NCBI GenBank assembly: GCA_964590105.1
Contig: CAZPYM010000001.1
Location: 236,746 to 300,745, forward strand
Reading direction: 5' to 3'
Origin: an uncultured Gammaproteobacteria bacterium
GTDB taxonomy: Bacteria; Patescibacteriota; Patescibacteriia; UBA11705; JABHMO01
DNA length: 64,000 bases
The translations under genes were made by a program, and so were the position numbers. How positions within the stretch are numbered: the first letter of the stretch is position 1; the number at the start of each line of letters is the position of its first letter. Positions 1 to 64,000 of this stretch are shown here, piece by piece. Below the pieces are notes generated by a model. The model had not been told where the DNA came from. It made no database searches and worked only from the letters and a program-made list of their open reading frames with translations.

Positions 1-1118
1 TTTATATTTTATTAAAGTTTGTTATCCCGCACATTGATAGAATTTTTGCGGAAAACAAAGAAATGCTATTTATTTTTTCAATCGGCAGTTGCTTTGCTAT
101 TGCTTCAATCTTTTATAAACTAAATTTTTCTTTGGAGTTGGGCGCGCTGGCAGCCGGTGTTATTTTGTCAGTTTCACCGTATCAGCGAGAGATTGCTCTA
201 CGCATGCAGTCATTGCGGGATTTCTTCCTGATAATTTTCTTTGTAGTTATGGGCGCTAATGTTCACGCCGGAGATATTCAAAATTCATGGCCTTTAATTA
301 TTGCTTTTTCCTTGTTTATTTTAATTGGTAATCCGATAATTTTGATTTTGGTAATGCGCTGGCTTAATTATACTTTAAAGACCAGTTTTCTGGCTGGACT
401 TACTGTTTCCCAAATCAGCGAATTTTCATTAATTATCATTGGCATGGGCGTGGGGCTCGGCCATCTGCCAAAAGAAATTTTAGCGCCGGCTACAGTTGTC
501 GGAATCATTACAATTACAGTTTCAACATATTATATTACTTATAACCATCAAATTTATAAAATTTTTCAGGCGCCTTTGAGCAAGATTTTTTCCGACAAAA
601 ATCGCAACAAAGAGATTATAGAAATGCCTGAGAAATATGATGTTATTTTATTTGGTTCGCATCGTTTAGGAGGAGGCCTTGTCAAGCAGATGATAAAAAT
701 GAAAATGAAATTCTTGGTGGTTGATCATGATCCTGAGGTTATTCGTGTATTAACAACAAAAAAAATTGCATGTTGGTATGGTTCTGCTGATGATCCATCC
801 TTGATTGACAGTTTACCCTTGGCTGATACCCATCTGGTTATTTCCACTATTCCCGAATTGGACGTCAATCTGACATTGCTCGCGCATGTGAAAAGGGGAC
901 ACAGAAAAATGAATGTTTTGTGTATTGCTAATCAAGTTTCTGACGCGAAAAAATTATACAAAGCCGGCGCTGCCTATGTGATTATGCCGCCATATCTTGG
1001 CCGTCGGTTTATGGTGGATCTGCTGAGGAAAAACAGGTTGAATCATGATAAGTATCGGGAAGAAAGGGAAAAACATATTACCGACTTGCCATATTTAGAC
1101 GATGCGGAATTTTTGTAA
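1..1118 (+). CDS. Cation:proton antiporter-like membrane protein with C-terminal RCK/TrkA-N NAD-binding domain (5'-partial)
   Basis: Reading frame is open to the window start. Hydrophobic TM segments are followed by a Rossmann-like 'VILFGSHRLGGGLVKQM...FLVVDHDPE' RCK domain. Confidence 0.55.
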   Translation, partial: YILLKFVIPHIDRIFAENKEMLFIFSIGSCFAIASIFYKLNFSLELGALAAGVILSVSPYQREIALRMQSLRDFFLIIFFVVMGANVHAGDIQNSWPLIIAFSLFILIGNPIILILVMRWLNYTLKTSFLAGLTVSQISEFSLIIIGMGVGLGHLPKEILAPATVVGIITITVSTYYITYNHQIYKIFQAPLSKIFSDKNRNKEIIEMPEKYDVILFGSHRLGGGLVKQMIKMKMKFLVVDHDPEVIRVLTTKKIACWYGSADDPSLIDSLPLADTHLVISTIPELDVNLTLLAHVKRGHRKMNVLCIANQVSDAKKLYKAGAAYVIMPPYLGRRFMVDLLRKNRLNHDKYREEREKHITDLPYLDDAEFL

Positions 1119-1126
1119 ATTGGCAT

Positions 1127-1155
1127 TTGACAAAATTTATGCTGTTTTCTATAAT
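1127..1155 (+). promoter_or_regulatory. Sigma70-type consensus promoter TTGACA-N17-TATAAT
   Basis: Perfect -35 TTGACA (1127-1132) and -10 TATAAT (1150-1155) with a 17-nt spacer, upstream of the leader ORF, tRNA-His and hisS. Confidence 0.6.
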
Positions 1156-1163
1156 CAATTTAT

Positions 1164-1211
1164 ATGATAATAATTCACGAAATCCATCATATTCACGAAT
1201 GTCCGCGCTAG
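1164..1211 (+). CDS. Candidate His-rich leader peptide (MIIIHEIHHIHECPR, 15 aa), attenuator-type
   Basis: ATG at 1164 is about 9 nt after the -10 box. Four His codons (CAC/CAT) occur in 15 codons and the stop is TAG. It lies immediately upstream of a terminator hairpin and the tRNA-His-hisS genes. No SD is present, so it would be leaderless. Confidence 0.4.
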   Translation: MIIIHEIHHIHECPR

Positions 1212-1242
1212 CTGGTCATTGATTAAGTTAAAAATAAATCAA

Positions 1243-1264
1243 GCCAGCGCAAGCTGGCCTTTTT
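1243..1264 (+). terminator. Intrinsic terminator/attenuator hairpin GCCAGC-GCAA-GCTGGC + CTTTTT
   Basis: Perfect 6-bp GC-rich stem with a GNRA loop and a T-tract. It sits between the promoter/leader ORF and tRNA-His. An upstream GCGCTAGCTGGT segment (1205-1216) can alternatively pair with the 5' arm. Confidence 0.55.
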
Positions 1265-1338
1265 GCAGGATCATGAAAAGACAAATTTACAGAATTCCTA
1301 TCCTTGCCCCTTGTTCCTTATTCCTTGTCCCTAATTCA

Positions 1339-1416
1339 TGGTGGATGTAGCTCAGTTGGTAGAGCATTGGCTTGTGGCGCCAATGGCCGCGGGTTCAAGT
1401 CCCGTCATCCACCCCA
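1339..1416 (+). tRNA. tRNA-His (anticodon GTG) with encoded G-1 and encoded 3' CCA
   Basis: Cloverleaf by eye: G-1 plus GTGGATG acceptor pairing with CATCCAC and C73; D-arm TAGCTCAGTTGGTAGAGC; anticodon stem TTGGC/GCCAA with loop TTGTGGC; T-arm GCGGG TTCAAGT CCCGT; CCA at 1414-1416. Confidence 0.9.
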
Positions 1417-1534
1417 TTCCTTTTTCTCTTTATTAAAAGATAAAAAGGAAAATTACAAATCACAAATTACAAACTCAAAGAAAACCTAAAGCCTAAAACT
1501 CAGAAAATCAACAAATTCAAAATAAATTTCAAAT

Positions 1535-2836
1535 ATGAAAAACGAAGCATTGCAAATGGCCAGAGGAGTACGCGATTTCGGGCCGGAAGAAAAAATTGCG
1601 CGCGATAAAATTGTTACTACATTAAAGCAAGTATTTGAATCTTTTGGCTACAACCCAATTGAAACTCCGGTTTTGGAACGATATGAATTATTCGCTTCCA
1701 AGTTTGGAATTGGCCAGGAGTCTGATGCTATGCGAGAAACTTTCAAATTAAAAGATCAGGGGAATCGAGATATTGTTTTGCGAACTGAATTTACAGTTCC
1801 GTTTTCAAGGTTTGTCGGCATGAATCCGCAATTCAAAAAACCATTCAAAAGATATCAGATAGGACAAGTTTTCCGCGACGGACCGATCAAGCTAGGCCGC
1901 TATCGTGAATTTTGGCAGTGTGATGTGGATGTGGTGGGGATTGGTAGTCCGCAGATTGACGCTGAAATCATTCAGTTGACTGTCGAAGCTTTTGCCAAAT
2001 TGGGAATGGAAATCGAATTTCGTTTGAATAACCGAAAAATATTAAACGAAATATTAAAATATGCCGGAATAACAGGAGAGCAGCAAATCTCAGCTATCAT
2101 TGCGATTGACAAACTTGATAAAATTGGAGTTGACGGCGTGAAAGAAGAATTAAAAGAAAAACAGATTGCCGGATCCGCAGTGGACACTATTTTAAAATTA
2201 ATTTCCATCGAAGGAAATAATCAGGGAAAAATTGTTCAGTTGCGAGATGTGTTGTCGGAAGTTGCCGGCTTGGATGAAGTCGAACAGGCCTTGGCTTTTG
2301 TTATTGACAATCAAAATGTGTTTTTCGTGCCTTCTCTGGCGCGCGGATTGGCATATTATACCGGAAATGTTTTTGAGGTTTATTTGAAGGATAGCTCGAA
2401 AATCAGTTCTTCTATTTGCGCCGGTGGCAGATATGACGATATGATCGGCGGATTTTTAGGAACTAATGAGGTTTATCCGGCAGTTGGGATCAGCTTTGGG
2501 CTCGAAACAATTTTTGATGCCATAAAATTAAATCAAAACAATGATGATGTTGTGAAATCAGTTACAGATGTATATTTGTTGGCGTTGGATGATAAATATG
2601 TTAAGAAAATCATGAACATTGCGAAACAACTGCGCCAAGCGGGAATTAAGGCGGATATGGATTATCTGGGACGCAAACTGAAAAAGAATTTAGAATATGC
2701 TGATAGTTATGGCGTCTCATGGGTGATAATGCTGGGAGAAAGTGAAGAAGTTGAGAATAAACTTATGCTGAGGAATATGAAAACCGGCGAACAGGAAAAA
2801 TTGTCAGTTGACCAAATTATTGAAAAATTGCGATAA
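1535..2836 (+). CDS. hisS: Histidyl-tRNA synthetase (class II), archaeal/eukaryal-like type
   Basis: N-terminal 'ARGVRDFGPEE'; 'FKLKDQGNRDIVLRTEFTVPFSRFVGMN'; motif 2 'RYQIGQVFRDGPIKLGRYREFWQCDVDVVG'; C-terminal anticodon-binding domain. 433 aa. Confidence 0.9.
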   Translation: MKNEALQMARGVRDFGPEEKIARDKIVTTLKQVFESFGYNPIETPVLERYELFASKFGIGQESDAMRETFKLKDQGNRDIVLRTEFTVPFSRFVGMNPQFKKPFKRYQIGQVFRDGPIKLGRYREFWQCDVDVVGIGSPQIDAEIIQLTVEAFAKLGMEIEFRLNNRKILNEILKYAGITGEQQISAIIAIDKLDKIGVDGVKEELKEKQIAGSAVDTILKLISIEGNNQGKIVQLRDVLSEVAGLDEVEQALAFVIDNQNVFFVPSLARGLAYYTGNVFEVYLKDSSKISSSICAGGRYDDMIGGFLGTNEVYPAVGISFGLETIFDAIKLNQNNDDVVKSVTDVYLLALDDKYVKKIMNIAKQLRQAGIKADMDYLGRKLKKNLEYADSYGVSWVIMLGESEEVENKLMLRNMKTGEQEKLSVDQIIEKLR

Positions 2837-2994
2837 ATATTGTTACAAAAAATTAGCCAAATTAAGGCTATTTTTTTGTTGTTCTGAACCAATATTTAAT
2901 CTTGATAATTTTTTGGTAAATTAGTGTTGACATGTGGATAAAAAAAAGGTAAGAATTAAATAATAAGTGCAAATAAATATTTAATACAAAGAAT

Positions 2995-4551
2995 ATGATT
3001 ACTTCTGAACAATTATTGGTATTGACAGGTGAAACGTTAAGCATCAATGATATTGTCGATGTTGCGCGTCATAAACGCATGAAGGTTATTATTAGTGAAG
3101 AAACAAAAAGTAAAATGCAAGCTTCCCGAGATTATGTGGCTAAAGTCGCAAATGAAAAAAGAGTTGTCTACGGCGTCACCACTGGTTTCGGAAAATTTAA
3201 AAATGTTGTTATTGCGCAGGATCAATTGTGTCAAATGCAAGAAAATTTAATTATGAGCCACGCTGTGGGCGTGGGTGAGCCGCTCAAAGAAGAAGAAGTC
3301 AGAGCGGCTGTTTTAGTCAGGGCAAATTCTTTGGTAAAGGGTTATTCTGGTGTGAGAATCGAATTGGTTGAAAAACTGCTTGAATTGGTCAATGCGGATA
3401 TTTACCCTTATGTTCCCTGCAAAGGATCAGTCGGCTCAAGCGGCGATTTGGCTCCATTGTCGCATATTATGTTGGTAATTCTTGGTATGGGTGAAGTGAT
3501 AGAAGGCGGCCAGAGAAAACCAAGCAATGAAGTATTGGCAAGGCTTGGGATTCAACCAATCAAGCTGGTGGCAAAGGAAGGCCTGGCGCTTATTAATGGT
3601 ACTTCAGTAATGACAGGTATCGCGGCCTTAGCAATTTTTGACGCAGAATTATTGACCCAAATGGCGGATATCTCCGGCGCAATGACACTTGAGGCTACTA
3701 TGGGTACGGTTGCTGCTTGTCATCATATGGTCCATTTAGCGAGACCTCATATTGGACAGCAAACTGTCGCTGAAAATATTCGTAGGCTATGCGCGGATAG
3801 CGCAATCGGTTATTCACATCGAAACTGTGATCGCGTGCAAGACGCTTATTCTCTTCGTTGTATGCCACAGGTGCATGGGGCTGTCAGGGATTCACTTCGA
3901 CATATTCGATCAGTAGTTGAAATAGAATTAAATTCCGCCACGGATAATCCTTTGATATTTCATGATTATGATTTAATTATTTCTTGTGGAAATTTTCACG
4001 GCGAACCAATTGCTTTTGTCATGGATTATCTTGGAATTGTTATTGCTGAGCTCGGAAATATTGCCGAGCGTCGGATTTGTCGGATGGTTGATCCGGCGAC
4101 CAGCGAAGGTTTGCCGGCGTTTCTTATTCCGCATGAACAGGCCGGCCTTAGCAGCGGTTACATGATTTCTCACTATACGGCGGCCGCAGTAGTTTCAGAA
4201 AATAAAATTTTGGCTCATCCTGCTAGCGTTGATTCGATTCCGACATCAGCAAACCAGGAAGATCATGTCAGTTTTGGAACAATTGCCGCCAGAAAAGCTA
4301 GACAAATTATTGAAAATGTATATGAAGTGATTGGAATTGAATTGATGAGCGCGGCGCAGGGGCTGGATTTTCATAAACCTTTGCTTCCCGGCCTTGGTTG
4401 TCAGGCGGCCTGGGAAATGATCCGTCAGTTTGTGCCATTTTCAGAAAAGGACAAAATTTTATATCAAGATATGCAGACTATCAGAAAAGAAATAATGCTT
4501 GACGGCAAAATTGTTCAGCATGTTGAGCAGAGGATCGGCAAATTGAGTTAA
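2995..4551 (+). CDS. hutH: Histidine ammonia-lyase family (MIO-dependent aromatic amino-acid ammonia-lyase/aminomutase)
   Basis: 518 aa. Signature 'GSVGSSGDLAPLSH' corresponds to the HAL 'GSVGASGDLAPLAH' MIO motif, with Ser-Ser-Gly in place of Ala-Ser-Gly. The protein shows similarity to HAL throughout. Confidence 0.8.
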   Translation: MITSEQLLVLTGETLSINDIVDVARHKRMKVIISEETKSKMQASRDYVAKVANEKRVVYGVTTGFGKFKNVVIAQDQLCQMQENLIMSHAVGVGEPLKEEEVRAAVLVRANSLVKGYSGVRIELVEKLLELVNADIYPYVPCKGSVGSSGDLAPLSHIMLVILGMGEVIEGGQRKPSNEVLARLGIQPIKLVAKEGLALINGTSVMTGIAALAIFDAELLTQMADISGAMTLEATMGTVAACHHMVHLARPHIGQQTVAENIRRLCADSAIGYSHRNCDRVQDAYSLRCMPQVHGAVRDSLRHIRSVVEIELNSATDNPLIFHDYDLIISCGNFHGEPIAFVMDYLGIVIAELGNIAERRICRMVDPATSEGLPAFLIPHEQAGLSSGYMISHYTAAAVVSENKILAHPASVDSIPTSANQEDHVSFGTIAARKARQIIENVYEVIGIELMSAAQGLDFHKPLLPGLGCQAAWEMIRQFVPFSEKDKILYQDMQTIRKEIMLDGKIVQHVEQRIGKLS

Positions 4552-4567
4552 ATAAAGATAATTAAAA

Positions 4568-4593
4568 AAGACTCCGATGAAGGAGTCTTTTTT
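4568..4593. terminator. Bidirectional intrinsic terminator AAGACTCC-loop-GGAGTCTT + TTTT
   Basis: 8-bp stem flanked by an A-run and a T-run, between the convergent HAL (+) and M20 (-) genes. Confidence 0.6.
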
Positions 4594-4648
4594 GATGATA
4601 TAAAATGCGAGAACATGAGTTAATCCAAGGTCGTATATTCGGAGGAGT

Positions 4649-5824
4649 TTAAGGTGTTCCACAGTAGTGCTGAATTATTGCGGAATATATGTCCCGCGTA
4701 ACTTCAAGAGAGTCAATGTCGACCCACTCATTAGGTTTATGGGCGTTGTCACCCAATGGCCCCAAATTAACAACGGGAATGCCGAATTTTTCTTGCAAAA
4801 ATTGTCCGTCGCCAAAACCTTTGTCCGCGCCATCCGCGTATTGCGCATTTTTACCGCTAATAGTTGCTATTGCCTTTTCGACAACTTGAATCTTTTCCGG
4901 AGCTGTATAAAGTGCCCCGAAGTCGTGTGCTATCTTGGTTTCTAATCGACAACCAAACCTTGTTTGCGCTAGTGCTACCATTTTTGCAGCCAGGATTTTT
5001 CCATTTATATCCGGCGAATTGGTGCGTATGTCAATAACACATTCAGCGTAATCGGCAATCATATTGCCCTGTTGTCCTATTTTAATTTTCCCGCCAGAAT
5101 CCGTTCCCTTATTAATACCGCCATGTAATGAAGACAGATTAAGGGTTGTTAAGCCGAGAGTTTGATGTGGCGTTGCTTCTTCAAATTCTGTTCGAAGAAA
5201 ATCGATTGTTTGATATAGCGCATCAATTGCATTATTTCCTTCTTTCGGATTTTTGGCATGACCGGTTTTTCCGAACATTTGTAAATGTATTTCAACAATG
5301 CCGCGATGAGCATTCCATATCTCGAGATCGCTCGGTTCTGCAATCATTGCTAATTCTGGTATGCCATTTTCTTCTGGATACTCAGCTAGGAACTTTTTCA
5401 TTCCGGCAAAATCGTATTCTTCGTCGCAATAAAAAAGCACAAACAATCCTTCTGCCTTTTGCAGTAAGGAAATTGCGTCCATGATAGCGGCGCACCCACC
5501 TTTCATATCATAAGCGCCTAATCCGTAAAAACGAGTGCCCTCAATTCTTCCGGCTATAGGATCGCCTTGCCAGCCTTCTTGCCGAGGGACAGTGTCTAGA
5601 TGTCCGCCAAGAAAAAGTCGGGGTTTACCGGGAGTAGTTGCGATTACATTGAATCTACCACTGTTGCCGATTGGTTGCTTTTGCACTTTAAGAAATTTAA
5701 ACTTGACAAGGTATTGGTAAACAAACTCGGCTAGCTGTCGTTCATCAGCGTTTTCTCCCACAAAACTAGGTATGGCAACTAAATTTTGCAGAAGCATAAA
5801 TGTGGAATTTTGTTTGATTGACAT
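4649..5824 (-). CDS. M20 family metallopeptidase (ArgE/DapE/N-acyl-amino-acid deacylase type)
   Basis: 'GGHLDTVP', 'GLGAYDMKGG' and 'CDEE' metal-binding motifs. 391 aa. SD AAGGAGG lies upstream of the start. Confidence 0.8.
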   Translation of the reverse strand: MSIKQNSTFMLLQNLVAIPSFVGENADERQLAEFVYQYLVKFKFLKVQKQPIGNSGRFNVIATTPGKPRLFLGGHLDTVPRQEGWQGDPIAGRIEGTRFYGLGAYDMKGGCAAIMDAISLLQKAEGLFVLFYCDEEYDFAGMKKFLAEYPEENGIPELAMIAEPSDLEIWNAHRGIVEIHLQMFGKTGHAKNPKEGNNAIDALYQTIDFLRTEFEEATPHQTLGLTTLNLSSLHGGINKGTDSGGKIKIGQQGNMIADYAECVIDIRTNSPDINGKILAAKMVALAQTRFGCRLETKIAHDFGALYTAPEKIQVVEKAIATISGKNAQYADGADKGFGDGQFLQEKFGIPVVNLGPLGDNAHKPNEWVDIDSLEVTRDIYSAIIQHYCGTP

Positions 5825-6029
5825 AGAGACCTCCTTATGTTAAAGACCTAATTTAATTTTACCTTTTTTAATTTAAATGTCAAATACAATGTTTATAGTT
5901 GTTGCTTGTTTGCTTGAGTGATTCATTAAATTTATGCACAACTTGATTTGACATTTTTAAAATTAGTCGTGTAAACTAAAGATGATTCTGTCGGGTACTT
6001 TTACAATTTAGTTTAAGGGAGGTGCGGAA

Positions 6030-7595
6030 ATGCAAAGATTGAAATATGCAAAATTGATACCAGGTGGCAATACTACAATCATTATTTTTGACCAAGTGCC
6101 ACGCAAGCATCAAGCACTGCTTGCGCGAACGATTATGGAACAGCATTCGGACTGTGAACAGGTAGGGTTTGTTGAACCTGCGAGTGGCAACTCTAAGGCA
6201 ATTTGTCGTTTGCAAATGATGGGTGGCGAGTTCTGTGGCAATGCCACACGATGCCTGACTTGGCTCGTCGCGGGCCATTATTTGCATCATGGCGATACCT
6301 GCAATGCCGAAATCAAGAATCAACTATTTGGTTCAGTTTGCAGATCTTCGGGTTCAACTACGGGCGACAATGAAGATACTAATAACCAGCAGGTTCTGGC
6401 AATGGAAGTCTCCGGTGCCGGGTATATTCTTGAAGCTAAATATTTGATTGATTCATCGGGTAAAGTGGATGATGTTATCGTCCCGATGCCGATCCGGTTC
6501 GTGCCGGCGGATTGTTTGAAACAATCTCAGTTGTTCTGGAATGAAAACGAAATGACTGTTACCATTGTTCATCTGGATGGAATTAGCCACGTAATTGTGG
6601 ATTCTAACAGATTTTCCGAAATCGGTGGTGATCCGGGGAATTTGTTGGAAACCAAACATATCTTGGCATCATTCGGCCTGGAGCAGTTAGAGGCGGCAGG
6701 TGTTATTTTCACGAGACAAGTTGGTGATTCTGTCGCCATAGTGCCGGTTGTTTATGTTCGTGAAACCGATACCTTGATTCTGGAAACCGCTTGTGGTTCA
6801 GGTACTGTAGCTTTGGCACAGAAAATTGCTTTTGAAAAAGGCGAAAGCGTTTTTGTAAAAATCATTCAGCCCAGCGGCGAAACCATCGCTGCACGTGTTG
6901 AAATGTTGAATGGAATGTTTGAATCCGCTTCTATCATGGGCAAGGTCAATATCTGTGAAGAAGGCGTAATTTCTATTCCTAATGAAGACAATCCTCTTGC
7001 GAAGGTTGAGCTTCAACAAATCAAGAGACCGGAAGAACTTGAGCCTTATGCCGACCAGGTAGGATCTTTGTATGCCCGAGTTTTTGCCGACGCACCATAC
7101 TATGAACGATTTACTCCTGAAGAGGGGTATGGCTATCTGCTGGAGATTGCAGCTGCTAACCATGGACTTTTGTTTCTGGCTTTTGATGGTGACGATGTGG
7201 TGGGTTTTGGCGGTGGTTTACCGCTGACATATGACTCGGACATTTGCAAGGTGGTAAATGGTTGCCTTAAACAGGAACGCGCTTTCTATATCGCTGAGCT
7301 CGGCGTGGATCATTGCTACCGCGGTTTGGGCTTGAGCCATGAGTTAATTAATTCCTGTCATAGGGCTATTGACCAAGAACAGTTCGATCAGGTGCTAGTG
7401 AGAACTTCAGTGGCGAATAACGCCACTCTGCACCTGTTTCGCGATCGGCGTGATTTTAGCGTTATTGCCAACGTGCGCCAGCAAGTGGTCAACCGCAAGT
7501 TCCTGCCAGGCGCCACGGAGCCGCAGGATGTTCCTGATGAGCGGCTGTTCCTTGTCCGTACAGTCAAGTCTGCCAAGCAGAACTTGGCAACTTAG
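6030..7595 (+). CDS. Fusion protein: DapF/PhzF-fold PLP-independent amino-acid racemase/epimerase (N-terminal) + GNAT N-acetyltransferase (C-terminal)
   Basis: N-terminal 'IPGGNTTIIIFDQ' resembles DapF GNDFxxVD. First catalytic-Cys motif is 'MMGGEFCGNATRC'; second is 'LETACGSGTVALA'. C-terminal (~aa 330-521) GNAT motif 'YRGLGLSHEL'. SD AAGGGAGG. GC-rich. Confidence 0.65.
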   Translation: MQRLKYAKLIPGGNTTIIIFDQVPRKHQALLARTIMEQHSDCEQVGFVEPASGNSKAICRLQMMGGEFCGNATRCLTWLVAGHYLHHGDTCNAEIKNQLFGSVCRSSGSTTGDNEDTNNQQVLAMEVSGAGYILEAKYLIDSSGKVDDVIVPMPIRFVPADCLKQSQLFWNENEMTVTIVHLDGISHVIVDSNRFSEIGGDPGNLLETKHILASFGLEQLEAAGVIFTRQVGDSVAIVPVVYVRETDTLILETACGSGTVALAQKIAFEKGESVFVKIIQPSGETIAARVEMLNGMFESASIMGKVNICEEGVISIPNEDNPLAKVELQQIKRPEELEPYADQVGSLYARVFADAPYYERFTPEEGYGYLLEIAAANHGLLFLAFDGDDVVGFGGGLPLTYDSDICKVVNGCLKQERAFYIAELGVDHCYRGLGLSHELINSCHRAIDQEQFDQVLVRTSVANNATLHLFRDRRDFSVIANVRQQVVNRKFLPGATEPQDVPDERLFLVRTVKSAKQNLAT

Positions 7596-7608
7596 AAATT
7601 TGAAAGCT

Positions 7609-7639
7609 CACTCCAGTGATAACGCTGGAGTGTTTTTTT
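7609..7639 (+). terminator. Intrinsic terminator CACTCCAG-loop-CTGGAGTG + T7
   Basis: 8-bp perfect stem followed by TTTTTTT, directly after the stop of the 6030-7595 gene. Confidence 0.7.
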
Positions 7640-7805
7640 GTTTTATGTTAAGCTTATTAAGGATGAATTCATAGAAAATCACATAAATTTTCTTAAAAAA
7701 TATGTAAAAATTGGTTATGAAATAAGCATAATGTTTGCATAAGTTGTAAGAACTTTGTTTTATATTTAAATATTTAAATATTTAAATAATTTAAGACAAG
7801 TTTAT

Positions 7806-8906
7806 ATGAAAATAAAATCAATCAAAGCAATTCCCGTTTTCTTTAAATTGTTTAAACCCTTTATTTTTTCAGGAGTGAAATTAGAGATTTTGGATTATGT
7901 TTTGGTAAGAATAGAAACAAATGATGGTGCTGTCGGGTTTGGTGAGTGTCCGGTGTACTGGGAGCCAAGAGGCGAGACTCAGATATCCACTCTTGAGGAC
8001 ATTGAAAAGGTTAAGCCATATTTATTGGGGTTGCGAGCTGATGATGTCGAGGCACGATTGGAAATTTTTCAAAAATATATTCCGCGGGCCTATGCTGCTC
8101 AATGTGGTCTAGATTTGGCGATGTACGATGCTACTGGAAAAACTTTAAATTTGCCTGTTTATAAATTTTTTGGTGAAGCTAAACCAATACCGGTGGATGT
8201 GGTCATTCCTATGATGGGAAAAAATGAGGCAGAGCCGATTATAAATAAATCCCTGTCAGAACAGGTTAAAGTATTTAAAGTAAAAGTTGGTCAAGATATT
8301 GAAAATGAGGTTGAGTTGCTAAAAATGATCAGAGGAAAAATCGGATCAGAGTTATTAATTTATGTTGATGCCAACCAGGGCTTTAAGAGTGTTGACGATA
8401 CAGTGAGTTTTATAAAAAGGATAGTTGATCTAGATATTGCCTGGATAGAACAGCCATTGCCTGCATCGGCTCCACTCGAGGAATTTATACAATTAAAAAA
8501 ACAGTTGCCAATCAAAATAATGTTGGATGAGTCGGTTTATACTTTTGAAGATGTGGAATTGTTTGCCGGGAATGAAGCTTGTGATATGTTTAATATTAAA
8601 CTGGCTAAGAGCGGCGGGATTTCCGGGGCAATTAAATTTTTTGAAGTGGCGGAAAAATTTGGCAAAGAATGCATGTTGGGGTCAATGATAGAAGGGGCTT
8701 CGGGCACTTTCGGCGGCGCACATTTTGCCAGTACTCATCAAATGATAATAACCGCATTGACGGCTTATAGGTTTATTGATGATGAATTGGCTTTTGGTCC
8801 TAAAATTAAATCTAGTTTAATGGAAGTCCCTGAAAAACCCGGATTAGGGTGCGAAAAAGAAGAACTATTTCAAAAGAGGTTCGATGATTTTTCGGATATA
8901 ATATAA
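7806..8906 (+). CDS. Enolase-superfamily racemase/epimerase (dipeptide epimerase or N-acyl/N-succinyl-amino-acid racemase-like)
   Basis: MR/MLE-family pattern: N-terminal capping domain 'VLVRIETNDGAVGFGE'; KxK 'KVKVG'; metal ligands 'DANQG', 'EQP' and 'MLDES'; second base 'IKLAKSGG'. Confidence 0.7.
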   Translation: MKIKSIKAIPVFFKLFKPFIFSGVKLEILDYVLVRIETNDGAVGFGECPVYWEPRGETQISTLEDIEKVKPYLLGLRADDVEARLEIFQKYIPRAYAAQCGLDLAMYDATGKTLNLPVYKFFGEAKPIPVDVVIPMMGKNEAEPIINKSLSEQVKVFKVKVGQDIENEVELLKMIRGKIGSELLIYVDANQGFKSVDDTVSFIKRIVDLDIAWIEQPLPASAPLEEFIQLKKQLPIKIMLDESVYTFEDVELFAGNEACDMFNIKLAKSGGISGAIKFFEVAEKFGKECMLGSMIEGASGTFGGAHFASTHQMIITALTAYRFIDDELAFGPKIKSSLMEVPEKPGLGCEKEELFQKRFDDFSDII

Positions 8907-9032
8907 TTGCAAAAACATGGCAATATGTGTTAATTATTATTTTTGAAATTCGACTTGACTTTCAAATTGTTTATTGTAAGATAAAGTCGAAAGATAAGTT
9001 ACTATTGTTGTTTACAACCAAAGGGGGACGCC

Positions 9033-10433
9033 ATGGACCAAGAAAAACTTTTACCGCGCGTTTTAAGCGGATTTCGAGATTATCCGCCGGAACAGGTACG
9101 GGCAAGGGATTTGATGATGGACAAGATCAGGCGGACATTCGAGCTGTTTGGTTTTGATCCGCTCGATACCACGACTGTGGAATTCTTGGAAATTCTTACT
9201 GGCAAAATGCCGGGCTGGGATCAGATGGGCTTGTACACTCTTGACAGTTCGATTGAAAGACGGATTGATCGGGGAGATGAAGAAACATTTTGGCTCAAGA
9301 AAACCGGCTTGCGATTTGATCTGACTGTTTCGCTTGCTCGGTATGTTGCGGCCAATCTGGATACTCTACCGCGCCCGTTCAAGCGCTATCAGCTTGGCAA
9401 GGTTTACAGGGCAGAAAGCCCTCAGGAAGGCCGCTATCGCGAGTTTTTCCAGTTTGACGCGGACACCATGTTTGCGCCGAATGTTGTAGCTGACGCAGAA
9501 ATCATCGCGCTCATGGTTGAAACCATGCTGGCGCTGGATCTGCCGCGCTCCATTGTAAAAGTAAATAATCGCAAAATCGCCGAAGGTCTTTCTTCATTGA
9601 TCGGCTTTGAGCCAAGACTTTTGAACGACGTTCTGCGCGTTCTTGACAAGCGCGACAAAGTTGGCCGCGAGGAAATGATCAGTGAGCTACGGCTTGAGCT
9701 TGGCGAAGAAGAAGATGGCAAAAGGGGCCTTGGGCTCGATGAAAAACAAGTGGAAACCCTGATGAACTTTGTCGAATTGCAAGGCGAATTGTCCGACAAA
9801 CTGGCATTTTGCCGAAATTTGTTCAAGGGCATTGAAATCGCCGAGAACGGATTTGATGAACTGGAAAGAATCGCTGAATACCTGAGAGCCATGGGTGTTG
9901 AGCCGGCAATGTGGGAAGTGGACTTTTCCATTGTCCGCGGGCTGGCGTACTACACCGGCCCGGTATTTGAAACGCAATTGCTCGACTTGCCTGAAATCGG
10001 CAGCGTATTTTCCGGTGGGCGGTTTGACAATCTGGTATCACGTTTTTCCAGTGCCAAAGTGCCTGGCACCGGCGCATCAGTGGGCGTTGACCGATTGCTT
10101 GCGGCCTTGCTGAAGCTTGAGAAAATCAAACTGACGCCGACTTGTGTGCAATGCCTGGTCATGGCGCTAACCAGTGATTTGACTGCTGAAATGGCAGTTT
10201 TGGGGCAACTGCGGCGAGCTGGCATCAATGCCATGATCTACACTGGCTCAGATATGTCTTTCAAGGCCCAGTTTGTCAGGGCAGTGAAGTTCAATGTGCC
10301 CTATATAATGATCCTTGGTGACAAGGAATTGGCTGACGGCACTGTAACGGTGCGCGATCTCGCTACTCGCGCCCAGGTAACCATTGCCCGAGATCTTCTC
10401 GTGGAATATTTCAGAGACAAAGGTATGGCTTGA
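9033..10433 (+). CDS. hisS: Second, divergent histidyl-tRNA synthetase paralogue (full length, with anticodon-binding domain), GC-rich
   Basis: 'FRDYPPEQ'; 'LRFDLTVSLARYVAAN'; motif 2 'RYQLGKVYRAESPQEGRYREFFQFDAD'; motif 3 region 'GGRFD'; C-terminal anticodon-binding domain. 466 aa. SD AAGGGGG. About 50-57% GC by inspection against ~33% locally. Confidence 0.8.
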   Translation: MDQEKLLPRVLSGFRDYPPEQVRARDLMMDKIRRTFELFGFDPLDTTTVEFLEILTGKMPGWDQMGLYTLDSSIERRIDRGDEETFWLKKTGLRFDLTVSLARYVAANLDTLPRPFKRYQLGKVYRAESPQEGRYREFFQFDADTMFAPNVVADAEIIALMVETMLALDLPRSIVKVNNRKIAEGLSSLIGFEPRLLNDVLRVLDKRDKVGREEMISELRLELGEEEDGKRGLGLDEKQVETLMNFVELQGELSDKLAFCRNLFKGIEIAENGFDELERIAEYLRAMGVEPAMWEVDFSIVRGLAYYTGPVFETQLLDLPEIGSVFSGGRFDNLVSRFSSAKVPGTGASVGVDRLLAALLKLEKIKLTPTCVQCLVMALTSDLTAEMAVLGQLRRAGINAMIYTGSDMSFKAQFVRAVKFNVPYIMILGDKELADGTVTVRDLATRAQVTIARDLLVEYFRDKGMA

Positions 10434-10480
10434 CAAGATTTTATAAATAAGGTAACGTGAAGTCGCCGATAGTGGCGCAC

Positions 10481-10554
10481 GGGTACGTAGCTCAGTTGGT
10501 TAGAGCAACGGATTGTGGCTCCGTAAGTCGCGGGTTCGATTCCCGTCGTACCCC
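10481..10554 (+). tRNA. tRNA-His (anticodon GTG), second copy; C at -1 (no encoded G-1), C73, no encoded CCA
   Basis: Acceptor GGGTACG/CGTACCC; D-arm TAGCTCAGTTGGTTAGAGC; anticodon stem ACGGA/TCCGT with loop TTGTGGC; T-arm GCGGG TTCGATT CCCGT. Base -1 is C, and CTT follows C73. Confidence 0.85.
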
Positions 10555-10561
10555 CTTCAAT

Positions 10562-10594
10562 CGAGCGGAAGAACATCTTCCGCTCGTTTTCTTT
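10562..10594 (+). terminator. Intrinsic terminator CGAGCGGAAG-loop-CTTCCGCTCG + TTTTCTTTT
   Basis: 10-bp perfect stem and T-tract immediately after tRNA-His-2. It closes the hisS2-tRNA-His2 unit. Confidence 0.75.
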
Positions 10595-10668
10595 TAAATA
10601 ATAACAGCTTGACTTTTTTTTCAAAGGTGATTAAATATAAATATAATGACAAATAAGATTTTCAGCAT

Positions 10669-11499
10669 ATGAAAGGCGAATATTTAATCTGTTTGGAGGT
10701 TGACAATACACTGCTCGATAGAAATTATCGCGCCACTTCGCCGACCATAAATTCGGTTATCAATCAGCTGTCGGCAGAAGGACATATTTTTATTTTGAAC
10801 TCAAACAGAGCGCTGGAAGACTTGTTGTCAATAGCGAAAATTTTTGAAATTGCCGGTCCGGTTATCGGCGAAAATGGCACCTTTATTTATTATCAGGATT
10901 TGGGAAAAACCGAAACTTTAATTGATGATGCTGTCTTGGGTCAGATTGAGCAAATTAAAAATGCAATTCCAGGTCTGATAAACAGTTATTTTCCGGAAGC
11001 AATGTTTCAAATCGGCGATACGACTGATATCAATAAGCACCTGGATATTCAAGAAATTCCGCGCGACAAAAAACTTTTGTTTTTCATGAATGAATTCCGT
11101 AGATACACTATTAGTATACACGTAAAGAAAATTGAAAACGGAGTGTTGAGCAAAGACATTACAACTGCAGGCAAACTGTGCGGTTTAATTGCTGAATACA
11201 TTGAAAAAAATAAAATGTCTTTGCGCGCAAGTTATACAGAATCATATGCCAATGTTCTGGTTTGCCCGACAACTACTGACAAGACCAGGGCGTATAATTA
11301 TTTGGTCCAAAAATTCCCGAAACATTTGCGGATATTTATTGCGGATGACGCCGATGACAAACCTGTGACTGGAGGCGATTACTTATTCGTCGTGAATAAC
11401 GCCACTCAGGAAGCAAAAAACATGGCAAATTATGTTTCACTTGAAAATATAACCAAGGGAGTGGAAGATATTTTATTAAAAATGGATAGATTAATATGA
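10669..11499 (+). CDS. HAD-superfamily (Cof-like) hydrolase, variant motif I (EVDNT)
   Basis: N-terminal 'LICLEVDNTLLD' aligns to the HAD DxDxT motif with Glu at the nucleophile position. The C-terminus has a 'DDADD'-like acidic motif. 276 aa. Confidence 0.45.
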   Translation: MKGEYLICLEVDNTLLDRNYRATSPTINSVINQLSAEGHIFILNSNRALEDLLSIAKIFEIAGPVIGENGTFIYYQDLGKTETLIDDAVLGQIEQIKNAIPGLINSYFPEAMFQIGDTTDINKHLDIQEIPRDKKLLFFMNEFRRYTISIHVKKIENGVLSKDITTAGKLCGLIAEYIEKNKMSLRASYTESYANVLVCPTTTDKTRAYNYLVQKFPKHLRIFIADDADDKPVTGGDYLFVVNNATQEAKNMANYVSLENITKGVEDILLKMDRLI

Positions 11500-12056
11500 G
11501 AAAATATCAAATCGGAGTCATGGGTTCGGCCGCTGATTTAAAATATGAAAAAGAATTGGAAAAAATCGCCGAAACAATTGGCCGGCTTATTGCCGAAAAC
11601 GGGCATACAACAGTTTACGGCGCTGAAAAAGACTATGATTCTCTGTCAACAGCGGCGGCCCGGGGCGCAAAAGCTGCCAATGGATTGACTGTTGGTGTTA
11701 CTTATGGCCGAGGAAAAGATATTTGGGACAAAAATGATAATACGGATGTGATCATTTGCAGCGGACTAGAAAGAGGCGGCGGCAGAGAATTTGTTTTAGT
11801 TAATAGTTGCGACGCGTTAATTGCGGTAAGCGGCGGATCCGGTACGTTGAGCGAGCTTGCAATTGCTTATCAGTTGGATATTCCCTGCATAGTGATTGAA
11901 AATACTGGCGGTTGGTCTGATAAATTAGCCGGACAATTTCTTGATCAGCGAAGCAGACGAAAAATAATTGGAGCAAAAAGCGCAGAAGAAGCAGTGGCAA
12001 AAATATTGGAAATTCTTCAAAACGAAATAAATAGTCCTTCGAAGTCTGCTAAGTAG
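11496..12056 (+). CDS. LOG/TIGR00725-family Rossmann-fold protein
   Basis: 'GVMGSA...' N-terminus and 'SGGSGTLSELAIAY' (PGGxGTxxE-like) motif. 186 aa. Confidence 0.5.
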   Translation: MRKYQIGVMGSAADLKYEKELEKIAETIGRLIAENGHTTVYGAEKDYDSLSTAAARGAKAANGLTVGVTYGRGKDIWDKNDNTDVIICSGLERGGGREFVLVNSCDALIAVSGGSGTLSELAIAYQLDIPCIVIENTGGWSDKLAGQFLDQRSRRKIIGAKSAEEAVAKILEILQNEINSPSKSAK

Positions 12057-12062
12057 TAAGTC

Positions 12063-12098
12063 GCGAGTGGTGAGTTAAACTAATTACTCACCACTCGC
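12063..12098 (+). terminator. 13-bp perfect hairpin GCGAGTGGTGAGT-N10-ACTCACCACTCGC (terminator-like, weak T-tract)
   Basis: Perfect inverted repeat directly after the LOG gene stop. Confidence 0.45.
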
Positions 12099-12158
12099 CA
12101 CTTATTAATTTATTGAGTTTATATATCATAGTTCATTGAAAGTAATAATGGAGGGAGC

Positions 12159-13238
12159 ATGACTGAAATAGCAGGGAAGCTCGAGGGAACTGGCAGAAAC
12201 AAGTACCTGGTTTCCGGTGATTTGCGAGTCATAGTCGGAAGATGGCTTGGGTCAAAGGGACCATTTTTTCTGCCCGACAAAAAATTGTTTGAATCTTTGC
12301 AATCAGCAGTAGTCGAAAAGTTGGAGGAAATATTCCAGCCTCGCGGGGTGGATGTGGTTTATTTGCCGTGGGATCACCTTAAAACCGGAATCCTACTGCA
12401 TATTGCCAATCACGCGGGCGATGTACCGGTTGTATCGCTGGATCAGGTCTATGTTGAAGAGGGCACCGCTGATATATATCTTGATGCAAATCGCATAGTC
12501 AAATGGTCAAAGCACACTGAAGGTGTTGATTGGCGGCAGGGATGGAGTGAAATTGGCCACGGACCTCGGCGTTCTGACTATGGAATCGCTTCGCAGCTTG
12601 AGCGTATTGTCAATCAGGGACGTATAAAGCGCATGCAGGACAAAAGAGTCGTGGTGGTGGATGACGGCACCTGGACAAGAGGGTCTCTTATTGCAGCGAA
12701 AAACCTTTTGGCAAGCGTCGGGATACGAGTTGATAAGTTTATAGTTGGAATTGAAATCAGATCAGGAACTGAAAAAGATGAAACCTTTGAAATCCCGTTT
12801 TTGTGGGTTGAAAAGTTTTGCAAGGAAGCTGTGGTTGACTGGGTTGGCGAAAGGGATTTTTTCCCAGGAGTCGGGTTTTCCGGCAGAACAGTAGGAGAAT
12901 TGATTGAAAATAACACTGAACCGGCGACGTTTCGACAGTTTTATATTTCCATGCCGATGGAAGGTAATTATGGCGCGCCGTATGTCATGCCGCTTGGTGA
13001 TCCAGTGACCTGGGCTAATGTCCCAGAAAAAAAGGCAATTGAATTTTCAATGTTCTGTCTTGACTGCGCAATTCAGCTTTATACCGCAATTGAAGCGGAA
13101 ACTCGCAGGATTACCGGACAATCCATCAAAATAAAAGTCAGTCATCTCGAACGACCGCCGTATTTTTACAGAAAGATCAAAGACATGCCGGTGACAGAAG
13201 CTCTGGCCAGCTCAAGAAAAATCTTGGAAAACATTTAA
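12159..13238 (+). CDS. Hypothetical protein with phosphoribosyltransferase-like motif, GC-rich
   Basis: 'RVVVVDDGTWTRGSL' resembles the type I PRTase PRPP-binding loop. No other recognisable family. 359 aa. Confidence 0.35.
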   Translation: MTEIAGKLEGTGRNKYLVSGDLRVIVGRWLGSKGPFFLPDKKLFESLQSAVVEKLEEIFQPRGVDVVYLPWDHLKTGILLHIANHAGDVPVVSLDQVYVEEGTADIYLDANRIVKWSKHTEGVDWRQGWSEIGHGPRRSDYGIASQLERIVNQGRIKRMQDKRVVVVDDGTWTRGSLIAAKNLLASVGIRVDKFIVGIEIRSGTEKDETFEIPFLWVEKFCKEAVVDWVGERDFFPGVGFSGRTVGELIENNTEPATFRQFYISMPMEGNYGAPYVMPLGDPVTWANVPEKKAIEFSMFCLDCAIQLYTAIEAETRRITGQSIKIKVSHLERPPYFYRKIKDMPVTEALASSRKILENI

Positions 13239-13250
13239 TTAATTGCAAAT

Positions 13251-13276
13251 GAAGCGTGCTACACGCTTCTTTTTTG
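13251..13276 (+). terminator. Intrinsic terminator GAAGCGTG-loop-CACGCTTC + T6
   Basis: 8-bp stem plus TTTTTT directly after the stop at 13238. Confidence 0.7.
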
Positions 13277-13307
13277 TAACATTTTAGTTTTTTGCTCGTC
13301 ATAATAT

Positions 13308-13335
13308 TTGACAGACAAATATATTTGCTTATAAT
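13308..13335 (+). promoter_or_regulatory. Consensus promoter TTGACA-N16-TATAAT
   Basis: Exact -35 and -10 hexamers. It lies upstream of a structured ~150-nt leader that ends in a terminator. Confidence 0.55.
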
Positions 13336-13342
13336 GAATACA

Positions 13343-13489
13343 TATGGCCTTGCAAAACAGTAATAATTCATGGGAAAAGAAATACCGCAAACACGCAGAC
13401 TGCAGACTGTTTTGTATGGAAAAATTCTGATCGACGTCTAAAATAAGTTTACATACAAAACAGCTCGACATGGCTGTTTTCTTTATTTT
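13343..13489 (+). ncRNA. Candidate cis-regulatory leader / small RNA with mutually exclusive 12-bp stem and terminator
   Basis: CTGTTTTGTATG (13406-13417) is a perfect inverted repeat with CATACAAAACAG (13451-13462). The second arm overlaps the terminator stem ACAGC-N8-GCTGT + TTTTCTTTATTTT (13459-13489). A tandem GCAGACTGCAGACTG lies upstream of the first arm. Confidence 0.35.
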
Positions 13490-13658
13490 ACGAGATAGCT
13501 TTAATACATAGGACAAATATGCAAAGCAAAATTCCCAACAATCAATTATTGCGTCCGGCCGGAACCAACATGACGGATTGCTTTGTGTTTTTAACTCATA
13601 TTATAAACAGAAATCAGTCCATCATGGGCTGATTTCATTGTTTCAAAAGGAGGAAGTC

Positions 13659-14168
13659 ATGGAAAAATCACAGCTTCGCCAGGCAAATGGTCAGGATCTG
13701 ATACACATGGAAGAAATTTTTCAGCTGATTTTTGAAGAAAATCGGAAAAGTTTGATGGCTTACAAAGAGCGGGAAGAATTAAAAGCGGAGATAGTAAACG
13801 GCCAAGCGTTCCTGCTTTTTTTGGACGAAATCCTGGTAGGCTATTGCTCATACAAAATTTGGCAGTCGTGCATCGAAATCATGAGTCTGGTTTTGCGGGC
13901 AAAATATCGACAGCGCGGATATGGATTTACGCTTTGCTATTACGTGGTAAATCTGGCAAAAGAACTTTGGCCCGACAAACTGATTTTGGCCTTGCCAAAT
14001 GACAATTCAGTTGGAATTCTACAGAAGTGTGGTTTTGTAGAGTTTCCAAAAGTGGAATTACCCGATGAGTTGCGGCAGTCATGTGCAGGTTGTCTTGAGT
14101 ATAATGATTTTCCTGACTGCCATTGTCAAACCTTGCGTTTGCCTGGAAAAATTAAAACAATGAAATAA
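13659..14168 (+). CDS. GNAT family N-acetyltransferase with Cys-rich C-terminal tail
   Basis: SD AAAGGAGGA then ATG at 13659. 'QRGYGFTL' acetyl-CoA binding motif. C-terminal 'CAGCLEYNDFPDCHC'. Confidence 0.6.
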   Translation: MEKSQLRQANGQDLIHMEEIFQLIFEENRKSLMAYKEREELKAEIVNGQAFLLFLDEILVGYCSYKIWQSCIEIMSLVLRAKYRQRGYGFTLCYYVVNLAKELWPDKLILALPNDNSVGILQKCGFVEFPKVELPDELRQSCAGCLEYNDFPDCHCQTLRLPGKIKTMK

Positions 14169-14174
14169 TAATCG

Positions 14175-14198
14175 CGGGAGAGCGCGAGCGCTCTCCCG
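14175..14198 (+). terminator. 10-bp GC-rich palindrome CGGGAGAGCG-CGAG-CGCTCTCCCG (terminator-like, no T-tract)
   Basis: Perfect hairpin a few nt after the GNAT stop. Confidence 0.4.
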
Positions 14199-14220
14199 TA
14201 TATATCCTAATTAAAAATTT

Positions 14221-15342
14221 ATGAATGAAGTTCAATTATTGAAAAATTTAATTTCCATTGATTCACAGTGCTCAAAGTCGAATAAAAAAATTGTTGATTT
14301 TATTGTCTCCCTTTTTCCCGCGAAAAATTGTTTTATTACGCCACTCAAAAAAGCTGATTTAAATTTGTATAATTTGGAAATCAGATTCAAGGGAAAAAAA
14401 AGTGGCCGGCCGCTCATTTTTAGCGGGCATACTGATACTGTCCCAACTTCAAATAGATGGAAAAAGGATCCGTTTCATCCAGTTGTTTCCGACAATAAAA
14501 TTTACGGCCTAGGTTCGAGCGATATGAAGGCCGGCGTTGCCTGCATGATAAAAACCGCGCAATCTTTAATCGGCATAATTCCGGCTTGCGACGTGATCTT
14601 CCTATTTGACGCTGATGAAGAGGGCGGCTGTACCGGCGGAAAAAGTTTTATTAAAAATAAAAAGATCAAAGCGGGTTCGGCCAAAGTGGTTGTTTGCGAA
14701 CCAACGGGCGGGCGTTTGCGAGTCGGACAAAAAGGCGCAATTGAGATTTACGCGACTTTTCGCGGCAAAGCATTTCATGCCAGTCGTACCAGTTTTGCAA
14801 AAAATTTAAAACTAAATGCCATTCATAAAGCGCTTCAGGGAATGAAAGAACTTGAAAAATTGGAAAAAGAGCTTGAGAAAAAGAAAGACAAGCAGTTCAA
14901 TTTTCCAACGCAGGCGATTTGCCGCATATCCGGCGGTACCGCGGTAAATGTTATTCCGGATGAATGCAGTTTTGTAATCAACCGCCGTGTTTTACCGAGT
15001 GAAAACATGGATCAGATTGTCAAACAAATTTCTGGCTGTTTAAAAAAGATTGACCCACGGGTTGAAATAAAGATTGGTTTTTTGGGAGCGCCTAATTTGC
15101 TTCCCCTAACCAGTGAGTTATTGAAAATAACAAAAAAAATTACTGAAAAAGTTTGGAAGCGGGCTGTAGTCGCGGTTGAACCGGGCTGGACACAGGCAGG
15201 ATTATTTAAAAAATGGGGCGACTGTTTGATCTGGGGGCCAGGCGAAATAACTATGGCGCATCAGGCAGACGAATATTGCCCGATCGGCGATCTCGAAAAA
15301 ATGACTACATGCTACAAAAAACTAATTGAATTGCAGAATTAA
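14221..15342 (+). CDS. M20 family metallopeptidase (ArgE/DapE/aminoacylase type), second copy
   Basis: 'SGHTDTVP', 'GLGSSDMKAG' and 'DADEEGG' motifs. 373 aa. Confidence 0.8.
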   Translation: MNEVQLLKNLISIDSQCSKSNKKIVDFIVSLFPAKNCFITPLKKADLNLYNLEIRFKGKKSGRPLIFSGHTDTVPTSNRWKKDPFHPVVSDNKIYGLGSSDMKAGVACMIKTAQSLIGIIPACDVIFLFDADEEGGCTGGKSFIKNKKIKAGSAKVVVCEPTGGRLRVGQKGAIEIYATFRGKAFHASRTSFAKNLKLNAIHKALQGMKELEKLEKELEKKKDKQFNFPTQAICRISGGTAVNVIPDECSFVINRRVLPSENMDQIVKQISGCLKKIDPRVEIKIGFLGAPNLLPLTSELLKITKKITEKVWKRAVVAVEPGWTQAGLFKKWGDCLIWGPGEITMAHQADEYCPIGDLEKMTTCYKKLIELQN

Positions 15343-15432
15343 AAATTCTTTAAGTATGCGGTGCAATATTCAATGCATTATTAATAAGAAAAAGAGCTGT
15401 GATTAGGACAGTTCGGCTTTAAGTTTGAATAA

Positions 15433-15462
15433 AGAGCCGAGCTGTTCGCCCGGCTCTTTTTG
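15433..15462 (+). terminator. Intrinsic terminator AGAGCCG-loop-CGGCTCT + TTTTTG
   Basis: Hairpin plus T-tract between the M20 gene and the following GNAT gene. Confidence 0.5.
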
Positions 15463-15490
15463 TTTCCAAGCAAATCAACCGGAGGAAAAA

Positions 15491-16018
15491 ATGCAACAAC
15501 AAATCCAATTACTGCACAGTTCTGAAGAATTTCGGCTGGTGCATTTGGCCGACACGTTCATGGAGTTATCGGAACGCTTCAAGCAAGAGGAACATTTGCT
15601 TGGCAAAGAACCCGAAGAGCTGATGAGGCAGTTTTTAAACGGCCTGTCAGTGGTGGCTTTCAGCGGTTTTCAAATCGTCGGCCATTTAACGCTTTGGCAT
15701 TTAGAAGGCGACTGGTATGAATCCGGCTCCATCTGGGTGCATCCGCGGGCCAGACGCGAAGGTTTGGCCACAATGCTAAAGAAAGAGCTGGTCAGACGCA
15801 GTCCGCATTTCAATGTTCTTTCCACTACCACCAATAGCGTGGTCATGCGCATGAATGGCTCTCTGGGAATTCCGGAACTCGATTTTTGGGAATTGCCGCT
15901 GGAAATCCATAGCGCTACTTGTATTTGTTCCGCTGAAAAAATGCAGGCCGACTGCTTTCACGATTGCCGATTGAAAAATCAGCAATGCAGATTGTTCGTG
16001 CGACGGCGCCTGGAATAA
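15491..16018 (+). CDS. GNAT-like acetyltransferase, GC-rich
   Basis: SD GGAGG then ATG (MQQQIQLL...). 'VGHLTLWHLEGDWYESGSIWVHPRARREGLATML' resembles the GNAT core. Start trimmed from ORF 15425 because of the upstream terminator and SD. Confidence 0.5.
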   Translation: MQQQIQLLHSSEEFRLVHLADTFMELSERFKQEEHLLGKEPEELMRQFLNGLSVVAFSGFQIVGHLTLWHLEGDWYESGSIWVHPRARREGLATMLKKELVRRSPHFNVLSTTTNSVVMRMNGSLGIPELDFWELPLEIHSATCICSAEKMQADCFHDCRLKNQQCRLFVRRRLE

Positions 16019-16034
16019 ATTGCACAAACAAAAA

Positions 16035-16066
16035 ACCGTCCTTATCGTTGAGGACGGTTTATTTTT
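16035..16066. terminator. Bidirectional terminator ACCGTCC-N10-GGACGGT flanked by A6 / T-run
   Basis: Lies between the convergent genes 15491-16018 (+) and 16059-16862 (-). Confidence 0.7.
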
Positions 16067-16862
16067 GTTTCGAAATATCAGTGAATATCGTATTGTCAAA
16101 AGGATCATCCTGTTTACCGCGTTTCAAACGCTCCTCATACCAGGAGCAAAATCTATTTTCAAGCAGCGCTATCCAGGCTTCATAGGTCATTTGATACACG
16201 CCGGCATCGCTTGATTCTTCGGCGCTGATAATCTCAGGTAACAAATCTTTTTTGCGGAGCGCCAGCAGAAAGCGCACTTGAGCGGCGTAAGCCGGCGCTT
16301 CCAGCGAGCAACGAGCATTGCGTAGCTCTGGATTTGTCTGCAAATCTGCAAAATGCTGAAATTCGTGATACAAGGATATGGCCAGGAAAGCTTGGTTTGA
16401 TTGTATCTTGCCAAAAAAGAAAGTGTTGCTTTCCGGCGAATAGGCAATACGACAGTCAAGTGAATTTGGATCTTTTGTCAAGTGTATGGTTTTTTTAATA
16501 AGCTTAAATTCCAATTCATTGCTTTGGAATTTTTTGGCCACGACAAAAATACGTTTATCAAAAGGAGTTTGCAGTGCCGGCGAATTTTCCATGGTTAGCA
16601 ATAACTCAAGCGCTTGGCGCCAATCATTCTCAACTACCCAGGGAAAGCCTTCGACAAAGCGCAAAGTGAATTTGAATTCAACAAATCCAGGTACATAATA
16701 TTGGCTCATTTCCAAGCCCTGTTCGGTGGTTGTTTCCGTATATGGAGCTATGTTCAATTCAGGCAACTTTTGGTTTTGACGTGAAATTGGTGACTCGTCG
16801 GAAATAAAAAGAGCAATAACCGAAAGAAAAATTACAGTCATTTTTTTTTGGTTTTTTGTCAT
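16059..16862 (-). CDS. Secreted protein with HExxH motif (possible zinc metallopeptidase-like)
   Basis: N-terminal signal peptide 'MTKNQKKMTVIFLSVIALFISD'; 'YHEFQHF' HExxH motif. SD AAGGAGA upstream of the start. Confidence 0.4.
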   Translation of the reverse strand: MTKNQKKMTVIFLSVIALFISDESPISRQNQKLPELNIAPYTETTTEQGLEMSQYYVPGFVEFKFTLRFVEGFPWVVENDWRQALELLLTMENSPALQTPFDKRIFVVAKKFQSNELEFKLIKKTIHLTKDPNSLDCRIAYSPESNTFFFGKIQSNQAFLAISLYHEFQHFADLQTNPELRNARCSLEAPAYAAQVRFLLALRKKDLLPEIISAEESSDAGVYQMTYEAWIALLENRFCSWYEERLKRGKQDDPFDNTIFTDISKQK

Positions 16863-16968
16863 TTATTTCTCCTTTGTCAATGAACCAACTTAATTTTATC
16901 TTAGCTTACTTGCTTTGATTGTCAATGCAATTTGAAAAATCGTGATTTATGTTGTAGGTTGTAAACGC

Positions 16969-16997
16969 TTGACTTATGGCTTTTTGTGTAATATAAT
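16969..16997 (+). promoter_or_regulatory. Promoter TTGACT-N17-TATAAT upstream of tRNA-Thr-rpmG
   Basis: Near-consensus hexamers with a 17-nt spacer, about 17 nt upstream of the tRNA 5' end. Confidence 0.55.
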
Positions 16998-17013
16998 TTT
17001 TTCAGTTAATTTG

Positions 17014-17089
17014 GCCAGCGTAGCTCAGTTGGTAGAGCAGTGGTTTTGTAAACCATTGGTCGGGGGTTCGACTCCTCTCGCTGGCTCCA
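17014..17089 (+). tRNA. tRNA-Thr (anticodon TGT), encoded CCA
   Basis: Acceptor GCCAGCG/CGCTGGC; D-arm TAGCTCAGTTGGTAGAGC; anticodon stem GTGGT/ACCAT with loop TTTGTAA; T-loop TTCGACT; U73 then CCA. Confidence 0.8.
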
Positions 17090-17129
17090 TTAATAAACAA
17101 TTCTATAATCAATTATAATCACTACATGT

Positions 17130-17285
17130 ATGGCCCAGGATAACATGATTAAATTTCAGTGTGCAGACTGCAGGGAAATCAATTACAATTCAAGACGGAA
17201 CAAGAAAACTGTCAAGCAAAAACTTGAATTGAAAAAATACTGTAAAAAGTGCAGAAAGCACACCAAACACAAAGAAATTAAGTAA
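17130..17285 (+). CDS. rpmG: 50S ribosomal protein L33
   Basis: Translation MAQDNMIKFQCADCREINYNSRRNKKTVKQKLELKKYCKKCRKHTKHKEIK carries the L33 Cys4 zinc-ribbon pattern and the 'LELKKYC..C.KHT.HKE' signature. At 51 aa it is below the ORF-track cut-off. Confidence 0.9.
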   Translation: MAQDNMIKFQCADCREINYNSRRNKKTVKQKLELKKYCKKCRKHTKHKEIK

Positions 17286-17313
17286 AAATCAATAAATTTT
17301 ATAAATGATTTTT

Positions 17314-17339
17314 AAATCCGCTAAAAGGCGGATTTTTTT
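17314..17339 (+). terminator. Intrinsic terminator AAATCCGC-loop-GCGGATTT + T-run
   Basis: 8-bp stem plus TTTTTTT after rpmG. Confidence 0.75.
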
Positions 17340-17402
17340 GTTAAAATAGCGGTATTGACATCCTTAATATAATTTGTTACTATCAAACCACGTTTTAGGC
17401 GC

Positions 17403-17702
17403 ATGTCAAACAACCAAGGAGGAGGCAGCATGCAATTGTTTATTGTGCCGCGGGATGAGAATCCCGCAATCATCAGGGAGCCGAGCAAGGCGCTTCGTCA
17501 GTTAAGTCAGATCGCAAGCGATGACAATGTGATCGTCATCAGCGGCAAGGTCCGGAGAGTGCCAACATTCTTCGTCGACAGAGAGAAGAAGGCAGTCAAT
17601 GCCAGATTCCTGCGAAGATACGGCCTGCGTTGGAGCGAGCGCCTCGGGCGCTGGGCCCAGAATGGCGACAATGGCCTCGGCCGGGTGATCATCGAAGTAT
17701 AA
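17403..17702 (+). CDS. GC-rich small basic protein of unknown function (compositional outlier)
   Basis: About 58% GC by inspection in a ~30% GC neighbourhood. A possible start at 17430 follows AAGGAGGAGG. A terminator follows. Confidence 0.4.
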   Translation: MSNNQGGGSMQLFIVPRDENPAIIREPSKALRQLSQIASDDNVIVISGKVRRVPTFFVDREKKAVNARFLRRYGLRWSERLGRWAQNGDNGLGRVIIEV

Positions 17703-17721
17703 TTTGATTTTTTTCAGAAAG

Positions 17722-17746
17722 CCTGGCTCCGTGAGCCGGCTTTTTT
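17722..17746 (+). terminator. Intrinsic terminator (CTGGCTC-CGT-GAGCCGG + T6)
   Basis: Hairpin plus TTTTTT after the 17403-17702 ORF. Confidence 0.6.
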
Positions 17747-17796
17747 CTTGAAAAAAACACTTGCTTGGGCTATTATTGAACTGGAACTATTGAGAA

Positions 17797-19485
17797 ATGA
17801 AAAAAAGTTGTATGAACTGGTTAATAAAAAATAAAGTAACAATCTGCCTGCTTCTGCTCGGAACAGTTTTTTTTGTTATTTACTCGTGGTTTTTCTTTAG
17901 CACCACAATTGATACTGTTTCTTCATCAGGGCAACACTATATTTTCAGTTGGCCTGATGCAATGTCCAATAATTTTTTTATTCATGAATATATTGAAAAA
18001 AATAATTTTTACAAAAGCGAGGCACTCAATTTACAGCTTGGAAATATAATTCATCCTCGAAGTACAAATGTCGCAGCCGGCGGCAAAATTGTGCCCATGA
18101 GTTTTCTTGGTATGCTGATTATTTACGGCTGGATCGGCAAGTTTATTGGAAAATTTTTTGTAATGTTTCTGACTCCTTTTCTGGCTGCGGCCGGCGCGGT
18201 ATTCTTTTTCGGATTAGTAAAAAGAATTTTTAATCAAACTGTTGCTTTTATAAGCTCAATACTATTGTTTACTTTGGCTTCATATTGGTATTACGCGAAT
18301 TTGGTAATGCTGCCGACAATATTATTCGTTTTTTTGGTGATTTGCGGTATGTATTTTTTTGTTCGGCAAACTGAACCAGATGAAAAATGGCGGCGCGCAG
18401 TTTTTTCAGGAGCCAGTGGTCTTCTGCTGGGTCTCGCCGCGATTACTAGATCCACTGAAGTGTTTTGGCTGGCGGCGCTCATTGTAATTCCCCTGATTTA
18501 TTACTGGCGTCGAGTAAAATTTTATCAGGTGATTATTTTTTTAATTTGTCTATTGATCCCGTTGGCAATTCTTTTGTATTACAATCAACAGATTTACGGC
18601 AATTACTTTACCGTTGGTTATTTAAAAATCAATGAAAGTCGCGGAATGCTTAATCGATTGCCGGATGAATTGGCAGTAAATAAAGGCTCACAACTGTTTG
18701 CTTACGCCAAACTATTAATTGCTCCTTTTGGGTTCAATAAATTGAGCGTTTGGCTGAACGTGAAAAAATATTTTATTGATTTTTCGTGGCCGTATTTTTT
18801 GCTGTTTGCGATTGGCGCCGCTGCTTGGGTCAATAAAGCGCGCCAAAAATTGGCGCAGCGGCAATTGGTATATGTGATTTGTTCAATCGTAGCGGGAACA
18901 TGGCTGATTGTATATTACGGCAGTTGGGAATTTACCGACGAATTGGTTTTGCGCAACAACACGATTGGCAGTTCATATACCAGATACTGGCTACCTTTGA
19001 CCATTTTAATCCTGCCAATGATTGGATACTTATTTGACCAACTGTTGAAATTCAAAGAATACAAAAAAATATTTATATCTGCAATTGTTTTTTTTATTCT
19101 TGGGCTAAGTGTTTTTTCTTTTAATCAAGTTTATCAAACTGTCGGCGACGGACTTTTTGATCAGCAAAAAGTTATTGGCAAATATCAAGAACAGGCTAGC
19201 GGGGTGGCAAGGCTGATAGAACCGGACGCAATTGTAATCAATGACCGGGCTGATAAGATTTTTTTTCCTAATTATCGGGTGGTAATGTTTAATCTTGATT
19301 ATTCTATCTTTGAAAAAATTAAGCCCGTTGTCGGGCAGGTGCCAATATATTATTTTACGGAACGGCCGGAAATCGATATCAATTACATTAATGAAAAGAA
19401 AATAAATTCATTGAATCTCAGGCTGGATAATCCACAGACGATTGACCCGCAATTTCAATTGTATAAATTAAGCCAAATAAAATAA
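17797..19485 (+). CDS. Polytopic membrane protein, possible GT-C-type (ArnT/PMT-like) glycosyltransferase
   Basis: More than 10 predicted TM helices with a C-terminal soluble domain. 562 aa. Architecture only. Confidence 0.35.
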   Translation: MKKSCMNWLIKNKVTICLLLLGTVFFVIYSWFFFSTTIDTVSSSGQHYIFSWPDAMSNNFFIHEYIEKNNFYKSEALNLQLGNIIHPRSTNVAAGGKIVPMSFLGMLIIYGWIGKFIGKFFVMFLTPFLAAAGAVFFFGLVKRIFNQTVAFISSILLFTLASYWYYANLVMLPTILFVFLVICGMYFFVRQTEPDEKWRRAVFSGASGLLLGLAAITRSTEVFWLAALIVIPLIYYWRRVKFYQVIIFLICLLIPLAILLYYNQQIYGNYFTVGYLKINESRGMLNRLPDELAVNKGSQLFAYAKLLIAPFGFNKLSVWLNVKKYFIDFSWPYFLLFAIGAAAWVNKARQKLAQRQLVYVICSIVAGTWLIVYYGSWEFTDELVLRNNTIGSSYTRYWLPLTILILPMIGYLFDQLLKFKEYKKIFISAIVFFILGLSVFSFNQVYQTVGDGLFDQQKVIGKYQEQASGVARLIEPDAIVINDRADKIFFPNYRVVMFNLDYSIFEKIKPVVGQVPIYYFTERPEIDINYINEKKINSLNLRLDNPQTIDPQFQLYKLSQIK

Positions 19486-19633
19486 TATCTTTGCCAAGTA
19501 AAAGGTCATGATGAGCTTGCAAAATTATCAAAAATTAGGTAAAATATAATAGATAATTTATATAATTATTTAAAAGGGAACACAATGCGCCAATGATTGC
19601 GCATAATTGTTTCTAATTTTGATTTAAAAAAAT

Positions 19634-20638
19634 ATGGAGCAACGAAAAAATGTGTTGGTTTTAGGCGGCGCCGGTTTTCTCGGCGCGCATCTATGCGAAC
19701 GATTATTACAGGACTCAAATGTGATCTGTGTTGACAATTTTTCATCCAGTAGTGAGAACAACATTAATCATTTATTGCGAGCGTCAAATTTTAAATTTGT
19801 TCGGACAGATATCTCAGAACCGATTGACTTGGAAAGCAACAAGGACCTGGCCGCTTTTCAATTAAATGTTTTCGGCATTAAAGAAATTTACAACATGGCC
19901 TGTCCCATGTCAGTAAAGAATTTTGAAAAATTCAAAAAACAAACTATTTTGGCAAATACAACCGGGTTGATTAACTCACTCGAGTTGGCAGTAAAATATC
20001 AAGCTAAATTTTTGCAGGCCTCCTCGTCTGTTGTTTACGGACAAACCGAAAAAGATTCCTTTGTCAAAGAAGATTATCGCGGGATAAACGATATGCTTGA
20101 TCCCCGAGCTTGTTATGATCAGGGCAAGCGCTATGCGGAAACAATTGTGCAGGTTTATCGCGAAGTGCACAAAATTGATACCAGAATTGTGCGCATTTTC
20201 AGAACCTATGGACCCCGAATGTTGCTTGATGACGGTCAGATGATTCCTGATTTTATTTTAAACGCATTGGAAGACAAGGATCTGACAGTTTACGGTACCA
20301 AGGAATTTCGGACTTCGCTCTGTTATGTCAGCGATGTTATTGAAGCGTGCATCAATGTTATGAATGCGCCAATTGTTGACCCGGTCAATGTAGGCAGTTC
20401 AGATGTATACAAGTTGACGGACGTGATAGATAAAATAATCGAGCTAACAGGTTCCAAATCAAAAGTAAAATTTGAAAAAGAAAAATTATTCATGCGCGAA
20501 CTGGCTTTGCCTGACATAACTAAAATTCGTGAAGCAATCGGTTGGATCCCGGTAATTACACTTGAAGACGGACTCCGAAAAACAATTGACTTTACAAAAG
20601 CCCACAAAGATTTGCTCAATTTTTCAACTGATTTTTAA
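19634..20638 (+). CDS. uxs: UDP-glucuronate decarboxylase (UDP-xylose synthase), extended SDR
   Basis: 'VLVLGGAGFLGAHLCERLL' Rossmann motif and 'YDQGKRYAET' catalytic YxxxK motif typical of UXS. Confidence 0.75.
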   Translation: MEQRKNVLVLGGAGFLGAHLCERLLQDSNVICVDNFSSSSENNINHLLRASNFKFVRTDISEPIDLESNKDLAAFQLNVFGIKEIYNMACPMSVKNFEKFKKQTILANTTGLINSLELAVKYQAKFLQASSSVVYGQTEKDSFVKEDYRGINDMLDPRACYDQGKRYAETIVQVYREVHKIDTRIVRIFRTYGPRMLLDDGQMIPDFILNALEDKDLTVYGTKEFRTSLCYVSDVIEACINVMNAPIVDPVNVGSSDVYKLTDVIDKIIELTGSKSKVKFEKEKLFMRELALPDITKIREAIGWIPVITLEDGLRKTIDFTKAHKDLLNFSTDF

Positions 20639-20655
20639 TATTTATTTGAGACTCT

Positions 20656-21321
20656 ATGCGGGTATGCGCTGTCGTTCCAGTATATAATGAAGAAGAAACC
20701 ATCCATCGAGTGCTGACAGAACTGTTGGCAGCTGGTTTTCATGTGGTGGTTGCCGATGACTGTTCACAAGATAAGACAGCTGATATCGCTCGCCGATTGC
20801 CGGTTCATTATCTAAGGCATTGGATCAATTTGGGGCAGGGAGCGGCTCTTCGGAGCGGCACACAGCTAGCCGAACGATTGGGATATGAAATAATAATGCA
20901 TTTTGACGCCGACGGACAACATCGGACTATCGACGCAAAGCTGGTTGTTCGGAAATTAATTGAAGAAAATTTAGAGGTTGTAATCGGTTCAAGGTTTTTG
21001 CAAACAAAATCTGAACTGCCATTGAAAAAAAAGATTGTGCTTTGGCTGGCCGGCATATTTACCAGGAAGATTCTTAAGCTCAATTTTTCTGATCCTCAGA
21101 GCGGCCTCAGAGCATTTAGAACCGATGTTCTTGATAAACTAATGTGGGAGAATGATGACTTTTCACATTGCACTGAGATTCTGGAACAAATATCAGCCAA
21201 TCGTCTAAAGTGCAAAGAAATTGGCATTAAAGTTGAATACAGCAATTACAGCGGATCAAAAAAGGTCAAACCGCAAATACGTATGGGCTGGCGATTGCTA
21301 TTAAATAAGTTATTAAAATAA
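20656..21321 (+). CDS. GT2 family polyprenol-phosphate glycosyltransferase (GtrB/DPM1-like)
   Basis: 'VVPVYNEEETI' and 'VVVADDCSQDKT' GT-A motifs. 221 aa. Confidence 0.7.
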   Translation: MRVCAVVPVYNEEETIHRVLTELLAAGFHVVVADDCSQDKTADIARRLPVHYLRHWINLGQGAALRSGTQLAERLGYEIIMHFDADGQHRTIDAKLVVRKLIEENLEVVIGSRFLQTKSELPLKKKIVLWLAGIFTRKILKLNFSDPQSGLRAFRTDVLDKLMWENDDFSHCTEILEQISANRLKCKEIGIKVEYSNYSGSKKVKPQIRMGWRLLLNKLLK

Positions 21322-21322
21322 T

Positions 21323-21697
21323 ATGACCATTTTCCAGATCATAATTTTAATTTTCATTATTATTGTGATTTTGAAATCAGCCAGGCGGGCGGCGAAAAAA
21401 GAAATTTCATTCTGGCTATTCGCGCTCTGGACAATTTTTTGGATTTTGGTGGCGGTGGTGGATTTATTCCCGGTGATTATTAACAAATTGGCAGACTTGC
21501 TCAAGGTTGGCAGGGGAGTCGATCTAATGATCTACCTGGCGCTCTTTGTTTTATTTTATCTTGTTTTTCGCCTGACATTAAATATAAACAAAACAAACAA
21601 GAATTTGTCGGAAATTGTCAGAAAAATCGCACTTGACCGAGCGGAGATCGAGCCAACCTGTGCAGATGAAATTGAAATATCATTGACTGACGATTAA
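21323..21697 (+). CDS. Small membrane protein (DUF2304-like), partner of GtrB-type GT2
   Basis: Two to three TM helices. Its position immediately after the GT2 gene is typical. Confidence 0.4.
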   Translation: MTIFQIIILIFIIIVILKSARRAAKKEISFWLFALWTIFWILVAVVDLFPVIINKLADLLKVGRGVDLMIYLALFVLFYLVFRLTLNINKTNKNLSEIVRKIALDRAEIEPTCADEIEISLTDD

Positions 21698-21704
21698 AGA
21701 TCCT

Positions 21705-22772
21705 ATGGAAAAAGTCGCGATTATCCTAGTGAATTACAAAGATTACGCTAATCGTTTTTTGGCAGAATGCCGAGATTCATTGCGCCTGCAAGATTATCCT
21801 GGCGATAAATTTAAAATTTTCATTGTTGATAATGCCAGCAGTAAAGGTTCCTTGGAATATCTAAATACAGCCTATCCTGAAGCGGAAATAATCGCCCGTC
21901 CGGATGGAAATTATTCAGCGGCAAATAATGCTGGAATCAAAAGAGCCACTGAACAAGGCTTTAAGTTGTTCGTTATTGCAAATATGGACACCAAATTTGA
22001 TCATTACTGGCTCCGGGAATTGGTCAAAGCTGTGAATACGGGTGAGCAAGTCGGCATTGCTCAATCAAAAATACTTTTGTACCCAAAAAACAAAGAAGAA
22101 TGGAATAATCCGCTAATAAATTCAAGCGGTAACATAATGCATTTTCTCGGATTTGGTTTTACTTCTGATTATGGAAAAAAAGATTATGCCATAAATTCGC
22201 GCCTGATTAGCGGCTATGCCAGCGGCTGTTCATTGATTATAAAAAAACAGGTACTTGACAAGACAGGTGGCTATGATGAAGAATACTATATGTACCACGA
22301 TGATATTGAGCTTTGCTGGCGGGCAAAGTTGGCTGGCTATAAGATTGCTCTCGCACCTGATTCTAGGGTGTTTCACAAGTATGAGTTTAGCCGGAGCATC
22401 CTGATGTTCTATTATATGGAGAGAAACCGCTATCTGGCAATGTTCAGTTATTATAAATTTTTAACAATATTGATTATTCTGCCAATGATATTAGCTATGG
22501 ATCTTGGTATTCTGGCTTATTCAGCGGTTAATGGAAATATAAAAGCTAAATTAAAGGTTTATTTGTATTTTTTGAAAAGGAAAACCTGGCAACATGTTTT
22601 TCAAGTCAGGAAAAAGGTGCGGAAATTCCGTATTGTCAGGGATAAAGAAATAATTCAGTATTATTCCGGATCGGTGCGATTCCAGGAAATTGATAATTTG
22701 TTATTAAAATATATAGGCAACCCGCTTTGCGAAATATACTGGCGGATGGTGAAAAAAATAATACTCTGGTAA
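21705..22772 (+). CDS. GT2 family glycosyltransferase
   Basis: 'FIVDNASSKGS' and 'YHDDIELCWRAKLAGYKI' motifs. 355 aa. Confidence 0.65.
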   Translation: MEKVAIILVNYKDYANRFLAECRDSLRLQDYPGDKFKIFIVDNASSKGSLEYLNTAYPEAEIIARPDGNYSAANNAGIKRATEQGFKLFVIANMDTKFDHYWLRELVKAVNTGEQVGIAQSKILLYPKNKEEWNNPLINSSGNIMHFLGFGFTSDYGKKDYAINSRLISGYASGCSLIIKKQVLDKTGGYDEEYYMYHDDIELCWRAKLAGYKIALAPDSRVFHKYEFSRSILMFYYMERNRYLAMFSYYKFLTILIILPMILAMDLGILAYSAVNGNIKAKLKVYLYFLKRKTWQHVFQVRKKVRKFRIVRDKEIIQYYSGSVRFQEIDNLLLKYIGNPLCEIYWRMVKKIILW

Positions 22773-22777
22773 TCATT

Positions 22778-23350
22778 ATGTTTAAAAAAATTATAATTAT
22801 AGTCGCTGCAATCATCATATTGCTGATGATTGGCCTGGTAAAATTTTGGTATCCTGATTCTCAGATGCAGCTGAGAAGGGCTTTCCAATATGTTTCGGCT
22901 ATGCCAATCGAACATTTTTATAATACTACGGAGAAGCGGTGCGGGATTTGGTATGAAAGATATTCCGGCGACACCCTGGTGGAAAGTGCGAAAAAGAACA
23001 ATAAAATTAAAGATTGTTTTCAAAAAGCCTTTCAATCTTGCGAGCCTAAAAACATTCTTTTAGTAAAAGAATCAAGTGAAGCAACTGAAAAAAATATAAT
23101 CTATACGCTCATAAGGACAATAAAAGCCAATGACGCGGGAGAATGTATTATTCAAACATATCAGGATGAATATTTTACTAATCCAGTGTTGCAGGATGAA
23201 TTACCGATTAGCTATATTAATACTTGTACAGTGTTGAATAATGATTTTATAAGCAGTTGCGAACCGCTCTATGCCAAAGAAAGAAAAACAAAGTATTTAG
23301 AAATGGAAACACAGGCAGACTCCGGCGCGACAGAAAACATAACAGAGTAA
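22778..23350 (+). CDS. Membrane-anchored hypothetical protein (Cys-containing extracytoplasmic domain)
   Basis: Start trimmed to the ATG just after the upstream stop. N-terminal TM 'IIIVAAIIILLMIGLV'. Confidence 0.35.
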   Translation: MFKKIIIIVAAIIILLMIGLVKFWYPDSQMQLRRAFQYVSAMPIEHFYNTTEKRCGIWYERYSGDTLVESAKKNNKIKDCFQKAFQSCEPKNILLVKESSEATEKNIIYTLIRTIKANDAGECIIQTYQDEYFTNPVLQDELPISYINTCTVLNNDFISSCEPLYAKERKTKYLEMETQADSGATENITE

Positions 23351-23354
23351 CTTC

Positions 23355-24506
23355 ATGAAAAAAAATATAAAAATCGCCCAATTGGTTTGCATTTTGCCTC
23401 CGCTAGCCGGAGGCATTGGCATGGTAGCGCATTCTTACGCCGATCAATTGACCAGGCGTAATTATGATGTGACAGTTTTTACGCCAAAGCAAAAGACTGA
23501 CATGCGGGCGGACAAATCATATAAAGTTATTGCGCTTTGGCCCTGGCTGAAAATCGGGCTTGGCGCGATAATGCCTCAGCTGTTGTGGCGGCTGTGGCGC
23601 TATGACATTGTACATTTTCATTATCCTCTTTTTGGTAGCGCTCTGATTGTCGCTTTGCTGAAAAAAATTCGAGGCAATAAAATAAAATTGATTGTTTCTT
23701 ATCATATGGACGTAAATCTGGAAGGCTGGCGCCGGCTCTATGAGGTCGTTTGTCGTAATCTGTTTCTTGGTTTTATACTGAATAAAGCGGATAAAATAAT
23801 AGTTTCTTCTGAAGATTATATAGAAAATTCAAATATTCAGCATTATTATTTTCAGCACATCAACAAGTTTATTGAGCTGCCGTTTGGTGTTTCTAGGGCT
23901 TTTGCGCCTGCCCCAAAAGACAACAGTTTGTTGCAAAAGCACGGTCTGATGCCGAACGACAAAATCGTCATGTTTGTCGGCGGGCTTGGAGCAGCGCATT
24001 ATTTTAAAGGAATTAATTTTTTGATTAAAGCTATCTCACTTATTGAAGATAAAAAAATTAAAGCTCTTATTGTCGGCGGCGGCGGCCTGTTGCAGCATTA
24101 TAAAAAAATTGCGCTAAAATTTGGTGTTCCCGAACGAGTCAAATTTACCGACTATGTTCCAAAGGAATTGCTTATTAAATACTACAACCTGGCGGATGTG
24201 TTTATCTTGCCTTCAATTAACAATTCAGAAGCTTTTGGCATTGTCTTGCTCGAGGCCATGGCCTGCGGCAAGCCGGTAATCGCTTCAAATCTAAAAGGCG
24301 TGCGCAGTGTGGTGGATCCCGGCGTCAATGGATTATTAGTTGAACCAAAGAACAGCCTAGATATTGCTGAAAAAATAAAATATCTATTTGAACATCCTGA
24401 AAAAATGCAGCTTTTCAGCCAGCATTGTCTTGATTCTGTTGCCGCTAAATATCGCTGGGCTGTTATTACCGATAAACTTGAGAGTGTTTACAATAAACTT
24501 TTCTAA
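23355..24506 (+). CDS. GT4 (GT-B) glycosyltransferase
   Basis: 'EAFGIVLLEAMACGKPVIAS' EX7E-region motif. Confidence 0.7.
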   Translation: MKKNIKIAQLVCILPPLAGGIGMVAHSYADQLTRRNYDVTVFTPKQKTDMRADKSYKVIALWPWLKIGLGAIMPQLLWRLWRYDIVHFHYPLFGSALIVALLKKIRGNKIKLIVSYHMDVNLEGWRRLYEVVCRNLFLGFILNKADKIIVSSEDYIENSNIQHYYFQHINKFIELPFGVSRAFAPAPKDNSLLQKHGLMPNDKIVMFVGGLGAAHYFKGINFLIKAISLIEDKKIKALIVGGGGLLQHYKKIALKFGVPERVKFTDYVPKELLIKYYNLADVFILPSINNSEAFGIVLLEAMACGKPVIASNLKGVRSVVDPGVNGLLVEPKNSLDIAEKIKYLFEHPEKMQLFSQHCLDSVAAKYRWAVITDKLESVYNKLF

Positions 24507-24509
24507 AAA

Positions 24510-25703
24510 ATGAAGATTTGTTTAATTACAAATTTATATCCGCCTTTTGCCCGAGGTGGCGCGGAAGAGGTGGTGAGAATCACGGTTGGCGGCTTGATTA
24601 GCGCTGGTCATGATGTTGTGGTTATTTCCACCAAGCCCGGATTCGGTCTCAGTGTTGAACAATCTCAAAAACTCAAAGTATATAGATTCAGACCGCTGAA
24701 TCTTTTTTATTATCTAAATGATCATAAACATAATATTGTTGTCCGTTTAATATGGCATTTTTTGGATATGTTCAATTTATCTAGCGCACTTACGGTAAGA
24801 AAAATTTTAATTAATGAAAAACCGGATTTGGTAATCACTCACAATTTAATGGGACTTGGATTTTTGATTCCCAATGCAATTTTTGCCTGCGGGATAAAGC
24901 ATATCCATGTACTCCATGATGTCCAGCTAGCCGTGCCGTCCGGATTGATTTTGAAGGGTAAAGAAAATGATTTCTCGGCAGACAGCTTTCTCACAAAGTT
25001 ATACGCGAGATTTTGCCGCAATCTTTTTATTAAAGTTCAGGCAGTAATCTCGCCGTCGCAATGGCTTTTGAATTTTCATAGTCAAAAAGATTTTTTTCCA
25101 AAAGCAAAAAAATTGATTATCCCGAATCCAACATCCCTGAATCCGGCGAGCAGACAGAAAGACGTAAGAACAAATAAATATTTATTCATAGGGCAATTGG
25201 AAAAACACAAAGGAATTGAGTGGGTGCTAAATATTTGGCGAAAAAATTATATCAAAGACGAGCTTTTTATAGTGGGTGACGGGACAATGGAACTTGACGC
25301 AAGTGATATAAATGCGCAAATAATTGGCAAAGCGCAGGGAGAGGAAGTGAACAAAATATTTGCTCAAGCTGACTTTTTGATTGTGCCCAGCCTTTGTTAT
25401 GAAAATTCACCGACTGTTATTCCGCTAGCCTACAAAAACGCTACGCCGGTAATTGTCGCAGACATTGGCGGGGCGGCGGAACTGATTTATGAAGGCCGTA
25501 CAGGATTTAAATTCGAAGCTGGCAATGAGCAGTCTTTTTTACTGGCGCTTGAAAAAGCCAAGGTCTTGCCACTGACCGAATATACGGCGATGTCTAAAAA
25601 TTGTTTGGAGGAAACCAAGGAATTTAGCGTTGAAAAATATATTTCCGAAATAATAATTTTATCGAATAATCTTAAAGCCGTCCAGTATGCAGGGATTGAT
25701 TGA
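24510..25703 (+). CDS. GT4 (GT-B) glycosyltransferase
   Basis: C-terminal 'ENSPTVIPLAYKNATPVIVADIGGAAELI' GT-B motif. Confidence 0.65.
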   Translation: MKICLITNLYPPFARGGAEEVVRITVGGLISAGHDVVVISTKPGFGLSVEQSQKLKVYRFRPLNLFYYLNDHKHNIVVRLIWHFLDMFNLSSALTVRKILINEKPDLVITHNLMGLGFLIPNAIFACGIKHIHVLHDVQLAVPSGLILKGKENDFSADSFLTKLYARFCRNLFIKVQAVISPSQWLLNFHSQKDFFPKAKKLIIPNPTSLNPASRQKDVRTNKYLFIGQLEKHKGIEWVLNIWRKNYIKDELFIVGDGTMELDASDINAQIIGKAQGEEVNKIFAQADFLIVPSLCYENSPTVIPLAYKNATPVIVADIGGAAELIYEGRTGFKFEAGNEQSFLLALEKAKVLPLTEYTAMSKNCLEETKEFSVEKYISEIIILSNNLKAVQYAGID

Positions 25704-26298
25704 ATTAATAATTTCATTGGGATATTTGCATTCTGAAAATATTATTGAAGCTTTCAAAAAAATAAAGCGCGATGATTTTATTTCAGGATTGGAAAAAGAA
25801 TATGCCAAAGAAAATCGCCCCTTATCAATCGGCTATGGCCAGACTATTTCTCAGCCAATGACTGTTGCTTTCATGCTGGAGAAACTCCAGCCTCGTCCGA
25901 ACGATCATATTCTTGACATCGGTTCAGGGTCGGGCTGGCAAACGGCTTTATTATGTGAACTAGTCGGTGAGAAGGGAAAGGTTTATGCTATTGAAATTAT
26001 CTCCGAATTAAAAAAGTTCGGCCAGCACAATGTACAAAAGTATAAGTACTCTAATGCAAAGTTTTACTGTCGTGATGGGGCATCCGGTTTAAAAAACAAA
26101 GCGCCATTTGACAGAATAATCGCCGCAGCCTCAGCTGAACAAATTCCCATGCCTTGGCTGGAACAATTAAAAATTGGCGGGCGGCTAGTTTGCCCGATAA
26201 AGGAAAGTATTTGGCAAATTGATAAGATTAGCGAAAATCAATTTGATAAAAAAGAGTTCACGGGTTTTGTTTTTGTGCCGTTGGTCAACAAAAAATAA
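25687..26298 (+). CDS. pcm: Protein-L-isoaspartate O-methyltransferase
   Basis: 'GYGQTISQPMTVAFMLE' and 'ILDIGSGSGWQTALL' PCMT signatures. Confidence 0.85.
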   Translation: MQGLIELIISLGYLHSENIIEAFKKIKRDDFISGLEKEYAKENRPLSIGYGQTISQPMTVAFMLEKLQPRPNDHILDIGSGSGWQTALLCELVGEKGKVYAIEIISELKKFGQHNVQKYKYSNAKFYCRDGASGLKNKAPFDRIIAAASAEQIPMPWLEQLKIGGRLVCPIKESIWQIDKISENQFDKKEFTGFVFVPLVNKK

Positions 26299-26322
26299 AA
26301 ATTACAAACTAAAATTAGTTTT

Positions 26323-26775
26323 ATGACTCTGAAAAAATATAAAAACAAACGAAACTTTCTAAAAACCAATGAACCAAAAGCAAAGATTAAAAAAGCGACA
26401 AACAAAAATCTGATTTATGTGATTCAAAAGCATAGCGCTAGTCATTTGCATTATGATTTGAGGTTAGAAAATGCTGGAGTGCTATGGAGCTGGGCAGTGC
26501 CAAAACAGCCTTCGGACTCCGGCTTAAAGCGCTTGGCTGTGCGGGTTGAAGATCATCCGGTTGACTATGCTTCATTTGAAGGTGAAATCCCTGAAGGAGA
26601 ATACGGCGCCGGCACAGTTAAAATCTGGGACAAAGGAACCTGGCTTCCGCAAAGCGTTGAGAAGGATAAAATAGTTTTTGAATTGAATGGAAAAAAACTA
26701 AAAGGAAATTTTGTTTTGGTTCAATTAAAAAATCAGCCGAAAAATTGGCTGTTTTTTAAGTTATCAAAAAAATAA
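26323..26775 (+). CDS. Stand-alone LigD-type 3'-phosphoesterase domain protein
   Basis: 'VIQKHSASHLHYDLRLE..GVLWSWAVPK...LAVRVEDHPVDYASFEGEIPEGEYGAGTV' matches the LigD PE domain signature. Confidence 0.7.
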   Translation: MTLKKYKNKRNFLKTNEPKAKIKKATNKNLIYVIQKHSASHLHYDLRLENAGVLWSWAVPKQPSDSGLKRLAVRVEDHPVDYASFEGEIPEGEYGAGTVKIWDKGTWLPQSVEKDKIVFELNGKKLKGNFVLVQLKNQPKNWLFFKLSKK

Positions 26776-26777
26776 TT

Positions 26778-26851
26778 TGGCAGGGGCGGAGGGAATCGAA
26801 CCCCCGCTAGAGGTTTTGGAGACCCCTGTACTACCACTATACTACGCCCCC
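26778..26851 (-). tRNA. tRNA-Trp (anticodon CCA), encoded CCA
   Basis: Reverse complement folds with acceptor GGGGGCG/CGCCCCT (G1.U72), anticodon stem GGGGT/ACCTC with loop CTCCAAA, T-loop TTCGATT, and G73 then CCA. Confidence 0.8.
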
Positions 26852-26954
26852 GAATGTGATATTAACTCTTAAAAAAGTGTATCATAAATTATTCCAGATA
26901 TCAATATAAATAATAAAGATGCGTTTTGAGCGCATCTTTTGTTAAAATGTTTAT

Positions 26955-27179
26955 CTAGAATCCTTCGCCGGCAATGTTGACGGCGTGCATTAACACAATG
27001 CTTTTGCCGTTAGCCGCGGTTTGGCGGCAGATTTTCCGCCAATCTGAAGGCGAGTTTATATAAGTTTTGCATTTCGTGCATTCGGCGCCCTGGCACTTTG
27101 CCGCCAGGATCCCCGTGCAATCAGCCTGCGGACAAACTTGTCCAATGAGAGATGTTATAGTTGCCTTATTTTCCGGCAT
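26955..27179 (-). CDS. Small Cys-rich protein (6 Cys in 74 aa), unknown function
   Basis: SD CAGGAGG before the ATG. The Cys spacing suggests a metal-binding or disulfide fold. Confidence 0.45.
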   Translation of the reverse strand: MPENKATITSLIGQVCPQADCTGILAAKCQGAECTKCKTYINSPSDWRKICRQTAANGKSIVLMHAVNIAGEGF

Positions 27180-27315
27180 GTGAACCTCCTGTTTATTTGG
27201 ACTCCTATTATATTTTAATTCAATAACCTATGTTTAGCAATGTGGATAAGCGCATTTGTATGTTGCTATATACTAATAATAAAAAAAACGAACCACGTAA
27301 GGTTCGTTAGTAATG

Positions 27316-28101
27316 TTATTTTGTGAATTGCTGAATAAAGACTTCAGGAAATCCCTTGTGACGCATTTCTTTGACATGTTCTTTAGGCTCGTACTTTGTT
27401 CTATAGTATGTTACATTGATCCCAGAGGTTTCAATGGTGAGAATTGCATAAGTGAAGTGCAGACAGCCGTCTTTATCCGGCTTTTCACCGTCAATCGGAC
27501 GGCCAATACTGCCCGGATTAATCAGATAGCGTCTGCCTTTTGCCATATGAAAGATCTGACCGAATTGGTGGCAGTTTCTTTCTACGTAAGTGCCACGCGA
27601 AGACATGAAAATCGGAAAAGTATTATTGCCAAGAATCAGAATATTAGCATTGGCATAGAATGACTGCAAGAGGTCCAGTTCGCTGTGAATGCTGATTGTG
27701 TCATTGATCCGGCGGCCGCCGGTTGAATCAGCAAGAGTTGAATGTCCCATGACCAGCACATATCCGGTTATGATCGGGATGTGCTTGATCATTGTCATTT
27801 TGCACATCAGTGATCGGGTTTCCGGGTTGAACTGCGCCATTGTGAGGAGCAGCATTTTGTGCATATGCTCGCTCATTGGTCCAGCAAAAGTTCCATAGCC
27901 AACCAAATGCTCCATCTCACCGCGGGTTACAATAAATCGTCTTTTCATGGCAAGTTCCCAGCATTCGCGGGAGTGTGGTCCGTAGCCAATGACATTGCCC
28001 GCGCAGAAAATATGTTTGACTTGGTGGCGGCTGGCTTCAGTAAGAAATGCCTGCAAGGCAACCATGTTGCCGCAAATATCAGAGATGATTGCTAATTTCA
28101 T
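27316..28101 (-). CDS. Calcineurin-like metallophosphoesterase
   Basis: 'AIISDICGN' (DxH-like), 'GNVIGYGP' (GNH[DE]-like) and 'MGHS' motifs. 261 aa. Confidence 0.65.
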   Translation of the reverse strand: MKLAIISDICGNMVALQAFLTEASRHQVKHIFCAGNVIGYGPHSRECWELAMKRRFIVTRGEMEHLVGYGTFAGPMSEHMHKMLLLTMAQFNPETRSLMCKMTMIKHIPIITGYVLVMGHSTLADSTGGRRINDTISIHSELDLLQSFYANANILILGNNTFPIFMSSRGTYVERNCHQFGQIFHMAKGRRYLINPGSIGRPIDGEKPDKDGCLHFTYAILTIETSGINVTYYRTKYEPKEHVKEMRHKGFPEVFIQQFTK

Positions 28102-28277
28102 GCCGTCCCTCCTTTAAAATTTTTAAAAATCAGTTTCATTTTAGTATATCATGAGCAATGGCTGATGTCAAGCACGTTGATTTTGCGCGTTCATGTAATT
28201 ATGATAAAATATAACAAATTTTGGTAAATACAGTTTTGTTGTGAAGTTTTTAAATTAATTTAAAATTCAATAAGTAT

Positions 28278-28799
28278 ATGGACATAAAAAGCAAAATTCG
28301 CGAGGTGTCTGACTGGCCAATTGCCAGCGTCAATTTCAAAGATATAACAACTTTGCTAGAAGATGGCGAAACATTTCGTTATGTTATTGATAAAATGATT
28401 GAACCATTTAATGATCAAAAAATTGACAAAATTGTGGTCCTGGATGCCCGCGGTTTTTTATTGGGCACGCCCATGGCTTATAATTTGGGCATTGGCGTGT
28501 GTTTGGTCCGGAAGAAGGGCAAGCTGCCATATAAAACCGTTGAAGCTTCATATATGAAAGAATATGGACCTGACACAGTGACTATGCACGAAGACACAGT
28601 CAAACCGGGCGAGAAAGTTTTAATTGTTGATGATCTTTTAGCAACCGGAGGAACTCTTGGCGCGGCGATTGAACTGGTTGAAAAGTTGGGCGGAGACATC
28701 ATTGGCGTGAGTTTAATTATTGATTTGCCGTTTTTGGGTGGAAGCACCCAATTCGCAAAATATAATCTTAAATATTTAGTTTCATACGATTCAGAGTGA
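28278..28799 (+). CDS. apt: Adenine phosphoribosyltransferase
   Basis: 'VLIVDDLLATGGTLGAA' PRPP motif with overall APRT similarity. 173 aa. Confidence 0.85.
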   Translation: MDIKSKIREVSDWPIASVNFKDITTLLEDGETFRYVIDKMIEPFNDQKIDKIVVLDARGFLLGTPMAYNLGIGVCLVRKKGKLPYKTVEASYMKEYGPDTVTMHEDTVKPGEKVLIVDDLLATGGTLGAAIELVEKLGGDIIGVSLIIDLPFLGGSTQFAKYNLKYLVSYDSE

Positions 28800-28868
28800 G
28801 GAAAAGAGATACTAAGAGATTGAGAAGATTAAGACAATCAAGAGCTTTAAAGAAATAAGAGTGCAAAT

Positions 28869-29234
28869 ATGGGAGTGTCATTTAAAGAGTTGCGTGTGTG
28901 GCAAAAAGGTAATCAGCTATTATTATAGGTTTATGATATTACAGCAAAATTTCCCAAAGAAGAGAGATTCTCTTTAATCCAACAATTAAGAAAATCAGCA
29001 AATTCAATTATTGCAAATATTGCTGAATGTCATGGTAGATTTTATTTTAAAGATAAAATACGGGTTTTATATATTGCAAGAGGTGAACTTGATGAGACAA
29101 GAAGTCATCTATTAGTTGCTTTTCAGTTGAAATACATTTCGGAAGAAATTTATCAAGAATTGGAAAATGAATATGCAGGTTTGCTTATCGGGATCAATGA
29201 ATTCATATTAAACTATAAAAAACGCATTAATTAG
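28869..29234 (+). pseudogene. Four-helix-bundle protein (23S rRNA intervening-sequence-type, TIGR02436-like) with in-frame TAG at 28926-28928
   Basis: 'MGVSFKELRVWQKGNQLLL-TAG-VYDITAKFPKEERFSLIQQLRKSANSIIANIAECHGRFYFKDKIRVLYIARGELDETRSHL' matches the family across the stop. It is flanked by imperfect inverted repeats. Confidence 0.6.
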
Positions 29235-29283
29235 AATTTGGTATTCGATTTTTGTACTCTTAATCTCTTATTCACTTAATCTC

Positions 29284-30063
29284 TTGTATTTAAATTATAT
29301 GCACAAATTTGGTATCATTGGAGGAAGTGGGCTCGACGACCCGAAGCTGCTTGCAAATTATTTGGAAGTTGAAGTTGATACGCCATTTGGCAAGCCTTCA
29401 AGTAAACTAACAACCGGCCAGATTGGCGGGCATGAGGTTGTGCTTATTGCCAGACACGGCAAAGATCATTCAATTATGCCGACGAAAGTTCCATTCAGGG
29501 CAAATATTTGGGCGCTAAAAGAGCAAGGCTGCACGCATGTTTTGGCGACGACTGCCTGCGGATCATTAAAAGAAGAAATAGCTCCAAGCGATTTTGTTTT
29601 CCTAGACCAGTTTGTCGACTTTACCAAACACAGGATTTTAACTTTTTATGAAGACCCAGCCTTCGCTAAAGCTACGGCCGGCGAGAAGGTTGTTCATACG
29701 CCTATGGCTGAACCGTTTGACAAGAATTTGCGAGCTAAACTGATTGAAGCCGCACGCCATCTTAACCTCAAATTTCATGAAAAGGGGACTATGATCACTA
29801 TTGAAGGTCCAAGGTTTTCCACTAAAGCTGAAAGTCACTTATTTAGAAGCTGGGGAATTGATGTAATCAATATGTCTACTGTTCCAGAGGTAATTTTAGC
29901 TAATGAACTTGGCATTCCTTATCAATCAATCGCCATGGCCACTGATTATGATTGCTGGAAAGAAGGAGAAGAAGCAGTAACGCTTGAAATAGTTTTTGCG
30001 CGGATGGCGGAAAATGCGGATTTGGTAAAAAAATTACTACTTGAAACAATTAAAAACTCATAA
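29284..30063 (+). CDS. mtnP: S-methyl-5'-thioadenosine phosphorylase
   Basis: '[12 protein letters not shown]' and '[10 protein letters not shown]' motifs with strong overall MTAP similarity. The likely start is Met at 29299. Confidence 0.85.
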
Positions 30064-30305
30064 TAAATCACAAGAAAGGGATATATCAAGGCTCCCTTTT
30101 TGTGTTGCCTAAATTTACACGCATTAGCGCAAAGGTTATCCACACATACCCTTGCTGACCCCTTTTGACACTTCCTGCACTGTGCTAAAATGTAATTGAT
30201 AATATGCAAAAGACAAACAAACCCTTCGACTCCTCGTTCCTTGTCGCTCCTGTCTTCGTTGAAACTATGACAGGCAGGCAGGGTGACAAATTAAAATAAA
30301 ATAGT

Positions 30306-30548
30306 ATGGAAATTAAGCCTGATGAATTATACACAACGGAAGAAGCGCAAAGCTTTCTTAGAATTAGTAATAGTACTATTAAAAGATTAATCAAAAACGG
30401 TTTGATTAAAGCAAATAAGATTGGCGGACGCTATCGGATACTTGGAAAGGATCTGTTGCATGCGATTTCACCTGAAGTTGAATCCAGAACTGCTAATTTT
30501 TATATTAAGATAAAGAAAAAGATTAAGGAAAAAGTGGAGGATTGGTAA
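30306..30548 (+). CDS. Excisionase/MerR-like helix-turn-helix DNA-binding protein at head of glycan locus
   Basis: 'TTEEAQSFLRISNSTIKRLIKNGLIKANKIGGRYRI' HTH_17-type motif. 80 aa. Confidence 0.5.
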   Translation: MEIKPDELYTTEEAQSFLRISNSTIKRLIKNGLIKANKIGGRYRILGKDLLHAISPEVESRTANFYIKIKKKIKEKVEDW

Positions 30549-30563
30549 ATAGCTTATGAAAAT

Positions 30564-31844
30564 ATGAATATAGTATGTATTGGCGCCGGCTATGTCGGAC
30601 TTGTCAGCGGAACATGCTTGGCGGAATTGGGACATAACGTCACCTGCGTTGATAATGACGAGGAAAAAATTAAATTACTAAATTCTGGCCAGGTTCCGTT
30701 TTTTGAGCCAGGTTTATCAGACCTGATTACCAAAAATCAACAATCGGGTTCGTTAAAATTCGCTTCATCGCTTTCTGACATTATTAAAAATGCTGATATT
30801 GTCTTTATTTGTGTTGGAACGCCGCCAAGAGAAAATGGACAAGCGGATCTAGGCTTTGTCTTTCAGGTCGCGGAAGATATAGGCAAAATACTGGATAAAC
30901 ATATTGTTGTTGTAACAAAAAGCACTGTGCCGGTGGGGACAAATCAGAAAATTAAAAAAATAATTAAAAAAAATTATCAGGGTAATTTCGATGTGGCTTC
31001 TTGTCCTGAATTTTTACGTGAAGGATCAGCGATAAATGATTTTATGAATCCCGATCGAATTGTGATCGGGACAGAAGCAGCGGGCGCAAAAAGACTGCTT
31101 TTACAACTTTATGAAAAGATAGATTGTCCAAAAGTTTTGTGTAATTTAGAAACCGCTGAAATGATTAAATACGCCGCCAACGCTTTTCTGGCTACAAAAA
31201 TTTCCTTTATAAATGAAATTGCCAATGTTTGCGAAAATGTTGGCGCTGACGTTGAACAAGTTGCGGAAGGCATGGGGCTTGATAAACGAATTGGAAAAGC
31301 ATTCCTTCGCGCGGGAATCGGTTATGGAGGCAGTTGTTTTCCAAAAGATGTAAGAGCGCTACATCATATTGCCGGGCAAAACGGCTATCCGTTTCAATTA
31401 TTAAGGGCGGTTATTGAAGTGAATAATCAGCAAAGATGGTTGTTCTACAAAAAAATAAAAGAAGCTCTTGGCTGCCTAGAAAATAAAACAATTGCAGTTT
31501 GGGGATTGTCATTTAAGCCTGACACTGATGATGTCAGAGAATCAATAAGTATAGATTTAATTGAAAAATTAGTTGAGGATGGCGCGATTGTAAAGGCATA
31601 TGATCCTCAGGCAATGAAAAACACGCAAAAAATATTTGGGGATAAAATTCAATATTGCTTTTCCGCAGAATATGCGATCGAGAATGCTGATTGTTTATTG
31701 ATAGTTACTGAATGGGATGAGTTTATGAATTTTGATTTTAGTGCTGTCTTTAAGATGAAACAAAAAATAATTCTTGATGGAAGAAATTTATTTCGCAAAG
31801 AAGAATTGGCGATTAAAGGATTTAAATATATAGCTATTGGTTAG
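30564..31844 (+). CDS. ugd: UDP-glucose 6-dehydrogenase
   Basis: 'MNIVCIGAGYVGLVSGTCLAELGH' and 'GGSCFPKDV' catalytic Cys motif. Confidence 0.85.
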   Translation: MNIVCIGAGYVGLVSGTCLAELGHNVTCVDNDEEKIKLLNSGQVPFFEPGLSDLITKNQQSGSLKFASSLSDIIKNADIVFICVGTPPRENGQADLGFVFQVAEDIGKILDKHIVVVTKSTVPVGTNQKIKKIIKKNYQGNFDVASCPEFLREGSAINDFMNPDRIVIGTEAAGAKRLLLQLYEKIDCPKVLCNLETAEMIKYAANAFLATKISFINEIANVCENVGADVEQVAEGMGLDKRIGKAFLRAGIGYGGSCFPKDVRALHHIAGQNGYPFQLLRAVIEVNNQQRWLFYKKIKEALGCLENKTIAVWGLSFKPDTDDVRESISIDLIEKLVEDGAIVKAYDPQAMKNTQKIFGDKIQYCFSAEYAIENADCLLIVTEWDEFMNFDFSAVFKMKQKIILDGRNLFRKEELAIKGFKYIAIG

Positions 31845-31969
31845 CACATTAGCCTGCCCCTGTCCCTACCTATATGTTAGGAAGCAATATAATCCAGTCA
31901 AAACCATTAAACAAGGCAAATGAAAATTATTCGTTATTCTTAATGCTATAAATATTTTTCTGTTAAAAT

Positions 31970-33631
31970 ATGAATTTGAATTTCAAAAAATACTTTCAGC
32001 ATCCTGCATTAATCTATATAATATATATTATTTTTATAATTTTATGTTCGCCCAGCGGTTTTTCTTGGTTAAATAAAATCATTTTTTCTTTATGCGCGCT
32101 TGTCCCGTTCTGGATAGTTCGCGAGAAATTATTAAATTACAAAAAAGCAAATATCCTACCTATTAATTTGTCAAAATACAACAAGTATTTTGTCGCGTTA
32201 TTGTGTTTTGCGTTATTTTTTTTTATTGCATCAAAGATTTTTCTGTTCATAAAATACGGCATAGCTCCGCTCGGCTACGATACTGGATTTTATTTAAGGG
32301 GCGTATCAGCAATGGGATTGGCGACAACAAAACTTAATGCCGTTAATGCGTATTATTTTATTTTCACGCCATTGCTATCTTTAGGAATGGAGCCTCTTAT
32401 TGCCTTTTATTCAATCTGCATATTTTCTCAGTTCTTGACGCTTATAGCCCTATGTTTCCTGCTGAAAACATTTAGGTCGCCAACGTCGTTTAATCTCGCC
32501 ATTATTGCAATATTTTTATATGCAATGTCTAGTGTTCAATTTCTTGGATATTGGAATGTCTTTGGCCAACAGCTTCTGGCAATGCCCTTTTTGTTAATTT
32601 CCGTGGCATTATTAATGCGAAGATCTGTTCTTGCGATTTTTACGGCAGGAATTACCTTTTTACTTCACACAGCGACAGCCGGGGTGCTATTTCTGGGGAT
32701 TGCTATTTATTATATAATTTATTTTTTTCAGTTATTCTCCAAAAATCGTTATTGTTACAAAAGCCATTTTTCAATCGTAATCATTGGTATAGTGCTTGCT
32801 GTGCCGTTTTATATATTAAAATCAATTACTTTCAAGGGACAACTGGATTACATTATTCATTTTGGCGGCCTGCTAAAAAATGTTCCTTTTTGGCAAATAC
32901 CTGAGTTAAGCGGCTTTTTTATTGGTATTCAGCAATTCAATATTCTGACGCTTTTTATTATTCCGCTTGCGCTTACGACCTTGCTAAATCCAGCAGTTTG
33001 GCTTCGTGAAAAAGTCAATAAATCGTTTTTCTTCAATTCTTTACTGATTAACTATGTTTTTCTAGCATTATTAGCGATTCTGGCCTTGTCCCCCGTCATT
33101 TATCAAACACGATTCAATTTAATGCTGGATCTTTTTTTAATAATATTCGCCACGCCGACAATTTTGATTTTAATTGAATATTTTATTAAAGACAAAACAG
33201 GTAGATTGATTTTACTTGCCATGATCTTTTTGTTTACTGTGAATTTTTGCCTTATTGCAAACAAGCAACAGCCTTTGATTTCAAAATCAGAACTTCAAGA
33301 AATTAAATCCCTGGCGTCAAAAGTTGAAAGTAATGCAAAAATTATGACGACAAGCAGCACATATACACCATGGCTTTATGGTTTTTATGGTCGTGAAGTA
33401 ATCGCTCCAGGCAGGCTTGGGGATACTTGGGAATTGGAAACCTGGAAAGAATTTTGGTTTGGCGATTCAGACAAAAAACGGCTTGAACTGCTAAAAACGA
33501 GGCCAATGCCACTTTATGTTTATATTGGAGAAAAAGAACTTGATGGCAATCCCTATCAAAATTTTGTCAATAATGATCCCCATTTTGAAAATATTACAGA
33601 ACACCTTTGGAAATTCAAACAGGAGTTATGA
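31970..33631 (+). CDS. Polytopic membrane protein (possible polymerase / GT-C-like)
   Basis: About 12 or more TM helices with a C-terminal soluble domain. No motif assigned. Confidence 0.3.
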   Translation: MNLNFKKYFQHPALIYIIYIIFIILCSPSGFSWLNKIIFSLCALVPFWIVREKLLNYKKANILPINLSKYNKYFVALLCFALFFFIASKIFLFIKYGIAPLGYDTGFYLRGVSAMGLATTKLNAVNAYYFIFTPLLSLGMEPLIAFYSICIFSQFLTLIALCFLLKTFRSPTSFNLAIIAIFLYAMSSVQFLGYWNVFGQQLLAMPFLLISVALLMRRSVLAIFTAGITFLLHTATAGVLFLGIAIYYIIYFFQLFSKNRYCYKSHFSIVIIGIVLAVPFYILKSITFKGQLDYIIHFGGLLKNVPFWQIPELSGFFIGIQQFNILTLFIIPLALTTLLNPAVWLREKVNKSFFFNSLLINYVFLALLAILALSPVIYQTRFNLMLDLFLIIFATPTILILIEYFIKDKTGRLILLAMIFLFTVNFCLIANKQQPLISKSELQEIKSLASKVESNAKIMTTSSTYTPWLYGFYGREVIAPGRLGDTWELETWKEFWFGDSDKKRLELLKTRPMPLYVYIGEKELDGNPYQNFVNNDPHFENITEHLWKFKQEL

Positions 33632-34056
33632 AAAAAATTATAAATGGTAGACAACTAATCAAAATAGGCATATTGATATTAATAATGAATATTTGCGCTT
33701 TTATTATTTCATTTCACTACTCCTTGCTCAGATCTTTTAACATTATTTTAGGGTCGTTTTTTGTTTTCTGGCTTCCTGGTTTTTGCTTAACTTATATCTT
33801 TTTCTCTTGTATCAGCTCAAATAAATCCGAACATGAGCAGGGAAAAGAGGATCAATCATTAAATTGGGTCGAAAGAGCTTTACTGGCGCCATTTTTATCC
33901 ATTACTCTTCTTGTCTTTGAACTAACAGTTATCAAGACCTTTAATATTAAACTAGGATCTTTTTCTGCTGTCCTTGTTCTTTTATTTGTTAATCAAGCTG
34001 TTATCTTGTTTGCTCTGTTTATTTATAAATTTAATCAAAGGAATAAACTAAATTAA
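33607..34056 (+). CDS. Small integral membrane protein
   Basis: Four predicted TM helices. Confidence 0.3.
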
Positions 34057-34060
34057 TTAT

Positions 34061-35101
34061 ATGAAAAAAGCGTTAATTACCGGCATTACAGGGCAAGACG
34101 GCTCATATCTAGCTGAATTGCTTTTGGAAAAGGGCTATGAAGTCCATGGTATAATTCGCCGAGCTTCAACATTTAATACTGGTCGATTGCAGCATATTTA
34201 TCAAGATCCGCATATAGCTAATAAAACATTGTATTTACATTACGGCGATATTTCTGATGCCAGTAACTTGAATCGAATAATAGAGAAAATAGCTCCAGAA
34301 GAAATTTATCATCTCGGCGCGCAAAGCCATGTCCGCGTGAGTTTTGATTTGCCGGAATATACCGGTGATGTCACGGGACTTAGTACTACGAGGATTCTTG
34401 ATGCGATCAAAGAAACTAAAATACCGACAAAATATTATCAAGCGTCATCTTCTGAAATGTTTGGCAAGGTATGTCAGGAGGACTTGCCGATTAATGAAAA
34501 AACGCCTTTTTGTCCCCGATCGCCATACGGTTGCGCCAAAGTTTACGCATATTGGATTACAAAAAATTACAGAGAATCATATAATATTTTTGCATGCAAC
34601 GGGATTCTTTTCAATCACGAGTCGCCTCGACGTGGTGAAACTTTTGTTACGCGAAAAATTACTCGAGCGCTCGTGCGTATTAAGCTCGGGTTTGATGAAA
34701 AGTTGTATTTGGGTAATTTAGATGCCAAGCGAGACTGGGGATATGCCAAAGATTTTGTTTACGGCATGTGGCTAATGCTTCAAGCGGATAAACCAGATGA
34801 TTATATTTTAGCTACGAATGAATCCCATAGCGTGAGGGAATTCGTGGAAAAAGCCGCTAGTTATCTTGGATTTGAAATTGGTTGGCGCGGAGTAGGAATA
34901 GAGGAAAAGGGTATAGACCGTAGGTCAGGAAAAACGATAATCGAAATTGACCCCCAGTATTTTCGGCCGACCGAAATTGATGTTTTGCTGGGCAATTATT
35001 CCAAGGCGAAAAGCATTCTGAATTGGCAGCCTGAAATTAAATTTAATAAACTGGTGGAACTCATGGTCGATTCTGACCTGAAATCCGCAGTATTAAAATA
35101 A
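34061..35101 (+). CDS. gmd: GDP-mannose 4,6-dehydratase
   Basis: '[50 protein letters not shown]' is near-identical in pattern to Gmd. Confidence 0.9.
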
Positions 35102-35112
35102 ATTTTTATTCT

Positions 35113-36054
35113 ATGGAAAAAACTTCATCAATCTATGTCGCTGGGCACAAAGGATTGGTCGGGTCGGCCATTCTACGTCGATTACAAAGTATGGGGTACA
35201 GGAATTTTATTCTAAAAGACAGGAAGGATATCAACCTCATCTGCCAAAACGAAGTGGAAAATCTTTTTTCGGAGACTAAACCCGAATATGTTTTTCTAGC
35301 CGCCGCTAAAGTAGGCGGCATCATGGGAAATAAAATGCATAAAGCTGACTTTATTTACCAAAATTTACAGATTCAGAATAATATAATTTATAACTCGTGG
35401 AATAATAACGTAAAAAAATTATTATTTTTAGGTTCATCGTGCATTTATCCTCGAAACTGTCCGCAACCGATGAAGGAAGAATATTTATTAACCGGGCTAC
35501 TCGAGGAGACAAACGACGCATATGCTATTGCCAAAATAGCTGGGATTAAAATGTGCCAATCATACAATGAACAATATGGCACAAATTTTATTTCTGTCAT
35601 GCCGACGAATCTTTATGGCATCAATGACAATTTTGATATCAACAAGGGGCATGTTTTACCGTCATTAATAAATAAAATCTATTTAGCAAAAATCAATAAT
35701 CAACCTGCAGTTGAACTATGGGGCACGGGAACACCTCTCCGAGAATTTTTATATGTTGATGATTTAGCCGATGCCTGCGTTTATTTAATGAACAATTATG
35801 ATAAATCAGGGATTGTTAATATTGGAACCGGCGAAGAAATTTCTATAAAAGATTTAGCCGACATGATTAAAAAAATTGTTGGATACCGGGGACAATTGAT
35901 TTGGGATGCAAATAAACCGGACGGAACACCGCGCAAGCTTCTTGACGTTTCGTTGCTTCAAGGTCTTGGCTGGAAGCATAAAGTCAATTTAGAAATCGGG
36001 ATCCAGCAAGCGTATAATTGGTTTTTGAAAAACTATGGATCACTAAGGAGATAA
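35113..36054 (+). CDS. fcl: GDP-L-fucose synthase
   Basis: 'IYVAGHKGLVGSAILRRL', 'AAAKVGGI', 'DFIYQN' and 'LLFLGSSCIYP' match Fcl. Confidence 0.85.
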   Translation: MEKTSSIYVAGHKGLVGSAILRRLQSMGYRNFILKDRKDINLICQNEVENLFSETKPEYVFLAAAKVGGIMGNKMHKADFIYQNLQIQNNIIYNSWNNNVKKLLFLGSSCIYPRNCPQPMKEEYLLTGLLEETNDAYAIAKIAGIKMCQSYNEQYGTNFISVMPTNLYGINDNFDINKGHVLPSLINKIYLAKINNQPAVELWGTGTPLREFLYVDDLADACVYLMNNYDKSGIVNIGTGEEISIKDLADMIKKIVGYRGQLIWDANKPDGTPRKLLDVSLLQGLGWKHKVNLEIGIQQAYNWFLKNYGSLRR

Positions 36055-36112
36055 TGGTCGGCTGAGAGTTGTTTAAATCTGGAATAATATTAATTATATC
36101 GACTCAAACACA

Positions 36113-37576
36113 TTGAAAAATCAACAAAGTTTAAGAACGAAGGTTATACGTGGCAGTATTTGGAACGTAACAGGAACGATAGCGTCACAAGCAATCAAAA
36201 TTGTTTCCATGATTGTGATTGCCAGATTATTAACGCCGAATGACTTTGCTATTGCCGGACTATCCACTGCCGCGACGCAAATGATAATTTTGTTTGGAGG
36301 TTTTGGATTTGGTGAAGCCTTAATAGCAAGAAAAGAAATAACAAAACAAAGCTGCCATACGGTTTTTTGGACTACAGCCGCAATCAAAATCATACTTTGC
36401 TTAATAATATGCTGTCTAGCCGGAACATTAGCAAATTTTTACAAAAATCAAGAATTAGTAAAACCAATCATCTTTATCGGTGTCGGTCTTATTTTTTCCA
36501 TTGGTAATATTGTCCCTGCTAATTTATTATATAGAGAGATGCGTTTTTTTGAATTAAATGTTGTTAATTTCCTCACTGCTGTAATTTCTGTTGTCATCGC
36601 CATATTCTTGGCGATAAAAGGTTTCAGCTATTGGGCAATCATTGTTCCAGCCGTCATTATTACGCCGATTCGGACAATCACGCAATCAATTATAGTCAAA
36701 TATTATCCGAGACTAAAATTTTCATGGCAAGAGTTACGTCAAATGGCTAATTTTGGGTTTTTTATACTTGGCACAAAGCTAGCCAGATTTTTTGCGGAAA
36801 ATGGCGATTACTTGATTCTCGGCAGATTTTTACCCACCGCTTTATTTGGTCAGTACTACTTCGCGTATGAAAAGGCACGCCTAACTATCGATACCATCGC
36901 GCCGCAACTGGAAAACACACTTTTCCCAGCATTTAGTAAAATGCAGGATAATATCGCAAGGCTTCGGGATAAATGCCTTGAAGCGACGCAAATGATTTCA
37001 TGGATCACTTATCCGCTAAGTATTATTTTGATTCTATTGGCTAGACCGCTCGTGCCGATTGTTTTTGGTGAACAATGGCGGCCGGCTATAGTTGTTTTTC
37101 AATTTTTTTGTGCCTATGCCTTTACTTATTATCTGTGGGGTTCGGCGCAAATGACTCTTTATTCGCTCAGCCGACCTCAATCAATTTTTTATTTTGAATT
37201 AATTAAATTCGGTATTCTATTGCCGCTCTTATTCTATACTGGTTCAAAGGGTTTTAGCATTGAGCAAATCGCTACATACTTATTATTAATAACATCGCTC
37301 CTAAACGTTGGCATGACAATATATATTTATCGATTACTAAAAACGACCTTAAAAAAATTCATTTGTAATTTTTGTTCCTTGTGGATTGCAAGCGGAATAT
37401 TGGTGCTAACTGGTTTAATGGCAATTCATTGGCTTAACAATTTTAGTTTTTCTTATACAATTTACAATTTAATTTGTTTAGGATTAGCTGGGATCATAAT
37501 CTATGTGATTAGCTTGATGGTTTTTGAAAAAAATTTCATCGGAAAGATAAAATCAGTTGTTCAAATGATTAAATAA
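36113..37576 (+). CDS. wzx: Wzx-type oligosaccharide flippase (MOP superfamily)
   Basis: Twelve or more TM helices and a typical polysaccharide-biosynthesis flippase N-terminus. Confidence 0.55.
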   Translation: MKNQQSLRTKVIRGSIWNVTGTIASQAIKIVSMIVIARLLTPNDFAIAGLSTAATQMIILFGGFGFGEALIARKEITKQSCHTVFWTTAAIKIILCLIICCLAGTLANFYKNQELVKPIIFIGVGLIFSIGNIVPANLLYREMRFFELNVVNFLTAVISVVIAIFLAIKGFSYWAIIVPAVIITPIRTITQSIIVKYYPRLKFSWQELRQMANFGFFILGTKLARFFAENGDYLILGRFLPTALFGQYYFAYEKARLTIDTIAPQLENTLFPAFSKMQDNIARLRDKCLEATQMISWITYPLSIILILLARPLVPIVFGEQWRPAIVVFQFFCAYAFTYYLWGSAQMTLYSLSRPQSIFYFELIKFGILLPLLFYTGSKGFSIEQIATYLLLITSLLNVGMTIYIYRLLKTTLKKFICNFCSLWIASGILVLTGLMAIHWLNNFSFSYTIYNLICLGLAGIIIYVISLMVFEKNFIGKIKSVVQMIK

Positions 37577-37585
37577 AAAAATAAT

Positions 37586-38752
37586 ATGCCTAGCAGAGAA
37601 AAATTTCTTATCTTTGGAAGCCCGTTAATTGAAGAAAATGAAATCAATGAAGTTATCCAAACAATGCGATCAGGCTGGCTCGGCACTGGACCAAAAACAG
37701 CGCAATTTGAGCAAATGATAAAAGATTATGTCGGCAGTAAATATGCAATGGCGGTTAATTCGTGTACTGCTGGTCTGCACCTCTCACTAATTAGCGCCGG
37801 GATTAAACCTGGCGATGAAGTGATTACTACCCCAATGACTTTCGCAGCGACGGCTAATGTTATTTGCCATGTCGGGGCAAAGCCAGTATTTGCGGATGTG
37901 GATCGCGCGACTATGAATATCGACCCCAAAGAAATTGAAAAGAAAATCACTGACAAAACAAAGGCGATACTTCCGGTACACTTGGCTGGCCGCGCCTGTG
38001 ACATGGATGCAATCATTGCTCTTGCTCAAAAGTACAATTTAAAATTAATCAATGATGCGGCTCATTCACTTGAAACTGAATATCATGGCCAAAAAATTGG
38101 TCGTTTCGGCGATTTAACATCTTTTAGTTTTTATGTTACAAAAAATATTACTACCGTCGAAGGCGGTATGATAGTAACCGACAATGAAGAATTTGCCGAA
38201 AAAATTAAGGTTTATGCATTGCACGGCATGAGCAAAGATGCTTGGAAACGATTTTCCGATGAGGGTTATAAACATTACCAAGTAATCTTTCCTGGTTTTA
38301 AATACAATATGACTGATATGCAAGCCAGCATGGGCATTCACCAATTAAAACGCATAGACCAATGCTCAGCAAGGCGCAGGGAGCTTTGGGACAAATATAA
38401 TGATGTTTTCAAGGATTTACCATGTTTTATTCCCGCGCCCGTTGAAGTAAACACTAGACATGCATATCATCTATATACATTACTGGTTGATTTAGAAAAA
38501 TTAACAGTTGACAGAGACGCTATCATGAATGCTCTACACAAAGAAAATATCGGCACAGGAGTGCATTATACGGCGTTGCACCTGCATCCATATTATTCCA
38601 ATACCTATGGCTATAAACGAGGCGATTTTCCTAATGCAGAATTTATTTCCGATCGAACATTATCTATACCTTTTTCACCGAAATTAACTGAACAGGACGC
38701 AGAGGATGTTATAAACGCTGTTAGCTTAGTTTTAAATCGATATAAAAAATAG
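37586..38752 (+). CDS. DegT/DnrJ/EryC1-family PLP-dependent sugar aminotransferase
   Basis: 'AMAVNSCTAGLHLSL' and 'SFSFYVTKNITTVEGG' (Lys) motifs. Confidence 0.8.
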   Translation: MPSREKFLIFGSPLIEENEINEVIQTMRSGWLGTGPKTAQFEQMIKDYVGSKYAMAVNSCTAGLHLSLISAGIKPGDEVITTPMTFAATANVICHVGAKPVFADVDRATMNIDPKEIEKKITDKTKAILPVHLAGRACDMDAIIALAQKYNLKLINDAAHSLETEYHGQKIGRFGDLTSFSFYVTKNITTVEGGMIVTDNEEFAEKIKVYALHGMSKDAWKRFSDEGYKHYQVIFPGFKYNMTDMQASMGIHQLKRIDQCSARRRELWDKYNDVFKDLPCFIPAPVEVNTRHAYHLYTLLVDLEKLTVDRDAIMNALHKENIGTGVHYTALHLHPYYSNTYGYKRGDFPNAEFISDRTLSIPFSPKLTEQDAEDVINAVSLVLNRYKK

Positions 38753-38762
38753 TTGCAATCTT

Positions 38763-39482
38763 ATGGAATATAATATTTCAATTATCATTGCCTGTTACAA
38801 CGAGGAACCGTTATTGGAGCAAAGCGTAAAAGAACTGCGCAAAGTGATGGATCAAACACGATATTCATATGAATTAATATTCGTCGATGATTGTAGTCGC
38901 GATCAGACAAGAGCTATCATAATCAATCTGGTCAAAGATTTACCAAACGCACGGTATTTATTTCATGAAAAGAATAAAGGCCGGGGCGGTACTGTTGCAG
39001 ATGGATTAAGACTAGCAACTGGTAAAGTTGCGGGATTTCTTGATATTGATCTAGAAGTTCATGCTAGATATCTTCCCTCAATGATAGGGGCAATCCTGGA
39101 AGGTTATGACGTAGCCACTGGATATCGATTTTACAAAGTAGATATGTCTCCGATTCCTTTCTTCCGTCACATATTAAGTATCGGCTATCGCAAATTAATG
39201 AAATTTATGCTTAAACTGCCATTATATGACACTGAAACAGGTTATAAGTTTTTTAACAGAGAAAAGATTCTGCCTATTCTTGATAAATGTAAAAATTCAG
39301 GTTGGTTTTGGGATACTGAAATCATGGCCCTTTCATACTATGCAGGTTTGAAAATAATTGAAATACCATGTCTTTTCTTGCGTCGACTTGATAAAGTAAG
39401 CAGCGTTAATATATTTAAGGACAGTTATGACTATTTTATTGAATTAAGAAAGTTTAGAAATGTTATAAACAAACAAAATTAA
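38763..39482 (+). CDS. GT2 family glycosyltransferase
   Basis: 'IIACYNEEP' and 'FVDDCSRDQT' motifs. Confidence 0.7.
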   Translation: MEYNISIIIACYNEEPLLEQSVKELRKVMDQTRYSYELIFVDDCSRDQTRAIIINLVKDLPNARYLFHEKNKGRGGTVADGLRLATGKVAGFLDIDLEVHARYLPSMIGAILEGYDVATGYRFYKVDMSPIPFFRHILSIGYRKLMKFMLKLPLYDTETGYKFFNREKILPILDKCKNSGWFWDTEIMALSYYAGLKIIEIPCLFLRRLDKVSSVNIFKDSYDYFIELRKFRNVINKQN

Positions 39483-39483
39483 T

Positions 39484-39690
39484 ATGGGGTTTGATGTTAA
39501 TGGAATTAAATTTTTACTAAAAGCAAGGAATTGTGGCGTTAATTTTATAGAAACCGCGACAATCGGACGGCAACATTTATGTTTGAATCCATCGGCATTG
39601 TCTGATAATTTAAAGTCTTTGAATATCCGCGTCGATAATGATCAAATCAACACTGGCGCTCTGCGAGAAAAATTCTTCCGGAAAATCTAA
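39484..39690 (+). CDS. Hypothetical small protein
   Basis: ORF only. Confidence 0.2.
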   Translation: MGFDVNGIKFLLKARNCGVNFIETATIGRQHLCLNPSALSDNLKSLNIRVDNDQINTGALREKFFRKI

Positions 39691-39789
39691 AAGACGCGGC
39701 GCACACTATTCGATATGCTGTTAGGGCTGGAAGCCGATTTGATCCAAAATTTTTTATAAAAGAAAAATAAAAATAAATTTGCGAATACT

Positions 39790-40524
39790 ATGGAGAAACT
39801 AGCATATGACAAAACATTTGAATTTGAAGAAGATTATTGGTGGTTTGTTGGCCGACGAAAAATAGTTTTCAATGAATTAAAAAAAATCACAAAAAGATTA
39901 GCGAATGCGGTGTTAGTTGATGTTGGCTGTGGGACAGGAATTACGCTAGAATTAGCAACAGGTTTTAGCAAAGAAATTGGTATAGATTTTTCCGAAGAAG
40001 CGCTTCGTTACGCGAGAACGCGCAATTGTGGCGAATTGGTTTGTGGCGATATTTATAAATTGCCAGTTGCCGACAATGCCGCAGATTGCATTTTAATGAT
40101 GGATGTCTTGGAGCATCTAGACGATGAAGCACGCGCGCTCGGAGAAGCGTTAAGAATTTGTAAAAGCGGGGGGTGGATAATCTTGACCGTACCAGCTTAT
40201 CAATTTCTTTGGGGCGGAGAGGATGAAATTTCAATGCATAAACGGCGGTACACAAAAGCTAGATTATTTGAGGCGGTACGAAATTCAGGATGGCAAATCG
40301 AACGCATATCGTATTTTAACACGATATTATTCCCGATTATTTGTTCGATTTTGTTTTTTAATAAACTTTTTTGCCCTAGGGCTAGGCACGAATCAAACCT
40401 AAAAGAATTGTCAGCAGTAGTTAATATTGCTCTGACCAAAATTTTTCTATTTGAGGCGCGGTTATTAAAAAAAATAAATTTTTTGTTTGGAGCATCATTG
40501 ATTTGCGTTGCTAAAAAGAGATGA
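39790..40524 (+). CDS. Class I SAM-dependent methyltransferase
   Basis: 'LVDVGCGTGITLELA' motif I and 'ILMMDVLEHLDD' motif. Confidence 0.7.
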   Translation: MEKLAYDKTFEFEEDYWWFVGRRKIVFNELKKITKRLANAVLVDVGCGTGITLELATGFSKEIGIDFSEEALRYARTRNCGELVCGDIYKLPVADNAADCILMMDVLEHLDDEARALGEALRICKSGGWIILTVPAYQFLWGGEDEISMHKRRYTKARLFEAVRNSGWQIERISYFNTILFPIICSILFFNKLFCPRARHESNLKELSAVVNIALTKIFLFEARLLKKINFLFGASLICVAKKR

Positions 40525-42079
40525 TATGTGGCAATATATTATTTGGACAGTAGTGATATTTCCGCTATATTTGACGATAAGATGGTCATATTTTAAGTTA
40601 CCCATTGGGCCGGATGCTGGTTTTTATATTTCAAACAATACGATTGTCAACAAAAAAATTAATTTTTCAAAAGGGTGGAACGCACATTATGCTGCATGCA
40701 GTAAATTGATTGTTGAATATTTCTACAGTTTGATTTATCTGTGGTTTGGCAAAAAACGGTATAAGCTGGTTTCGCGTTTTGTTTTTTCTATTTACAATTA
40801 TATTACGGCCATTGGTGTCGGTGCGATAGTGTATTATATAGCAGACAAGAGCTTGCTCGCGTTTATTTTGGGCCTAGTTGTTTACGCTCTCGTCTCGTCT
40901 GAACCACACTATGGAATTTATTTTGAAAGCGGTGATCAATTCGAAACATTGTTCATGACATTTGGTAGTTTATTGCTAATAATCGGTCTTCCTTCACAAA
41001 ACATATATTTATTATCAATGGGATTAGGCATATGGTTTTTAAATGCGTATTTAATAAAAATAACAAGCCTGTCGGCCGCTATTATTCTTTGCTTCGGAAT
41101 AATAATGTTCGTTCCGGAAATGCTTTTTCCCAGTATTATCATTATTTTGTGCACCTCATCGCTTTATATGTTTATAATCAATTTTTCCGGACAAGCGTTC
41201 ACTAGCTTTTATCGATCAGCGCTACGGCATGAAATATCATATTGCAAGCGCATTAGCTTTATGAAAAAAATTTCGCTGTTAATGGCTCCGTTTGTCCGAA
41301 TCTTACAAAAGACAAAACAAACAATAAGAATTATGCTAATCAATCCTTTAATTCCGGCACTAGCCATATTTGGACTGTGTCAGATTTTATTTATTATTTC
41401 TCCCGAAATACGTGGACTCCTCGGGTTATGCTTTTTGGCAATAATCATAAAATTTTATGTCAGTTTAACTCCAATTTGGTATTATAATATTCCCTTTCTA
41501 CCATATGTCGCCAGTCTCGCGGCCATCGCGACTCTCAAAATAATCCAATGGGGGCAATTTGGAATTATTTTTTTAACATTGCTTTTATTAATTTGGATAT
41601 ATATAAATATCATCAAAGTATTCATTAAAGATAAAAAGATTCTAAATGATTACGTTTGGAAGATTCAATCAAGGGACGTAGGAACGCTTAATTATGTACT
41701 TGAGAACATTTGTTTGGATTTGCAAAAGATCGTAAAACAAAGCTCGTTATTTATTTATGGTTTAACACAGCAACCATATCTCTTGCTTGGCACTGGATAT
41801 GTCTTACCCTTCCCGAATGCGGCTAGTTTCGTGGCCAATATGGATGGCAATTTTATGAATAGACTAAACCGAAGTTTATTTAAAATCCCCCCTGATTACA
41901 TTTTTGAGATGTTTAATACGTGCAACCTAGAATCTCTTTATAATAACCTTGGATTGCGCTACGAAAAGATTGGGAATTGGCAACAAAGATTTAATTTATA
42001 TAAATTTATTAGACGCGAAGCAGTAGAACCATTCTTTAATTTCAATTGCTTGCGCGATCCGCAAAACTATGAATTTTAA
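40508..42079 (+). CDS. Polytopic membrane protein
   Basis: Multiple TM helices. Confidence 0.3.
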   Translation: MLKRDDMWQYIIWTVVIFPLYLTIRWSYFKLPIGPDAGFYISNNTIVNKKINFSKGWNAHYAACSKLIVEYFYSLIYLWFGKKRYKLVSRFVFSIYNYITAIGVGAIVYYIADKSLLAFILGLVVYALVSSEPHYGIYFESGDQFETLFMTFGSLLLIIGLPSQNIYLLSMGLGIWFLNAYLIKITSLSAAIILCFGIIMFVPEMLFPSIIIILCTSSLYMFIINFSGQAFTSFYRSALRHEISYCKRISFMKKISLLMAPFVRILQKTKQTIRIMLINPLIPALAIFGLCQILFIISPEIRGLLGLCFLAIIIKFYVSLTPIWYYNIPFLPYVASLAAIATLKIIQWGQFGIIFLTLLLLIWIYINIIKVFIKDKKILNDYVWKIQSRDVGTLNYVLENICLDLQKIVKQSSLFIYGLTQQPYLLLGTGYVLPFPNAASFVANMDGNFMNRLNRSLFKIPPDYIFEMFNTCNLESLYNNLGLRYEKIGNWQQRFNLYKFIRREAVEPFFNFNCLRDPQNYEF

Positions 42080-43043
42080 TCGCACTACAATCATTGACAA
42101 TCTGCGGTCGATCAAACGTCGACTTATGTTTCTAAAATGTTATCCTTCATTTAGAAGACTGGCTAAGGAAAAAAAATATCAGCTTGAGAATTTTGAATTA
42201 TCAAAAAGCAGTTTTAATGAAAAATACATGCAATTAAAGCAGCATGACATAAGCCAATTGACAACGAACTGCTGGCAAGAATACAATGAAAAATTTGAAA
42301 AAGTCTTTTTGCCCGAACCGCCATTTTTATTTTTACGCAATTCCATGATACTCAAGACAATGTTTGTCTCAGCCGGCGGGAAATGGCTGGAAAGCGAACT
42401 CTTGTTCCTGGAAAAAACATTTGACAGAAAAATATTGAAAAAACTTTTAGAAGAAGATTTTATTGGCGGACCAATTATCCAAAACAATAAATACCAGACA
42501 TCGCACAATAGTATTCACCAGTTGTATCACTTGGGTAGATTTTTATCGAGCACAAAATGCGATTTAGCTCAAATTACATCAGTTATTGATTGGGGCGGTG
42601 GCTATGGCAACTTGGCCAAAATATTTAAACGGTTAAAATCCAATAATTTAACTTATACTATTATAGACACTCCGATGTTTAGTTGCCTCCAGTGGCTGTA
42701 TCTATCTTCAGTTTTTGGTGCAGAAAATGTTCATTTCATTTCAAATCAAACTGATTCGCTCCGCAAAGGGCTAATAAATATTCTTCCGCTTTGTTATTTG
42801 TCGAACCGAGAAATAAGTGCTGATTTATTTTTGTCCACTTGGGCGATTAGTGAAAGCTCAACTCAGTCGCAAAATTATGTTATCCGCACTAACTGGTTCA
42901 ACGCCCCGCATTTATTAATTGGTTATCAACAACAAAATAAAAAAATTACTGACACAGGCAAGATAGGAGAGTTAGCCTCAACCATTGGTGCCCGAAAAGA
43001 ACCCATGAAATTTTTACCTGGCAACTATTATTTATTTAGATAG
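42069..43043 (+). CDS. Hypothetical protein, possible SAM-binding (methyltransferase-like)
   Basis: 'VIDWGGGYGNLAKI' is a glycine-rich loop reminiscent of MTase motif I. Confidence 0.25.
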   Translation: MNFNRTTIIDNLRSIKRRLMFLKCYPSFRRLAKEKKYQLENFELSKSSFNEKYMQLKQHDISQLTTNCWQEYNEKFEKVFLPEPPFLFLRNSMILKTMFVSAGGKWLESELLFLEKTFDRKILKKLLEEDFIGGPIIQNNKYQTSHNSIHQLYHLGRFLSSTKCDLAQITSVIDWGGGYGNLAKIFKRLKSNNLTYTIIDTPMFSCLQWLYLSSVFGAENVHFISNQTDSLRKGLINILPLCYLSNREISADLFLSTWAISESSTQSQNYVIRTNWFNAPHLLIGYQQQNKKITDTGKIGELASTIGARKEPMKFLPGNYYLFR

Positions 43044-43054
43044 ATTATTTTCAA

Positions 43055-44449
43055 ATGATTAACAACATTCAAAAATTTAAGGCAAAAACTGGACTGATCT
43101 GGAGTCTTTTGTTTGGCTGGGCTTTGGCAATAGGTTTGTTGTGGCCGGGAGAAGAGCCTTCAAAAATCAATACGCTAATTGTAATAGGTATAGTTTTTAG
43201 TTTGGCATACACTATCATTACTTTGGCTTATCGATCCAAAATTATCAAGTCAAAAATTTACTGGATGGTTGTTTTCATGATTATGATGACGCTTGTTGTA
43301 ATTGTTTTGCAATTTATTTTGACTGGCTCTGATATCGGCCATCGTGAGATTGAAGGTTTTGATCCTGTCCGTTATGATTACGAAGCCAAAATCGCCGTTG
43401 AAAATAATTGGGACTTTACGGCAGCGAAAGGCAGCTATAATTTTCTAGGCGTAATTTATTATATCGCCGGTATTTATTGGTTATTCGGTGTCAGTACTTT
43501 ATATGTAAGCCTTTTTAACTTACTTTTTGTTTTAACCGGCTTTCTCGCAGTTACGAAAATTTTAGTTGATCAAACGAATGAAATTCAGCCATGGCAAAAA
43601 ATGGCCTGGGGGATGTTAATTCCGAGTGTAATATATTATGCCGCGCTAACATCAAAGGATATTCTGACCATGTCTCTAATTGCAATTATTTTATGCCTGG
43701 TAAACAGGTTACTCAATAAAAAAAAATTATTGCTATTGCTCTATTTAGCTATTTGCAGTGGGGCACTCATTATGATTCGAGCCAGCGCCTTAATTATTGT
43801 CATTATTGTCACAGCTTATATAATCCTCTTTATGAGAAAGAACAAAAAGTTTGTTATTTACGCTTTATTTATACTAATTATTTTATCGATTATCGCACTA
43901 CAACTCGCGCCTATAATAACCGAACAATTAGGCGGGACACCGTTTAGGATTTCAACGTTATTAGCGCTTGAACCAAAAATAAAAATGGCGGAGGAATTAA
44001 GTACCAAGGGCTCATTGAATCTATTGTTCACCCCAAAAACATATATTCAGGTTGTACTTTTTATGCCAATCCGAGCCCTATTCTTATTGATTGCGCCTTT
44101 CCCTAATATCTGGATCTTGGGCAGTTCATCAAAAATAAAATTTGATGTTTTAAGCCTTTGGTTAATTCTATTATATCTACCAGCTTTGTTTGCCGCAACT
44201 ATTTCAAGAAAAATCCGCAAACTAGATATTTATAAATTTATTGTTATTCCATTTTGGTTAATGCTGATTACAATTGCTACAGCCCTATTCATTATTCATG
44301 AACGTTACCGCCTAATGTTTATGCCTCTCTGGTTTGCCGCCATCCTTCTCGCTTTTCACTATGATAATCCGCGAAAATATATTTTTTTATCATTGGCTTT
44401 TATTGTCTCTGGTGCGATTTTCTATGCTTTACTGAAATTAGTAGCTTAA
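43055..44449 (+). CDS. Polytopic membrane protein (possible Wzy-like polymerase/ligase)
   Basis: Ten or more TM helices. Confidence 0.3.
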   Translation: MINNIQKFKAKTGLIWSLLFGWALAIGLLWPGEEPSKINTLIVIGIVFSLAYTIITLAYRSKIIKSKIYWMVVFMIMMTLVVIVLQFILTGSDIGHREIEGFDPVRYDYEAKIAVENNWDFTAAKGSYNFLGVIYYIAGIYWLFGVSTLYVSLFNLLFVLTGFLAVTKILVDQTNEIQPWQKMAWGMLIPSVIYYAALTSKDILTMSLIAIILCLVNRLLNKKKLLLLLYLAICSGALIMIRASALIIVIIVTAYIILFMRKNKKFVIYALFILIILSIIALQLAPIITEQLGGTPFRISTLLALEPKIKMAEELSTKGSLNLLFTPKTYIQVVLFMPIRALFLLIAPFPNIWILGSSSKIKFDVLSLWLILLYLPALFAATISRKIRKLDIYKFIVIPFWLMLITIATALFIIHERYRLMFMPLWFAAILLAFHYDNPRKYIFLSLAFIVSGAIFYALLKLVA

Positions 44450-44569
44450 AGTGCTTATATATGATCAATCTTTGAAACACGTTTCAATAACAATTAATTT
44501 ATTTTTGGGTGGATTAATCTTATATCCTTTATTTTAAAAAAATGACCTAATTTATAATAATTCTAAAAT

Positions 44570-45349
44570 ATGAACTTGAACAAATTATTCAATCTTCTAC
44601 CAGCTCAAAATCAATTCCTTTTTCGTTTTTGTAGGAAATATGTAAATCGTTATAAGAATGAAAACAATAATAACATGCGCACTAACGGAGAACTAACTTT
44701 CATGAAGAAATATTTACTATCCAGTAAAATGGTAATGGATATTGGCGCAAACATTGGGGAATGGACAACGCTAGCTTTGCAAATAAACCCCAATGCTTCT
44801 ATACATTGCTTTGAACCCAGCCAGCCAACATTTGAGAAATTGAAAGAAAATGTTCCAGCATCAGTAGCCTGTAATAATTTTGGCCTTGGCTCAAGAAATG
44901 AACAAAAAGAATTTTTTGTTTTTGATAATTTAGCCACAACCAATTCTTTGTATGAACGGCATGGCCTAGAAGATGGTTGGGGGAAAAAACCACAAACTAA
45001 AAACGAAATTGTGCAAATCAGAACCATAGATGATTATTGTCAAAAAAATAATATTGAAAAAATAGATTTTTTAAAAATCGATACAGAAGGACACGAATTG
45101 GAAGTATTAAAAGGCGCTAAGCAGTTATTATCAAATAAAGTAATTAAAATTATTTATTTTGAATATGGTGGTTGTTATATTGATGCTCGTATCCTATTAA
45201 AAGATATTTTTGAATATATTGATGAATTCTCAAATTACAGAATATACAAAATTCTTCCTAATGCTATTCAATTAATACGAAGATATGATCAACGTTTAGA
45301 AAACTTTCAATATGCTAACTATGCAGTAATAGATAAAAATATAATTTAA
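44570..45349 (+). CDS. FkbM-family methyltransferase
   Basis: 'MDIGANIGEWT' and 'IDFLKIDTEGHELEVLKGA' FkbM signatures. Confidence 0.75.
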   Translation: MNLNKLFNLLPAQNQFLFRFCRKYVNRYKNENNNNMRTNGELTFMKKYLLSSKMVMDIGANIGEWTTLALQINPNASIHCFEPSQPTFEKLKENVPASVACNNFGLGSRNEQKEFFVFDNLATTNSLYERHGLEDGWGKKPQTKNEIVQIRTIDDYCQKNNIEKIDFLKIDTEGHELEVLKGAKQLLSNKVIKIIYFEYGGCYIDARILLKDIFEYIDEFSNYRIYKILPNAIQLIRRYDQRLENFQYANYAVIDKNII

Positions 45350-45463
45350 AGTTTCAGTTAATTAAAAAACTAGGTTTAAATCGGATTTGACAACAGAATC
45401 CAAAAGCATAATTAAGGAGTCAGTATTCAAATTTAGCAATTAGTTAATAAATATCAAAAAATT

Positions 45464-46618
45464 ATGACGCAAAACGAAAAAAAAGGGAAAATTTTATTTG
45501 CCGGTAATTTTGAGTACAAATTTAGGGAATTTGCAATGGCTAAAGCGTTAAATGACTTGGGGTGGCAAATTGATTATTTCTCTTGGAAAGATTATAAGCC
45601 TAACTCATTTTTAATAAAAATTTTATTTAAATATTTAATAGGTCCTACGATAAAAAAAATAAATTCAGACCTTTTGAAAAAATGCAAAGAAATAAAGCCA
45701 GATATTGTTTTTTTGTATCGTCCATTGCACATACGACCAAAAACAATTAAAAGGATAAAGCAATATTGTCGGTTAATCACAACTTGGAACCCAGATAATG
45801 TTTTTGGCGGATATAATTACAAATCAGCTTGGCAATATAAACCTACAGGCAAATATCGGTTGCTTGCGCCAATTATTTGGTGCGAAAAAACGCTTTTCTT
45901 TAAACGCATCTGGATCAACGTTCTGAAATCTTTACCTTTGTATGATTTTTGTTTTGTATATAGAGCTGAAAATATTGCTAAATATAAAGAGGCTGGGGCG
46001 AAAGAAGTTTATCACTTGCCATCGTTCTATGATCCGCAGACACATCGTCCAGTAGCCTTGTCGAAGGAGGAGCAGGGAATCTTTAATTCAGATGTTATAT
46101 TCATTGGTCATTATGAACCTGATGAAAGAATGGAATATATTGAGGCACTATTGGATAATGAAATAAAAGTGAAGCTTAAAGGAGAAGGTTGGGATCCTTA
46201 TCTGTCGTTAAAGCTGAAGAAGACGTTTGGCTCGAAAATCCAACCTGTTTTTGGCGAAAATTATATTAAAACGATTTCCGGCACTAAAATTGCACTATGT
46301 TTTCTTTCAAAATTAAACAAGAATCAATATACGCGTAGATGCTTTGAAATTCCCGCTTGCCAAACATTTCTCTTATGTGAACGTACCGAGATATTAAAGC
46401 AGTTATACGAAGAAGACAAAGAAGCGGTTTATTTTTCTAACAAAGGCGAACTTATCACAAAAACAAAATATTACTTATCCCACCCAGAAGATAGAGAAAA
46501 GATTGCTTTAGCTGGTTATCAACGTTGTATTTCCTCTGGCTATGATGTAAAAAATAGAATGAAAATCTGTGATAAAATTTTTACGGCAAAATTGAATCCA
46601 ACTAAATCTTTATCATAA
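45464..46618 (+). CDS. CgeB-like glycosyltransferase-family protein (DUF3880/Glyco_trans_1_2-like)
   Basis: Architecture and C-terminal GT-B-like segment. Confidence 0.35.
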   Translation: MTQNEKKGKILFAGNFEYKFREFAMAKALNDLGWQIDYFSWKDYKPNSFLIKILFKYLIGPTIKKINSDLLKKCKEIKPDIVFLYRPLHIRPKTIKRIKQYCRLITTWNPDNVFGGYNYKSAWQYKPTGKYRLLAPIIWCEKTLFFKRIWINVLKSLPLYDFCFVYRAENIAKYKEAGAKEVYHLPSFYDPQTHRPVALSKEEQGIFNSDVIFIGHYEPDERMEYIEALLDNEIKVKLKGEGWDPYLSLKLKKTFGSKIQPVFGENYIKTISGTKIALCFLSKLNKNQYTRRCFEIPACQTFLLCERTEILKQLYEEDKEAVYFSNKGELITKTKYYLSHPEDREKIALAGYQRCISSGYDVKNRMKICDKIFTAKLNPTKSLS

Positions 46619-46635
46619 TGCTTCAAAAGTAAAAC

Positions 46636-47814
46636 ATGGCCCTTCAACGCATTAAAAACAATCTAAAAAAAATCAGCTTTATAAATGCGGCTAATTCTTT
46701 TATTAAAACTTTACAGCAAGACAAATACATGATAAATGATGTGGAAAATTACAAACAACTTGCTAAAAAGAATAATATTGATATTTTAGATAAAAAACAA
46801 GTAGCAATTGCCTTAAAGGAACGTTTAGAAAATAAAAATATTTTTCCAACGGCAAAAACAAAAGGAAATTTAAATATTTTTTTACTTTATAGTGTTTCTA
46901 ACTGGGAATCAGTTTTACTTTCATCATTAAAAAATTTTGGGGATCTCAATGTTTTTGATTGGAAGGAACGCGGGTTTAACGTAACTGACAACAAGGATCC
47001 AGTCTTGCGCGAAAAATTAAATTCAGAATTACTGGAAGAAATTAAAAAACAACATAGCATTGTGCCCATTGACATTTTGGTTGGCTATTTTACAAATAAG
47101 GCCATTTTACCAAAAACATTGAAAGAAATTTCTAAACTAGGAATCATCATTATTAATTTTAATCTAGATGATAAATTATGGTTTAGGAATGTAAAAAACC
47201 TTGTTCCCTATATTGATCTAAACCTAACTAATGTACCAGATTGTTTTGTTAAATATTTCGCATGTGGAGGATTAGCAACCTTTTGGCCGTCTGGTGGGGA
47301 GCCGTCCATACATAAACCATACGATATTGCTTTTAAATACGATGTGTCATTTATTGGAAAAAAATATGGCTGGAGACCACAGTTTATCAATAAACTTAAA
47401 AAACAGGGAATAACTATTGCTACTTTTGGATCAGGCTGGGGTAATAAATATTTAACAAACGAGGAAGTTGTTAAATTATATTCGGAAAGCAGGATAAATC
47501 TTGGTTTTGGCGGTATTGCTCACTCAAAGAAATTGCGATGTATTAAAGGAAGAGATTTTGAAGTTACCATGAGTGGTGGATTGTATCTAACGCAACATAA
47601 TCCGGAATTAGCCCTAGTTTACAAGGTTGGAGAAGAAATTTTAACCTATAAAGATGCAATTGATTGCGCAAAAAAAATAAAATACTATTTAGCAAATCCA
47701 GATGAAGCAGAAAAAATTAGACTTGCTGGACGAAAAAGAGCGCTAAAAGAACATACTTGGGAAAATCGTTTTAAAGATATTTTCCTCCTATTAAAAATAT
47801 TAAAAAACAATTGA
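46636..47814 (+). CDS. CgeB-like glycosyltransferase-family protein, second copy
   Basis: Similar architecture to the preceding gene (tandem paralogues). Confidence 0.35.
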   Translation: MALQRIKNNLKKISFINAANSFIKTLQQDKYMINDVENYKQLAKKNNIDILDKKQVAIALKERLENKNIFPTAKTKGNLNIFLLYSVSNWESVLLSSLKNFGDLNVFDWKERGFNVTDNKDPVLREKLNSELLEEIKKQHSIVPIDILVGYFTNKAILPKTLKEISKLGIIIINFNLDDKLWFRNVKNLVPYIDLNLTNVPDCFVKYFACGGLATFWPSGGEPSIHKPYDIAFKYDVSFIGKKYGWRPQFINKLKKQGITIATFGSGWGNKYLTNEEVVKLYSESRINLGFGGIAHSKKLRCIKGRDFEVTMSGGLYLTQHNPELALVYKVGEEILTYKDAIDCAKKIKYYLANPDEAEKIRLAGRKRALKEHTWENRFKDIFLLLKILKNN

Positions 47815-49112
47815 ATATTTTTATGAAAAGCCCAAACATATTGATCATTGATGCAAACTCTACTTACCACGTTGGTAATACCGCCTTACTTGATAGTTCG
47901 ATTGAACAATTAAAAGAAGGTTTTCCAAATGCAAATTTTACGATTTTAGCATTTGACCCAAAATCGATTTCAAAAATGTTTACTGAACATAAAGTCATTG
48001 AAGCTCTCTGGTCAAAACCATTCTCTGCGTTCACAAATATACAAAAAATAGGCTGGTTGACTCGCGAATCTATTTGGATTACCATAAATTCGCTTAATTT
48101 ACTTTTAAAAAAATATATTAAAATTAAAATAAATCCAAAAATATATACCTTTTCGCCAATCAAGCGCGCCGTATTAAAAGCTTATAATGATTGTGATATA
48201 GTCGTCAGTATAAGCGGAGAGATGTTAAGTGAAGAAAACCACCAACGGTTAGGTTTATTTTTGTATGGTTATTGGCTTGGCTACATAATGCATAAAACAG
48301 TAGCAATTTTTCCTCAAAGCATGGGACCTTTTAGAAAATTTTTTGCTAAAAATGTAGGCGGGTACATATTGGATCATTGTCATCTTGTCTGTCCACGGGA
48401 TAAAATTTCTTATAATCACATACAAAAATTAAGCCTAAATAAGACAAAAATTCTACTAGCTCCAGATGTTGCCGTGAACCAACCTGCGATTTCAGCCGAA
48501 CAAGCTAAATCTTTACTTCAATCAAGCGAGGTGAATATCGAGCGCAGACCAGTGGTTGGTTTATCAATTTCAAAATTCCACAACAAGGATTATGAAAAAT
48601 ATTATTCAGGTATGAAAACTATTTGCAATGAAGTTTTAGAAAAACACAAGGGATCAGTGGTACTTTTGTCGCCAAATTTTCCGTTTCAAAATGAAACCAG
48701 TGACTTTTCAGTTGCAGAAAAACTATACAATGACCTTAATTCAAAAGAAAATGTAACGTTGATTAAAGAAATGTACAGCGCCAGACAGTTTAAGGGAGTT
48801 TTAGGTGAATTAGACGCATTTTTTACAACCAGAATGCATGTTGCAATATTGGCCACAATGGCGTTAACTCCAACTGTTACAATAAATACCCAAGTAAAGC
48901 TACGTGGTTATATGGAAATGATTGACAATGGACAGTGGGCATGCGATGTCAATAATTTTACTAATGCCAAAGCATTAGAGTTACTAACTTCTCTTTTATC
49001 TAACAAAGAATCCATGAAATTAAATTTAGAAAAAGCCAGAGCCAGAGTGACTCAAGAATCAAAACAGGCTACTGTTCAATTAAAACAAATTTTTGAATCA
49101 AGAAATTCTTAA
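47811..49112 (+). CDS. Polysaccharide pyruvyl transferase family protein
   Basis: The N-terminal GT-B-like 'ILIIDANSTYHVGNTALL' pattern is typical of WcaK/CsaB. It is paired with a downstream FrhB-like gene. Confidence 0.45.
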   Translation: MNIFMKSPNILIIDANSTYHVGNTALLDSSIEQLKEGFPNANFTILAFDPKSISKMFTEHKVIEALWSKPFSAFTNIQKIGWLTRESIWITINSLNLLLKKYIKIKINPKIYTFSPIKRAVLKAYNDCDIVVSISGEMLSEENHQRLGLFLYGYWLGYIMHKTVAIFPQSMGPFRKFFAKNVGGYILDHCHLVCPRDKISYNHIQKLSLNKTKILLAPDVAVNQPAISAEQAKSLLQSSEVNIERRPVVGLSISKFHNKDYEKYYSGMKTICNEVLEKHKGSVVLLSPNFPFQNETSDFSVAEKLYNDLNSKENVTLIKEMYSARQFKGVLGELDAFFTTRMHVAILATMALTPTVTINTQVKLRGYMEMIDNGQWACDVNNFTNAKALELLTSLLSNKESMKLNLEKARARVTQESKQATVQLKQIFESRNS

Positions 49113-50403
49113 TATGATCCTGAACGACTATAAAATCATCAAAAATCTTTGTTATGGCTGCGGAACATGCGCAGGTGTTTGTCCTACTGGTAGTATGACT
49201 ATGCAGAAGGATAAACTTGGTGTTTTTACGCCTAGTTATAATGGAGATCTTTGTATCCGATGTAATAACTGTGTTAATGTTTGCCCTGCTACTGCAGAAT
49301 ATAAGCACCATTGTGATATAGTAAAACAGGAGGAGAACCTAATGAATCCATGCCGAAAAGCTTTTGTAGGCTATACCAAAAATGACCAGGTCAGAAATAA
49401 AGCAACTTCTGGCGGAATTATAACCACATTACTTGATTGGGCAATTAGAGAAAAAATAATTGATTCTGCCCTAGTTGTTAAATCTAAAACAGATGACCCT
49501 TTTTCTTCAGAAGCAACCATTATTTTTGATTGTCCTAGCTTATATGAATCAAGTGGCTCACGATATTTGCCCGTGGAATTTAGCTCAGCAATAAAAGCTA
49601 TAATCTACAATGAAAACATTAAAAAAACCGCTATAGTGGGGCTGCCATGCCATATTCATGGAATAACTTTAGCACAATCTTTACTCCCAAATCTAAATGA
49701 AAAAATTATTTTTAAAATTGGACTTTTTTGTAAACAAACGAAAGATATACGATTTACTGATATGATTCTTGCTAAAATGAAACTTAACAAAAACGAAGTT
49801 AAAAGTATTAAATATCGCGCTAAAGGTTGGCCTGGAAATATTGTAGTTACTTTAAAAAACGAACAAATAAAAATTTTCCCCTATAACTATTTTAATATGT
49901 TATGGGGGGCTCTGTCATGTTCCCCGAAGAGTTGCTTAACTTGTACAGACAGTATGTCAAGGTATGCAGATATTTCTGTCGGGGATGCCTGGTTACCAGA
50001 CTATATTAACGAAGAACAAGGTACCTCTGTAATACTGGCCAGAACACAAACAGGCCAAAAATTATTAAATCAAGCTATCACAAAAAATAAGATTGCGATC
50101 CAGTCAATTGATCCTACTGAAATCCTAAAAGTTCAGCCTAAATTTATTGTCCAAGCAAAAAAAGAAAATTATTGGAGCCGTTGTAAAATTTTAGGACTTT
50201 CTAATAAAAACATAAAGAAACTATATTCCAAAAAACAAAGTTCACAAAACTTCTCAGAAGCAGTTTGGGTTTTTATAGTTCGCTTTTTCAGTAGTTCTCT
50301 TATTTTTAGAAAGCTGTATCCATATTTACCCAATTTAATACACAAAACAATAAACAAAGCACATATTTTAATATGGGAAAAACTAGCAAAACGAAATCAA
50401 TAA
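49093..50403 (+). CDS. Coenzyme F420 hydrogenase/dehydrogenase beta-subunit-like protein with 2x[4Fe-4S] ferredoxin motifs
   Basis: 'CYGCGTCAGVCP' and 'CIRCNNCVNVCP' motifs, then an FrhB/FdhB-like C-terminal domain. An alternative start is at 49114. Confidence 0.6.
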   Translation: MNQEILNMILNDYKIIKNLCYGCGTCAGVCPTGSMTMQKDKLGVFTPSYNGDLCIRCNNCVNVCPATAEYKHHCDIVKQEENLMNPCRKAFVGYTKNDQVRNKATSGGIITTLLDWAIREKIIDSALVVKSKTDDPFSSEATIIFDCPSLYESSGSRYLPVEFSSAIKAIIYNENIKKTAIVGLPCHIHGITLAQSLLPNLNEKIIFKIGLFCKQTKDIRFTDMILAKMKLNKNEVKSIKYRAKGWPGNIVVTLKNEQIKIFPYNYFNMLWGALSCSPKSCLTCTDSMSRYADISVGDAWLPDYINEEQGTSVILARTQTGQKLLNQAITKNKIAIQSIDPTEILKVQPKFIVQAKKENYWSRCKILGLSNKNIKKLYSKKQSSQNFSEAVWVFIVRFFSSSLIFRKLYPYLPNLIHKTINKAHILIWEKLAKRNQ

Positions 50404-50574
50404 TATTATTTATGGAGACTCATAACACTAAAGGTACAATTTATTACATTAACCACGATGAAGAAAGGATTACTATGGCTGAATTAGCGCGAAAAAAGAC
50501 CCTTAACCAGCACACATATCTTCACGGAAGGGATTAATTATTATCAATTGTTAAAATAGAATAGAAATATTATT

Positions 50575-51705
50575 ATGAAAATTGGTATTATCAATTATAC
50601 AGGCGGGGGAATCAGTGGCGGCTATTTAAAATACTTACAAAACATCTTGCCGCTACTGGCAAAACATACTGATATTTCATCCATACTTTGCGCTACACCT
50701 CCTAATATATCATTAGAAAATAAACTTGGAGATATTAAAAAGCTTGAGCATACTGATTGTTTACCTTTTAAATATTTTAGGCTACACAAAGATAAAGCCT
50801 TATACGCAAAACTTGATCAATTCAAGCCTGATGTTTTATTTTTCCCTTTGGAGCACTTTTTTCAATATAAAAACATTCCCACAGTTACCATGATTCAAAA
50901 CATGGAGCCTTTAATTGACAATTTTCCAGGGGATCCTGTTTTAGAAAAAATCAAAAAACTACTTCAACGTCGGGCAGCGAAAAAAGCAGTAATGACCACA
51001 GATGCAATTATTGCACCATCTGATTTTGTATTAAATTTCCTGGTAGATAAGTGGCATATTCCAAAACAAAAAATTACCAGAATTTATTATGGTATTAATA
51101 AAATTGAACAACTTTCAATCACAAAACCAAAAAAAATCCCCGATTCATGGAAAAATCAATTTATTTTTACAGTTGGATCTATCAGACCAGCCCGCGGACT
51201 TGATGATTTAGTTACAGCTATTCAGCACCAAGAAATCAAAAAAATAGATAGTCTATATTTTGTAATTGCAGGCAAAGCATCTTCAGCAACAAAGGAATAC
51301 AGGGATAATTTATATAATAGAATTAAAAAATCCAGTTTATTGAACAGAGTATCTTGGCAAAGTCAGCTGACCGAATCAGAAATGGCTTGGTGCTATCAAA
51401 ATTGTTTAACTTTTGCAATAACCAGCAAAATAGAATCTTTTGGAATGATCACAGGCGAAGCTCTCTCACATAATTGCATAATTGTATCTTCAGATGCGCC
51501 ATGTATGCCTGAAATTGCAAAGGATGCTGCGATATTCTATAAAAGTGGCGATGGGAAATCCCTTGCAGATAAGCTTATTCAGGCTACACATCTTACAACA
51601 GAAGAGAAAAACACAATATTTTCGCGTACTCAAGCTCGCGCTTCTGAATTTGCTTGGCAAACAACAGCTGAAAAGACTATTTATTTATTAAAATCACTTA
51701 TATAA
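50575..51705 (+). CDS. GT4 (GT-B) glycosyltransferase
   Basis: 'ESFGMITGEALSHNCIIVSS' motif. Confidence 0.6.
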   Translation: MKIGIINYTGGGISGGYLKYLQNILPLLAKHTDISSILCATPPNISLENKLGDIKKLEHTDCLPFKYFRLHKDKALYAKLDQFKPDVLFFPLEHFFQYKNIPTVTMIQNMEPLIDNFPGDPVLEKIKKLLQRRAAKKAVMTTDAIIAPSDFVLNFLVDKWHIPKQKITRIYYGINKIEQLSITKPKKIPDSWKNQFIFTVGSIRPARGLDDLVTAIQHQEIKKIDSLYFVIAGKASSATKEYRDNLYNRIKKSSLLNRVSWQSQLTESEMAWCYQNCLTFAITSKIESFGMITGEALSHNCIIVSSDAPCMPEIAKDAAIFYKSGDGKSLADKLIQATHLTTEEKNTIFSRTQARASEFAWQTTAEKTIYLLKSLI

Positions 51706-51787
51706 TGATCTCTCGAACTAGTTTGATTTAATTAATTTCTTGTGCTAATATCATATTTGTAATTATCGCCAAAATAAGTAACAGAAT

Positions 51788-53029
51788 ATGAATATATTAA
51801 TTATTTCACAATATTTCTGGCCAGAAAATTTTCGCATCAACGAGATGGCTAAAGGCCTAAAAGACAAAGGCCATAATATAACAGTACTGACCGGGATACC
51901 AAACTATCCGCAAGGAAAATTTTACAAGGGGTATAGCCTCTCTGAAAACCGAAAAGAAAATTATTCAGGCGTAAAAATAATAAGAGCCGTTTTAATTCCA
52001 AGAGGAAATAGTAGCTCAGTTAAATTAATACTAAATTGTGTTTCATTTGCAATCTGTGCATCTTTTACAGCAATATTTAGCTGCAAAGAAAAATATGATT
52101 TAATATTTGTTTTTGAACCATCCCCTATAACAGTTGGGTTACCTGCCGTTATCCTAAAGAAATTAAAAAAGATTCCTATATTATTTTGGGTTCAGGATCT
52201 TTGGCCTGAAAGTTTATCTGCAACAGGCTCAATAAAATCTCCTTTTTTACTAAAAATTGTTGGCAGGTTTGTCAAATTTATATATAAAAATTGCGATAAA
52301 CTATTAATTCAGTCCAAAGGATTTACTGAAAGCATAGAAAGTTTCGACATTCAACTAGATAAAATTCAATTTTTTCCCAATTGGGCAGGAGAATCACAAC
52401 TGCCAAAACAGAACGAAGAAATAAACAAAACTAATCAAATCAAATCAAAGTTTCCAGATGGTTTTAATATATTATTTGCGGGCAATATTGGCGTAGCACA
52501 AGATTTTGAAACTATTATATCAGCGATGGAAAACATACCAGCATACAAAAATATCAATCTAATTATCATGGGAGAAGGAAGAAAACGAAACTGGGTTAAA
52601 AATCAAATCAAGGAAAAGAATCTGTCCAACATATATCTGTTTGAAAAATGTTTATTAGCAGAAATACAATATTATTATTCAAACACAGATGCATTACTAG
52701 TATCTCTCAAGGATGAGGCTATATTCAATTCAACAATCCCTGCAAAAGTACAATCATACCTTTACAGCGGAAAACCGATTATAGCTGCTCTTAATGGCGA
52801 AGGCTCTAAGATTATAAAGGAATCTGGATCGGGTTTAACCTGTCCAAGCTCAGACAAAAAAGGCCTTTCAGAAATCATATTATTAATGTACAATAAAACA
52901 CCAGAAGAAAGAAAACAAATGGGTAAAAATGGACTAAATTATTACAATGAAAATTTTGAATTTAAAAAATTGTTAAATAAGCTAGAAAGCTGGATGCAGG
53001 ATCAACTTATTAAAAACAATAAAGCCTAA
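51788..53029 (+). CDS. GT4 glycosyltransferase, WbuB-like (L-FucNAc-type transferase)
   Basis: 'MNILIISQYFWPE' N-terminus typical of WbuB/WbjE, adjacent to FnlC-like genes. Confidence 0.55.
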   Translation: MNILIISQYFWPENFRINEMAKGLKDKGHNITVLTGIPNYPQGKFYKGYSLSENRKENYSGVKIIRAVLIPRGNSSSVKLILNCVSFAICASFTAIFSCKEKYDLIFVFEPSPITVGLPAVILKKLKKIPILFWVQDLWPESLSATGSIKSPFLLKIVGRFVKFIYKNCDKLLIQSKGFTESIESFDIQLDKIQFFPNWAGESQLPKQNEEINKTNQIKSKFPDGFNILFAGNIGVAQDFETIISAMENIPAYKNINLIIMGEGRKRNWVKNQIKEKNLSNIYLFEKCLLAEIQYYYSNTDALLVSLKDEAIFNSTIPAKVQSYLYSGKPIIAALNGEGSKIIKESGSGLTCPSSDKKGLSEIILLMYNKTPEERKQMGKNGLNYYNENFEFKKLLNKLESWMQDQLIKNNKA

Positions 53030-53043
53030 GGGCCTCCAAATTT

Positions 53044-55152
53044 ATGCCTATAAAAGTATTAACGATTCTTGGGACAAGACCAGAAATTATCAAACTAAGC
53101 CTGATAATGAAAGAATTGGAAAAGCATATACAACATGTATTAGTACATACAGGACAAAACTATGATTACGAACTAAATGAAATCTTCTTCAATGAGATGG
53201 AAATTCGTAAGCCAGATTATTTCTTAGATGCTGTTGGCGATAATTTAGCTGAAACAATTGGAAATATTATTTCAAAAGTCGACAAAGTACTTGAAAAAGA
53301 AAAACCAGATGCAGTCCTAGTATATGGTGACACTAATAGCTGCTTATCAGTAATCCCTGCAAAACGAAGGAAAATACCAATTTTCCACATGGAGGCTGGA
53401 AATCGTTGTTTTGACGCAAGAGTACCAGAAGAAGCAAATCGAAAAATCATTGACCACACAAGCGATATCAACATGACCATTACTGAACACGCTAGAAGAT
53501 ACTTGATACAGGAAGGGATTAGGCCAGAAACTATTATAAAAACAGGGTCTCCAATGATTGAAATTCTTGAATATTACAAAGAAAAAATTAAAAAATCTAC
53601 AATTTTACAAAATTTAAACATTGAGCCTGAAAATTTCTTCTTGGTTAGTGCTCATAGAGAAGAAAACATTGACTCTGAAATAAACTTTAATGATCTACTG
53701 GATACTCTTAATGGCATTGCCGAGAAGTACCAAAAACCTATCATTGTTTCTACACATCCAAGAACAAGAAAACGGATAGAGCTTCAAGGAAATGTTAATT
53801 TTAACCCATTAATTCGGTTTATGAAACCTCTAGGGTTTTTGGACTATGTTAAACTACAAATGGAAGCTAAATGCGTAATTTCCGACAGTGGTACAATCAC
53901 TGAGGAGGGAACTATTTTAAATATTCCTGTTGTTACTTTACGACAGGCACATGAAAGACCTGAGGGAATGGATGAAGGAACCTTAATCATGAGTGATCCT
54001 AAACGTGAAGACGTTTTAGCGGCAATGGACACTGTTATGGCGCAACATTCTAAAATTGAGCGGATCTTTAGAGTTGTACCTGACTACGATGTTAAAAATG
54101 TTTCCAAAAAAACTGTCAGGATCATCATGAGTTATATAAGATATATTAATAGAACTGTTTGGTACAAAGACGAAAAATCTAATTCTTCAAACAATTTGAT
54201 CAGTAACGCTGTTCTAAAACAACAAAACGGCATGTTGCAAAAAATATGTATCTTAGGCTGCTCTGGCATGCTTGGTTCAATGATTTTAGATGTATTTGCA
54301 AAAGATTCTAACTATGAAATAATAGCTGTTGTGCGTGATATTTCATATGCAGAATCACAAAAAAACAAATATTCAAATGTAAAATGGCAAATTTTAGATG
54401 CTGAAAAAGCTACTGAACATGACATCGCAGAAATCATAGCTGATTGCAAATGGGTAATAAATGCTATTGGTGTAATAAAACCATACATAAAAGACACAGA
54501 AGATCAACAAGTGGAACGAGCAATTAAAGTAAATGCACTTTTTCCACACCTATTAGCAAAAGTTGCGAAAACTAAAGGAACGAAAGTGATACAAATAGCT
54601 ACAGACTGTGTTTATTCTGGACAAAAAGGATCTTACAAGGAAAGCGATTCACATGATTCTATTGATGCTTATGGAAAAACAAAAGGACTTGGTGAAGCTA
54701 ATAATGCAAGCTTTTATAATCTTAGATGTTCAATCATCGGACCAGAAACAAAAAACAATGTTTCTCTATTAGATTGGTTCCTTGGGCAACCAGCAAACGG
54801 TCAACTAAATGGTTTTACTAATCATCACTGGAACGGAATTACTACTTTACATTTTGCGAAAATCTGTATAGGAATAGTAAAATCTGACATGAATTTACCT
54901 AATAAGCAACACATAATTCCTGCTAATAAGATTTCTAAACATAATCTTTTACTAACTTTTTCTACTAACTTTGATCGAAGTGATCTTAAAATCAATCCAG
55001 TGCCAGCCGATACTGTAATTGACCGTACTTTAGCAACAGAAAATTCAGCTAATAATTTAAGGATTTGGCAGGCTGCAGGATACAATGAACCGCCGACAAT
55101 CGAAAAAATGGTTGAGGAATTAGCGCTGTTAATAAATAAAAATAACAATTAA
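53044..55152 (+). CDS. Fusion: non-hydrolysing UDP-GlcNAc 2-epimerase (WecB/FnlC-like) + RmlD/FnlB-like SDR reductase
   Basis: N-terminal 'VLTILGTRPEIIKLS', 'VYGDTNS' and 'HMEAGNR' motifs. C-terminal 'ILGCSGMLGS' Rossmann fold and 'YGKTK' YxxxK motif. 702 aa. Confidence 0.7.
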   Translation: MPIKVLTILGTRPEIIKLSLIMKELEKHIQHVLVHTGQNYDYELNEIFFNEMEIRKPDYFLDAVGDNLAETIGNIISKVDKVLEKEKPDAVLVYGDTNSCLSVIPAKRRKIPIFHMEAGNRCFDARVPEEANRKIIDHTSDINMTITEHARRYLIQEGIRPETIIKTGSPMIEILEYYKEKIKKSTILQNLNIEPENFFLVSAHREENIDSEINFNDLLDTLNGIAEKYQKPIIVSTHPRTRKRIELQGNVNFNPLIRFMKPLGFLDYVKLQMEAKCVISDSGTITEEGTILNIPVVTLRQAHERPEGMDEGTLIMSDPKREDVLAAMDTVMAQHSKIERIFRVVPDYDVKNVSKKTVRIIMSYIRYINRTVWYKDEKSNSSNNLISNAVLKQQNGMLQKICILGCSGMLGSMILDVFAKDSNYEIIAVVRDISYAESQKNKYSNVKWQILDAEKATEHDIAEIIADCKWVINAIGVIKPYIKDTEDQQVERAIKVNALFPHLLAKVAKTKGTKVIQIATDCVYSGQKGSYKESDSHDSIDAYGKTKGLGEANNASFYNLRCSIIGPETKNNVSLLDWFLGQPANGQLNGFTNHHWNGITTLHFAKICIGIVKSDMNLPNKQHIIPANKISKHNLLLTFSTNFDRSDLKINPVPADTVIDRTLATENSANNLRIWQAAGYNEPPTIEKMVEELALLINKNNN

Positions 55153-55158
55153 TAAACC

Positions 55159-55941
55159 ATGAAGACTAATCAAAACATTGAAAATGAAAAAGAATGGCAC
55201 GAACAAAAATTTTATATTGACAATGGACATTGGACATCAAAACCATTATTCGCATCAAGAGAAAGACATTGGCTTAAAAATGATTTTCAAAAAATTAGAT
55301 TTTTCGGCGACTTATTTCATTATTTAAAAAATAAATCATATTTCCAAAAAGCAAAAATTTTAATGGCCCCAGTTGGCAATGGTGATGACTTAAAATATTT
55401 GCACGGTTTCTATGAAGAAGATATCCATGGAATTGACATTTCAGAATACGCACTCAAAAAATGTCCAAGCACAATAATAAAAAAAGCAAGGGACATTCTT
55501 AATTCTGGTTATGAAAACGCTTCATTTGATTTGATCATTTGCTGCCAATTTCTTCATCATACTCACAAAATTGGCTTTGAGCCCTTTATTCAAGAATTTT
55601 ATCGCATATTACGTCCCGGTGGAGTACTTGCAATCATGGAACCGAGTGAGTTTTACCCCTTATCATTTATTTTTCGCTTTCTCAATAAATGGTTGGGCAA
55701 TGTTACCGGGAAAGTAAATGACGAAAAACCAATTCAGCCATCTAAAATTACAAAAATTCTTAAATCAAATAATTTTGAAAATATCCAAGTTCATGGCTTA
55801 AGTTATAATCATGTTAGATTTCCAATTATAATACAGAATCTTATCAATTTAATAGATTTTTTGTTTCGACGATTATATCCATTCAATATGGCAGCGGAAA
55901 GTGTAGGTTGGTATGGCCAGAAGCATTCAGATGACAAATAA
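55159..55941 (+). CDS. Class I SAM-dependent methyltransferase
   Basis: Methyltransf_11/23-like pattern ('LRPGGVLAIMEP'). Confidence 0.5.
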   Translation: MKTNQNIENEKEWHEQKFYIDNGHWTSKPLFASRERHWLKNDFQKIRFFGDLFHYLKNKSYFQKAKILMAPVGNGDDLKYLHGFYEEDIHGIDISEYALKKCPSTIIKKARDILNSGYENASFDLIICCQFLHHTHKIGFEPFIQEFYRILRPGGVLAIMEPSEFYPLSFIFRFLNKWLGNVTGKVNDEKPIQPSKITKILKSNNFENIQVHGLSYNHVRFPIIIQNLINLIDFLFRRLYPFNMAAESVGWYGQKHSDDK

Positions 55942-55963
55942 ATTATTTTAATCCAATCATAAT

Positions 55964-57367
55964 ATGGCAAAAATATTGGTAGTAGGGGGAGCAGGGTTTA
56001 TTGGTGGAGCAATAACAGATTTATTACTAAACATAAACCATCAAACTAGGGTTTATGATTGCTTAATGTATGAAGAATCATACAGAAAACCAGTAGAATT
56101 TATTAATGGAGATATTCGAGAGCACCTTAAACTTAAAACACATTTAGATTGGGCCGATACAGTTATTTGGCTGGCAGCGCTTGTAGGAGATGGGGCTTGT
56201 AATTTGTATCCAGAATTATGTGATCTATTAAACAACCAGGAAGTAAAATGGTTCGCTGAAAATTTTAATGGGCGTATTATTTTCCCTTCAACATCTATGG
56301 TTTATGGAGTACAAGCGGGGAATCTTACTGAAAACGCTCAAATAAATCCACTTTCAATTTACGCAAAAGCAAAATGTGCAGCCGAAAACCATTTTACGAA
56401 CAAAAATGCTGTGATTGTTCGTCTAGGAAGCTTGTTCGGTGTAGGAGATAATTTTTCAAGAATTCGGTTAGATTTAGTTGGAAATGTTTTAACAACAGAT
56501 GCAGCTTTTTCAAAAAAAATAACGCTTTTCGGTGCAAATAAAACAAGACCGCTTTTACACGTCCGAGATGTTGCAGAAGTCATGGTTAACAACATTGACA
56601 CCCAATGTACTGGAACCTTCAACCTTCACTGGCAAAACATGAAGATAAGTGAAATTGCAAACCAGGTTAAAACAAATTTTCCAGAAACCCAAATTGAGGT
56701 GGTACCTGAAAAAATTCAAGCAACTGGTGATTATGGCCTAAATAGTGACAAAGCCAGAGAAGTTTTGGGCTTTAATCCAACACATACCCTTAATAGTGGC
56801 ATTAATCAATTAAAAGAACTAATAAACTCCGGGCGAATAACTGATTTTAATAACTCGAGGTATAAAAATGAAGCCTTCCTAAAACAAAACCCATTGACTA
56901 TAACAAACAATATAACAGATAACGAAAAAGATAAAATTAAATTACTTGAAGGCGGGCTTGCTGTTGATGATAGAGGAGAAGTTACCTTTGCAAATGATTT
57001 TGATTTTTCAGATGTAAAACGTTTTTACATGGTTGAAAACCATAAAGCAGGCTTTGTGCGAGCCTGGCATGCTCACCATAAAGAAGGCAAGTATGTTTTT
57101 GTGCCCAATGGCGAGGCCTTAATTGGCGCAGTAAAAATTGATAACTGGGAGAAACCAAACCACAATGCTGAGGTATATCAACATGTGTTATCAAGCCATA
57201 AGCCACAAATTCTATATATTCCGCCCGGTTATGCTAATGGGGCAATGTCCTTAACCACTGATACAAAAATAATTTATTTTTCAACATCATCACTTGATGA
57301 ATCCAAGGGCGATGACGTTCGTTATAATGCTCATTATTGGAATATTTGGGGAATCGAAGAACGTTAA
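55964..57367 (+). CDS. Fusion: NAD-dependent sugar epimerase/dehydratase (SDR) + FdtA/WxcM-like cupin 3,4-ketoisomerase domain
   Basis: N-terminal 'ILVVGGAGFIGGAI' and 'YAKAKCAAE' motifs. C-terminal 'GFVRAWHAHHKEGKYVFVPNGEALIGAVKID' resembles the FdtA HAHK motif. Confidence 0.6.
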   Translation: MAKILVVGGAGFIGGAITDLLLNINHQTRVYDCLMYEESYRKPVEFINGDIREHLKLKTHLDWADTVIWLAALVGDGACNLYPELCDLLNNQEVKWFAENFNGRIIFPSTSMVYGVQAGNLTENAQINPLSIYAKAKCAAENHFTNKNAVIVRLGSLFGVGDNFSRIRLDLVGNVLTTDAAFSKKITLFGANKTRPLLHVRDVAEVMVNNIDTQCTGTFNLHWQNMKISEIANQVKTNFPETQIEVVPEKIQATGDYGLNSDKAREVLGFNPTHTLNSGINQLKELINSGRITDFNNSRYKNEAFLKQNPLTITNNITDNEKDKIKLLEGGLAVDDRGEVTFANDFDFSDVKRFYMVENHKAGFVRAWHAHHKEGKYVFVPNGEALIGAVKIDNWEKPNHNAEVYQHVLSSHKPQILYIPPGYANGAMSLTTDTKIIYFSTSSLDESKGDDVRYNAHYWNIWGIEER

Positions 57368-57418
57368 TTCCGTTAAGCCGAACAGATAGGTTATAATCAA
57401 TAAACAATAAAAATTGAT

Positions 57419-58408
57419 ATGTTATTTGAAATTTTTATTCTATGCGTTTTAATCGCGTTTGCAATTGGCTTGATTGCTGCTTATTTAATAAAAAAATTTG
57501 GGAAGCGCTTATCACTCATTGACGCTCCTAACGAAAGAAGCGCTTACAGGCACAAAGAACCAACACCAAGAGGGGGGGGGCTCGGCATTTGGCTTGTTTC
57601 CATATTGGGAAGTATTTTAATTGTAAAAAATTTCTATTTTGCTATAATCTTTTTCTTACTAGGCGCAGTAGCCGTAGTAGATGATCGATACACCTTGTCA
57701 GTAAAAATTAGATTAATTTTTCAATTTATTCTTTCTCTCGCCATAATTTTAATTGGTCTTAAATTAGAGCTGTCAATAATATTTATTTTATTAATAATTT
57801 TCTGGATAATCTTTATCTGCTCTACTACTAATTTTTACAATTTCATGGACGGAATAGACGGCATTGCCGGAGCGACGGGAGTCATCTGCTTTAGCTTTTT
57901 AGCATTCTACGCTCACTATTTCGGCGAAGAACAGCAAATTGCACTTTTTTGTGCCTGCATGGCCGCTTCTTGTTTAGGATTCTTAATCATTAATTTCAGT
58001 AAATCGAGAGTCTTCATGGGCGACATTGGCAGTACCACTTTGGGATTTGTTTTTGCGGTCATTGTCATGCTTCTATCGAACAATCTAATAGAATTCATTT
58101 GTCTAGCATCATTTATTTTCACTTTTTATGCAGACGAAATCATAACTTTGTTTATTCGAATAAAAAAGAAGGAGAATATAACTCAAGCTCATCGCCAACA
58201 CTTATATCAGCTGCTGGCAAACGAGAAAAAGATCAAACACTGGAAAGTTACAACAATTTACATTATCGTGCAATTTATTGTCGGTGCTACCGCCGTTTTA
58301 ATCAAACCGCTTGGCGCAACAATTGTACTAGAAACTTTAATAATTTTTTTCTTGATGATTTTAATTATGAATTTACAACTACGAAACAACCTCCAGAAAA
58401 CAAACTAA
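57419..58408 (+). CDS. wecA: Polyprenol-phosphate N-acetylhexosamine-1-phosphate transferase (WecA/MraY family)
   Basis: 'NFYNFMDGIDGIAG' motif and 10 or more TM helices. Confidence 0.8.
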   Translation: MLFEIFILCVLIAFAIGLIAAYLIKKFGKRLSLIDAPNERSAYRHKEPTPRGGGLGIWLVSILGSILIVKNFYFAIIFFLLGAVAVVDDRYTLSVKIRLIFQFILSLAIILIGLKLELSIIFILLIIFWIIFICSTTNFYNFMDGIDGIAGATGVICFSFLAFYAHYFGEEQQIALFCACMAASCLGFLIINFSKSRVFMGDIGSTTLGFVFAVIVMLLSNNLIEFICLASFIFTFYADEIITLFIRIKKKENITQAHRQHLYQLLANEKKIKHWKVTTIYIIVQFIVGATAVLIKPLGATIVLETLIIFFLMILIMNLQLRNNLQKTN

Positions 58409-58415
58409 TCGAGAT

Positions 58416-60323
58416 ATGAATCGTGAAAAGATAAAACAACTTATATTTAAGCAAATCCTTCGCTCTACACAAATAAAAAAAGTTTTGTTTTTTTTAATTC
58501 TCGACATCCTAATCATAATTGCAGCACTTTACTTTTCATTTTTATTGCGCTTTGACTTTGATGCTTCAAATGATTACTTTCGTTTTATTAAACCGGCATT
58601 GCCTTTTTTTATATTAATAAAATTGCTTTGTTTTTTAACACTGAAATTGTATAGATTAAGCTGGCGATTTGTAAGCTTCAAAGATCTTCTTAATATTATC
58701 AAAGCAGTCTTCACCTCTAGTCTAATATTAATGCTTATCCTCTACTTTCTACGACTTTCAATTTTTGAAGGCTTCCCTCGCGGAATTTTAATTATTGACG
58801 CTCTAATTACTCTCTTGCTTATGGCCCTCCTAAGAATCTCCAAAAGATTCTTTTTAGAAGCAATCCGAGGAACCTATGGTCAAAAAGGGAGGCGAACAAT
58901 AATAATCGGCGGTGGAAATACAGGAGAGATGATTCTACGGGATATTCAAAAATCTTATTTAAATAAATACAACCCCGTAGCTATTCTCGACGACGATTCT
59001 AACTTAACAAAAACATACTTACATGGAATAAAAATAATCGAAGGAATCTGCGCATTAGACGCTGTAATCAAAAGTTATCGCGCTGAAGTTGTAATAATCG
59101 CAATTCCATCGCTTAGACACGGCAAACTAAGGGAGATTCACAAAACATCAAAGGAAGCAGGCATCAAAGAAATTAAAATTGTCCCTCAACTTTATAATAC
59201 CGTTAAACCCGAAATTCATGTTAAAACTCTCGATGACTTAAAAATAGAAGATTTAATTGGCCGCCAGGTAGTAAAAATTGATTATAACGAAATTGGCAAG
59301 GACATCATCGACAAAACAGTGATGATCACTGGCGCCGCAGGCTCAATTGGTTTTGAATTAACAAAACAAATCTGCAACTTTAATCCAAAAAAAATTATTC
59401 TTTTTGAAATCGATGAAACTGAACTTTTTAATGCTCAAATGTTTCTTAGAAGACGATTTCCAGAGCTTCAAGAAAATACAAAATATATTGTAGGCGATAT
59501 TTATGACACCAGGCGAACAAGAAAGATTTTTCAAAAATACAAGCCTGAAATCGTTTTCCATGCAGCAGCATATAAACATGTGCCAATGATGGAGCACAAT
59601 GCATCCGAAGCAGTAAAAATTAATATACTTGGGACAAACAACCTAGCAAAAAATGCATGTGAATTTGGAGGAAAAAAATTCATTATGATTTCAACTGATA
59701 AAGCCGTAAGGCCTACAAGCATAATGGGAGCGACCAAAAGAGTTGCGGAATTTATATGCCAGACTCGAAACAGTCTAGGAATGACAGAATTTATATCTGT
59801 TAGATTTGGCAATGTGTTAGGAAGTAGAGGAAGCGTGCTGCCATTGTTTTTGGATCAAATTAAACACGGCGGTCCGCTAACGGTAACGCACAAGGATATA
59901 AAAAGATACTTCATGACAATTCCTGAAGCAGTATCATTGGTTTTACAAGCGAGTACGATCGGCAGGGGCAGTGATATAATGGTCCTAGATATGGGTAAGC
60001 CAATAAAAATCATTGACCTCGCAGAAGAATTATTAAGAATAAACGGACTTAGACCTTATCAAGATATTGACATTAAGTTTACCGGATTGCGGCCTGGCGA
60101 AAAAATGTTTGAAGAGATTCTAACTGCCGAAGAAGGAACTAAAGCGACAAGACATGAACAAATCTTTATAGCGAACAATAAAAAGATTCACACCATTGAA
60201 GAAATTGAAAAAATTATCGCTCAATTCCAAGCCTGCATAGAATCAACCTCAGCAGAGCCACACTTAATTAAAGGGCTACTAAAACAACATGTTCCATGGT
60301 ATGAAAACCAGACTAAAACCTGA
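58416..60323 (+). CDS. capD: Membrane-anchored UDP-GlcNAc 4,6-dehydratase (CapD/PglF/WbpM family)
   Basis: N-terminal TM helices. 'VMITGAAGSIGFEL' Rossmann fold, 'YKHVPMMEHN' and 'MISTDKAVRPTSIMGATK' motifs. Confidence 0.8.
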   Translation: MNREKIKQLIFKQILRSTQIKKVLFFLILDILIIIAALYFSFLLRFDFDASNDYFRFIKPALPFFILIKLLCFLTLKLYRLSWRFVSFKDLLNIIKAVFTSSLILMLILYFLRLSIFEGFPRGILIIDALITLLLMALLRISKRFFLEAIRGTYGQKGRRTIIIGGGNTGEMILRDIQKSYLNKYNPVAILDDDSNLTKTYLHGIKIIEGICALDAVIKSYRAEVVIIAIPSLRHGKLREIHKTSKEAGIKEIKIVPQLYNTVKPEIHVKTLDDLKIEDLIGRQVVKIDYNEIGKDIIDKTVMITGAAGSIGFELTKQICNFNPKKIILFEIDETELFNAQMFLRRRFPELQENTKYIVGDIYDTRRTRKIFQKYKPEIVFHAAAYKHVPMMEHNASEAVKINILGTNNLAKNACEFGGKKFIMISTDKAVRPTSIMGATKRVAEFICQTRNSLGMTEFISVRFGNVLGSRGSVLPLFLDQIKHGGPLTVTHKDIKRYFMTIPEAVSLVLQASTIGRGSDIMVLDMGKPIKIIDLAEELLRINGLRPYQDIDIKFTGLRPGEKMFEEILTAEEGTKATRHEQIFIANNKKIHTIEEIEKIIAQFQACIESTSAEPHLIKGLLKQHVPWYENQTKT

Positions 60324-60334
60324 ACTAAACCTAA

Positions 60335-61066
60335 ATGCTTGCATTTAAAATATTTCAAAATTTAATTTCTCCGACCATTTTTATTTCTATTGTTATTTTA
60401 ATTGGTCTAATCTTATATATCAAGTTAAAGAAAAAAAGGGCCGGAGAAATACTAATTCTTATTGGATTCATCTTATTTTATTTATTTTCTATAAAACCAA
60501 TAAGTGATTTAATAATATGGCCATTAGAAAAACAATACCAACAAATAAATGAAAATCAAATAAACCAAGCTAATACAATTGTTCTTTTAAGAGGCGGCAG
60601 AGAGGCTGATATTTTAAGGAGTGGCGAAGCCGTGCGCTTATATACTATAGGGTCAAGACAACAAGCTAAAAAATATTCTATTATAATCTCTGGGACAGAT
60701 CCATTGCCAAAAGGCTTATCAAATTCAGCAAAAGAATTATCTAAAATCGTTGAAGACTGGGGCATACCAGCAGAAAATATTTTAATTGATGATCAATCCA
60801 GAAACACCCTTGAAAGCGCATTGAACATAAAAAAATTAGTTGACAATCGGCCCTTTTTTTTGGTAACATCATCATATCATTTACCGCGATCAATGTTAGT
60901 CTTTAAAATACTTGGGACAAATCCAATTCCCGCTCCAGCAGACTTCAAAATTAATAAAGCCTATGATTTATTCAGTTTCTTCCCCAGTCCGGGCAATCTT
61001 GAGAAAGTTGATTTATCTGTTCACGAATACCTCGGATATTTATATTACAAATTTAAATTACTATAA
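60335..61066 (+). CDS. DUF218 (YdcF/ElyC/SanA-like) envelope biogenesis protein
   Basis: N-terminal TM helix and 'FFLVTSSYHLPRS' motif. Confidence 0.6.
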   Translation: MLAFKIFQNLISPTIFISIVILIGLILYIKLKKKRAGEILILIGFILFYLFSIKPISDLIIWPLEKQYQQINENQINQANTIVLLRGGREADILRSGEAVRLYTIGSRQQAKKYSIIISGTDPLPKGLSNSAKELSKIVEDWGIPAENILIDDQSRNTLESALNIKKLVDNRPFFLVTSSYHLPRSMLVFKILGTNPIPAPADFKINKAYDLFSFFPSPGNLEKVDLSVHEYLGYLYYKFKLL

Positions 61067-61072
61067 AAACTT

Positions 61073-62098
61073 ATGCCAGATCAACAACCATGGGACAAAG
61101 AACGGCCGTTCAACCAACAGCAAACAGATGAAATTAATTTGATTGAATATATATTAATTCTATGGAAGAGAAAATGGTCAATGATTGTTATTTTTTCATT
61201 TATTATCATCATTGCAGTTGTTGTAAGTCTTTTAATTACGCCAACTTTTGAAAGTGAAGCTTTAATTCAAATCGGAACATATCAGAATAATCCGATTGAA
61301 TCAACAAATGACTTAAACGCTGTAATGTACAGCGAACCAATACTTGAACAATTAAATAAAATACTTGGCTTAAATAGCGTTCCAGCAATATTAACTGGTG
61401 TTTTTGACATTACGCAAAAAAAATCAGATGAAAAAGACGGAGTAAGCAATTATTTGCAAATCAAAGGCCGCGGAGAAACTCCTGAAAAAGCCAAAACCGT
61501 AGTTGTGGCGGTCCGCGAATTAATCATAGCAAGACATAACAAGCTATTTGATGAAGCCCTCAACAAGTTTAACTTGGAAGTTGAACTTATAAAACGAGAT
61601 CAGCAATTAACTGAAACTACAGTCAAGCAAAAAGAACTGGCACTTGCACGAACAGAAAAAGATATTAATTATTACGAAGGAGAAATACAAAAACGCGCTG
61701 ACGCTGATTCAGAAGGACAGGGCAGAATAGTAGAAAGTTATATTAACTTATTGGCAACCGCAAAAACGCAAAAAGAAACCAGAGTAATCGAAATTGAAAA
61801 TTTAAAACAAGAGCTCGAAAATTTTGACTTCAAATTTCAAGAAAAAGCATTTGAACGAAAATATCAAACCAAACCGACTACCGTTGAAATCAGCGCCAGT
61901 CTGCCGCAAACAAAAATCGCGCCGGACAGAAGAAAAAATGTAATAATTTCTGCCGTGCTCGCCGCTTTCCTGGCGGTTTTATATGCTTTTGCCGCTGAAT
62001 TCGTCAGCCAGCACAAATCAGAATTCAAGAATAGCAAAAAGAAAGAAGATGAAATTCATGACCAGCCCACCCCTCCGACCATTTGCAATTTTACTTAG
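61073..62098 (+). CDS. wzz: Wzz-like polysaccharide chain-length determinant (PCP) protein
   Basis: Two TM helices (N- and C-terminal) flank a long coiled-coil periplasmic domain. The N-terminal pattern is typical of Wzz. Confidence 0.55.
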   Translation: MPDQQPWDKERPFNQQQTDEINLIEYILILWKRKWSMIVIFSFIIIIAVVVSLLITPTFESEALIQIGTYQNNPIESTNDLNAVMYSEPILEQLNKILGLNSVPAILTGVFDITQKKSDEKDGVSNYLQIKGRGETPEKAKTVVVAVRELIIARHNKLFDEALNKFNLEVELIKRDQQLTETTVKQKELALARTEKDINYYEGEIQKRADADSEGQGRIVESYINLLATAKTQKETRVIEIENLKQELENFDFKFQEKAFERKYQTKPTTVEISASLPQTKIAPDRRKNVIISAVLAAFLAVLYAFAAEFVSQHKSEFKNSKKKEDEIHDQPTPPTICNFT

Positions 62099-62114
62099 TA
62101 GACAAATATAAAAG

Positions 62115-62150
62115 AAGCGTCCCGCCTTGGCGGTGCGCTTCTTTTATTTA
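62115..62150 (+). terminator. Intrinsic terminator ending the glycan locus
   Basis: GAAGCG..CGCC / GGCGG..CGCTTC imperfect hairpin followed by TTTTATTT. Confidence 0.6.
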
Positions 62151-62267
62151 TCCACAGGGTTGCAATAAACAATAGAACAAAAAAATGGTATAATAAAATT
62201 GAAGAATAATAAACGTCTTCACCTAAATTTATAAAAGTGAAGGCAAAGCAACATTGGATATTGGCGG

Positions 62268-62308
62268 ATTAATCTATCTTGGGCCCAATCTTAAGAATAT
62301 AGATTAAT
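62268..62308. promoter_or_regulatory. 10-bp perfect inverted repeat ATTAATCTAT-N21-ATAGATTAAT with nested TTGGGCCCAA palindrome (operator-like)
   Basis: Exact arms at 62268-62277 and 62299-62308, about 70 nt upstream of the surface-protein gene. Confidence 0.4.
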
Positions 62309-62379
62309 TCATCTGTCCATAGCCAGGAAAAAAGGTCGGATGGCTAAAAGATGTTGAAAAAAAATGAAAGGATAATAAC

Positions 62380-63519
62380 ATGACTGAAAAAATTAAATCA
62401 TTGTTCAGGGACAAAAACAAACTGAGCAAAATCTTGTTTGTAGCTGTTTTGGTGTGCACGGTTGTTTTCATGTCTGATCTCACGGCCTTGGCCACGCAAA
62501 ATAGTGGCAATGGTTATGGCTATGGAGCAGGCGACTATGCGTATGGTTATGGCTATTGGACAGAATCAGGACCGACATTAGCGATGAAATACAATGGCTG
62601 TACAGCGAGCTGTTCAATCAGCGAGACTACAGCCGTAACTATCACCGCCACTTTTAGTTCTGCGCCATCAGGAACGCCTGATGTAAAGATTGTTGAAGGA
62701 TCCACAACCACGCAAGCGTTTACTGCCATGACCGGAACAGGAACAACATGGACTTATGCTTATACCACCGGATCAGTTTCAGCAAGCACAACCGCGACTG
62801 TAAGCGTCAGAACACTTGCCGGCACAGGTTACACACCAACAGCAACTAACGGCACATTCACTGTTACTGACTCAGCGGCGGCAGTTGGCGGAGGCGGAAC
62901 CGGAAGCGGAGCGACCGCTACCCCAGTAACTGTGGTAGCCCCGACTGAAACAACAACAACTACGACAACACTAACACCAACAGAAATTGCTCTAGTCGTT
63001 CCTGTGAAACCAGCAGTAATCAACTTGGATGCTGAAAAAGAAGGTTTGGCAAAGTTTATAGAAATCACAAATGCTCTGCCGACAACTGAAGCCAACTGGC
63101 AAGTTGTAAACTTTATAGCTTATGGTACCGATGCTTCGTCAAAAATGTCAGTACGCGACAGAAAAGGCGTAATCGGAGATTACTTTGAAGTATATGGCCG
63201 AGTGCCAAGTTCTGACAGTGACTGGGAAGATATTTCATTGATCCTGACCAGCCACAAACCACACCAAAGAAAACTGGCTGCTGAAAAACAAGCATTAGTC
63301 GACTTTATCAAGGTTTACAAGAGATTGCCTGATTTCAAAAACATTAATGATGAATGGGCTGTGTACTACATTGCCTATAATATCAGAAATGTTGTCAGGA
63401 ATCTGAACAGTGAGAGAGCTGCCATCGGCACATTCAAGAGTGTTTACAAGTATCTGCCTAGCACCTCGCACCAGTGGTCAATCATGAGAGCAATTGGATA
63501 CACCGGAGCAAAAAGATAG
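62380..63519 (+). CDS. Secreted Thr-rich cell-surface protein with two C-terminal ~75-aa tandem repeats
   Basis: Signal/TM 'ILFVAVLVCTVVFMS'. Thr/Ser/Gly-rich middle region. Repeats 'EKEGLAKFIEITNALP...' and 'EKQALVDFIKVYKRLP...'. Confidence 0.5.
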   Translation: MTEKIKSLFRDKNKLSKILFVAVLVCTVVFMSDLTALATQNSGNGYGYGAGDYAYGYGYWTESGPTLAMKYNGCTASCSISETTAVTITATFSSAPSGTPDVKIVEGSTTTQAFTAMTGTGTTWTYAYTTGSVSASTTATVSVRTLAGTGYTPTATNGTFTVTDSAAAVGGGGTGSGATATPVTVVAPTETTTTTTTLTPTEIALVVPVKPAVINLDAEKEGLAKFIEITNALPTTEANWQVVNFIAYGTDASSKMSVRDRKGVIGDYFEVYGRVPSSDSDWEDISLILTSHKPHQRKLAAEKQALVDFIKVYKRLPDFKNINDEWAVYYIAYNIRNVVRNLNSERAAIGTFKSVYKYLPSTSHQWSIMRAIGYTGAKR

Positions 63520-63545
63520 TACATTTAGAAACGTTAGTATAGAGA

Positions 63546-63580
63546 GGAGACAGCATAGACTGTCTCCTTTTGTTTTTTAG
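63546..63580 (+). terminator. Intrinsic terminator GGAGACAG-loop-CTGTCTCC + TTTTGTTTTTT
   Basis: 8-bp perfect stem and T-run after the surface-protein gene. Confidence 0.75.
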
Positions 63581-63701
63581 AAAAAACACTGCTCCTAATA
63601 TAAAGTTTCAGGTTCTTGAAAATATATTTTTAAAAAAAGAAAAGAGCGCTGGTTCATTGAACCAAGCGCTCTTTGTTGTCTCACATTAACATGAGGACCC
63701 T

Positions 63702-64000
63702 TTATTCTGTTGGAATATTGCCAAACGGATAGAAACACAGTCCTTCTTCAGTACACCAAGCAGAAGGCTCTGGACAATCCGCGTCGACCTCACACCCAAT
63801 CGGTTCAGCACAGCCATTCATTGCGATTTTACCCAAATCATCAAAAATCCAGCTTTGGGTACATCGATTAAGGTACGGGTCACACACTTCTGCATCATAA
63901 GTAACGACCCCTCCAATAAACCAATCGCAGTACGGATCAAGGTCAACACAATCCGCATCAACCTCGCATGGAATGCAATTTCCGACCGGCGTATGCTGAC
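63702..64000 (-). CDS. Cys-rich repeat protein (partial, continues beyond window end)
   Basis: Repeated 'C(E/D)VDADC...P..C' units occur at both protein and DNA level. A terminator on the minus strand lies at about 63638-63672. The window truncates the N-terminus. Confidence 0.35.
   Translation of the reverse strand, partial: QHTPVGNCIPCEVDADCVDLDPYCDWFIGGVVTYDAEVCDPYLNRCTQSWIFDDLGKIAMNGCAEPIGCEVDADCPEPSAWCTEEGLCFYPFGNIPTE

Follow-up and report, generated by a model that had tools for sequence, protein, structure and literature searches.

Comparative analysis of the window, that is, the whole 64-kb stretch of DNA examined here, led us to favour, by a modest balance of probability, a reading in which it carries two co-evolved and probably orthogonal HisRS/tRNA-His modules that are differently regulated and lie in a conserved histidine island. 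A preliminary description had pointed out two HisRS genes, complete but divergent, each with a tRNA-His gene of its own beside it, and this was confirmed: the two enzymes share 31% identity, and both ARAGORN and Rfam (72.2 and 71.8 bits) recovered two tRNA-His(GUG) genes (Table 1). The host of both histidylation sets is an ultra-small CPR (Patescibacteria) bacterium, with Kuenenbacteria as its probable kin.

Table 1. Features of the two HisRS/tRNA-His pairs and of the surrounding island; coordinates are those of the window
Feature	Coordinates	Strand	Remarks
Putative sigma-70 promoter, TTGACA-17-TATAAT	1127..1155	+	12/12 consensus positions
Leader ORF, MIIIHEIHHIHECPR	1164..1211	+	4 His codons in 15
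Predicted antiterminator	1211..1248	+	GCUGGU (1211-1216) pairs with GCCAGC (1243-1248) round an inner hairpin
Predicted attenuator terminator, GCCAGC-GCAA-GCTGGC and T run	1243..1264	+	
tRNA-His-1 (GUG)	1340..1416	+	G-1 encoded, C73, CCA encoded
HisRS-1	1535..2836	+	433 aa, archaeal (DPANN)-like
Histidine ammonia-lyase (HutH)	2995..4551	+	TIGR01225, 669 bits (cut-off 539)
M20 (ArgE/DapE-like) deacylase	4649..5824	-	
CntK-like histidine-racemase N-domain fused to GNAT acetyltransferase	6030..7595	+	PF26317 CntK_N, GNAT domain
Enolase-superfamily (MR/MLE) racemase/epimerase	7806..8906	+	window lineage only
HisRS-2	9033..10433	+	466 aa, CPR-type
tRNA-His-2 (GUG)	10481..10554	+	C at -1, C73, CCA not encoded
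Intrinsic terminator closing the hisS-2/tRNA-His-2 unit	10562..10596	+	11-bp stem
HAD phosphatase	10669-11499	+	conserved island gene (synteny)
SLOG/LOG-like protein	11496-12056	+	conserved island gene (synteny)
PRTase-fold protein, CPR-restricted	12159-13238	+	conserved island gene (synteny)
GNAT	13578-14168	+	conserved, distal island end (synteny)
ArgE/DapE-family M20 deacylase	14221-15342	+	conserved, distal island end (synteny)
GNAT	15425-16018	+	conserved, distal island end (synteny)

In tRNA-His-1, position +1 was assigned to 1341 and G-1, which pairs with C73, to 1340; the acceptor stem is GTGGATG/CATCCAC, the CCA occupies 1414-1416 and the D-loop has 8 nt. The G-1, C73 and CCA had thus been described correctly, and only the start of the gene, previously placed at 1339, required correction. 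U8/A9 and the match to Rfam model positions 1-71 place +1 of tRNA-His-2 at 10481; its acceptor stem is GGGTACG/CGTACCC. Because position -1 is C10480 and C73 (10554) is followed by CTT, this gene encodes neither G-1 nor CCA, in agreement with the preliminary description. With no encoded G-1, RNase P would be expected to leave an ordinary 7-bp acceptor stem and a mature 5' end at +1. The D-loop has 9 nt, the extra nucleotide being 20a, and such an addition is found in most tRNAs of this second type.

Both enzymes are full length, comprising the catalytic core and the HGTP anticodon-binding domain, and their scores exceeded the cut-off of TIGR00442 but stayed under that of HisZ. A HisZ identity, which the preliminary description had considered for HisRS-2, was rejected for both on the latter score. 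Neither protein contains a single histidine, against a mean of 1.8% for the proteins of the window. The relatives of HisRS-1 range from 70% down to 55% identity (Kuenen-/Falkowbacteria) and then to ~50% (Woesearchaeota, Nanoarchaeota), and it groups with DPANN archaeal HisRS in a neighbour-joining tree without support values; we regard it as an unusual, archaeal-like enzyme that was probably transferred. No Shine-Dalgarno (SD) sequence precedes its start codon. The D-Q-G-x-R turn, which makes up the G-1 pocket of the T. thermophilus enzyme (PMC4357726), is conserved in HisRS-1.

HisRS-2 has all class II catalytic motifs, including the motif-3 arginine, and keeps the PQxGR motif-2 loop, but it has no D-x-G-G-R turn; the previously noted insertion was located ahead of LRFDLT. 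At the G-1-pocket turn, members of its clade have either bulky or acidic side chains or 10-18 inserted residues. Among solved structures, the nearest to both enzymes are 6nhi and 3net (Bacteroidetes and cyanobacterial HisRS), which are also missing the GG turn. Since Bacteroidetes and cyanobacteria use G-1 tRNAs, the pocket is a weak argument. The equivalent of Q118 is retained whether N73 is A or C. In the same tree, again without support values, HisRS-2 groups with the CPR/Patescibacteria HisRS clade, and the genomes closest by HisRS-2 are CPR (39-46% identity), most of them with a tRNA-His gene directly after hisS. The 47-nt interval between the HisRS-2 stop codon and tRNA-His-2 and the strong terminator beyond it were both verified; the 11-bp stem (10562-10586) has seven GC pairs and is followed by TTTTCTTTT, and a similar hairpin follows the tRNA in L003.

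A promoter, His leader and terminator-antiterminator switch was found upstream of pair 1 only. The promoter, whose -35 TTGAC and -10 box can be aligned in six lineages, would drive the leader, tRNA-His-1 and hisS-1. As the leader ATG lies 8 nt past the -10 box, the transcript would be essentially leaderless. His-rich leader ORFs are present in six lineages (the window, L003, L081, L083, L167 and L168); none was found in L085 or ahead of any HisRS-2. Constrained folding returned the terminator when the ribosome was placed at the leader stop codon, and the antiterminator (-15.4 kcal/mol), whose GCUGGU arm overlaps that stop codon, when the ribosome was held at the His codons. The architecture aligns between lineages: a CTGGT past the stop codon is conserved, and the terminator stems differ in sequence with their pairing retained. 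This model predicts that pair 1 is induced when His-tRNA runs short. Stress-specific charging is hence the best supported of the roles suggested earlier for an additional synthetase, for pair 1 and not for pair 2.

Enzyme type and tRNA type were found to go together across lineages. The tRNA-His gene adjacent to a HisRS-1-type enzyme always lies ahead of it and is canonical G-1:C73 in 17/17 lineages, whereas hisS genes of the CPR HisRS-2 type have a tRNA-His without encoded G-1 downstream in 15/18 lineages (C or U at -1 in 14 of the 18, G-1:C73 in 3). Fisher's exact test of tRNA type by enzyme type gave p ~4e-5 for the first 15 and 16 lineages. Recurrence of the same enzyme-tRNA pairs in many independent lineages argues that these pairings are not due to chance and, because the enzyme type predicts the tRNA type, the semi-orthogonality put forward in the preliminary description is plausible.

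The island shares HAL, M20 deacylases and GNATs between lineages, and relatives add urocanase or HDC. Both pairs occur together in this syntenic setting in at least six CPR lineages (the window, L003, L083, L085, L167 and L168), while islands with HisRS-1 only are known from L081, L169 and the P0153 contig; L081 has no HisRS-2 within 10 kb, and its two tRNA-His genes both belong to the G-1 type. The position of hutH is kept by synteny in relatives. The first M20 deacylase is found at its position in the window lineage only, and the CntK-like/GNAT fusion, which matches NF033599 with 82 bits, under the model cut-off, is confined to that lineage.

The preliminary description had presented pair 2 as a horizontally acquired oddity. 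We consider it quite unlikely that pair 2 is a recently acquired, foreign and special-purpose set (for inhibitor resistance or the supply of a tRNA-dependent transferase) beside a native housekeeping pair 1, although a GC3 of 0.55 (median 0.36, rank 2 of 52) and a strong SD (AAGGGGGA, 9021-9028), which most neighbouring genes are without, could speak for a foreign origin of HisRS-2 instead of housekeeping status. Its GC content is raised at all three codon positions and amounts to 50% (0.485-0.527 in 400-nt windows), against 36-40% in its neighbours and a window mean of 37.4%; pair 2 is therefore an outlier as reported, with a contrast smaller than the 50-57% against ~33% given before. HisRS-2 also has few near relatives, in three clusters at ~63% identity and then at 50% or less, where HisRS-1 shows a smooth gradient, and it diverges faster among dual-pair lineages (39-65% against 56-67% identity). 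However, hisS-2 of L085 shows no compositional anomaly, and the high-GC, SD-bearing gene class of relatives takes in unrelated M20, HAL and T2SSE genes. Membership of the CPR clade, a gene order and G-1-less tRNA that are the CPR norm, and synteny in at least six lineages all argue against a foreign pair 2, as does the conditional leader on pair 1. Both pairs are thus largely the normal state of these lineages, the GC of HisRS-2 being the exception. As for a special purpose, a scan of the ORFs up to 57 kb revealed no FemAB, LF-transferase, MprF or CDPS domain and the GNAT proteins match Acetyltransf_1-type models only, so that the suggested transferase link was not upheld; nor was evidence found for self-resistance to an aaRS inhibitor.

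Two further explanations were weighed. That the systems are redundant, with tRNA-His-2 gaining G-1 after transcription or keeping N-1, the enzymes cross-charging and differing in regulation or kinetics, appears unlikely to us. With C73 of the window gene as template, a bacterial Thg1-like protein (PMC3061083) encoded elsewhere could add G-1, and in four of the five related dual lineages (L003, L083, L167 and L168) U-1 could pair with A73, so that this possible eighth pair might shift RNase P cleavage and retain the -1 base. The GRYREF arginines, which contact G-1 in known complexes, are kept in both enzymes (PMC4357726, PMC10100707), and A. pernix HisRS tolerates A-1 or C-1 (PMC9976931). Against this, scanning the ORFs up to 57 kb of the 64-kb window, itself part of a contig of at least 564 kb, gave no Thg1/TLP domain, the literature searched gave no link between TLPs and CPR, and templated addition opposite A73 yields U instead of G. 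Moreover, position -1 is free in type-2 genes (C, U, G) and invariably G in type-1 genes, and enzyme and tRNA types are co-inherited, as in L081, which lacks HisRS-2 at the locus and has G-1 tRNAs only. The activity of HisRS-1 is itself not a given, because GLETI replaces the class II motif-3 arginine; this site is T, A, P or V in ~100 of its 120 closest homologues, and the arginine is kept in 118/120 HisRS-2 homologues. HisRS-1 could on this ground be a catalytically impaired HisZ- or GCN2-like sensor that binds G-1 tRNA-His and regulates the catabolic genes it adjoins (HAL in the window, HDC in L083), leaving HisRS-2 to charge all tRNA-His. We hold this to be very unlikely: DPANN homologues are without the arginine too, the other catalytic and His-binding residues (LRTEFT, FRD..GRYREF, RGLAYY, GGRYD) are invariant across the family, and the anticodon-binding domain and the HisS-over-HisZ scores described above, the HisRS-1-only islands and an attenuator sensing His-tRNA shortage all fit a working synthetase.

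The attenuators of the his operon and pheST are classical parallels to the switch ahead of pair 1. For the Bacillus hisS paralogue (hisS*), as for hisZ, a histidine leader peptide has been predicted (Naville and Gautheret 2010, PMC2965389); shared with our switch are a short, His-codon-rich ORF and alternative terminator and antiterminator hairpins, with a duplicated hisS downstream. Unlike the Bacillus and enterobacterial leaders, the CPR mRNA would be essentially leaderless, its sequence is unrelated and a tRNA gene is also controlled. In lactic acid bacteria (LAB), HDC islands bring together the decarboxylase gene, an M20 peptidase, a tRNA and an additional hisS under histidine control (PMC5313534, PMC4122935) and so share with ours the linkage of a second HisRS to histidine-catabolic genes, an adjacent tRNA and an M20 peptidase, a response to histidine (here predicted) and a proposed role in securing His-tRNA during histidine consumption. 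There, however, the leader is a T-box instead of a leader-peptide attenuator, two enzymes with different tRNA identity rules have not been reported, and HDC takes the place of the HAL found in the window, although the relative L083 has HDC.

Some CPR bacteria have archaeal-type TyrRS or TrpRS with matching tRNA identity, and some of them also a bacterial-type TrpRS (Mukai 2017, PMC5370408). Those cases likewise combine an archaeal-type synthetase fitting its own tRNA, two enzymes for one amino acid and synthetases devoid of their cognate amino acid; they differ in the amino acid, in the physical linkage seen here between either enzyme and a tRNA gene of its own, and in that the rule-breaking pair here is of the bacterial lineage and not archaeal-type. 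A G-1-less HisRS/tRNA-His pair is known from Caulobacter crescentus and other alpha-proteobacteria (Wang 2007; Yuan 2011, PMC3064791). Pair 2 resembles it in its tRNA gene without encoded G-1 and with an enlarged D-loop, in the A73 of most CPR relatives, in an enzyme of the 'eukaryote-like' branch missing the GG pocket motif, and in its predicted orthogonality to the canonical G-1 pair. For Caulobacter HisRS to accept E. coli tRNA-His, the D-loop of that tRNA had to gain a nucleotide, U20a (PMC3064791). Unlike the Caulobacter pair, tRNA-His-2 keeps C73 and C72, and HisRS-2 falls in the CPR clade and not with the alpha-proteobacterial enzymes. Here a G-1-less and a canonical pair also share one genome, a combination that Yuan et al. 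proposed as an engineering goal only (PMC3064791).

Within the framework of two co-evolved modules, module 2 would be of the CPR type, with hisS-2 co-transcribed with the G-1-less tRNA-His-2 up to the terminator. HisRS-2 would charge this tRNA through the anticodon, acceptor stem and enlarged D-loop, as in Caulobacter, and independently of G-1; the module would then serve as the constitutive housekeeping pair, with mutual orthogonality between the two pairs. Module 1, a canonical G-1:C73 tRNA with an archaeal-type HisRS, would be under the control of ribosome-mediated attenuation. When His-tRNA is plentiful, the ribosome would get as far as the leader stop codon and cover GCUGGU, and the terminator would form; when His-tRNA is scarce, the ribosome would stall on the four His codons, allowing the antiterminator to form and tRNA-His-1 and the His-free HisRS-1 to be made. 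Module 1 would thus offer a second, inducible charging channel to a cell that is presumably a histidine auxotroph also catabolising histidine (through HAL, with urocanase or HDC in relatives). Two tRNA identity rules would then probably operate in one cell, the near-universal "extra G" rule being followed by one set and not by the other within a single genome.

Two tRNA-His(GUG) genes are present in the window, ARAGORN and Rfam concurring on both, and each adjoins a complete histidyl-tRNA synthetase gene confirmed by its domains, which bears out the preliminary description. tRNA-His-1 with HisRS-1 is referred to here as pair (or module) 1, and HisRS-2 with tRNA-His-2 as pair (or module) 2. In tRNA-His-1 the genome-encoded extra G at position -1 (G-1; G1340) lies opposite the discriminator base C73 (C1413), the canonical bacterial arrangement. 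The register of tRNA-His-2 was set by U8/A9 and by a full-length match to the Rfam model, and examination of the -1 and 73 positions with ARAGORN and Rfam gave C-1 and C73; as had been described, this tRNA has no encoded G-1, and it lacks the canonical G-1:C73 pair. It combines C73 with C72 and so also lacks the A73/U72 acceptor determinants of the Caulobacter type. Its D-loop is of 9 nt, with an extra nucleotide at 20a, against 8 nt in tRNA-His-1, and an 11-bp terminator lies 3′ of the gene.

Features of the two HisRS/tRNA-His pairs and their surroundings (window coordinates)
Feature	Position	Details
Promoter of pair 1	1127-1155	12/12 consensus positions
Leader ORF MIIIHEIHHIHECPR	1164-1211	15 codons, 4 His; start 8 nt past -10 box; leaderless
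GCUGGU element		Overlaps leader stop codon; predicted antiterminator arm
Terminator	1243-1264	Hairpin and T run
tRNA-His-1	+1 at 1341; G-1 at 1340	Acceptor GTGGATG/CATCCAC; C73; CCA encoded
HisRS-1	1535-2836	Complete
Histidine ammonia-lyase (HAL)	2995-4551	669 bits (cut-off 539)
M20 deacylase; CntK-like His-racemase N-domain/GNAT fusion; MR/MLE racemase		After HAL
HisRS-2	9033-10433	Complete
tRNA-His-2	+1 at 10481; C-1 at 10480	Acceptor GGGTACG/CGTACCC; C73, then CTT
HAD phosphatase; SLOG protein; CPR-restricted PRTase-fold protein; GNAT/ArgE-DapE deacylase/GNAT		After pair 2
Genes exemplifying the Shine-Dalgarno/GC split	4649-5824(-), 6030-7595, 9033-10433, 12159-13238, 16059-16862(-), 27316-28101(-)	

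The type of tRNA was found to follow the type of enzyme. All loci fetched for comparison (designated L003 and so on) were surveyed with local ARAGORN and phmmer, the tRNA of L089 being re-registered by U8. The tRNA-His adjoining a HisRS-1-type gene had G-1:C73 in 17 of 17 lineages, as against only 3 of the 18 lineages in which it adjoined a CPR HisRS-2-type gene (Fisher's exact p about 4e-5 for enzyme type versus tRNA type, calculated on the first 15 and 16 lineages). These type-2 tRNAs carry C, U or G at -1 and C or A at position 73, and most of them, that of the window included, have the extra D-loop nucleotide; in Caulobacter, D-loop size acts as both antideterminant and determinant between two pair types (PMC3064791). 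The window shares with L003, L083, L085, L167 and L168 a syntenic island that contains both modules. Among these dual lineages the window alone has C73 in its type-2 tRNA, the others having A73, mostly with U-1, and G1-U72 in L168 only. In L081, L169 and the P0153 contig the island carries HisRS-1 without HisRS-2, and the two tRNA-His genes of L081 both encode G-1.

The two enzymes share 31% identity, and both exceed the TIGR00442 (HisS) cut-off of 286.75 bits (HisRS-1, 364.1; HisRS-2, 332.1). Each consists of the catalytic core PF13393 followed by a C-terminal HGTP anticodon-binding domain (PF03129), and the HisRS signatures LRxE/DxT, motif 2 fRxx..GRYREF, RGLxYY and GGR(Y/F)D occur in both. 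It had been considered that HisRS-2 might be a HisZ-type regulatory paralogue. We reject a HisZ identity for either protein, since their HisZ (TIGR00443) scores of 189.6 and 171.6 bits for HisRS-1 and HisRS-2 fall under the cut-off of 271.65 and the anticodon domain is kept; no HisG domain was detected among the scanned ORFs, which extend to 57 kb. At the site of the G-1 pocket, HisRS-1 retains a D-Q-G-x-R turn corresponding to the pocket of Thermus thermophilus HisRS (PMC4357726), while in the HisRS-2 clade this site is taken up by bulky or acidic residues or by long insertions, and the D-x-G-G-R turn is missing. This contrast is only suggestive because the nearest solved HisRS structures, 6nhi and 3net, also have no GG turn and the alignment of the loop is uncertain; likewise, the GG turn and Q118 are suggestive rather than diagnostic as sequence predictors of tRNA type. 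Neither synthetase contains a single histidine, whereas the proteins of the window average 1.8% (chance of zero about 4e-4 for HisRS-1 and 2e-4 for HisRS-2), and low histidine content is general in both families (median counts of 0 and 1 for the HisRS-1 and HisRS-2 families, respectively). This fits selection for making the synthetase without its own product.

Pair 1 is preceded by a promoter, a histidine-rich leader ORF and a terminator (Table). The preliminary description took 1127, the start of this promoter, as its starting coordinate, yet described neither promoter, leader nor attenuator. In constrained folds a ribosome set at the leader stop codon gave the terminator and a ribosome held at the His codons gave a GCUGGU:GCCAGC antiterminator; this switch was predicted for both the window and L083. 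The leader architecture is shared with L003, L081, L083, L167 and L168 (six lineages with the window), in which each leader contains 4–6 His codons, as in MKKVTAIHHHHHHQ; no such leader was detected in L085. Across lineages neither the promoter boxes nor the spacing to the ATG changes, and the terminator stems vary in sequence with their pairing kept. No promoter-like site was found from the terminator to tRNA-His-1, and no His leader was found upstream of any HisRS-2 at the loci examined. Given the leader/terminator architecture and the lack of an intervening promoter, pair 1 is predicted to be turned on when His-tRNA runs short.

A T-box or other known riboswitch before either hisS was rejected, as an Rfam search of positions 1-14000 at E ≤ 1 returned nothing beyond the two tRNAs and an miRNA match due to chance. 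The latter concerns a palindrome at 12038-12123, between the SLOG and PRT-like genes, with weak matches on both strands to MIR1523 (E 0.3-0.7), which are almost certainly chance matches to a hairpin. Shortly before a GNAT gene lies a further element (13308-13490), made up of another perfect promoter (TTGACA-16-TATAAT, 13308-13335), then an ORF of 28 codons and a hairpin resembling a terminator (13457-13480); it could be a small RNA or an additional leader. A His leader peptide has been predicted upstream of a hisS paralogue in Bacillus (PMC2965389). We also observed His-type leaders at several of the Clostridia hisS loci fetched, where short upstream ORFs, such as MSSLRIKAKTLIHHHH, terminate with HHH or HHHH (L037, L041, L047, L048, L052, L058, L059, L062-L064, L066, L067, L069, L071 and L079). 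These sequences suggest that leader-peptide control of hisS by histidine may be widespread outside the Proteobacteria.

A histidine theme links the genes that lie between the two pairs and beyond pair 2. The order common to the islands is Na/H exchanger, tRNA-His-1, HisRS-1, HAL, a variable stretch, HAD, SLOG, PRT-like gene and GNAT/M20, and in some lineages urocanase and pyruvoyl HDC are also present. In the window the stretch between the modules is occupied by an insert (4649-8906) that encodes the M20 deacylase, the CntK-like/GNAT fusion and the MR/MLE racemase, is particular to this lineage and suggests N-acyl-D/L-histidine chemistry; L003 has two small ORFs of unknown function at the same position. 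The preliminary description had raised the possibility of a tRNA-dependent transferase among the GNAT genes. A Fem-like or other such enzyme was rejected, as the GNAT proteins match only Acetyltransf_1/7/10 models, in agreement with the precomputed Pfam lists of relatives, and no FemXAB, MprF, L/F-transferase or CDPS domain was detected in the neighbouring genes, nor any FemAB-type domain in ORFs up to 57 kb. A glycan-biosynthesis cluster makes up the remainder of the window. Its long same-strand run (17797-62098) of glycosyltransferases, sugar epimerases/dehydratases, a flippase, a pyruvyl transferase and methyltransferases forms a cell-surface glycan locus that includes several ORFs of 460-560 aa without a Pfam match.

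Additional tRNA-His sequences were observed around the islands of relatives. A third tRNA-His gene lies within the island in L003 (13568-13644), L081 (14167-14242) and L082 (6145-6219); that of L003 has G-1:C73, an A3-C70 mismatch and no CCA, those of L081 and L082 are second canonical copies, and the equivalent place in the window (13239-13577) holds none. Near an intact tRNA-His-1, fragments that include insert-split 5′ halves and duplicated 3′ ends were seen in L083 (9440-9770), L167 (about 9800-9900) and L169 (1-90), and these may have been left by integration or recombination at tRNA-His-1. The island as an integrated element flanked by a tRNA-His 3′ repeat was rejected for the window, in which the 3′ end of tRNA-His-1 has no second copy.

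Whether pair 2 was recently imported was weighed on composition and affinity. The hisS-2 gene is indeed a compositional outlier (GC3 of 0.55 against a median of 0.36), but the figures of the preliminary description were exaggerated: its GC is 50% and that of its neighbours 36-40%. All codon positions show raised GC, a codon-class result that does not decide between translational selection and foreign origin. Two gene classes were distinguished in the window and related genomes, a majority without a Shine-Dalgarno sequence and with GC3 near 0.37, and a minority, to which hisS-2 belongs in the window, with a strong AAGGAGG-like Shine-Dalgarno sequence and GC raised at the three codon positions. 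The same split was seen in L081 and L083, and its cause may be either foreign origin or expression class. As to affinity, the best genome matches of HisRS-2 are from CPR (Brenner-, Nealson- and Saccharibacteria, and Parcubacteria; 39-46% identity), in which a tRNA-His, in most cases without encoded G-1, directly follows hisS as it does in pair 2. The relatives of HisRS-1 form a closely spaced series at 55-70% identity among Kuenen-/Falkowbacteria and further CPR lineages, followed beyond the CPR by those of Woesearchaeota and Nanoarchaeota at about 50%; a metagenome scan gave ≤51% identity among the matches listed, and the closer lineages were found by fetching singly. An NJ tree, built without support values, places HisRS-1 with DPANN sequences and HisRS-2 of the dual lineages in a separate group next to the single-HisRS clade of the CPR. 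From these affinities we take pair 2 to be a CPR-type system and HisRS-1 an archaeal-like enzyme: HisRS-2 looks native to the CPR and HisRS-1 looks archaeal, which inverts the earlier view of pair 2 as the foreign one. Recent import of pair 2 is a less well supported explanation.

Two further explanations are also less well supported. The pairs could be redundant through post-transcriptional addition of G-1 or retention of N-1. A scan of 46 ORFs, reaching to 57 kb, detected no Thg1 domain. The protein encoded at 12159-13238 was considered as a G-1-adding enzyme and rejected, as its AF2 model resembles type I PRTases only and not the Thg1 fold; it has 359 aa, belongs to a small family (26 matches, the few with a named organism being CPR), has a predicted type I PRTase-like core (pLDDT 80; best Foldseek matches APRT/OPRT) and is conserved within the island beside HAD and SLOG genes. 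Alternatively, HisRS-1 could have a sensor role. The class II motif-3 arginine (GxGxGx[DE]R) is present in HisRS-2 (GVDRL) but not in HisRS-1 (GISFGLETI, 2480-2510), where Thr takes its place. This arginine is absent from about 100 of the 120 closest HisRS-1 homologues, DPANN archaea included (T, A, P or V instead), and kept in 118 of 120 HisRS-2 homologues. The HisRS signature residues are nevertheless invariant across the HisRS-1 family alignment and, as all its other catalytic residues are invariant too, we regard HisRS-1 as probably an active synthetase despite this loss.

The best reading of the locus is that of two co-evolved histidylation modules, placed together in an island serving the salvage and catabolism of histidine. 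Pair 2 would be the CPR-type, G-1-less and probably constitutive system, and pair 1, which combines a canonical G-1 tRNA with an archaeal-type enzyme, would be kept behind a histidine attenuator. More broadly, we tentatively propose, as something possible rather than probable, that loss of G-1 is normal over a large part of the CPR and that a Kuenen-/Falkowbacteria-like group runs two mutually orthogonal HisRS/tRNA-His pairs of the same anticodon in each minimal cell, the G-1 pair with its archaeal-type enzyme being reserved behind the attenuator. The closest functional analogue is provided by LAB HDC islands, which contain an extra His-regulated hisS with an adjacent tRNA (PMC5313534, PMC4122935), and the closest mechanistic analogue of pair 2 is the G-1-less pair of Caulobacter (PMC3064791). 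A 2023 review lists as exceptions to G-1 only some alpha-proteobacteria, a few protists and Caenorhabditis elegans mitochondria, the CPR not being among them (PMC9976931), and our literature search, of incomplete coverage and hence no proof of absence, found no paper on G-1-less tRNA-His or dual HisRS in the CPR.

G-1 on tRNA-His is treated as among the most universal of tRNA identity marks. If our proposal is true, a major bacterial radiation would largely encode tRNA-His without it, and one natural cell would hold both G-1 and G-1-less HisRS/tRNA-His pairs, a coexistence proposed by Yuan et al. solely as an engineering goal (PMC3064791); the dual pairs would then be ready-made parts for genetic-code expansion. 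The HisRS modules would also offer a directly testable case of co-transfer of an aminoacyl-tRNA synthetase and its tRNA between DPANN archaea and CPR. For the organisms themselves it would mean that genome-reduced auxotrophs guard translation against histidine shortage, through His-free synthetases, an attenuator-gated spare pair and co-located salvage and catabolism genes.

Follow-up and report, generated by a model that had tools for sequence, protein, structure and literature searches.

We found that the tRNA-His and hisS genes in the window, by which we mean the whole 64,000-nt stretch of DNA that was analyzed, from an uncultured Patescibacteria (candidate phyla radiation) bacterium, are preceded by a compact leader of a type that recurs in related bacteria. 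Judging from comparative evidence, this family of elements is likely to be a histidine-responsive, ribosome-mediated transcription attenuator of the tRNA-His-hisS operon. We are somewhat less confident that the window's own copy, which is weaker than most, switches efficiently. The leader contains a short open reading frame (ORF), an enrichment in codons for the cognate amino acid and a terminator ahead of the genes that would be regulated. The order of these elements is conserved, two mutually exclusive RNA structures with statistical support are encoded between the leader stop codon and the terminator, and the spacing of the His codons relative to these structures fits the proposed switch. 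A His attenuator had been suggested in a first-pass annotation of this DNA, and that suggestion is now supported by the conservation of the ORF, its frame, the position of its stop codon, the terminator and the tRNA-His-hisS gene pair in 14 lineages.

Sequence elements and gene context of the window locus

The features of the locus and its surroundings are as follows.

63-1118, + strand: 3' part of a CPA2-type cation/proton antiporter gene with a TrkA_N domain, given for context (Pfam Na_H_Exchanger and TrkA_N; NCBIfam KefB/KefC-like)
1127-1155, + strand: sigma-70-type promoter, with TTGACA at 1127-1132, a 17-nt spacer and TATAAT at 1150-1155 (12/12 match)
1164-1211, + strand: leader ORF encoding MIIIHEIHHIHECPR, followed by TAG; 15 codons, 4 of them His (read from the sequence)
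1243-1264, + strand: intrinsic terminator GCCAGC-GCAA-GCUGGC, C, UUUUU, with arms at 1243-1248 and 1253-1258 and the T-run at 1260-1264 (terminator scan)
1340-1416, + strand: tRNA-His(GUG), the first gene predicted to be regulated (ARAGORN 1341-1416, with G-1 at 1340; Rfam tRNA, 72 bits)
1535-2836, + strand: hisS, the second gene predicted to be regulated, encoding a 433-aa histidyl-tRNA synthetase (HisRS) (Pfam; TIGR00442, 364 bits versus a cutoff of 287)
2854-2877, + strand: probable operon end, a TAGCC-AAATTAA-GGCTA hairpin and TTTTTTT just past the hisS stop codon (terminator scan)
2995-4551, downstream of hisS: hutH, histidine ammonia-lyase

The promoter is a perfect TTGACA-N17-TATAAT sequence. 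The 64-kb window contains one exact copy of it, compared to 0.01 expected from shuffles, and the site at 1127 is the sole 12/12 match within the first 12 kb in the promoter scan. The leader ATG at 1164 lies 8 nt after the -10 box and opens the codon series ATG ATA ATA ATT CAC GAA ATC CAT CAT ATT CAC GAA TGT CCG CGC TAG, in which the His codons are CAC at 1176-1178, CAT CAT at 1185-1190 and CAC at 1194-1196. The first-pass annotation had described the perfect promoter and the 15-codon, 4-His ORF that follows it almost immediately, and both were found where it had placed them. Its GCCAGC-GCAA-GCTGGC terminator with a T-run, and the tRNA-His and hisS genes beyond, were confirmed by the terminator scan, ARAGORN, Rfam and Pfam. 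The window leader region is identical in three independent assemblies.

The window tRNA-His has an encoded G-1, C73 and CCA, as seen by alignment, and the product of hisS, which we call HisRS1, scores highest among NCBIfam models with NF009085, a distinct HisRS model. The scan showed neither promoter-like nor terminator-like sites between tRNA-His and hisS, and it placed a promoter-like site for hutH at 2927. Hairpins followed by T-runs are evidently in use as terminators at gene ends of this genome. No his biosynthetic genes are found in the 64-kb window.

The stop codon of the antiporter gene lies 9 nt ahead of the -35 box, and this gene is the conserved upstream neighbor in related loci. 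The hairpin at 1243-1264 is also the first terminator-like site past the antiporter stop at 1118, so that it could be read, as the first-pass annotation had itself allowed, as the terminator of the antiporter gene alone, with the promoter driving the tRNA constitutively. We give this reading only the slightest chance of being correct. The promoter sits between the antiporter stop and the hairpin, an order kept in all 14 lineages, so any transcript from this promoter has to pass the hairpin before it gets to the tRNA; in addition, the scan reported no promoter-like site between 1265, just past the T-run, and tRNA-His (1340).

An Rfam cmscan of positions 900-1700 at E<=10 returned only the tRNA and noise, with no match to His_leader (RF00514), T-box (RF00230) or other leader models, and a search of the whole window at gathering thresholds returned only 4 tRNAs. 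When the window was scanned for a promoter with a start codon within 5 to 10 nt, a short ORF and a terminator, the sole further candidate was at 13308-13480. This candidate shows no bias towards an amino acid and provides no evidence of a wider attenuator family in the window. The region of a tRNA-Thr gene, also considered as a leader, holds rpmG instead.

Conservation of the leader in related lineages

DNA of relatives was fetched around HisRS homologues, and the same architecture was found in at least 13 further, diverged Patescibacteria lineages (14 lineages and 20 loci with the window), in which HisRS identity is 57-70%. These 14 lineages share synteny and are not fully independent observations. 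The conserved order begins with the antiporter stop, TTGAC(A/T), a 17-nt spacer, the -10 box, 7 to 9 nt and an ATG. It continues with an ORF of 14 to 16 codons, the stop codon, a GCUGG strand, an AT-rich spacer, a GC hairpin with a T-run, tRNA-His and hisS. All of 15 aligned homologues have TTGAC and, in the -10 box, TA...T. Twelve lineages have 8 nt between the -10 box and the ATG and two have 7 or 9 nt, and the hairpin and T-run are kept 26 to 33 nt past the stop codon in all lineages. The His codons and hairpins are likewise kept in the 13 other lineages, with coordinated changes in the stems, a check that the first-pass annotation had suggested.

The leader peptides are MIIIHEIHHIHECPR in the window and MKNYTTIHHIHIHGQ, MLNMNKFHHHYLSQ, MKQMNTIHHHHLSQ, MKNMIVNHHHCHGHK, MKNYKQFHHHHHSEF, MENTYTSKKHHHHQ, MNIKKQQHHHHLHESQ, MRKTTHHIHAHAHLNR, MKKVIAQSHHHHHSLQ, MKNTVKNHHHHKCE, MKKVTAIHHHHHHQ and MKRIMNKGHHRLSQ in the relatives. 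Each of the 13 other lineages has 2 to 6 His codons in its leader, and CAT and CAC interchange (41:15). Differences in leader length are whole codons. The non-His codons drift, as does the sequence of a helix described below, and His alone is conserved in the peptide. This pattern is what selection on codon identity, as opposed to the peptide product, would be expected to produce.

By itself, the window leader is not a remarkable ORF. The chance of at least 4 His among its 14 residues is about 7e-5 at the 1.7% His found in long ORFs, and 7 of the 727 short ATG ORFs in the 64-kb window reach at least 4 His; thus, the window leader ORF alone is not beyond chance. The significance of the His leader comes from the conservation of the whole architecture across 13 other lineages. 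This distinction bears on a simpler explanation, a constitutive promoter followed by a leaky terminator or processing hairpin, in which the His-rich ORF would be untranslated, coincidental or neutral. Such an explanation agrees with the statistically unexceptional window ORF, with the ordinary overall fold energy of the leader and with the finding that the window terminator wins equilibrium folds. However, the frame, the His codons, the stop position and the spacing from -10 box to ATG are conserved in 14 lineages while other codons drift. In the 13 distinct leaders His makes up 56 of 179 non-initiator residues (31%), compared to 1.7% in the window's long ORFs, and the leader frame has 0 stops in 192 codons, compared to 25 and 7 in the other two frames. 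On this evidence we regard the simpler explanation as very unlikely.

The attenuator reading also draws on the position of the tRNA gene. In five loci (L082, L177, L178, L003 and L083), tRNA-His, counting G-1, starts only 14 to 28 nt past the T-run. This distance leaves no room for a separate tRNA promoter, so in those loci expression of the tRNA must cross the terminator. Since expression of tRNA-His and hisS has to cross it, a conditional terminator becomes a functional necessity.

Several closely related lineages do not have the element. In L004 a bare promoter precedes tRNA-His-hisS, in L175 there is another leader, and in Falkowbacteria loci we found a leader of roughly 250 nt in which 70 pairs are predicted; among three sequences, 12 of these pairs show compensatory changes. 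The Falkowbacteria leader carries a terminator of its own and a ACUACACACCC loop that is invariant, and when it was tested as a T-box there was no Rfam match at E<=1. Sister lineages appear, from these sequences, to regulate, or at least to precede, the tRNA-His-hisS operon differently. In L098, which has an archaeal-like locus, a short ORF ending in HHH lies upstream of tRNA-His; it has no hairpin, and we attribute it to chance.

Mutually exclusive terminator and antiterminator structures

Between the leader stop codon and the terminator, the window RNA can form a second hairpin with the following parts.

1211-1216, + strand: basal 5' strand of the antiterminator, GCUGGU, from folds; the same sequence as the terminator 3' arm
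1219-1242, + strand: apical helix of the antiterminator, with UUGAUU at 1219-1224, a 12-nt loop and AAUCAA at 1237-1242 (per-sequence folds)

The GCUGGU strand starts on the last base of the leader stop codon and pairs with GCCAGC at 1243-1248, which is the 5' arm of the terminator and doubles as the 3' strand of the antiterminator. The two structures are mutually exclusive through this shared segment. In the window, the antiterminator (1211-1248) has a predicted energy of -12.2 kcal/mol and the terminator hairpin one of -11 kcal/mol. The first-pass annotation had already proposed an antiterminator strand that overlaps the stop codon, and the strand it chose was essentially right. The pairing that it drew, GCGC with CCAGCGC, is replaced here by a two-tier helix in which GCUGGU pairs with GCCAGC and the apical pairing of UUGAUU (1219-1224) with AAUCAA (1237-1242), which that drawing had missed, forms the upper tier.

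In all 16 loci that were folded, the segment that spans the stop codon and the terminator 5' arm forms a two-tier hairpin, which takes up this arm and has an energy of -11 to -18 kcal/mol. When compared to 300 dinucleotide shuffles for each of the 16 loci, the segment has z scores of -1.7 to -5.4, with a mean of -3.6 and a value of -3.8 for the window. The terminator hairpins of the same loci are weaker, at -7 to -12.6 kcal/mol. If only the RNA that runs from the stop codon through the terminator is folded, the antiterminator is the minimum free energy (MFE) structure in 11 of 16 loci. A MAFFT/RNAalifold analysis of the antiterminator segment recovered the basal stem, the six pairs of which are retained in 13 to 15 of 15 sequences, and missed the apical helix. 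The register of this helix differs among loci, so per-sequence folds and shuffles were used for it instead. Across lineages the apical helix has 12 different sequences, every one of them self-complementary.

The pairs that involve the shared arm also vary in a coordinated way. Among 15 sequences, the central pair of the terminator is AU in 10, GC in 3 and GU in 2. Where the shared arm reads CCGGC instead of CCAGC, its partner in the terminator is GCCGG or an unchanged GCUGG, with a G-U pair, and its partner in the antiterminator is either an unchanged GCUGG, again with G-U, or CCGG. In several loci the last two leader codons, often AGU CAG, also pair with the terminator 3' arm, which extends the antiterminator across the whole terminator. 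This pairing probably explains the recurrent C-terminal "SQ" of the leaders.

The significant fold is confined to this sub-segment between the stop codon and the 5' arm. A plain MFE fold of the whole window leader (1160-1270) is ordinary compared to shuffles (z = -0.83), and we established neither a conserved structure upstream of the leader stop codon nor a conserved "protector" (1:2) hairpin. Given the lack of a conserved protector hairpin, an untranslated RNA would be expected to default to read-through in most loci.

The distribution of structure also speaks to a sensor that would work independently of translation, either T-box-like, with uncharged tRNA-His pairing with CAU or CAC, or a histidine riboswitch. 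T-boxes commonly control hisS in Firmicutes (PMC2965389), and the long structured leader on the operon of the Falkowbacteria relatives, with its T-box Stem-I-like shape and an invariant CAC, would be in keeping with such a sensor. For the present element, by contrast, there is no Rfam match to a T-box or other riboswitch at E<=10 and no conserved structure ahead of the stop codon, and a tRNA-binding RNA does not explain an intact ATG-to-stop frame whose spacing from the promoter is fixed and whose indels are whole codons. The chance that an RNA sensor of this kind accounts for the element seems to us very slim.

Ribosome geometry and the proposed mechanism

Across loci, the antiterminator 5' strand starts between -3 and +6 nt relative to the end of the stop codon. 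It lies 20 to 36 nt from the first His codon and 6 to 20 nt from the last; in the window, the distance between His codons and the strand is 17 to 35 nt. To represent a ribosome, we folded RNAs in which pairing was blocked as far as 13 nt downstream of where the A-site codon begins, a standard value taken from ribosome footprints. When the A-site was placed on the stop codon, 16 of 16 loci had the terminator in their MFE structure, which agrees with the expectation of the first-pass annotation that a ribosome reaching the stop would let the terminator form. When it was placed on the first His codon, 14 of 16 loci had the antiterminator instead, the two exceptions being L178 and the window's own copy. 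L178, whose leader contains just 2 His codons and whose antiterminator lacks the apical helix, fails the in silico switch.

The window copy is among the weakest of the set and is the least canonical, with its His codons interspersed rather than in a run. At 3 of its 4 His positions, the terminator together with small local hairpins wins by about 2 kcal/mol, and in equilibrium folding of the free RNA the terminator wins as well. In this model the geometry fits switching, but the energetics of the window copy are marginal. Switching of the window copy can be argued from kinetics, since the antiterminator would be complete before the terminator 3' arm is transcribed, and homology with the stronger copies suggests the same behavior.

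We propose the following mechanism. Transcription would start at the leader AUG or about 2 nt before it, as we infer from the promoter spacing. A start 7 nt after the -10 box gives a leader of 0 to 2 nt and leaves no room for a Shine-Dalgarno sequence, so the element is predicted to be effectively leaderless; the gap of 7 to 9 nt from -10 box to ATG in all lineages supports this prediction, which the first-pass annotation had also made for the leader mRNA. [quoted passage not shown] When His-tRNA-His is plentiful, the ribosome would reach the UAG codon and mask the GCUGGU strand. GCCAGC (1243-1248) would then be free to pair with the downstream GCUGGC, the hairpin and U-run would form, and transcription would end at about 1264, before tRNA-His. 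When His-tRNA-His is scarce, the ribosome would stall on the His codons, 17 to 35 nt upstream of GCUGGU, and the two-tier antiterminator (1211-1248) would form first and sequester the 5' arm of the terminator. The polymerase would read through under these conditions, and the predicted response to histidine limitation would be more tRNA-His and more HisRS.

The promoter, a transcript of about 100 nt and the terminator could also be taken as a complete unit in their own right, that is, as an independent gene for a His-rich micropeptide, for example a metal-binding one, or for an sRNA, with read-through into the tRNA being incidental. His-rich peptides can bind metals, and a trans action of attenuator RNAs and leader peptides has been reported for Sinorhizobium. 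We nevertheless find an independent gene highly improbable. Only the His codons of the peptide are conserved, the antiterminator strand is found right at the stop codon in every case, tRNA-His and hisS invariably accompany the unit, and several loci have no room for a tRNA promoter; a function in trans would supplement attenuation and not replace it.

Relatives of the synthetase and significance of the proposed attenuator

Metagenome-assembled genomes (MAGs) of Kuenenbacteria, Parcubacteria and the "Patescibacteria group" contain the closest relatives of HisRS1, which are 57-70% identical to it. The next closest, at 42-51%, are from Woesearchaeota and other DPANN archaea and from some Falkowbacteria. 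In many archaeal loci tRNA-His lies directly upstream of hisS, so the pair looks like a module common to DPANN and candidate phyla radiation (CPR) organisms. The same genome also contains a second, bacterial-type pair, with HisRS2 at 9033-10433 and a tRNA-His at 10481-10555 that has C at position -1 and no encoded CCA.

A tentative reading, which we think unlikely though far from negligible, is that the attenuator acts as the switch of a transferable tRNA-His(G-1)/HisRS module, a starvation-inducible backup to the housekeeping HisRS2 pair. If there is partial orthogonality between the two pairs, the breakdown of one His-decoding system, as sensed at the His codons of the leader, would induce the other, and under the backup reading the tRNA gene would be autoregulated through its own charging state.

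The antiporter, the attenuator, tRNA-His, hisS, hutH and the second HisRS/tRNA-His pair together form a "histidine island," which in some relatives includes a histidine decarboxylase gene. This arrangement may be physiologically meaningful.

To our knowledge, gene regulation in Patescibacteria (CPR), a mostly uncultured group, is almost unexplored, and we know of no study of transcription-translation coupling in these organisms. A conserved leader-peptide attenuator would imply that Patescibacteria cells couple transcription to translation, initiate translation on leaderless mRNA and monitor tRNA charging. Placing a tRNA gene under an attenuator that reads the charged level of that same tRNA is apparently unusual. 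Since the element is about 140 nt long and has a perfect sigma-70 consensus promoter, direct tests in E. coli or with a cell-free coupled system are feasible and would provide an experimental handle on CPR regulatory logic without cultivation of the organism.

Comparison with known systems

The first-pass annotation had likened the element to E. coli hisL and pheM-pheST, and this comparison holds for the mechanism but not for membership in a sequence family, as there is no match to the Rfam His_leader model. Like hisL of E. coli and Salmonella (Rfam His_leader, RF00514), the element has a short ORF with clustered His codons that would sense charged tRNA-His, and the position of the ribosome would choose between an antiterminator and an intrinsic terminator. 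Unlike an hisL homologue, it has neither sequence nor covariance-model similarity to that leader. A Shine-Dalgarno sequence, a 5' untranslated region (UTR), 7 consecutive His codons, a 1:2 protector hairpin and control of biosynthetic genes are hisL's own, whereas the present element is predicted to be effectively leaderless, has 2 to 6 His codons and has a tRNA and a synthetase as cargo. It also differs from the enterobacterial trp and his leaders in that its untranslated RNA would mostly read through.

The E. coli pheM-pheST leader is a leader-peptide attenuator in which cognate codons control an aminoacyl-tRNA synthetase operon. It differs from the present element in its amino acid, in not being leaderless and in having no tRNA gene in the unit, and the two have no sequence relationship.

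Leader peptides rich in His have been predicted upstream of a Bacillus hisS paralogue (hisS*) and of hisZ (Naville and Gautheret, 2010, PMC2965389). The hisS* case resembles ours in having a short ORF with His codons and a premature terminator before a second HisRS gene, in a genome with two HisRS genes. It belongs to another phylum and was not reported to be leaderless or to include a tRNA gene, and the likeness is one of description. Firmicutes hisS T-boxes reach a similar outcome, with low tRNA-His charging leading to antitermination and more HisRS. In contrast to the present element, which matches no T-box model, they bind the tRNA directly and need no translation.

In Deinococcus deserti, leaderless leader peptides precede aminoacyl-tRNA synthetase genes and amino-acid genes (PMC4007540), and leaderless attenuators of the polycysteine type have been described for mycobacteria (bioRxiv 10.1101/834739). 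They share with our element, as we predict it to work, a transcription start that coincides with the leader AUG, and also short ORFs rich in the cognate amino acid before synthetase genes. The phyla and the amino acids differ, and no tRNA gene is among the regulated genes. The mycobacterial case is presented as an attenuator of operonic gene expression, not necessarily one that acts through an intrinsic terminator.

Our literature searches found no attenuators in Patescibacteria and nothing relevant on attenuators before tRNA genes, pheU/pheV included. The mechanism itself is a familiar one, that of a classic leader-peptide attenuator of the hisL and pheM-pheST type. What is apparently new here is the phylum, a tRNA gene as the first regulated product and a HisRS whose nearest relatives outside the CPR are archaeal.

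Codon content of the leader upstream of hisS

The His-rich leader ORF of the window (1164-1211) has Ile at 5 of its 15 codons, two of them AUA. This richness is not kept in the relatives, the Patescibacteria lineages that share the attenuator-tRNA-His-hisS arrangement: Ile makes up 8% of all leader residues, and one third of the Ile residues across leaders are the window leader's own. The Ile codons of the window leader probably reflect AT drift and not Ile sensing.

The window also contains another leader-like region.

Window 13308-13480: near-consensus promoter (TTGACA-16-TATAAT), then a leader-like region

Here, an ATG 8 nt past the promoter is followed by a region of ~130 nt, a hairpin, and a T-run, upstream of a GNAT acetyltransferase ORF (13578-14168). 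We found no amino acid bias in the 28-codon ORF of this region and no Rfam match to the region itself, which is a candidate leader or small RNA.

A second HisRS/tRNA-His pair

Both HisRS proteins of the window pass the NCBIfam hisS cutoff, and HisRS2 is 31% identical to HisRS1, the hisS product.

Window 9033-10433: HisRS2, 466 amino acids
Window 10481-10586: second tRNA-His(GTG) after HisRS2, then a strong terminator
L005 998-2493: HisRS2 homologue (43% identity) and its tRNA-His in a Falkowbacteria relative (L-numbers denote loci fetched around HisRS relatives)

The second tRNA-His of the window has C at -1 and C73, and its CCA is not encoded. The tRNA-His that comes after the HisRS2 homologue at the Falkowbacteria locus carries C at -1 and A73; a leader, tRNA-His1, and HisRS1 lie immediately downstream. 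One small genome contains two HisRS/tRNA-His pairs, which may be distinct.

We also observed that the leader of ~250 nt preceding the Falkowbacteria tRNA-His-hisS operon is different from the window attenuator.

L012 2425-2685 (same copy in L097): Falkowbacteria leader
L005 2600-2820 (same copy in L084): Falkowbacteria leader
L014 2315-2570: Falkowbacteria leader

This leader has a long stem, whose internal motif is GAAGAUG, along with an AGCGA bulge and a CAGUGAAAGCC loop, and carries its own terminator; the ACUACACACCC loop is invariant and includes the His codon CAC. When three sequences were compared, compensatory changes were found in 12 of the 70 predicted pairs. The modeled shape resembles T-box Stem I, and a comparison with the Rfam T-box gave no match at E<=1.

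Linkage of tRNA-His and hisS

At many loci in DPANN archaea (about 60 within L001-L160), where the closest HisRS relatives outside the CPR are encoded, tRNA-His lies directly upstream of hisS, which suggests that the pair was inherited or transferred as a unit.

L015 2840-2911, L018 2848-2919, L116 2402-2473: examples of this linkage in DPANN

In several relatives, the stretch between the attenuator or tRNA and hisS contains partial tRNA-His copies, from either the 5' or the 3' part, as well as inserts, suggesting mobile elements that target this tRNA-His gene.

L161 1056-1400: GIY-YIG endonuclease ORF, then a duplicated 3' part of the tRNA
L173 970-1270: two tRNA-His 5' fragments in tandem, with inserts of ~150 nt
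L081 2097-2125, L171 1290-1320, L164 1-160, L169 1300-1385, L002/L129 1-85: further fragments or inserts

Histidine-catabolism genes next to hisS

In the window, hisS is followed by hutH, encoding histidine ammonia-lyase, as it is in most relatives, and two loci (L173 and L174) have an extra pyruvoyl-type histidine decarboxylase gene between hisS and hutH.

Window 2995-4551: hutH
L173 2992-3777: histidine decarboxylase (PF02329)

The tRNA-His-hisS-hutH locus looks like a histidine-catabolism island and resembles the lactobacillus hdc clusters, which reportedly include a hisS gene (PMC5313534).

What the first reader, a model, noticed from the sequence alone, without database searches (positions are those of the whole stretch)
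2995..4551. HAL-family MIO enzyme with Ser-Ser-Gly instead of Ala-Ser-Gly, adjacent to hisS and lacking other hut genes
The 518-aa protein is clearly HAL/PAL family. In 'GSVGSSGDLAPLSH' the Ala of the MIO-forming Ala-Ser-Gly triad is Ser. No hutU, hutI or hutG is in the window, so this is not a canonical histidine-utilisation operon. Sitting beside hisS and tRNA-His, it may be a His-specific lyase for urocanate production, or an aminomutase or other MIO enzyme.
Basis: partly seen in the sequence, partly recalled or inferred. Interest (0 to 1): 0.5.

Follow-up and report, generated by a model that had tools for sequence, protein, structure and literature searches.

The report
Stand-alone histidine ammonia-lyase beside hisS
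This is by sequence an ordinary histidine ammonia-lyase from an ultra-small (Patescibacteria) bacterium whose Ser-Ser-Gly motif is a common natural variant; the more notable point is that in these bacteria the gene sits next to the histidyl-tRNA synthetase, tRNA-His and histidine-handling genes instead of the usual histidine-degradation genes.

Summary
ORF 2995-4551 (+) encodes a 518-aa HAL-family protein with GSVGSSGDLAPLSH (Ser148-Ser149-Gly150). tRNA-His and hisS lie just upstream, and no hutU, hutI, hutG or ftcD occurs in the 64 kb.

The implication that Ser-Ser-Gly marks an unusual enzyme is not supported. The protein passes the curated HutH model. It keeps every HAL catalytic residue and the HAL-specific Ser-His dyad, and its model superposes on P. 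putida HAL at TM 0.91-0.93. SSG occurs in 66 of its 120 closest homologues. It also occurs in HAL genes inside canonical hutU-hutI-ftcD clusters. The Ser codon is one base from Ala.

The genome is Patescibacteria (CPR). Two CPR HAL clades carry ASG, SSG, CSG or TSG. None of their loci shows hut neighbours, and most with enough flank have a HisRS gene within 5 kb, often with tRNA-His, an M20 deacylase and a GNAT.

Here the island also holds:
- a CntK-like histidine racemase fused to a GNAT
- an N-succinyl-amino-acid-racemase-like enolase
- a second HisRS and a second tRNA-His

Most likely it is a genuine L-histidine ammonia-lyase producing urocanate and ammonia, acting as a stand-alone drain on a managed histidine pool. 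I rate it a new member of a known kind, of modest interest.

The parts
1341..1416 (+). tRNA-His(GTG) no. 1: canonical bacterial type with an encoded G at -1 (nt 1340), C73 and an encoded CCA
   Evidence: ARAGORN, Rfam tRNA 72 bits, sequence read
1535..2836 (+). HisRS paralogue 1 (433 aa). Closest named relatives are Kuenenbacteria and Falkowbacteria, then DPANN archaea
   Evidence: TIGR00442 364 bits against cut-off 287; homologue list
2854..2870 (+). terminator-like hairpin plus T-run after hisS1
   Evidence: consensus scan only
2927..2956 (+). promoter-like TTGACA-18-AAGAAT, 39 nt upstream of the HAL start
   Evidence: consensus scan only
2995..4551 (+). histidine ammonia-lyase (HutH orthologue), 518 aa
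3436..3444 (+). codons TCA AGC GGC = Ser148-Ser149-Gly150, the tripeptide expected to form the MIO group
   Evidence: aligned to Ala142-Ser143-Gly144 of P. putida HAL
4564..4593 (.). 12-bp-stem hairpin flanked by A/T runs between the convergent HAL and M20 genes (bidirectional terminator-like)
   Evidence: consensus scan only
4649..5824 (-). M20 ArgE/DapE-type deacylase (391 aa). Similar genes lie next to HAL in other CPR loci (41% id L092, 31% L009, 28% L007)
6030..7595 (+). fusion of a CntK/HisR-like histidine racemase (both catalytic Cys motifs present) with a GNAT acyltransferase (521 aa)
   Evidence: (PF26317 CntK_N)
7806..8906 (+). enolase-superfamily MLE-subgroup enzyme (366 aa). Closest solved relative is entry 2p88, deposited only as 'MR/MLE family protein', which I recall as B. 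cereus N-succinyl-Arg/Lys racemase; the next hits are L-Ala-D/L-Glu epimerases
9033..10433 (+). HisRS paralogue 2 (466 aa, 31% identical to paralogue 1). This is the type found next to HAL in Uhrbacteria, Komeilibacteria and others
10481..10555 (+). tRNA-His(GTG) no. 2: C at -1 (no encoded G-1), C73, no encoded CCA
10669..13238 (+). HAD-IIB hydrolase (10669-11499), SLOG/LDcluster4 protein (11496-12056) and a CPR-specific 359-aa protein with a divergent type-I PRTase core (12159-13238). This set recurs near HAL or HisRS in other CPR loci
13578..16018 (+). second acyltransferase/deacylase set: GNAT (13578-14168), M20 (14221-15342), GNAT (15425-16018)
   Evidence: also present in L091

Best explanation
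The gene encodes a genuine MIO-dependent L-histidine ammonia-lyase (HutH orthologue, EC 4.3.1.3). Ser148-Ser149-Gly150 is expected to cyclise and dehydrate autocatalytically to the 4-methylidene-imidazol-5-one electrophile. Only the backbone of the first residue takes part, so Ser can replace Ala. The enzyme then converts L-histidine to trans-urocanate plus ammonia. In this Patescibacteria (CPR) genome, and in other Patescibacteria, the enzyme is not linked to the Hut pathway. It has its own promoter-like and terminator-like signals and lies inside a histidine-themed island. That island holds two tRNA-His genes, two HisRS genes, an M20 deacylase, a histidine racemase::GNAT fusion and an N-succinyl-amino-acid-racemase-like enolase. 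The likely role is a one-step drain on the free L-histidine pool that the neighbours supply (D-His or N-acyl-His to L-His) and that HisRS consumes. It would release ammonia and leave urocanate as an end product. Shown: sequence, residues, fold, context and its conservation. Inferred: MIO formation, activity, the fate of urocanate and the coupling with the neighbours.
For: Family: HutH equivalog TIGR01225 scores 669 bits (cut-off 539) and NF006871 678 bits (cut-off 524). Aminomutase, PAL and TAL models all fall below their cut-offs.

Residues: P. putida HAL Y53, S82-H83, S143-G144, D145, N195, Q277, Y280, R283, F329 and E414 align to Y59, S88-H89, S149-G150, D151, N201, Q282, Y285, R288, F334 and E422. 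All are invariant in 34 SSG homologues. PMC11432326 reports the Ser/His dyad as the HAL substrate switch, and Y52, H82, N194 and E411 as essential in G. kaustophilus HAL.

Fold: the AlphaFold2 model has pLDDT 89. Its top PDB neighbours are P. putida and T. cruzi HAL at TM 0.89-0.93 and rmsd about 2 A.

SSG is normal: 66 of 120 closest homologues carry it. SSG HALs sit in hutU-hutI-ftcD clusters in L037 (Acidaminobacter), L098-L106, L111 and L143. The Ser codon TCA is one base from Ala or Thr codons, and 37 of 38 Ser at this position use TCN.

Stand-alone status: no hut genes in the window or in any CPR-clade locus, while 61 non-CPR loci carry them next to HAL.

Linkage: HisRS lies within 5 kb in 33 of 72 hut-less loci. 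That includes 9 of 14 loci of the window's clade and 12 of 15 Roizmanbacteria-clade loci with enough flank. Orientations vary. tRNA-His is adjacent in most loci checked. HAL-M20-GNAT-HisRS gene order occurs in L092 and L094; L167, whose contig begins with only the last ~90 codons of the HAL gene, shows M20-GNAT-HisRS after that fragment. No riboswitch or T-box was found.
Against: No biochemical data exist for any SSG-type HAL in the searchable literature. PMC11432326 states that all characterised HALs have Ala-Ser-Gly. Absence of hutU and hutI is shown only for 64 kb and for flanks of up to 10 kb in relatives, not for whole genomes. The physiological role (drain, ammonia source) rests on gene neighbourhood alone. 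Some CPR loci with full flanks lack a nearby HisRS (L080, L125, L132, L138). The HAL looks monocistronic, so co-regulation with hisS is not shown.
Confidence: 0.75

Rival explanations
1. Ordinary first step of a complete Hut pathway. The genes hutU, hutI and hutG or ftcD exist elsewhere in the genome and histidine is degraded to glutamate; only the gene order is unusual.
For: The protein is a HutH orthologue in every sequence respect. Only about 64 kb of a genome likely near 1 Mb is visible; neighbouring genes of this island (HisRS1, unk359) are on record on a contig of 563,767 bp, which could not be read here. The nearest non-CPR relatives sit in canonical hut clusters.
Against: No CPR-clade locus has a hut gene within up to 10 kb on either side, on contigs up to 347 kb. 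Hut genes are adjacent in 61 non-CPR loci recovered by the same searches. Stand-alone HutH is also reported for reduced DPANN genomes (PMC8407392). From my own knowledge, Patescibacteria genomes generally lack multi-step amino-acid catabolism.
Confidence: 0.12
2. A different MIO enzyme: a tyrosine or phenylalanine ammonia-lyase, a 2,3-aminomutase, or a lyase for a modified histidine. On this reading the Ser-Ser-Gly change marks the functional shift.
For: The family includes such enzymes. A related CPR gene (L094) is fused to an EgtD-type histidine methyltransferase domain, which hints that methylated histidines may occur in some lineages. From PMC11432326, HAL accepts N-tau-methylhistidine and His methyl ester.
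Against: Tyr_2_3_mutase scores 434 bits against cut-off 501, Phe aminomutase 419 against 800, PAL 295 against 519, and FlxA TAL 379 against 700. The selectivity dyad is Ser-His, as in HAL, and the imidazole-binding His89 and Glu422 are present. SSG occurs in canonical hut operons. From my own knowledge, trimethylammonia-lyases for hercynine or ergothioneine lack the MIO triad. This protein has the triad and matches ergothionase far less well (225 bits) than HAL (394-434 bits).
Confidence: 0.04
3. The enzyme serves histidine supply rather than disposal. It would run in the amination direction (urocanate + NH4+ to L-His), or be physically coupled to HisRS, so that a histidine auxotroph can salvage urocanate released by neighbours.
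For: There is tight and recurrent linkage to HisRS and tRNA-His in two CPR HAL clades. No downstream urocanate enzymes are seen. From my own knowledge, CPR bacteria generally lack amino-acid biosynthesis.
Against: From my own knowledge, the equilibrium of MIO lyases lies far toward elimination at physiological ammonia (constants in the molar range). No fusion or conserved operon with HisRS exists: orientation varies and the HAL here has its own promoter-like and terminator-like signals. The neighbours (racemase, deacylase) already offer routes to L-His.
Confidence: 0.04

Closest known systems
Histidine ammonia-lyase HutH (P. putida 1B8F/1GKM, T. cruzi 6V6H, T. acidophilum 7TQR, G. kaustophilus HAL)
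   Same: Same length class and the same fold (TM 0.89-0.93). It has 40-41% identity to these enzymes, all catalytic residues, the Ser-His substrate dyad and an X-Ser-Gly-Asp MIO motif. It passes the HutH equivalog HMM.
   Different: The first triad residue is Ser, not Ala (all characterised HALs have Ala according to PMC11432326). The gene is not in a hut operon. Instead it is linked to HisRS and tRNA-His.
SSG-type HutH genes inside canonical hutU-hutI-ftcD clusters (e.g. Acidaminobacter sp. MAG, locus L037; metagenome loci L098-L106)
   Same: Same Ser-Ser-Gly triad. They are about 50-52% identical and are the nearest non-CPR neighbours in the NJ tree.
   Different: Those genes are flanked by urocanase, imidazolonepropionase and formiminotransferase. 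This one is not.
Stand-alone histidase without urocanase (mammalian epidermis; HutH-only DPANN Micrarchaeota, PMC8407392)
   Same: HAL acts as a terminal enzyme, with urocanate as the end product.
   Different: Here it sits in a genomic island with aminoacylation and D/L- or N-acyl-histidine genes. The role of the urocanate is unknown.
[quoted passage not shown] This applies to the neighbours, not to the HAL.
   Same: The window has a GNAT, an MLE-subgroup enolase enzyme and an M20 deacylase side by side. The enolase enzyme's best solved relative is entry 2p88, which I recall as B. cereus N-succinyl-Arg/Lys racemase (the deposited name is generic).
   Different: The GNAT is fused to a CntK/HisR-like histidine racemase, and the set is bracketed by HisRS genes and a HAL. 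Substrates are untested.

Membership tests
Histidine ammonia-lyase (HutH, EC 4.3.1.3; TIGR01225 / PF00221) | Whole-protein score above the curated cut-off of the HutH equivalog model | tested here: met
   TIGR01225 669.4 bits against 539.15; NF006871 678 against 524; PF00221 651 against 27
Histidine ammonia-lyase (HutH) | MIO-forming tripeptide X-Ser-Gly followed by Asp, in the GS(V/L)G-x-SGDL context | tested here: met
   GSVG-S148-S149-G150-D151-L. X is Ser instead of the textbook Ala. The central Ser, the Gly and the Asp are invariant
Histidine ammonia-lyase (HutH) | Ser-His substrate-switch dyad (PpHAL S82-H83), as opposed to the different dyads of TAL and PAL (His-Leu and Phe-Leu, from my own knowledge) | tested here: met
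   S88-H89 in 'NLIMSHAVGVG', invariant in A1. Dyad definition from PMC11432326
Histidine ammonia-lyase (HutH) | Catalytic and substrate-binding residues Y53, N195, Q277, Y280, R283, F329, E414 (PpHAL numbering) | tested here: met
   Y59, N201, Q282, Y285, R288, F334, E422; all invariant in 34 homologues
Histidine ammonia-lyase (HutH) | HAL fold without the extra PAL shielding domain | tested here: met
   AF2 pLDDT 89.3. Foldseek top hits are 1gk2, 1b8f and 6v6h at TM 0.89-0.93 and rmsd 1.9-2.5 A. Plant PAL and PAM reach only TMt 0.66
Histidine ammonia-lyase (HutH) | Catalytic activity L-His to trans-urocanate + NH3, and an actually formed MIO | not testable with these tools
   Needs expression, an A277 assay, UV difference spectrum or mass spectrometry
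Hut histidine-utilisation pathway/operon (hutH-hutU-hutI-hutG or ftcD) | Urocanase, imidazolonepropionase and a formiminoglutamate-processing enzyme encoded with hutH | tested here: not met
   No hit in six-frame ORFs of the 64-kb window or by Pfam. None in the CPR-clade loci. Presence elsewhere in the genome was not testable
MIO aminomutases (TIGR03832 Tyr 2,3-aminomutase; TIGR04475 and TIGR04473 Phe aminomutases) | Score above the curated cut-off | tested here: not met
   433.6 against 501; 418.8 against 800; 218.2 against 1250. PDB SgTAM 335 bits against HAL 394-434 bits
PAL / TAL (TIGR01226, NF053541, NF041222) | Score above the curated cut-off; aromatic selectivity dyad | tested here: not met
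   294.9 against 519; 378.8 against 700; 310.3 against 1000. The dyad is Ser-His
MIO-less HAL-like trimethylammonia-lyases (ergothionase, histidine-betaine lyase) | Absence of the Ser-Gly MIO triad (from my own knowledge of the family) | tested here: not met
   The triad is present. Ergothionase 6s7j scores only 225 bits
[quoted passage not shown] | Co-located GNAT acyltransferase, MLE-subgroup N-acyl-amino-acid racemase and M20 deacylase | tested here: inconclusive
   All three domain types are adjacent. The enolase's best PDB hit is 2p88, deposited as 'MR/MLE family protein' and recalled by me as N-succinyl-Arg/Lys racemase (159 bits), but dipeptide epimerases score nearly as well. Pathway definition from bioRxiv 10.1101/2022.03.03.481873. 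Activities are untested

The most novel reading that the evidence does not exclude
In Patescibacteria, HAL is not a catabolic enzyme of a Hut pathway. It is one arm of a conserved, dedicated histidine-homeostasis module made of HAL, HisRS, tRNA-His, an M20 deacylase and a GNAT. In this genome the module also has a histidine racemase::GNAT fusion, an N-acyl-amino-acid racemase and a second HisRS/tRNA-His pair that lacks the universal encoded G-1. In one relative the HAL is fused to an EgtD-type histidine methyltransferase. The module would capture histidine from D-, N-acyl- or peptide-bound forms, feed tRNA charging and burn the excess. That would be a previously undescribed way for an auxotrophic episymbiont to manage an essential amino acid.
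Probability: 0.3. Interest if true: 0.55.

Novelty: new member of a known kind. Interest (0 to 1): 0.33.

Why it matters
For enzymology, the textbook 'Ala-Ser-Gly' MIO motif turns out to be only one of four states (A, S, T, C) that interconvert freely in nature. SSG enzymes sit in ordinary hut operons. An SSG or TSG HAL would therefore be a cheap and informative enzyme to characterise, but it is not a new chemistry.

For the biology of Patescibacteria, there is a recurrent link between a stand-alone HAL and HisRS, tRNA-His and deacylase/acyltransferase genes. It spans Parcubacteria-type classes and Roizmanbacteria (Microgenomates). This suggests that these auxotrophs actively manage their histidine pool. 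It also gives a concrete, testable gene set for doing so.

Tried and rejected
- **His-responsive leader:** I looked for a T-box or riboswitch around hisS and HAL. Rfam at E<=1 on 1-17,500 returned only tRNAs.
- **Literature on motif variants:** I searched for Ser-Ser-Gly or SSG MIO variants and found nothing. One search was a badly chosen 'anywhere' search and was wasted.
- **Literature on CPR:** I searched for HAL or urocanate in CPR. The only relevant hit was a DPANN paper noting stand-alone HutH.
- **Whole-genome absence of hutU and hutI:** this was not possible.
- **unk359 as a G-1-adding enzyme:** I asked whether the 359-aa neighbour (12159-13238) could be a Thg1-like enzyme for the G-1-less tRNA-His. 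There is no Pfam Thg1 hit, and its AF2 model resembles type-I phosphoribosyltransferases only. I rejected the idea.
- **HAL-M20 fusion in L094:** I rejected this. The C-terminal extension is an EgtD-family methyltransferase domain, and the M20 is the next gene.
- **Shared GNAT family:** the ~225-aa GNAT family beside HAL in other CPR loci has no homologue in the window.
Full report

Yes. ORF 2995-4551 (+) starts at ATG and encodes 518 aa containing CKGSVGSSGDLAPLSHIML. The three triad codons are TCA AGC GGC at nt 3436-3444. Pfam Lyase_aromatic matches end to end (651 bits, E 1e-195).

- ARAGORN and Rfam place tRNA-His(GTG) at 1341-1416, and a HisRS gene follows at 1535-2836.
- A six-frame phmmer search of the whole window with HutU, HutI, arginase-type HutG and formiminotransferase references gave no hit at E<=1e-3. 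Those references were taken from canonical loci and validated by Pfam.
- Pfam scans of 50 of the 53 ORFs listed (>=80 aa up to 12 kb, >=150 aa beyond) found no hut family.
- The same gene order is present on three independent metagenome assemblies.

**2. Whose genome is it?**

The closest named HAL homologues are from Candidatus Uhrbacteria, Magasanikbacteria, Komeilibacteria and 'Parcubacteria/Patescibacteria group' MAGs. The neighbouring HisRS1 and the 359-aa protein point to Kuenenbacteria and Falkowbacteria relatives. This is a Patescibacteria (CPR) genome.

**3. Is it a HAL, and is Ser-Ser-Gly unusual?**

The protein passes the curated HutH equivalog model (TIGR01225, 669 bits against cut-off 539). 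It fails the curated cut-offs of the Tyr and Phe aminomutase, PAL and TAL models.

Its best solved relatives are HALs of T. cruzi (434 bits), T. acidophilum (396) and P. putida (394). SgTAM scores 335 and ergothionase 225. In the HMMER alignment the chain numbering equals P. putida HAL numbering. The residues map as follows:

| P. putida HAL | This protein |
|---|---|
| Y53 | Y59 |
| S82-H83 | S88-H89 |
| A142-S143-G144-D145 | S148-S149-G150-D151 |
| N195 | N201 |
| Q277 | Q282 |
| Y280 | Y285 |
| R283 | R288 |
| F329 | F334 |
| E414 | E422 |

All of these are invariant in an alignment of 34 SSG-type homologues (A1). PMC11432326 documents the Ser/His dyad as the HAL substrate-switch motif. It also shows that the equivalents of Y53, H83, N195 and E414 are essential. 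An AlphaFold2 model (pLDDT 89.3, pTM 0.91) superposes on P. putida and T. cruzi HAL at TM 0.89-0.93 and rmsd about 2 A.

The Ser at the first triad position is not exceptional.

- Among the 120 closest database clusters, 66 have SSG, 52 ASG and 2 CSG.
- A more distant clade has TSG.
- SSG HALs lie inside canonical hut clusters. L037 (Acidaminobacter sp. MAG) reads hutU, hutI, ftcD, then HAL, all confirmed by Pfam. Metagenome loci L098-L106, L111 and L143 show the same.
- In an NJ tree these hut-embedded SSG genes are the nearest non-CPR neighbours of the window's clade. This is neighbour-joining only, so the branching is indicative.
- Of 38 Ser codons at this position, 37 are TCN, one first-base change from Ala (GCN) or Thr (ACN).

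From established knowledge of MIO chemistry, the ring forms from the backbone of residues 142 and 144 and the side chain of Ser143. The side chain of residue 142 is not transformed, which explains the tolerance. I also recall that the PROSITE histidase/PAL signature allows S, A or C at this position. I could not check that here.

The searchable literature contains nothing on an SSG MIO. PMC11432326 notes that all characterised HALs have ASG. An SSG enzyme is therefore uncharacterised, but not unexpected.

**4. The surroundings**

The interesting part is the context. The gene order in the window is:

| Coordinates | Strand | Gene |
|---|---|---|
| 1341-1416 | + | tRNA-His no. 1 |
| 1535-2836 | + | HisRS1 |
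| 2995-4551 | + | HAL |
| 4649-5824 | - | M20 ArgE/DapE-type deacylase |
| 6030-7595 | + | CntK/HisR-like racemase fused to a GNAT (521 aa) |
| 7806-8906 | + | enolase-superfamily MLE-subgroup enzyme |
| 9033-10433 | + | HisRS2 |
| 10481-10555 | + | tRNA-His no. 2 |
| 10669-13238 | + | HAD hydrolase, SLOG/LDcluster4 protein, 359-aa PRTase-like protein |
| 13578-16018 | + | GNAT, M20, GNAT |

- The racemase domain aligns with S. aureus CntK (6l4l, 6jis; deposited as 'diaminopimelate epimerase', identified as CntK from my own knowledge) and with chains named 'histidine racemase' (9cr6). Both catalytic Cys motifs are present, FCGNAT and ACGSGT.
- The enolase-family enzyme's best solved relative is entry 2p88 (deposited as 'MR/MLE family protein'; I recall it as B. 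cereus N-succinyl-Arg/Lys racemase), at 159 bits. L-Ala-D/L-Glu epimerases come next.
- The HAL has a promoter-like site at 2927-2956. Terminator-like hairpins lie on both sides, at 2854-2870 and 4564-4593. These are consensus matches only. No T-box or riboswitch was detected.

**5. Is the linkage conserved?**

I gathered 169 loci around HAL genes, including re-fetches of the window's own contigs (L001-L003, L170-L172). I annotated their six-frame ORFs with the window's proteins and the Hut references.

Of 133 loci with at least 5 kb of total flank, 61 carry hut genes next to HAL. These are Firmicutes, Actinomycetes, Synergistota, Chloroflexota and others. Only 8 of those 61 have a weak (110-140 bit) HisRS-like ORF nearby, 7 of them in actinomycete/Gaiellales MAGs and one in a Clostridia MAG.

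The other 72 lack hut genes, and 33 of these have a HisRS within 5 kb. In the tree the hut-less, HisRS-linked loci form two clades.

- **The window's clade.** It includes Uhrbacteria, Komeilibacteria, Saccharimonadia and others, with a mix of SSG, ASG and CSG. HisRS lies within 5 kb in 9 of 14 loci. Most of the five without it have short flanks.
- **A TSG clade.** One member carries a source name, Candidatus Roizmanbacteria, which I take to represent the clade. HisRS lies 0.2-4.4 kb downstream in 12 of 15 loci with enough flank.

Orientation varies: collinear upstream, divergent, or downstream. That argues for selection on proximity rather than an inherited operon. From my own arithmetic, for a genome of about 1 Mb the chance of one given gene lying within 5 kb of another is about 1%.

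tRNA-His genes accompany the HisRS in most loci checked. L092 and L094 show the order HAL-M20-GNAT-HisRS; L167, whose contig begins with only the last ~90 codons of the HAL gene, continues M20-GNAT-HisRS. In L094 the HAL is fused to an EgtD-family 'histidine-specific methyltransferase' domain. The window's M20a is 41%, 31% and 28% identical to the HAL-adjacent M20 of L092, L009 and L007.

**6. Most likely function**

Enzymatically it is L-His to trans-urocanate plus NH4+ via an MIO made from S148-S149-G150. I hold this with high confidence, from sequence, residues and fold.

Physiologically it is a one-step, stand-alone drain of the free L-histidine pool in an auxotroph. It sits with the consumer (HisRS and tRNA-His) and with likely suppliers. 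The suppliers would be a racemase for D-His, and GNAT, NSAR-like and M20 enzymes for N-acyl-His or possibly His dipeptides. This part is inferred from conserved neighbourhood only.

Urocanate would be an end product unless an unrecognised enzyme handles it. Section 7 of the Rival explanations section gives the alternatives with their refutation tests.

**7. Comparison with the known, and novelty**

It is a member of the HutH family, and every sequence-level defining feature I tested is met. It is not part of a Hut operon. It is not an aminomutase, a PAL or TAL, or an MIO-less trimethylammonia-lyase.

Stand-alone HAL is known in other settings: mammalian epidermis (from my own knowledge) and HutH-only Micrarchaeota (PMC8407392). 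I found no report of the CPR-wide HAL-HisRS-tRNA-His-M20-GNAT association.

**Verdict:** a new member of a known kind. The motif 'anomaly' is a common natural variant, and the conserved context is a modestly interesting lead.

**8. Limits**

- Whole-genome absence of hut genes was not testable.
- No biochemical evidence exists.
- The tree is NJ only.
- Promoter and terminator calls are consensus matches.
- The metagenome locus samples depend on the search patterns used.

Noticed in passing
window 1340-1416 and 10480-10555; also L004, L005, L007, L009, L091, L092, L152, L166: There are two very different tRNA-His genes. No. 1, next to HisRS1, has an encoded G-1, C73 and CCA. No. 2, next to HisRS2, has C at -1, so no encoded G-1, and no encoded CCA. 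In all 8 distinct CPR loci read, the tRNA-His beside a HisRS2-type gene lacks an encoded G-1 (the -1 base is C, T or A), and N73 varies (C, U, A, G). L005 and L091 carry three tRNA-His genes. Either G-1 is added after transcription or these HisRS enzymes do not need it.
   Followed up: partly
window 1535-2836 and 9033-10433: Two HisRS paralogues are only 31% identical, and both pass the hisS equivalog cut-off. HisRS1 is shared with Kuenenbacteria and Falkowbacteria, and at about 50% identity with DPANN archaea (Woesearchaeota, Nanoarchaeota). It therefore looks like an archaeal-type enzyme paired with the G-1 tRNA.
   Followed up: partly
window 6030-7595: A 521-aa fusion joins a CntK/HisR-like PLP-independent histidine racemase to a C-terminal GNAT acyltransferase. 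Both catalytic Cys motifs are present (FCGNAT, ACGSGT). I am not aware of this architecture having been described.
   Followed up: partly
window 4649-8906: An M20 deacylase, a GNAT and an MLE-subgroup enolase enzyme lie together. The enolase's best PDB hit is 2p88, deposited under a generic MR/MLE name and recalled by me as N-succinyl-Arg/Lys racemase. [quoted passage not shown]
   Followed up: partly
L094 1618-4122 (metagenome contig Ga0114931_10018825): In a related CPR locus the SSG-type HAL is fused to an EgtD-family histidine-specific SAM methyltransferase domain, giving an 834-aa ORF. The gene order is MFS transporter, HAL::EgtD, M20, GNAT, HisRS.
   Followed up: partly
window 10669-13238; L004, L005, L007, L080, L091: A HAD-IIB hydrolase, a SLOG/LDcluster4 (TIGR00725) protein and a CPR-restricted 359-aa protein recur near HAL or HisRS in several CPR classes. 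The 359-aa protein models confidently (pLDDT 90). About half of it resembles type-I phosphoribosyltransferases (APRT/OPRT; Foldseek E 1e-4). Its function is unknown.
   Followed up: partly
L117-L161 (one member named Candidatus Roizmanbacteria, e.g. PIV09842.1): A distinct CPR HAL clade, 40-44% identical, has Thr-Ser-Gly. It carries 'YGLNTGIGGFG' instead of 'YGxNTGFG' and an Ala-His instead of the Ser-His dyad ('RMLRAH'). It has no hut neighbours and usually has HisRS downstream. Its substrate specificity may differ slightly.
   Followed up: no
L039, L049, L056, L058, L073, L074, L083, L085: In seven actinomycete/Gaiellales MAGs canonical hut clusters are followed 3-4.7 kb downstream by a weak (110-140 bit) HisRS-like ORF; a Clostridia MAG (L049) has one 1.5 kb upstream. 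It could be a HisRS, a HisZ-like paralogue or another class-II synthetase. I did not examine it.
   Followed up: no
window 19600-62100: There is a long surface-glycan biosynthesis region, same-strand from ~30.5 kb (a tRNA-Trp at 26778-26851 and an ORF at 27316-28101 lie on the minus strand), with lower G+C (0.30-0.38 against 0.40-0.43 in the histidine island). It holds many glycosyltransferases, sugar epimerases and dehydratases, a DegT aminotransferase, a flippase, and a polysaccharide pyruvyl transferase next to an FrhB/FdhB-like Fe-S protein (47811-50403). Several large ORFs in the window have no Pfam match (17797-19485, 31970-33631, 40508-44449).
   Followed up: no
window 25687-26775: A protein-L-isoaspartate O-methyltransferase gene is followed by a stand-alone LigD 3'-phosphoesterase-domain protein (150 aa).
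   Followed up: no
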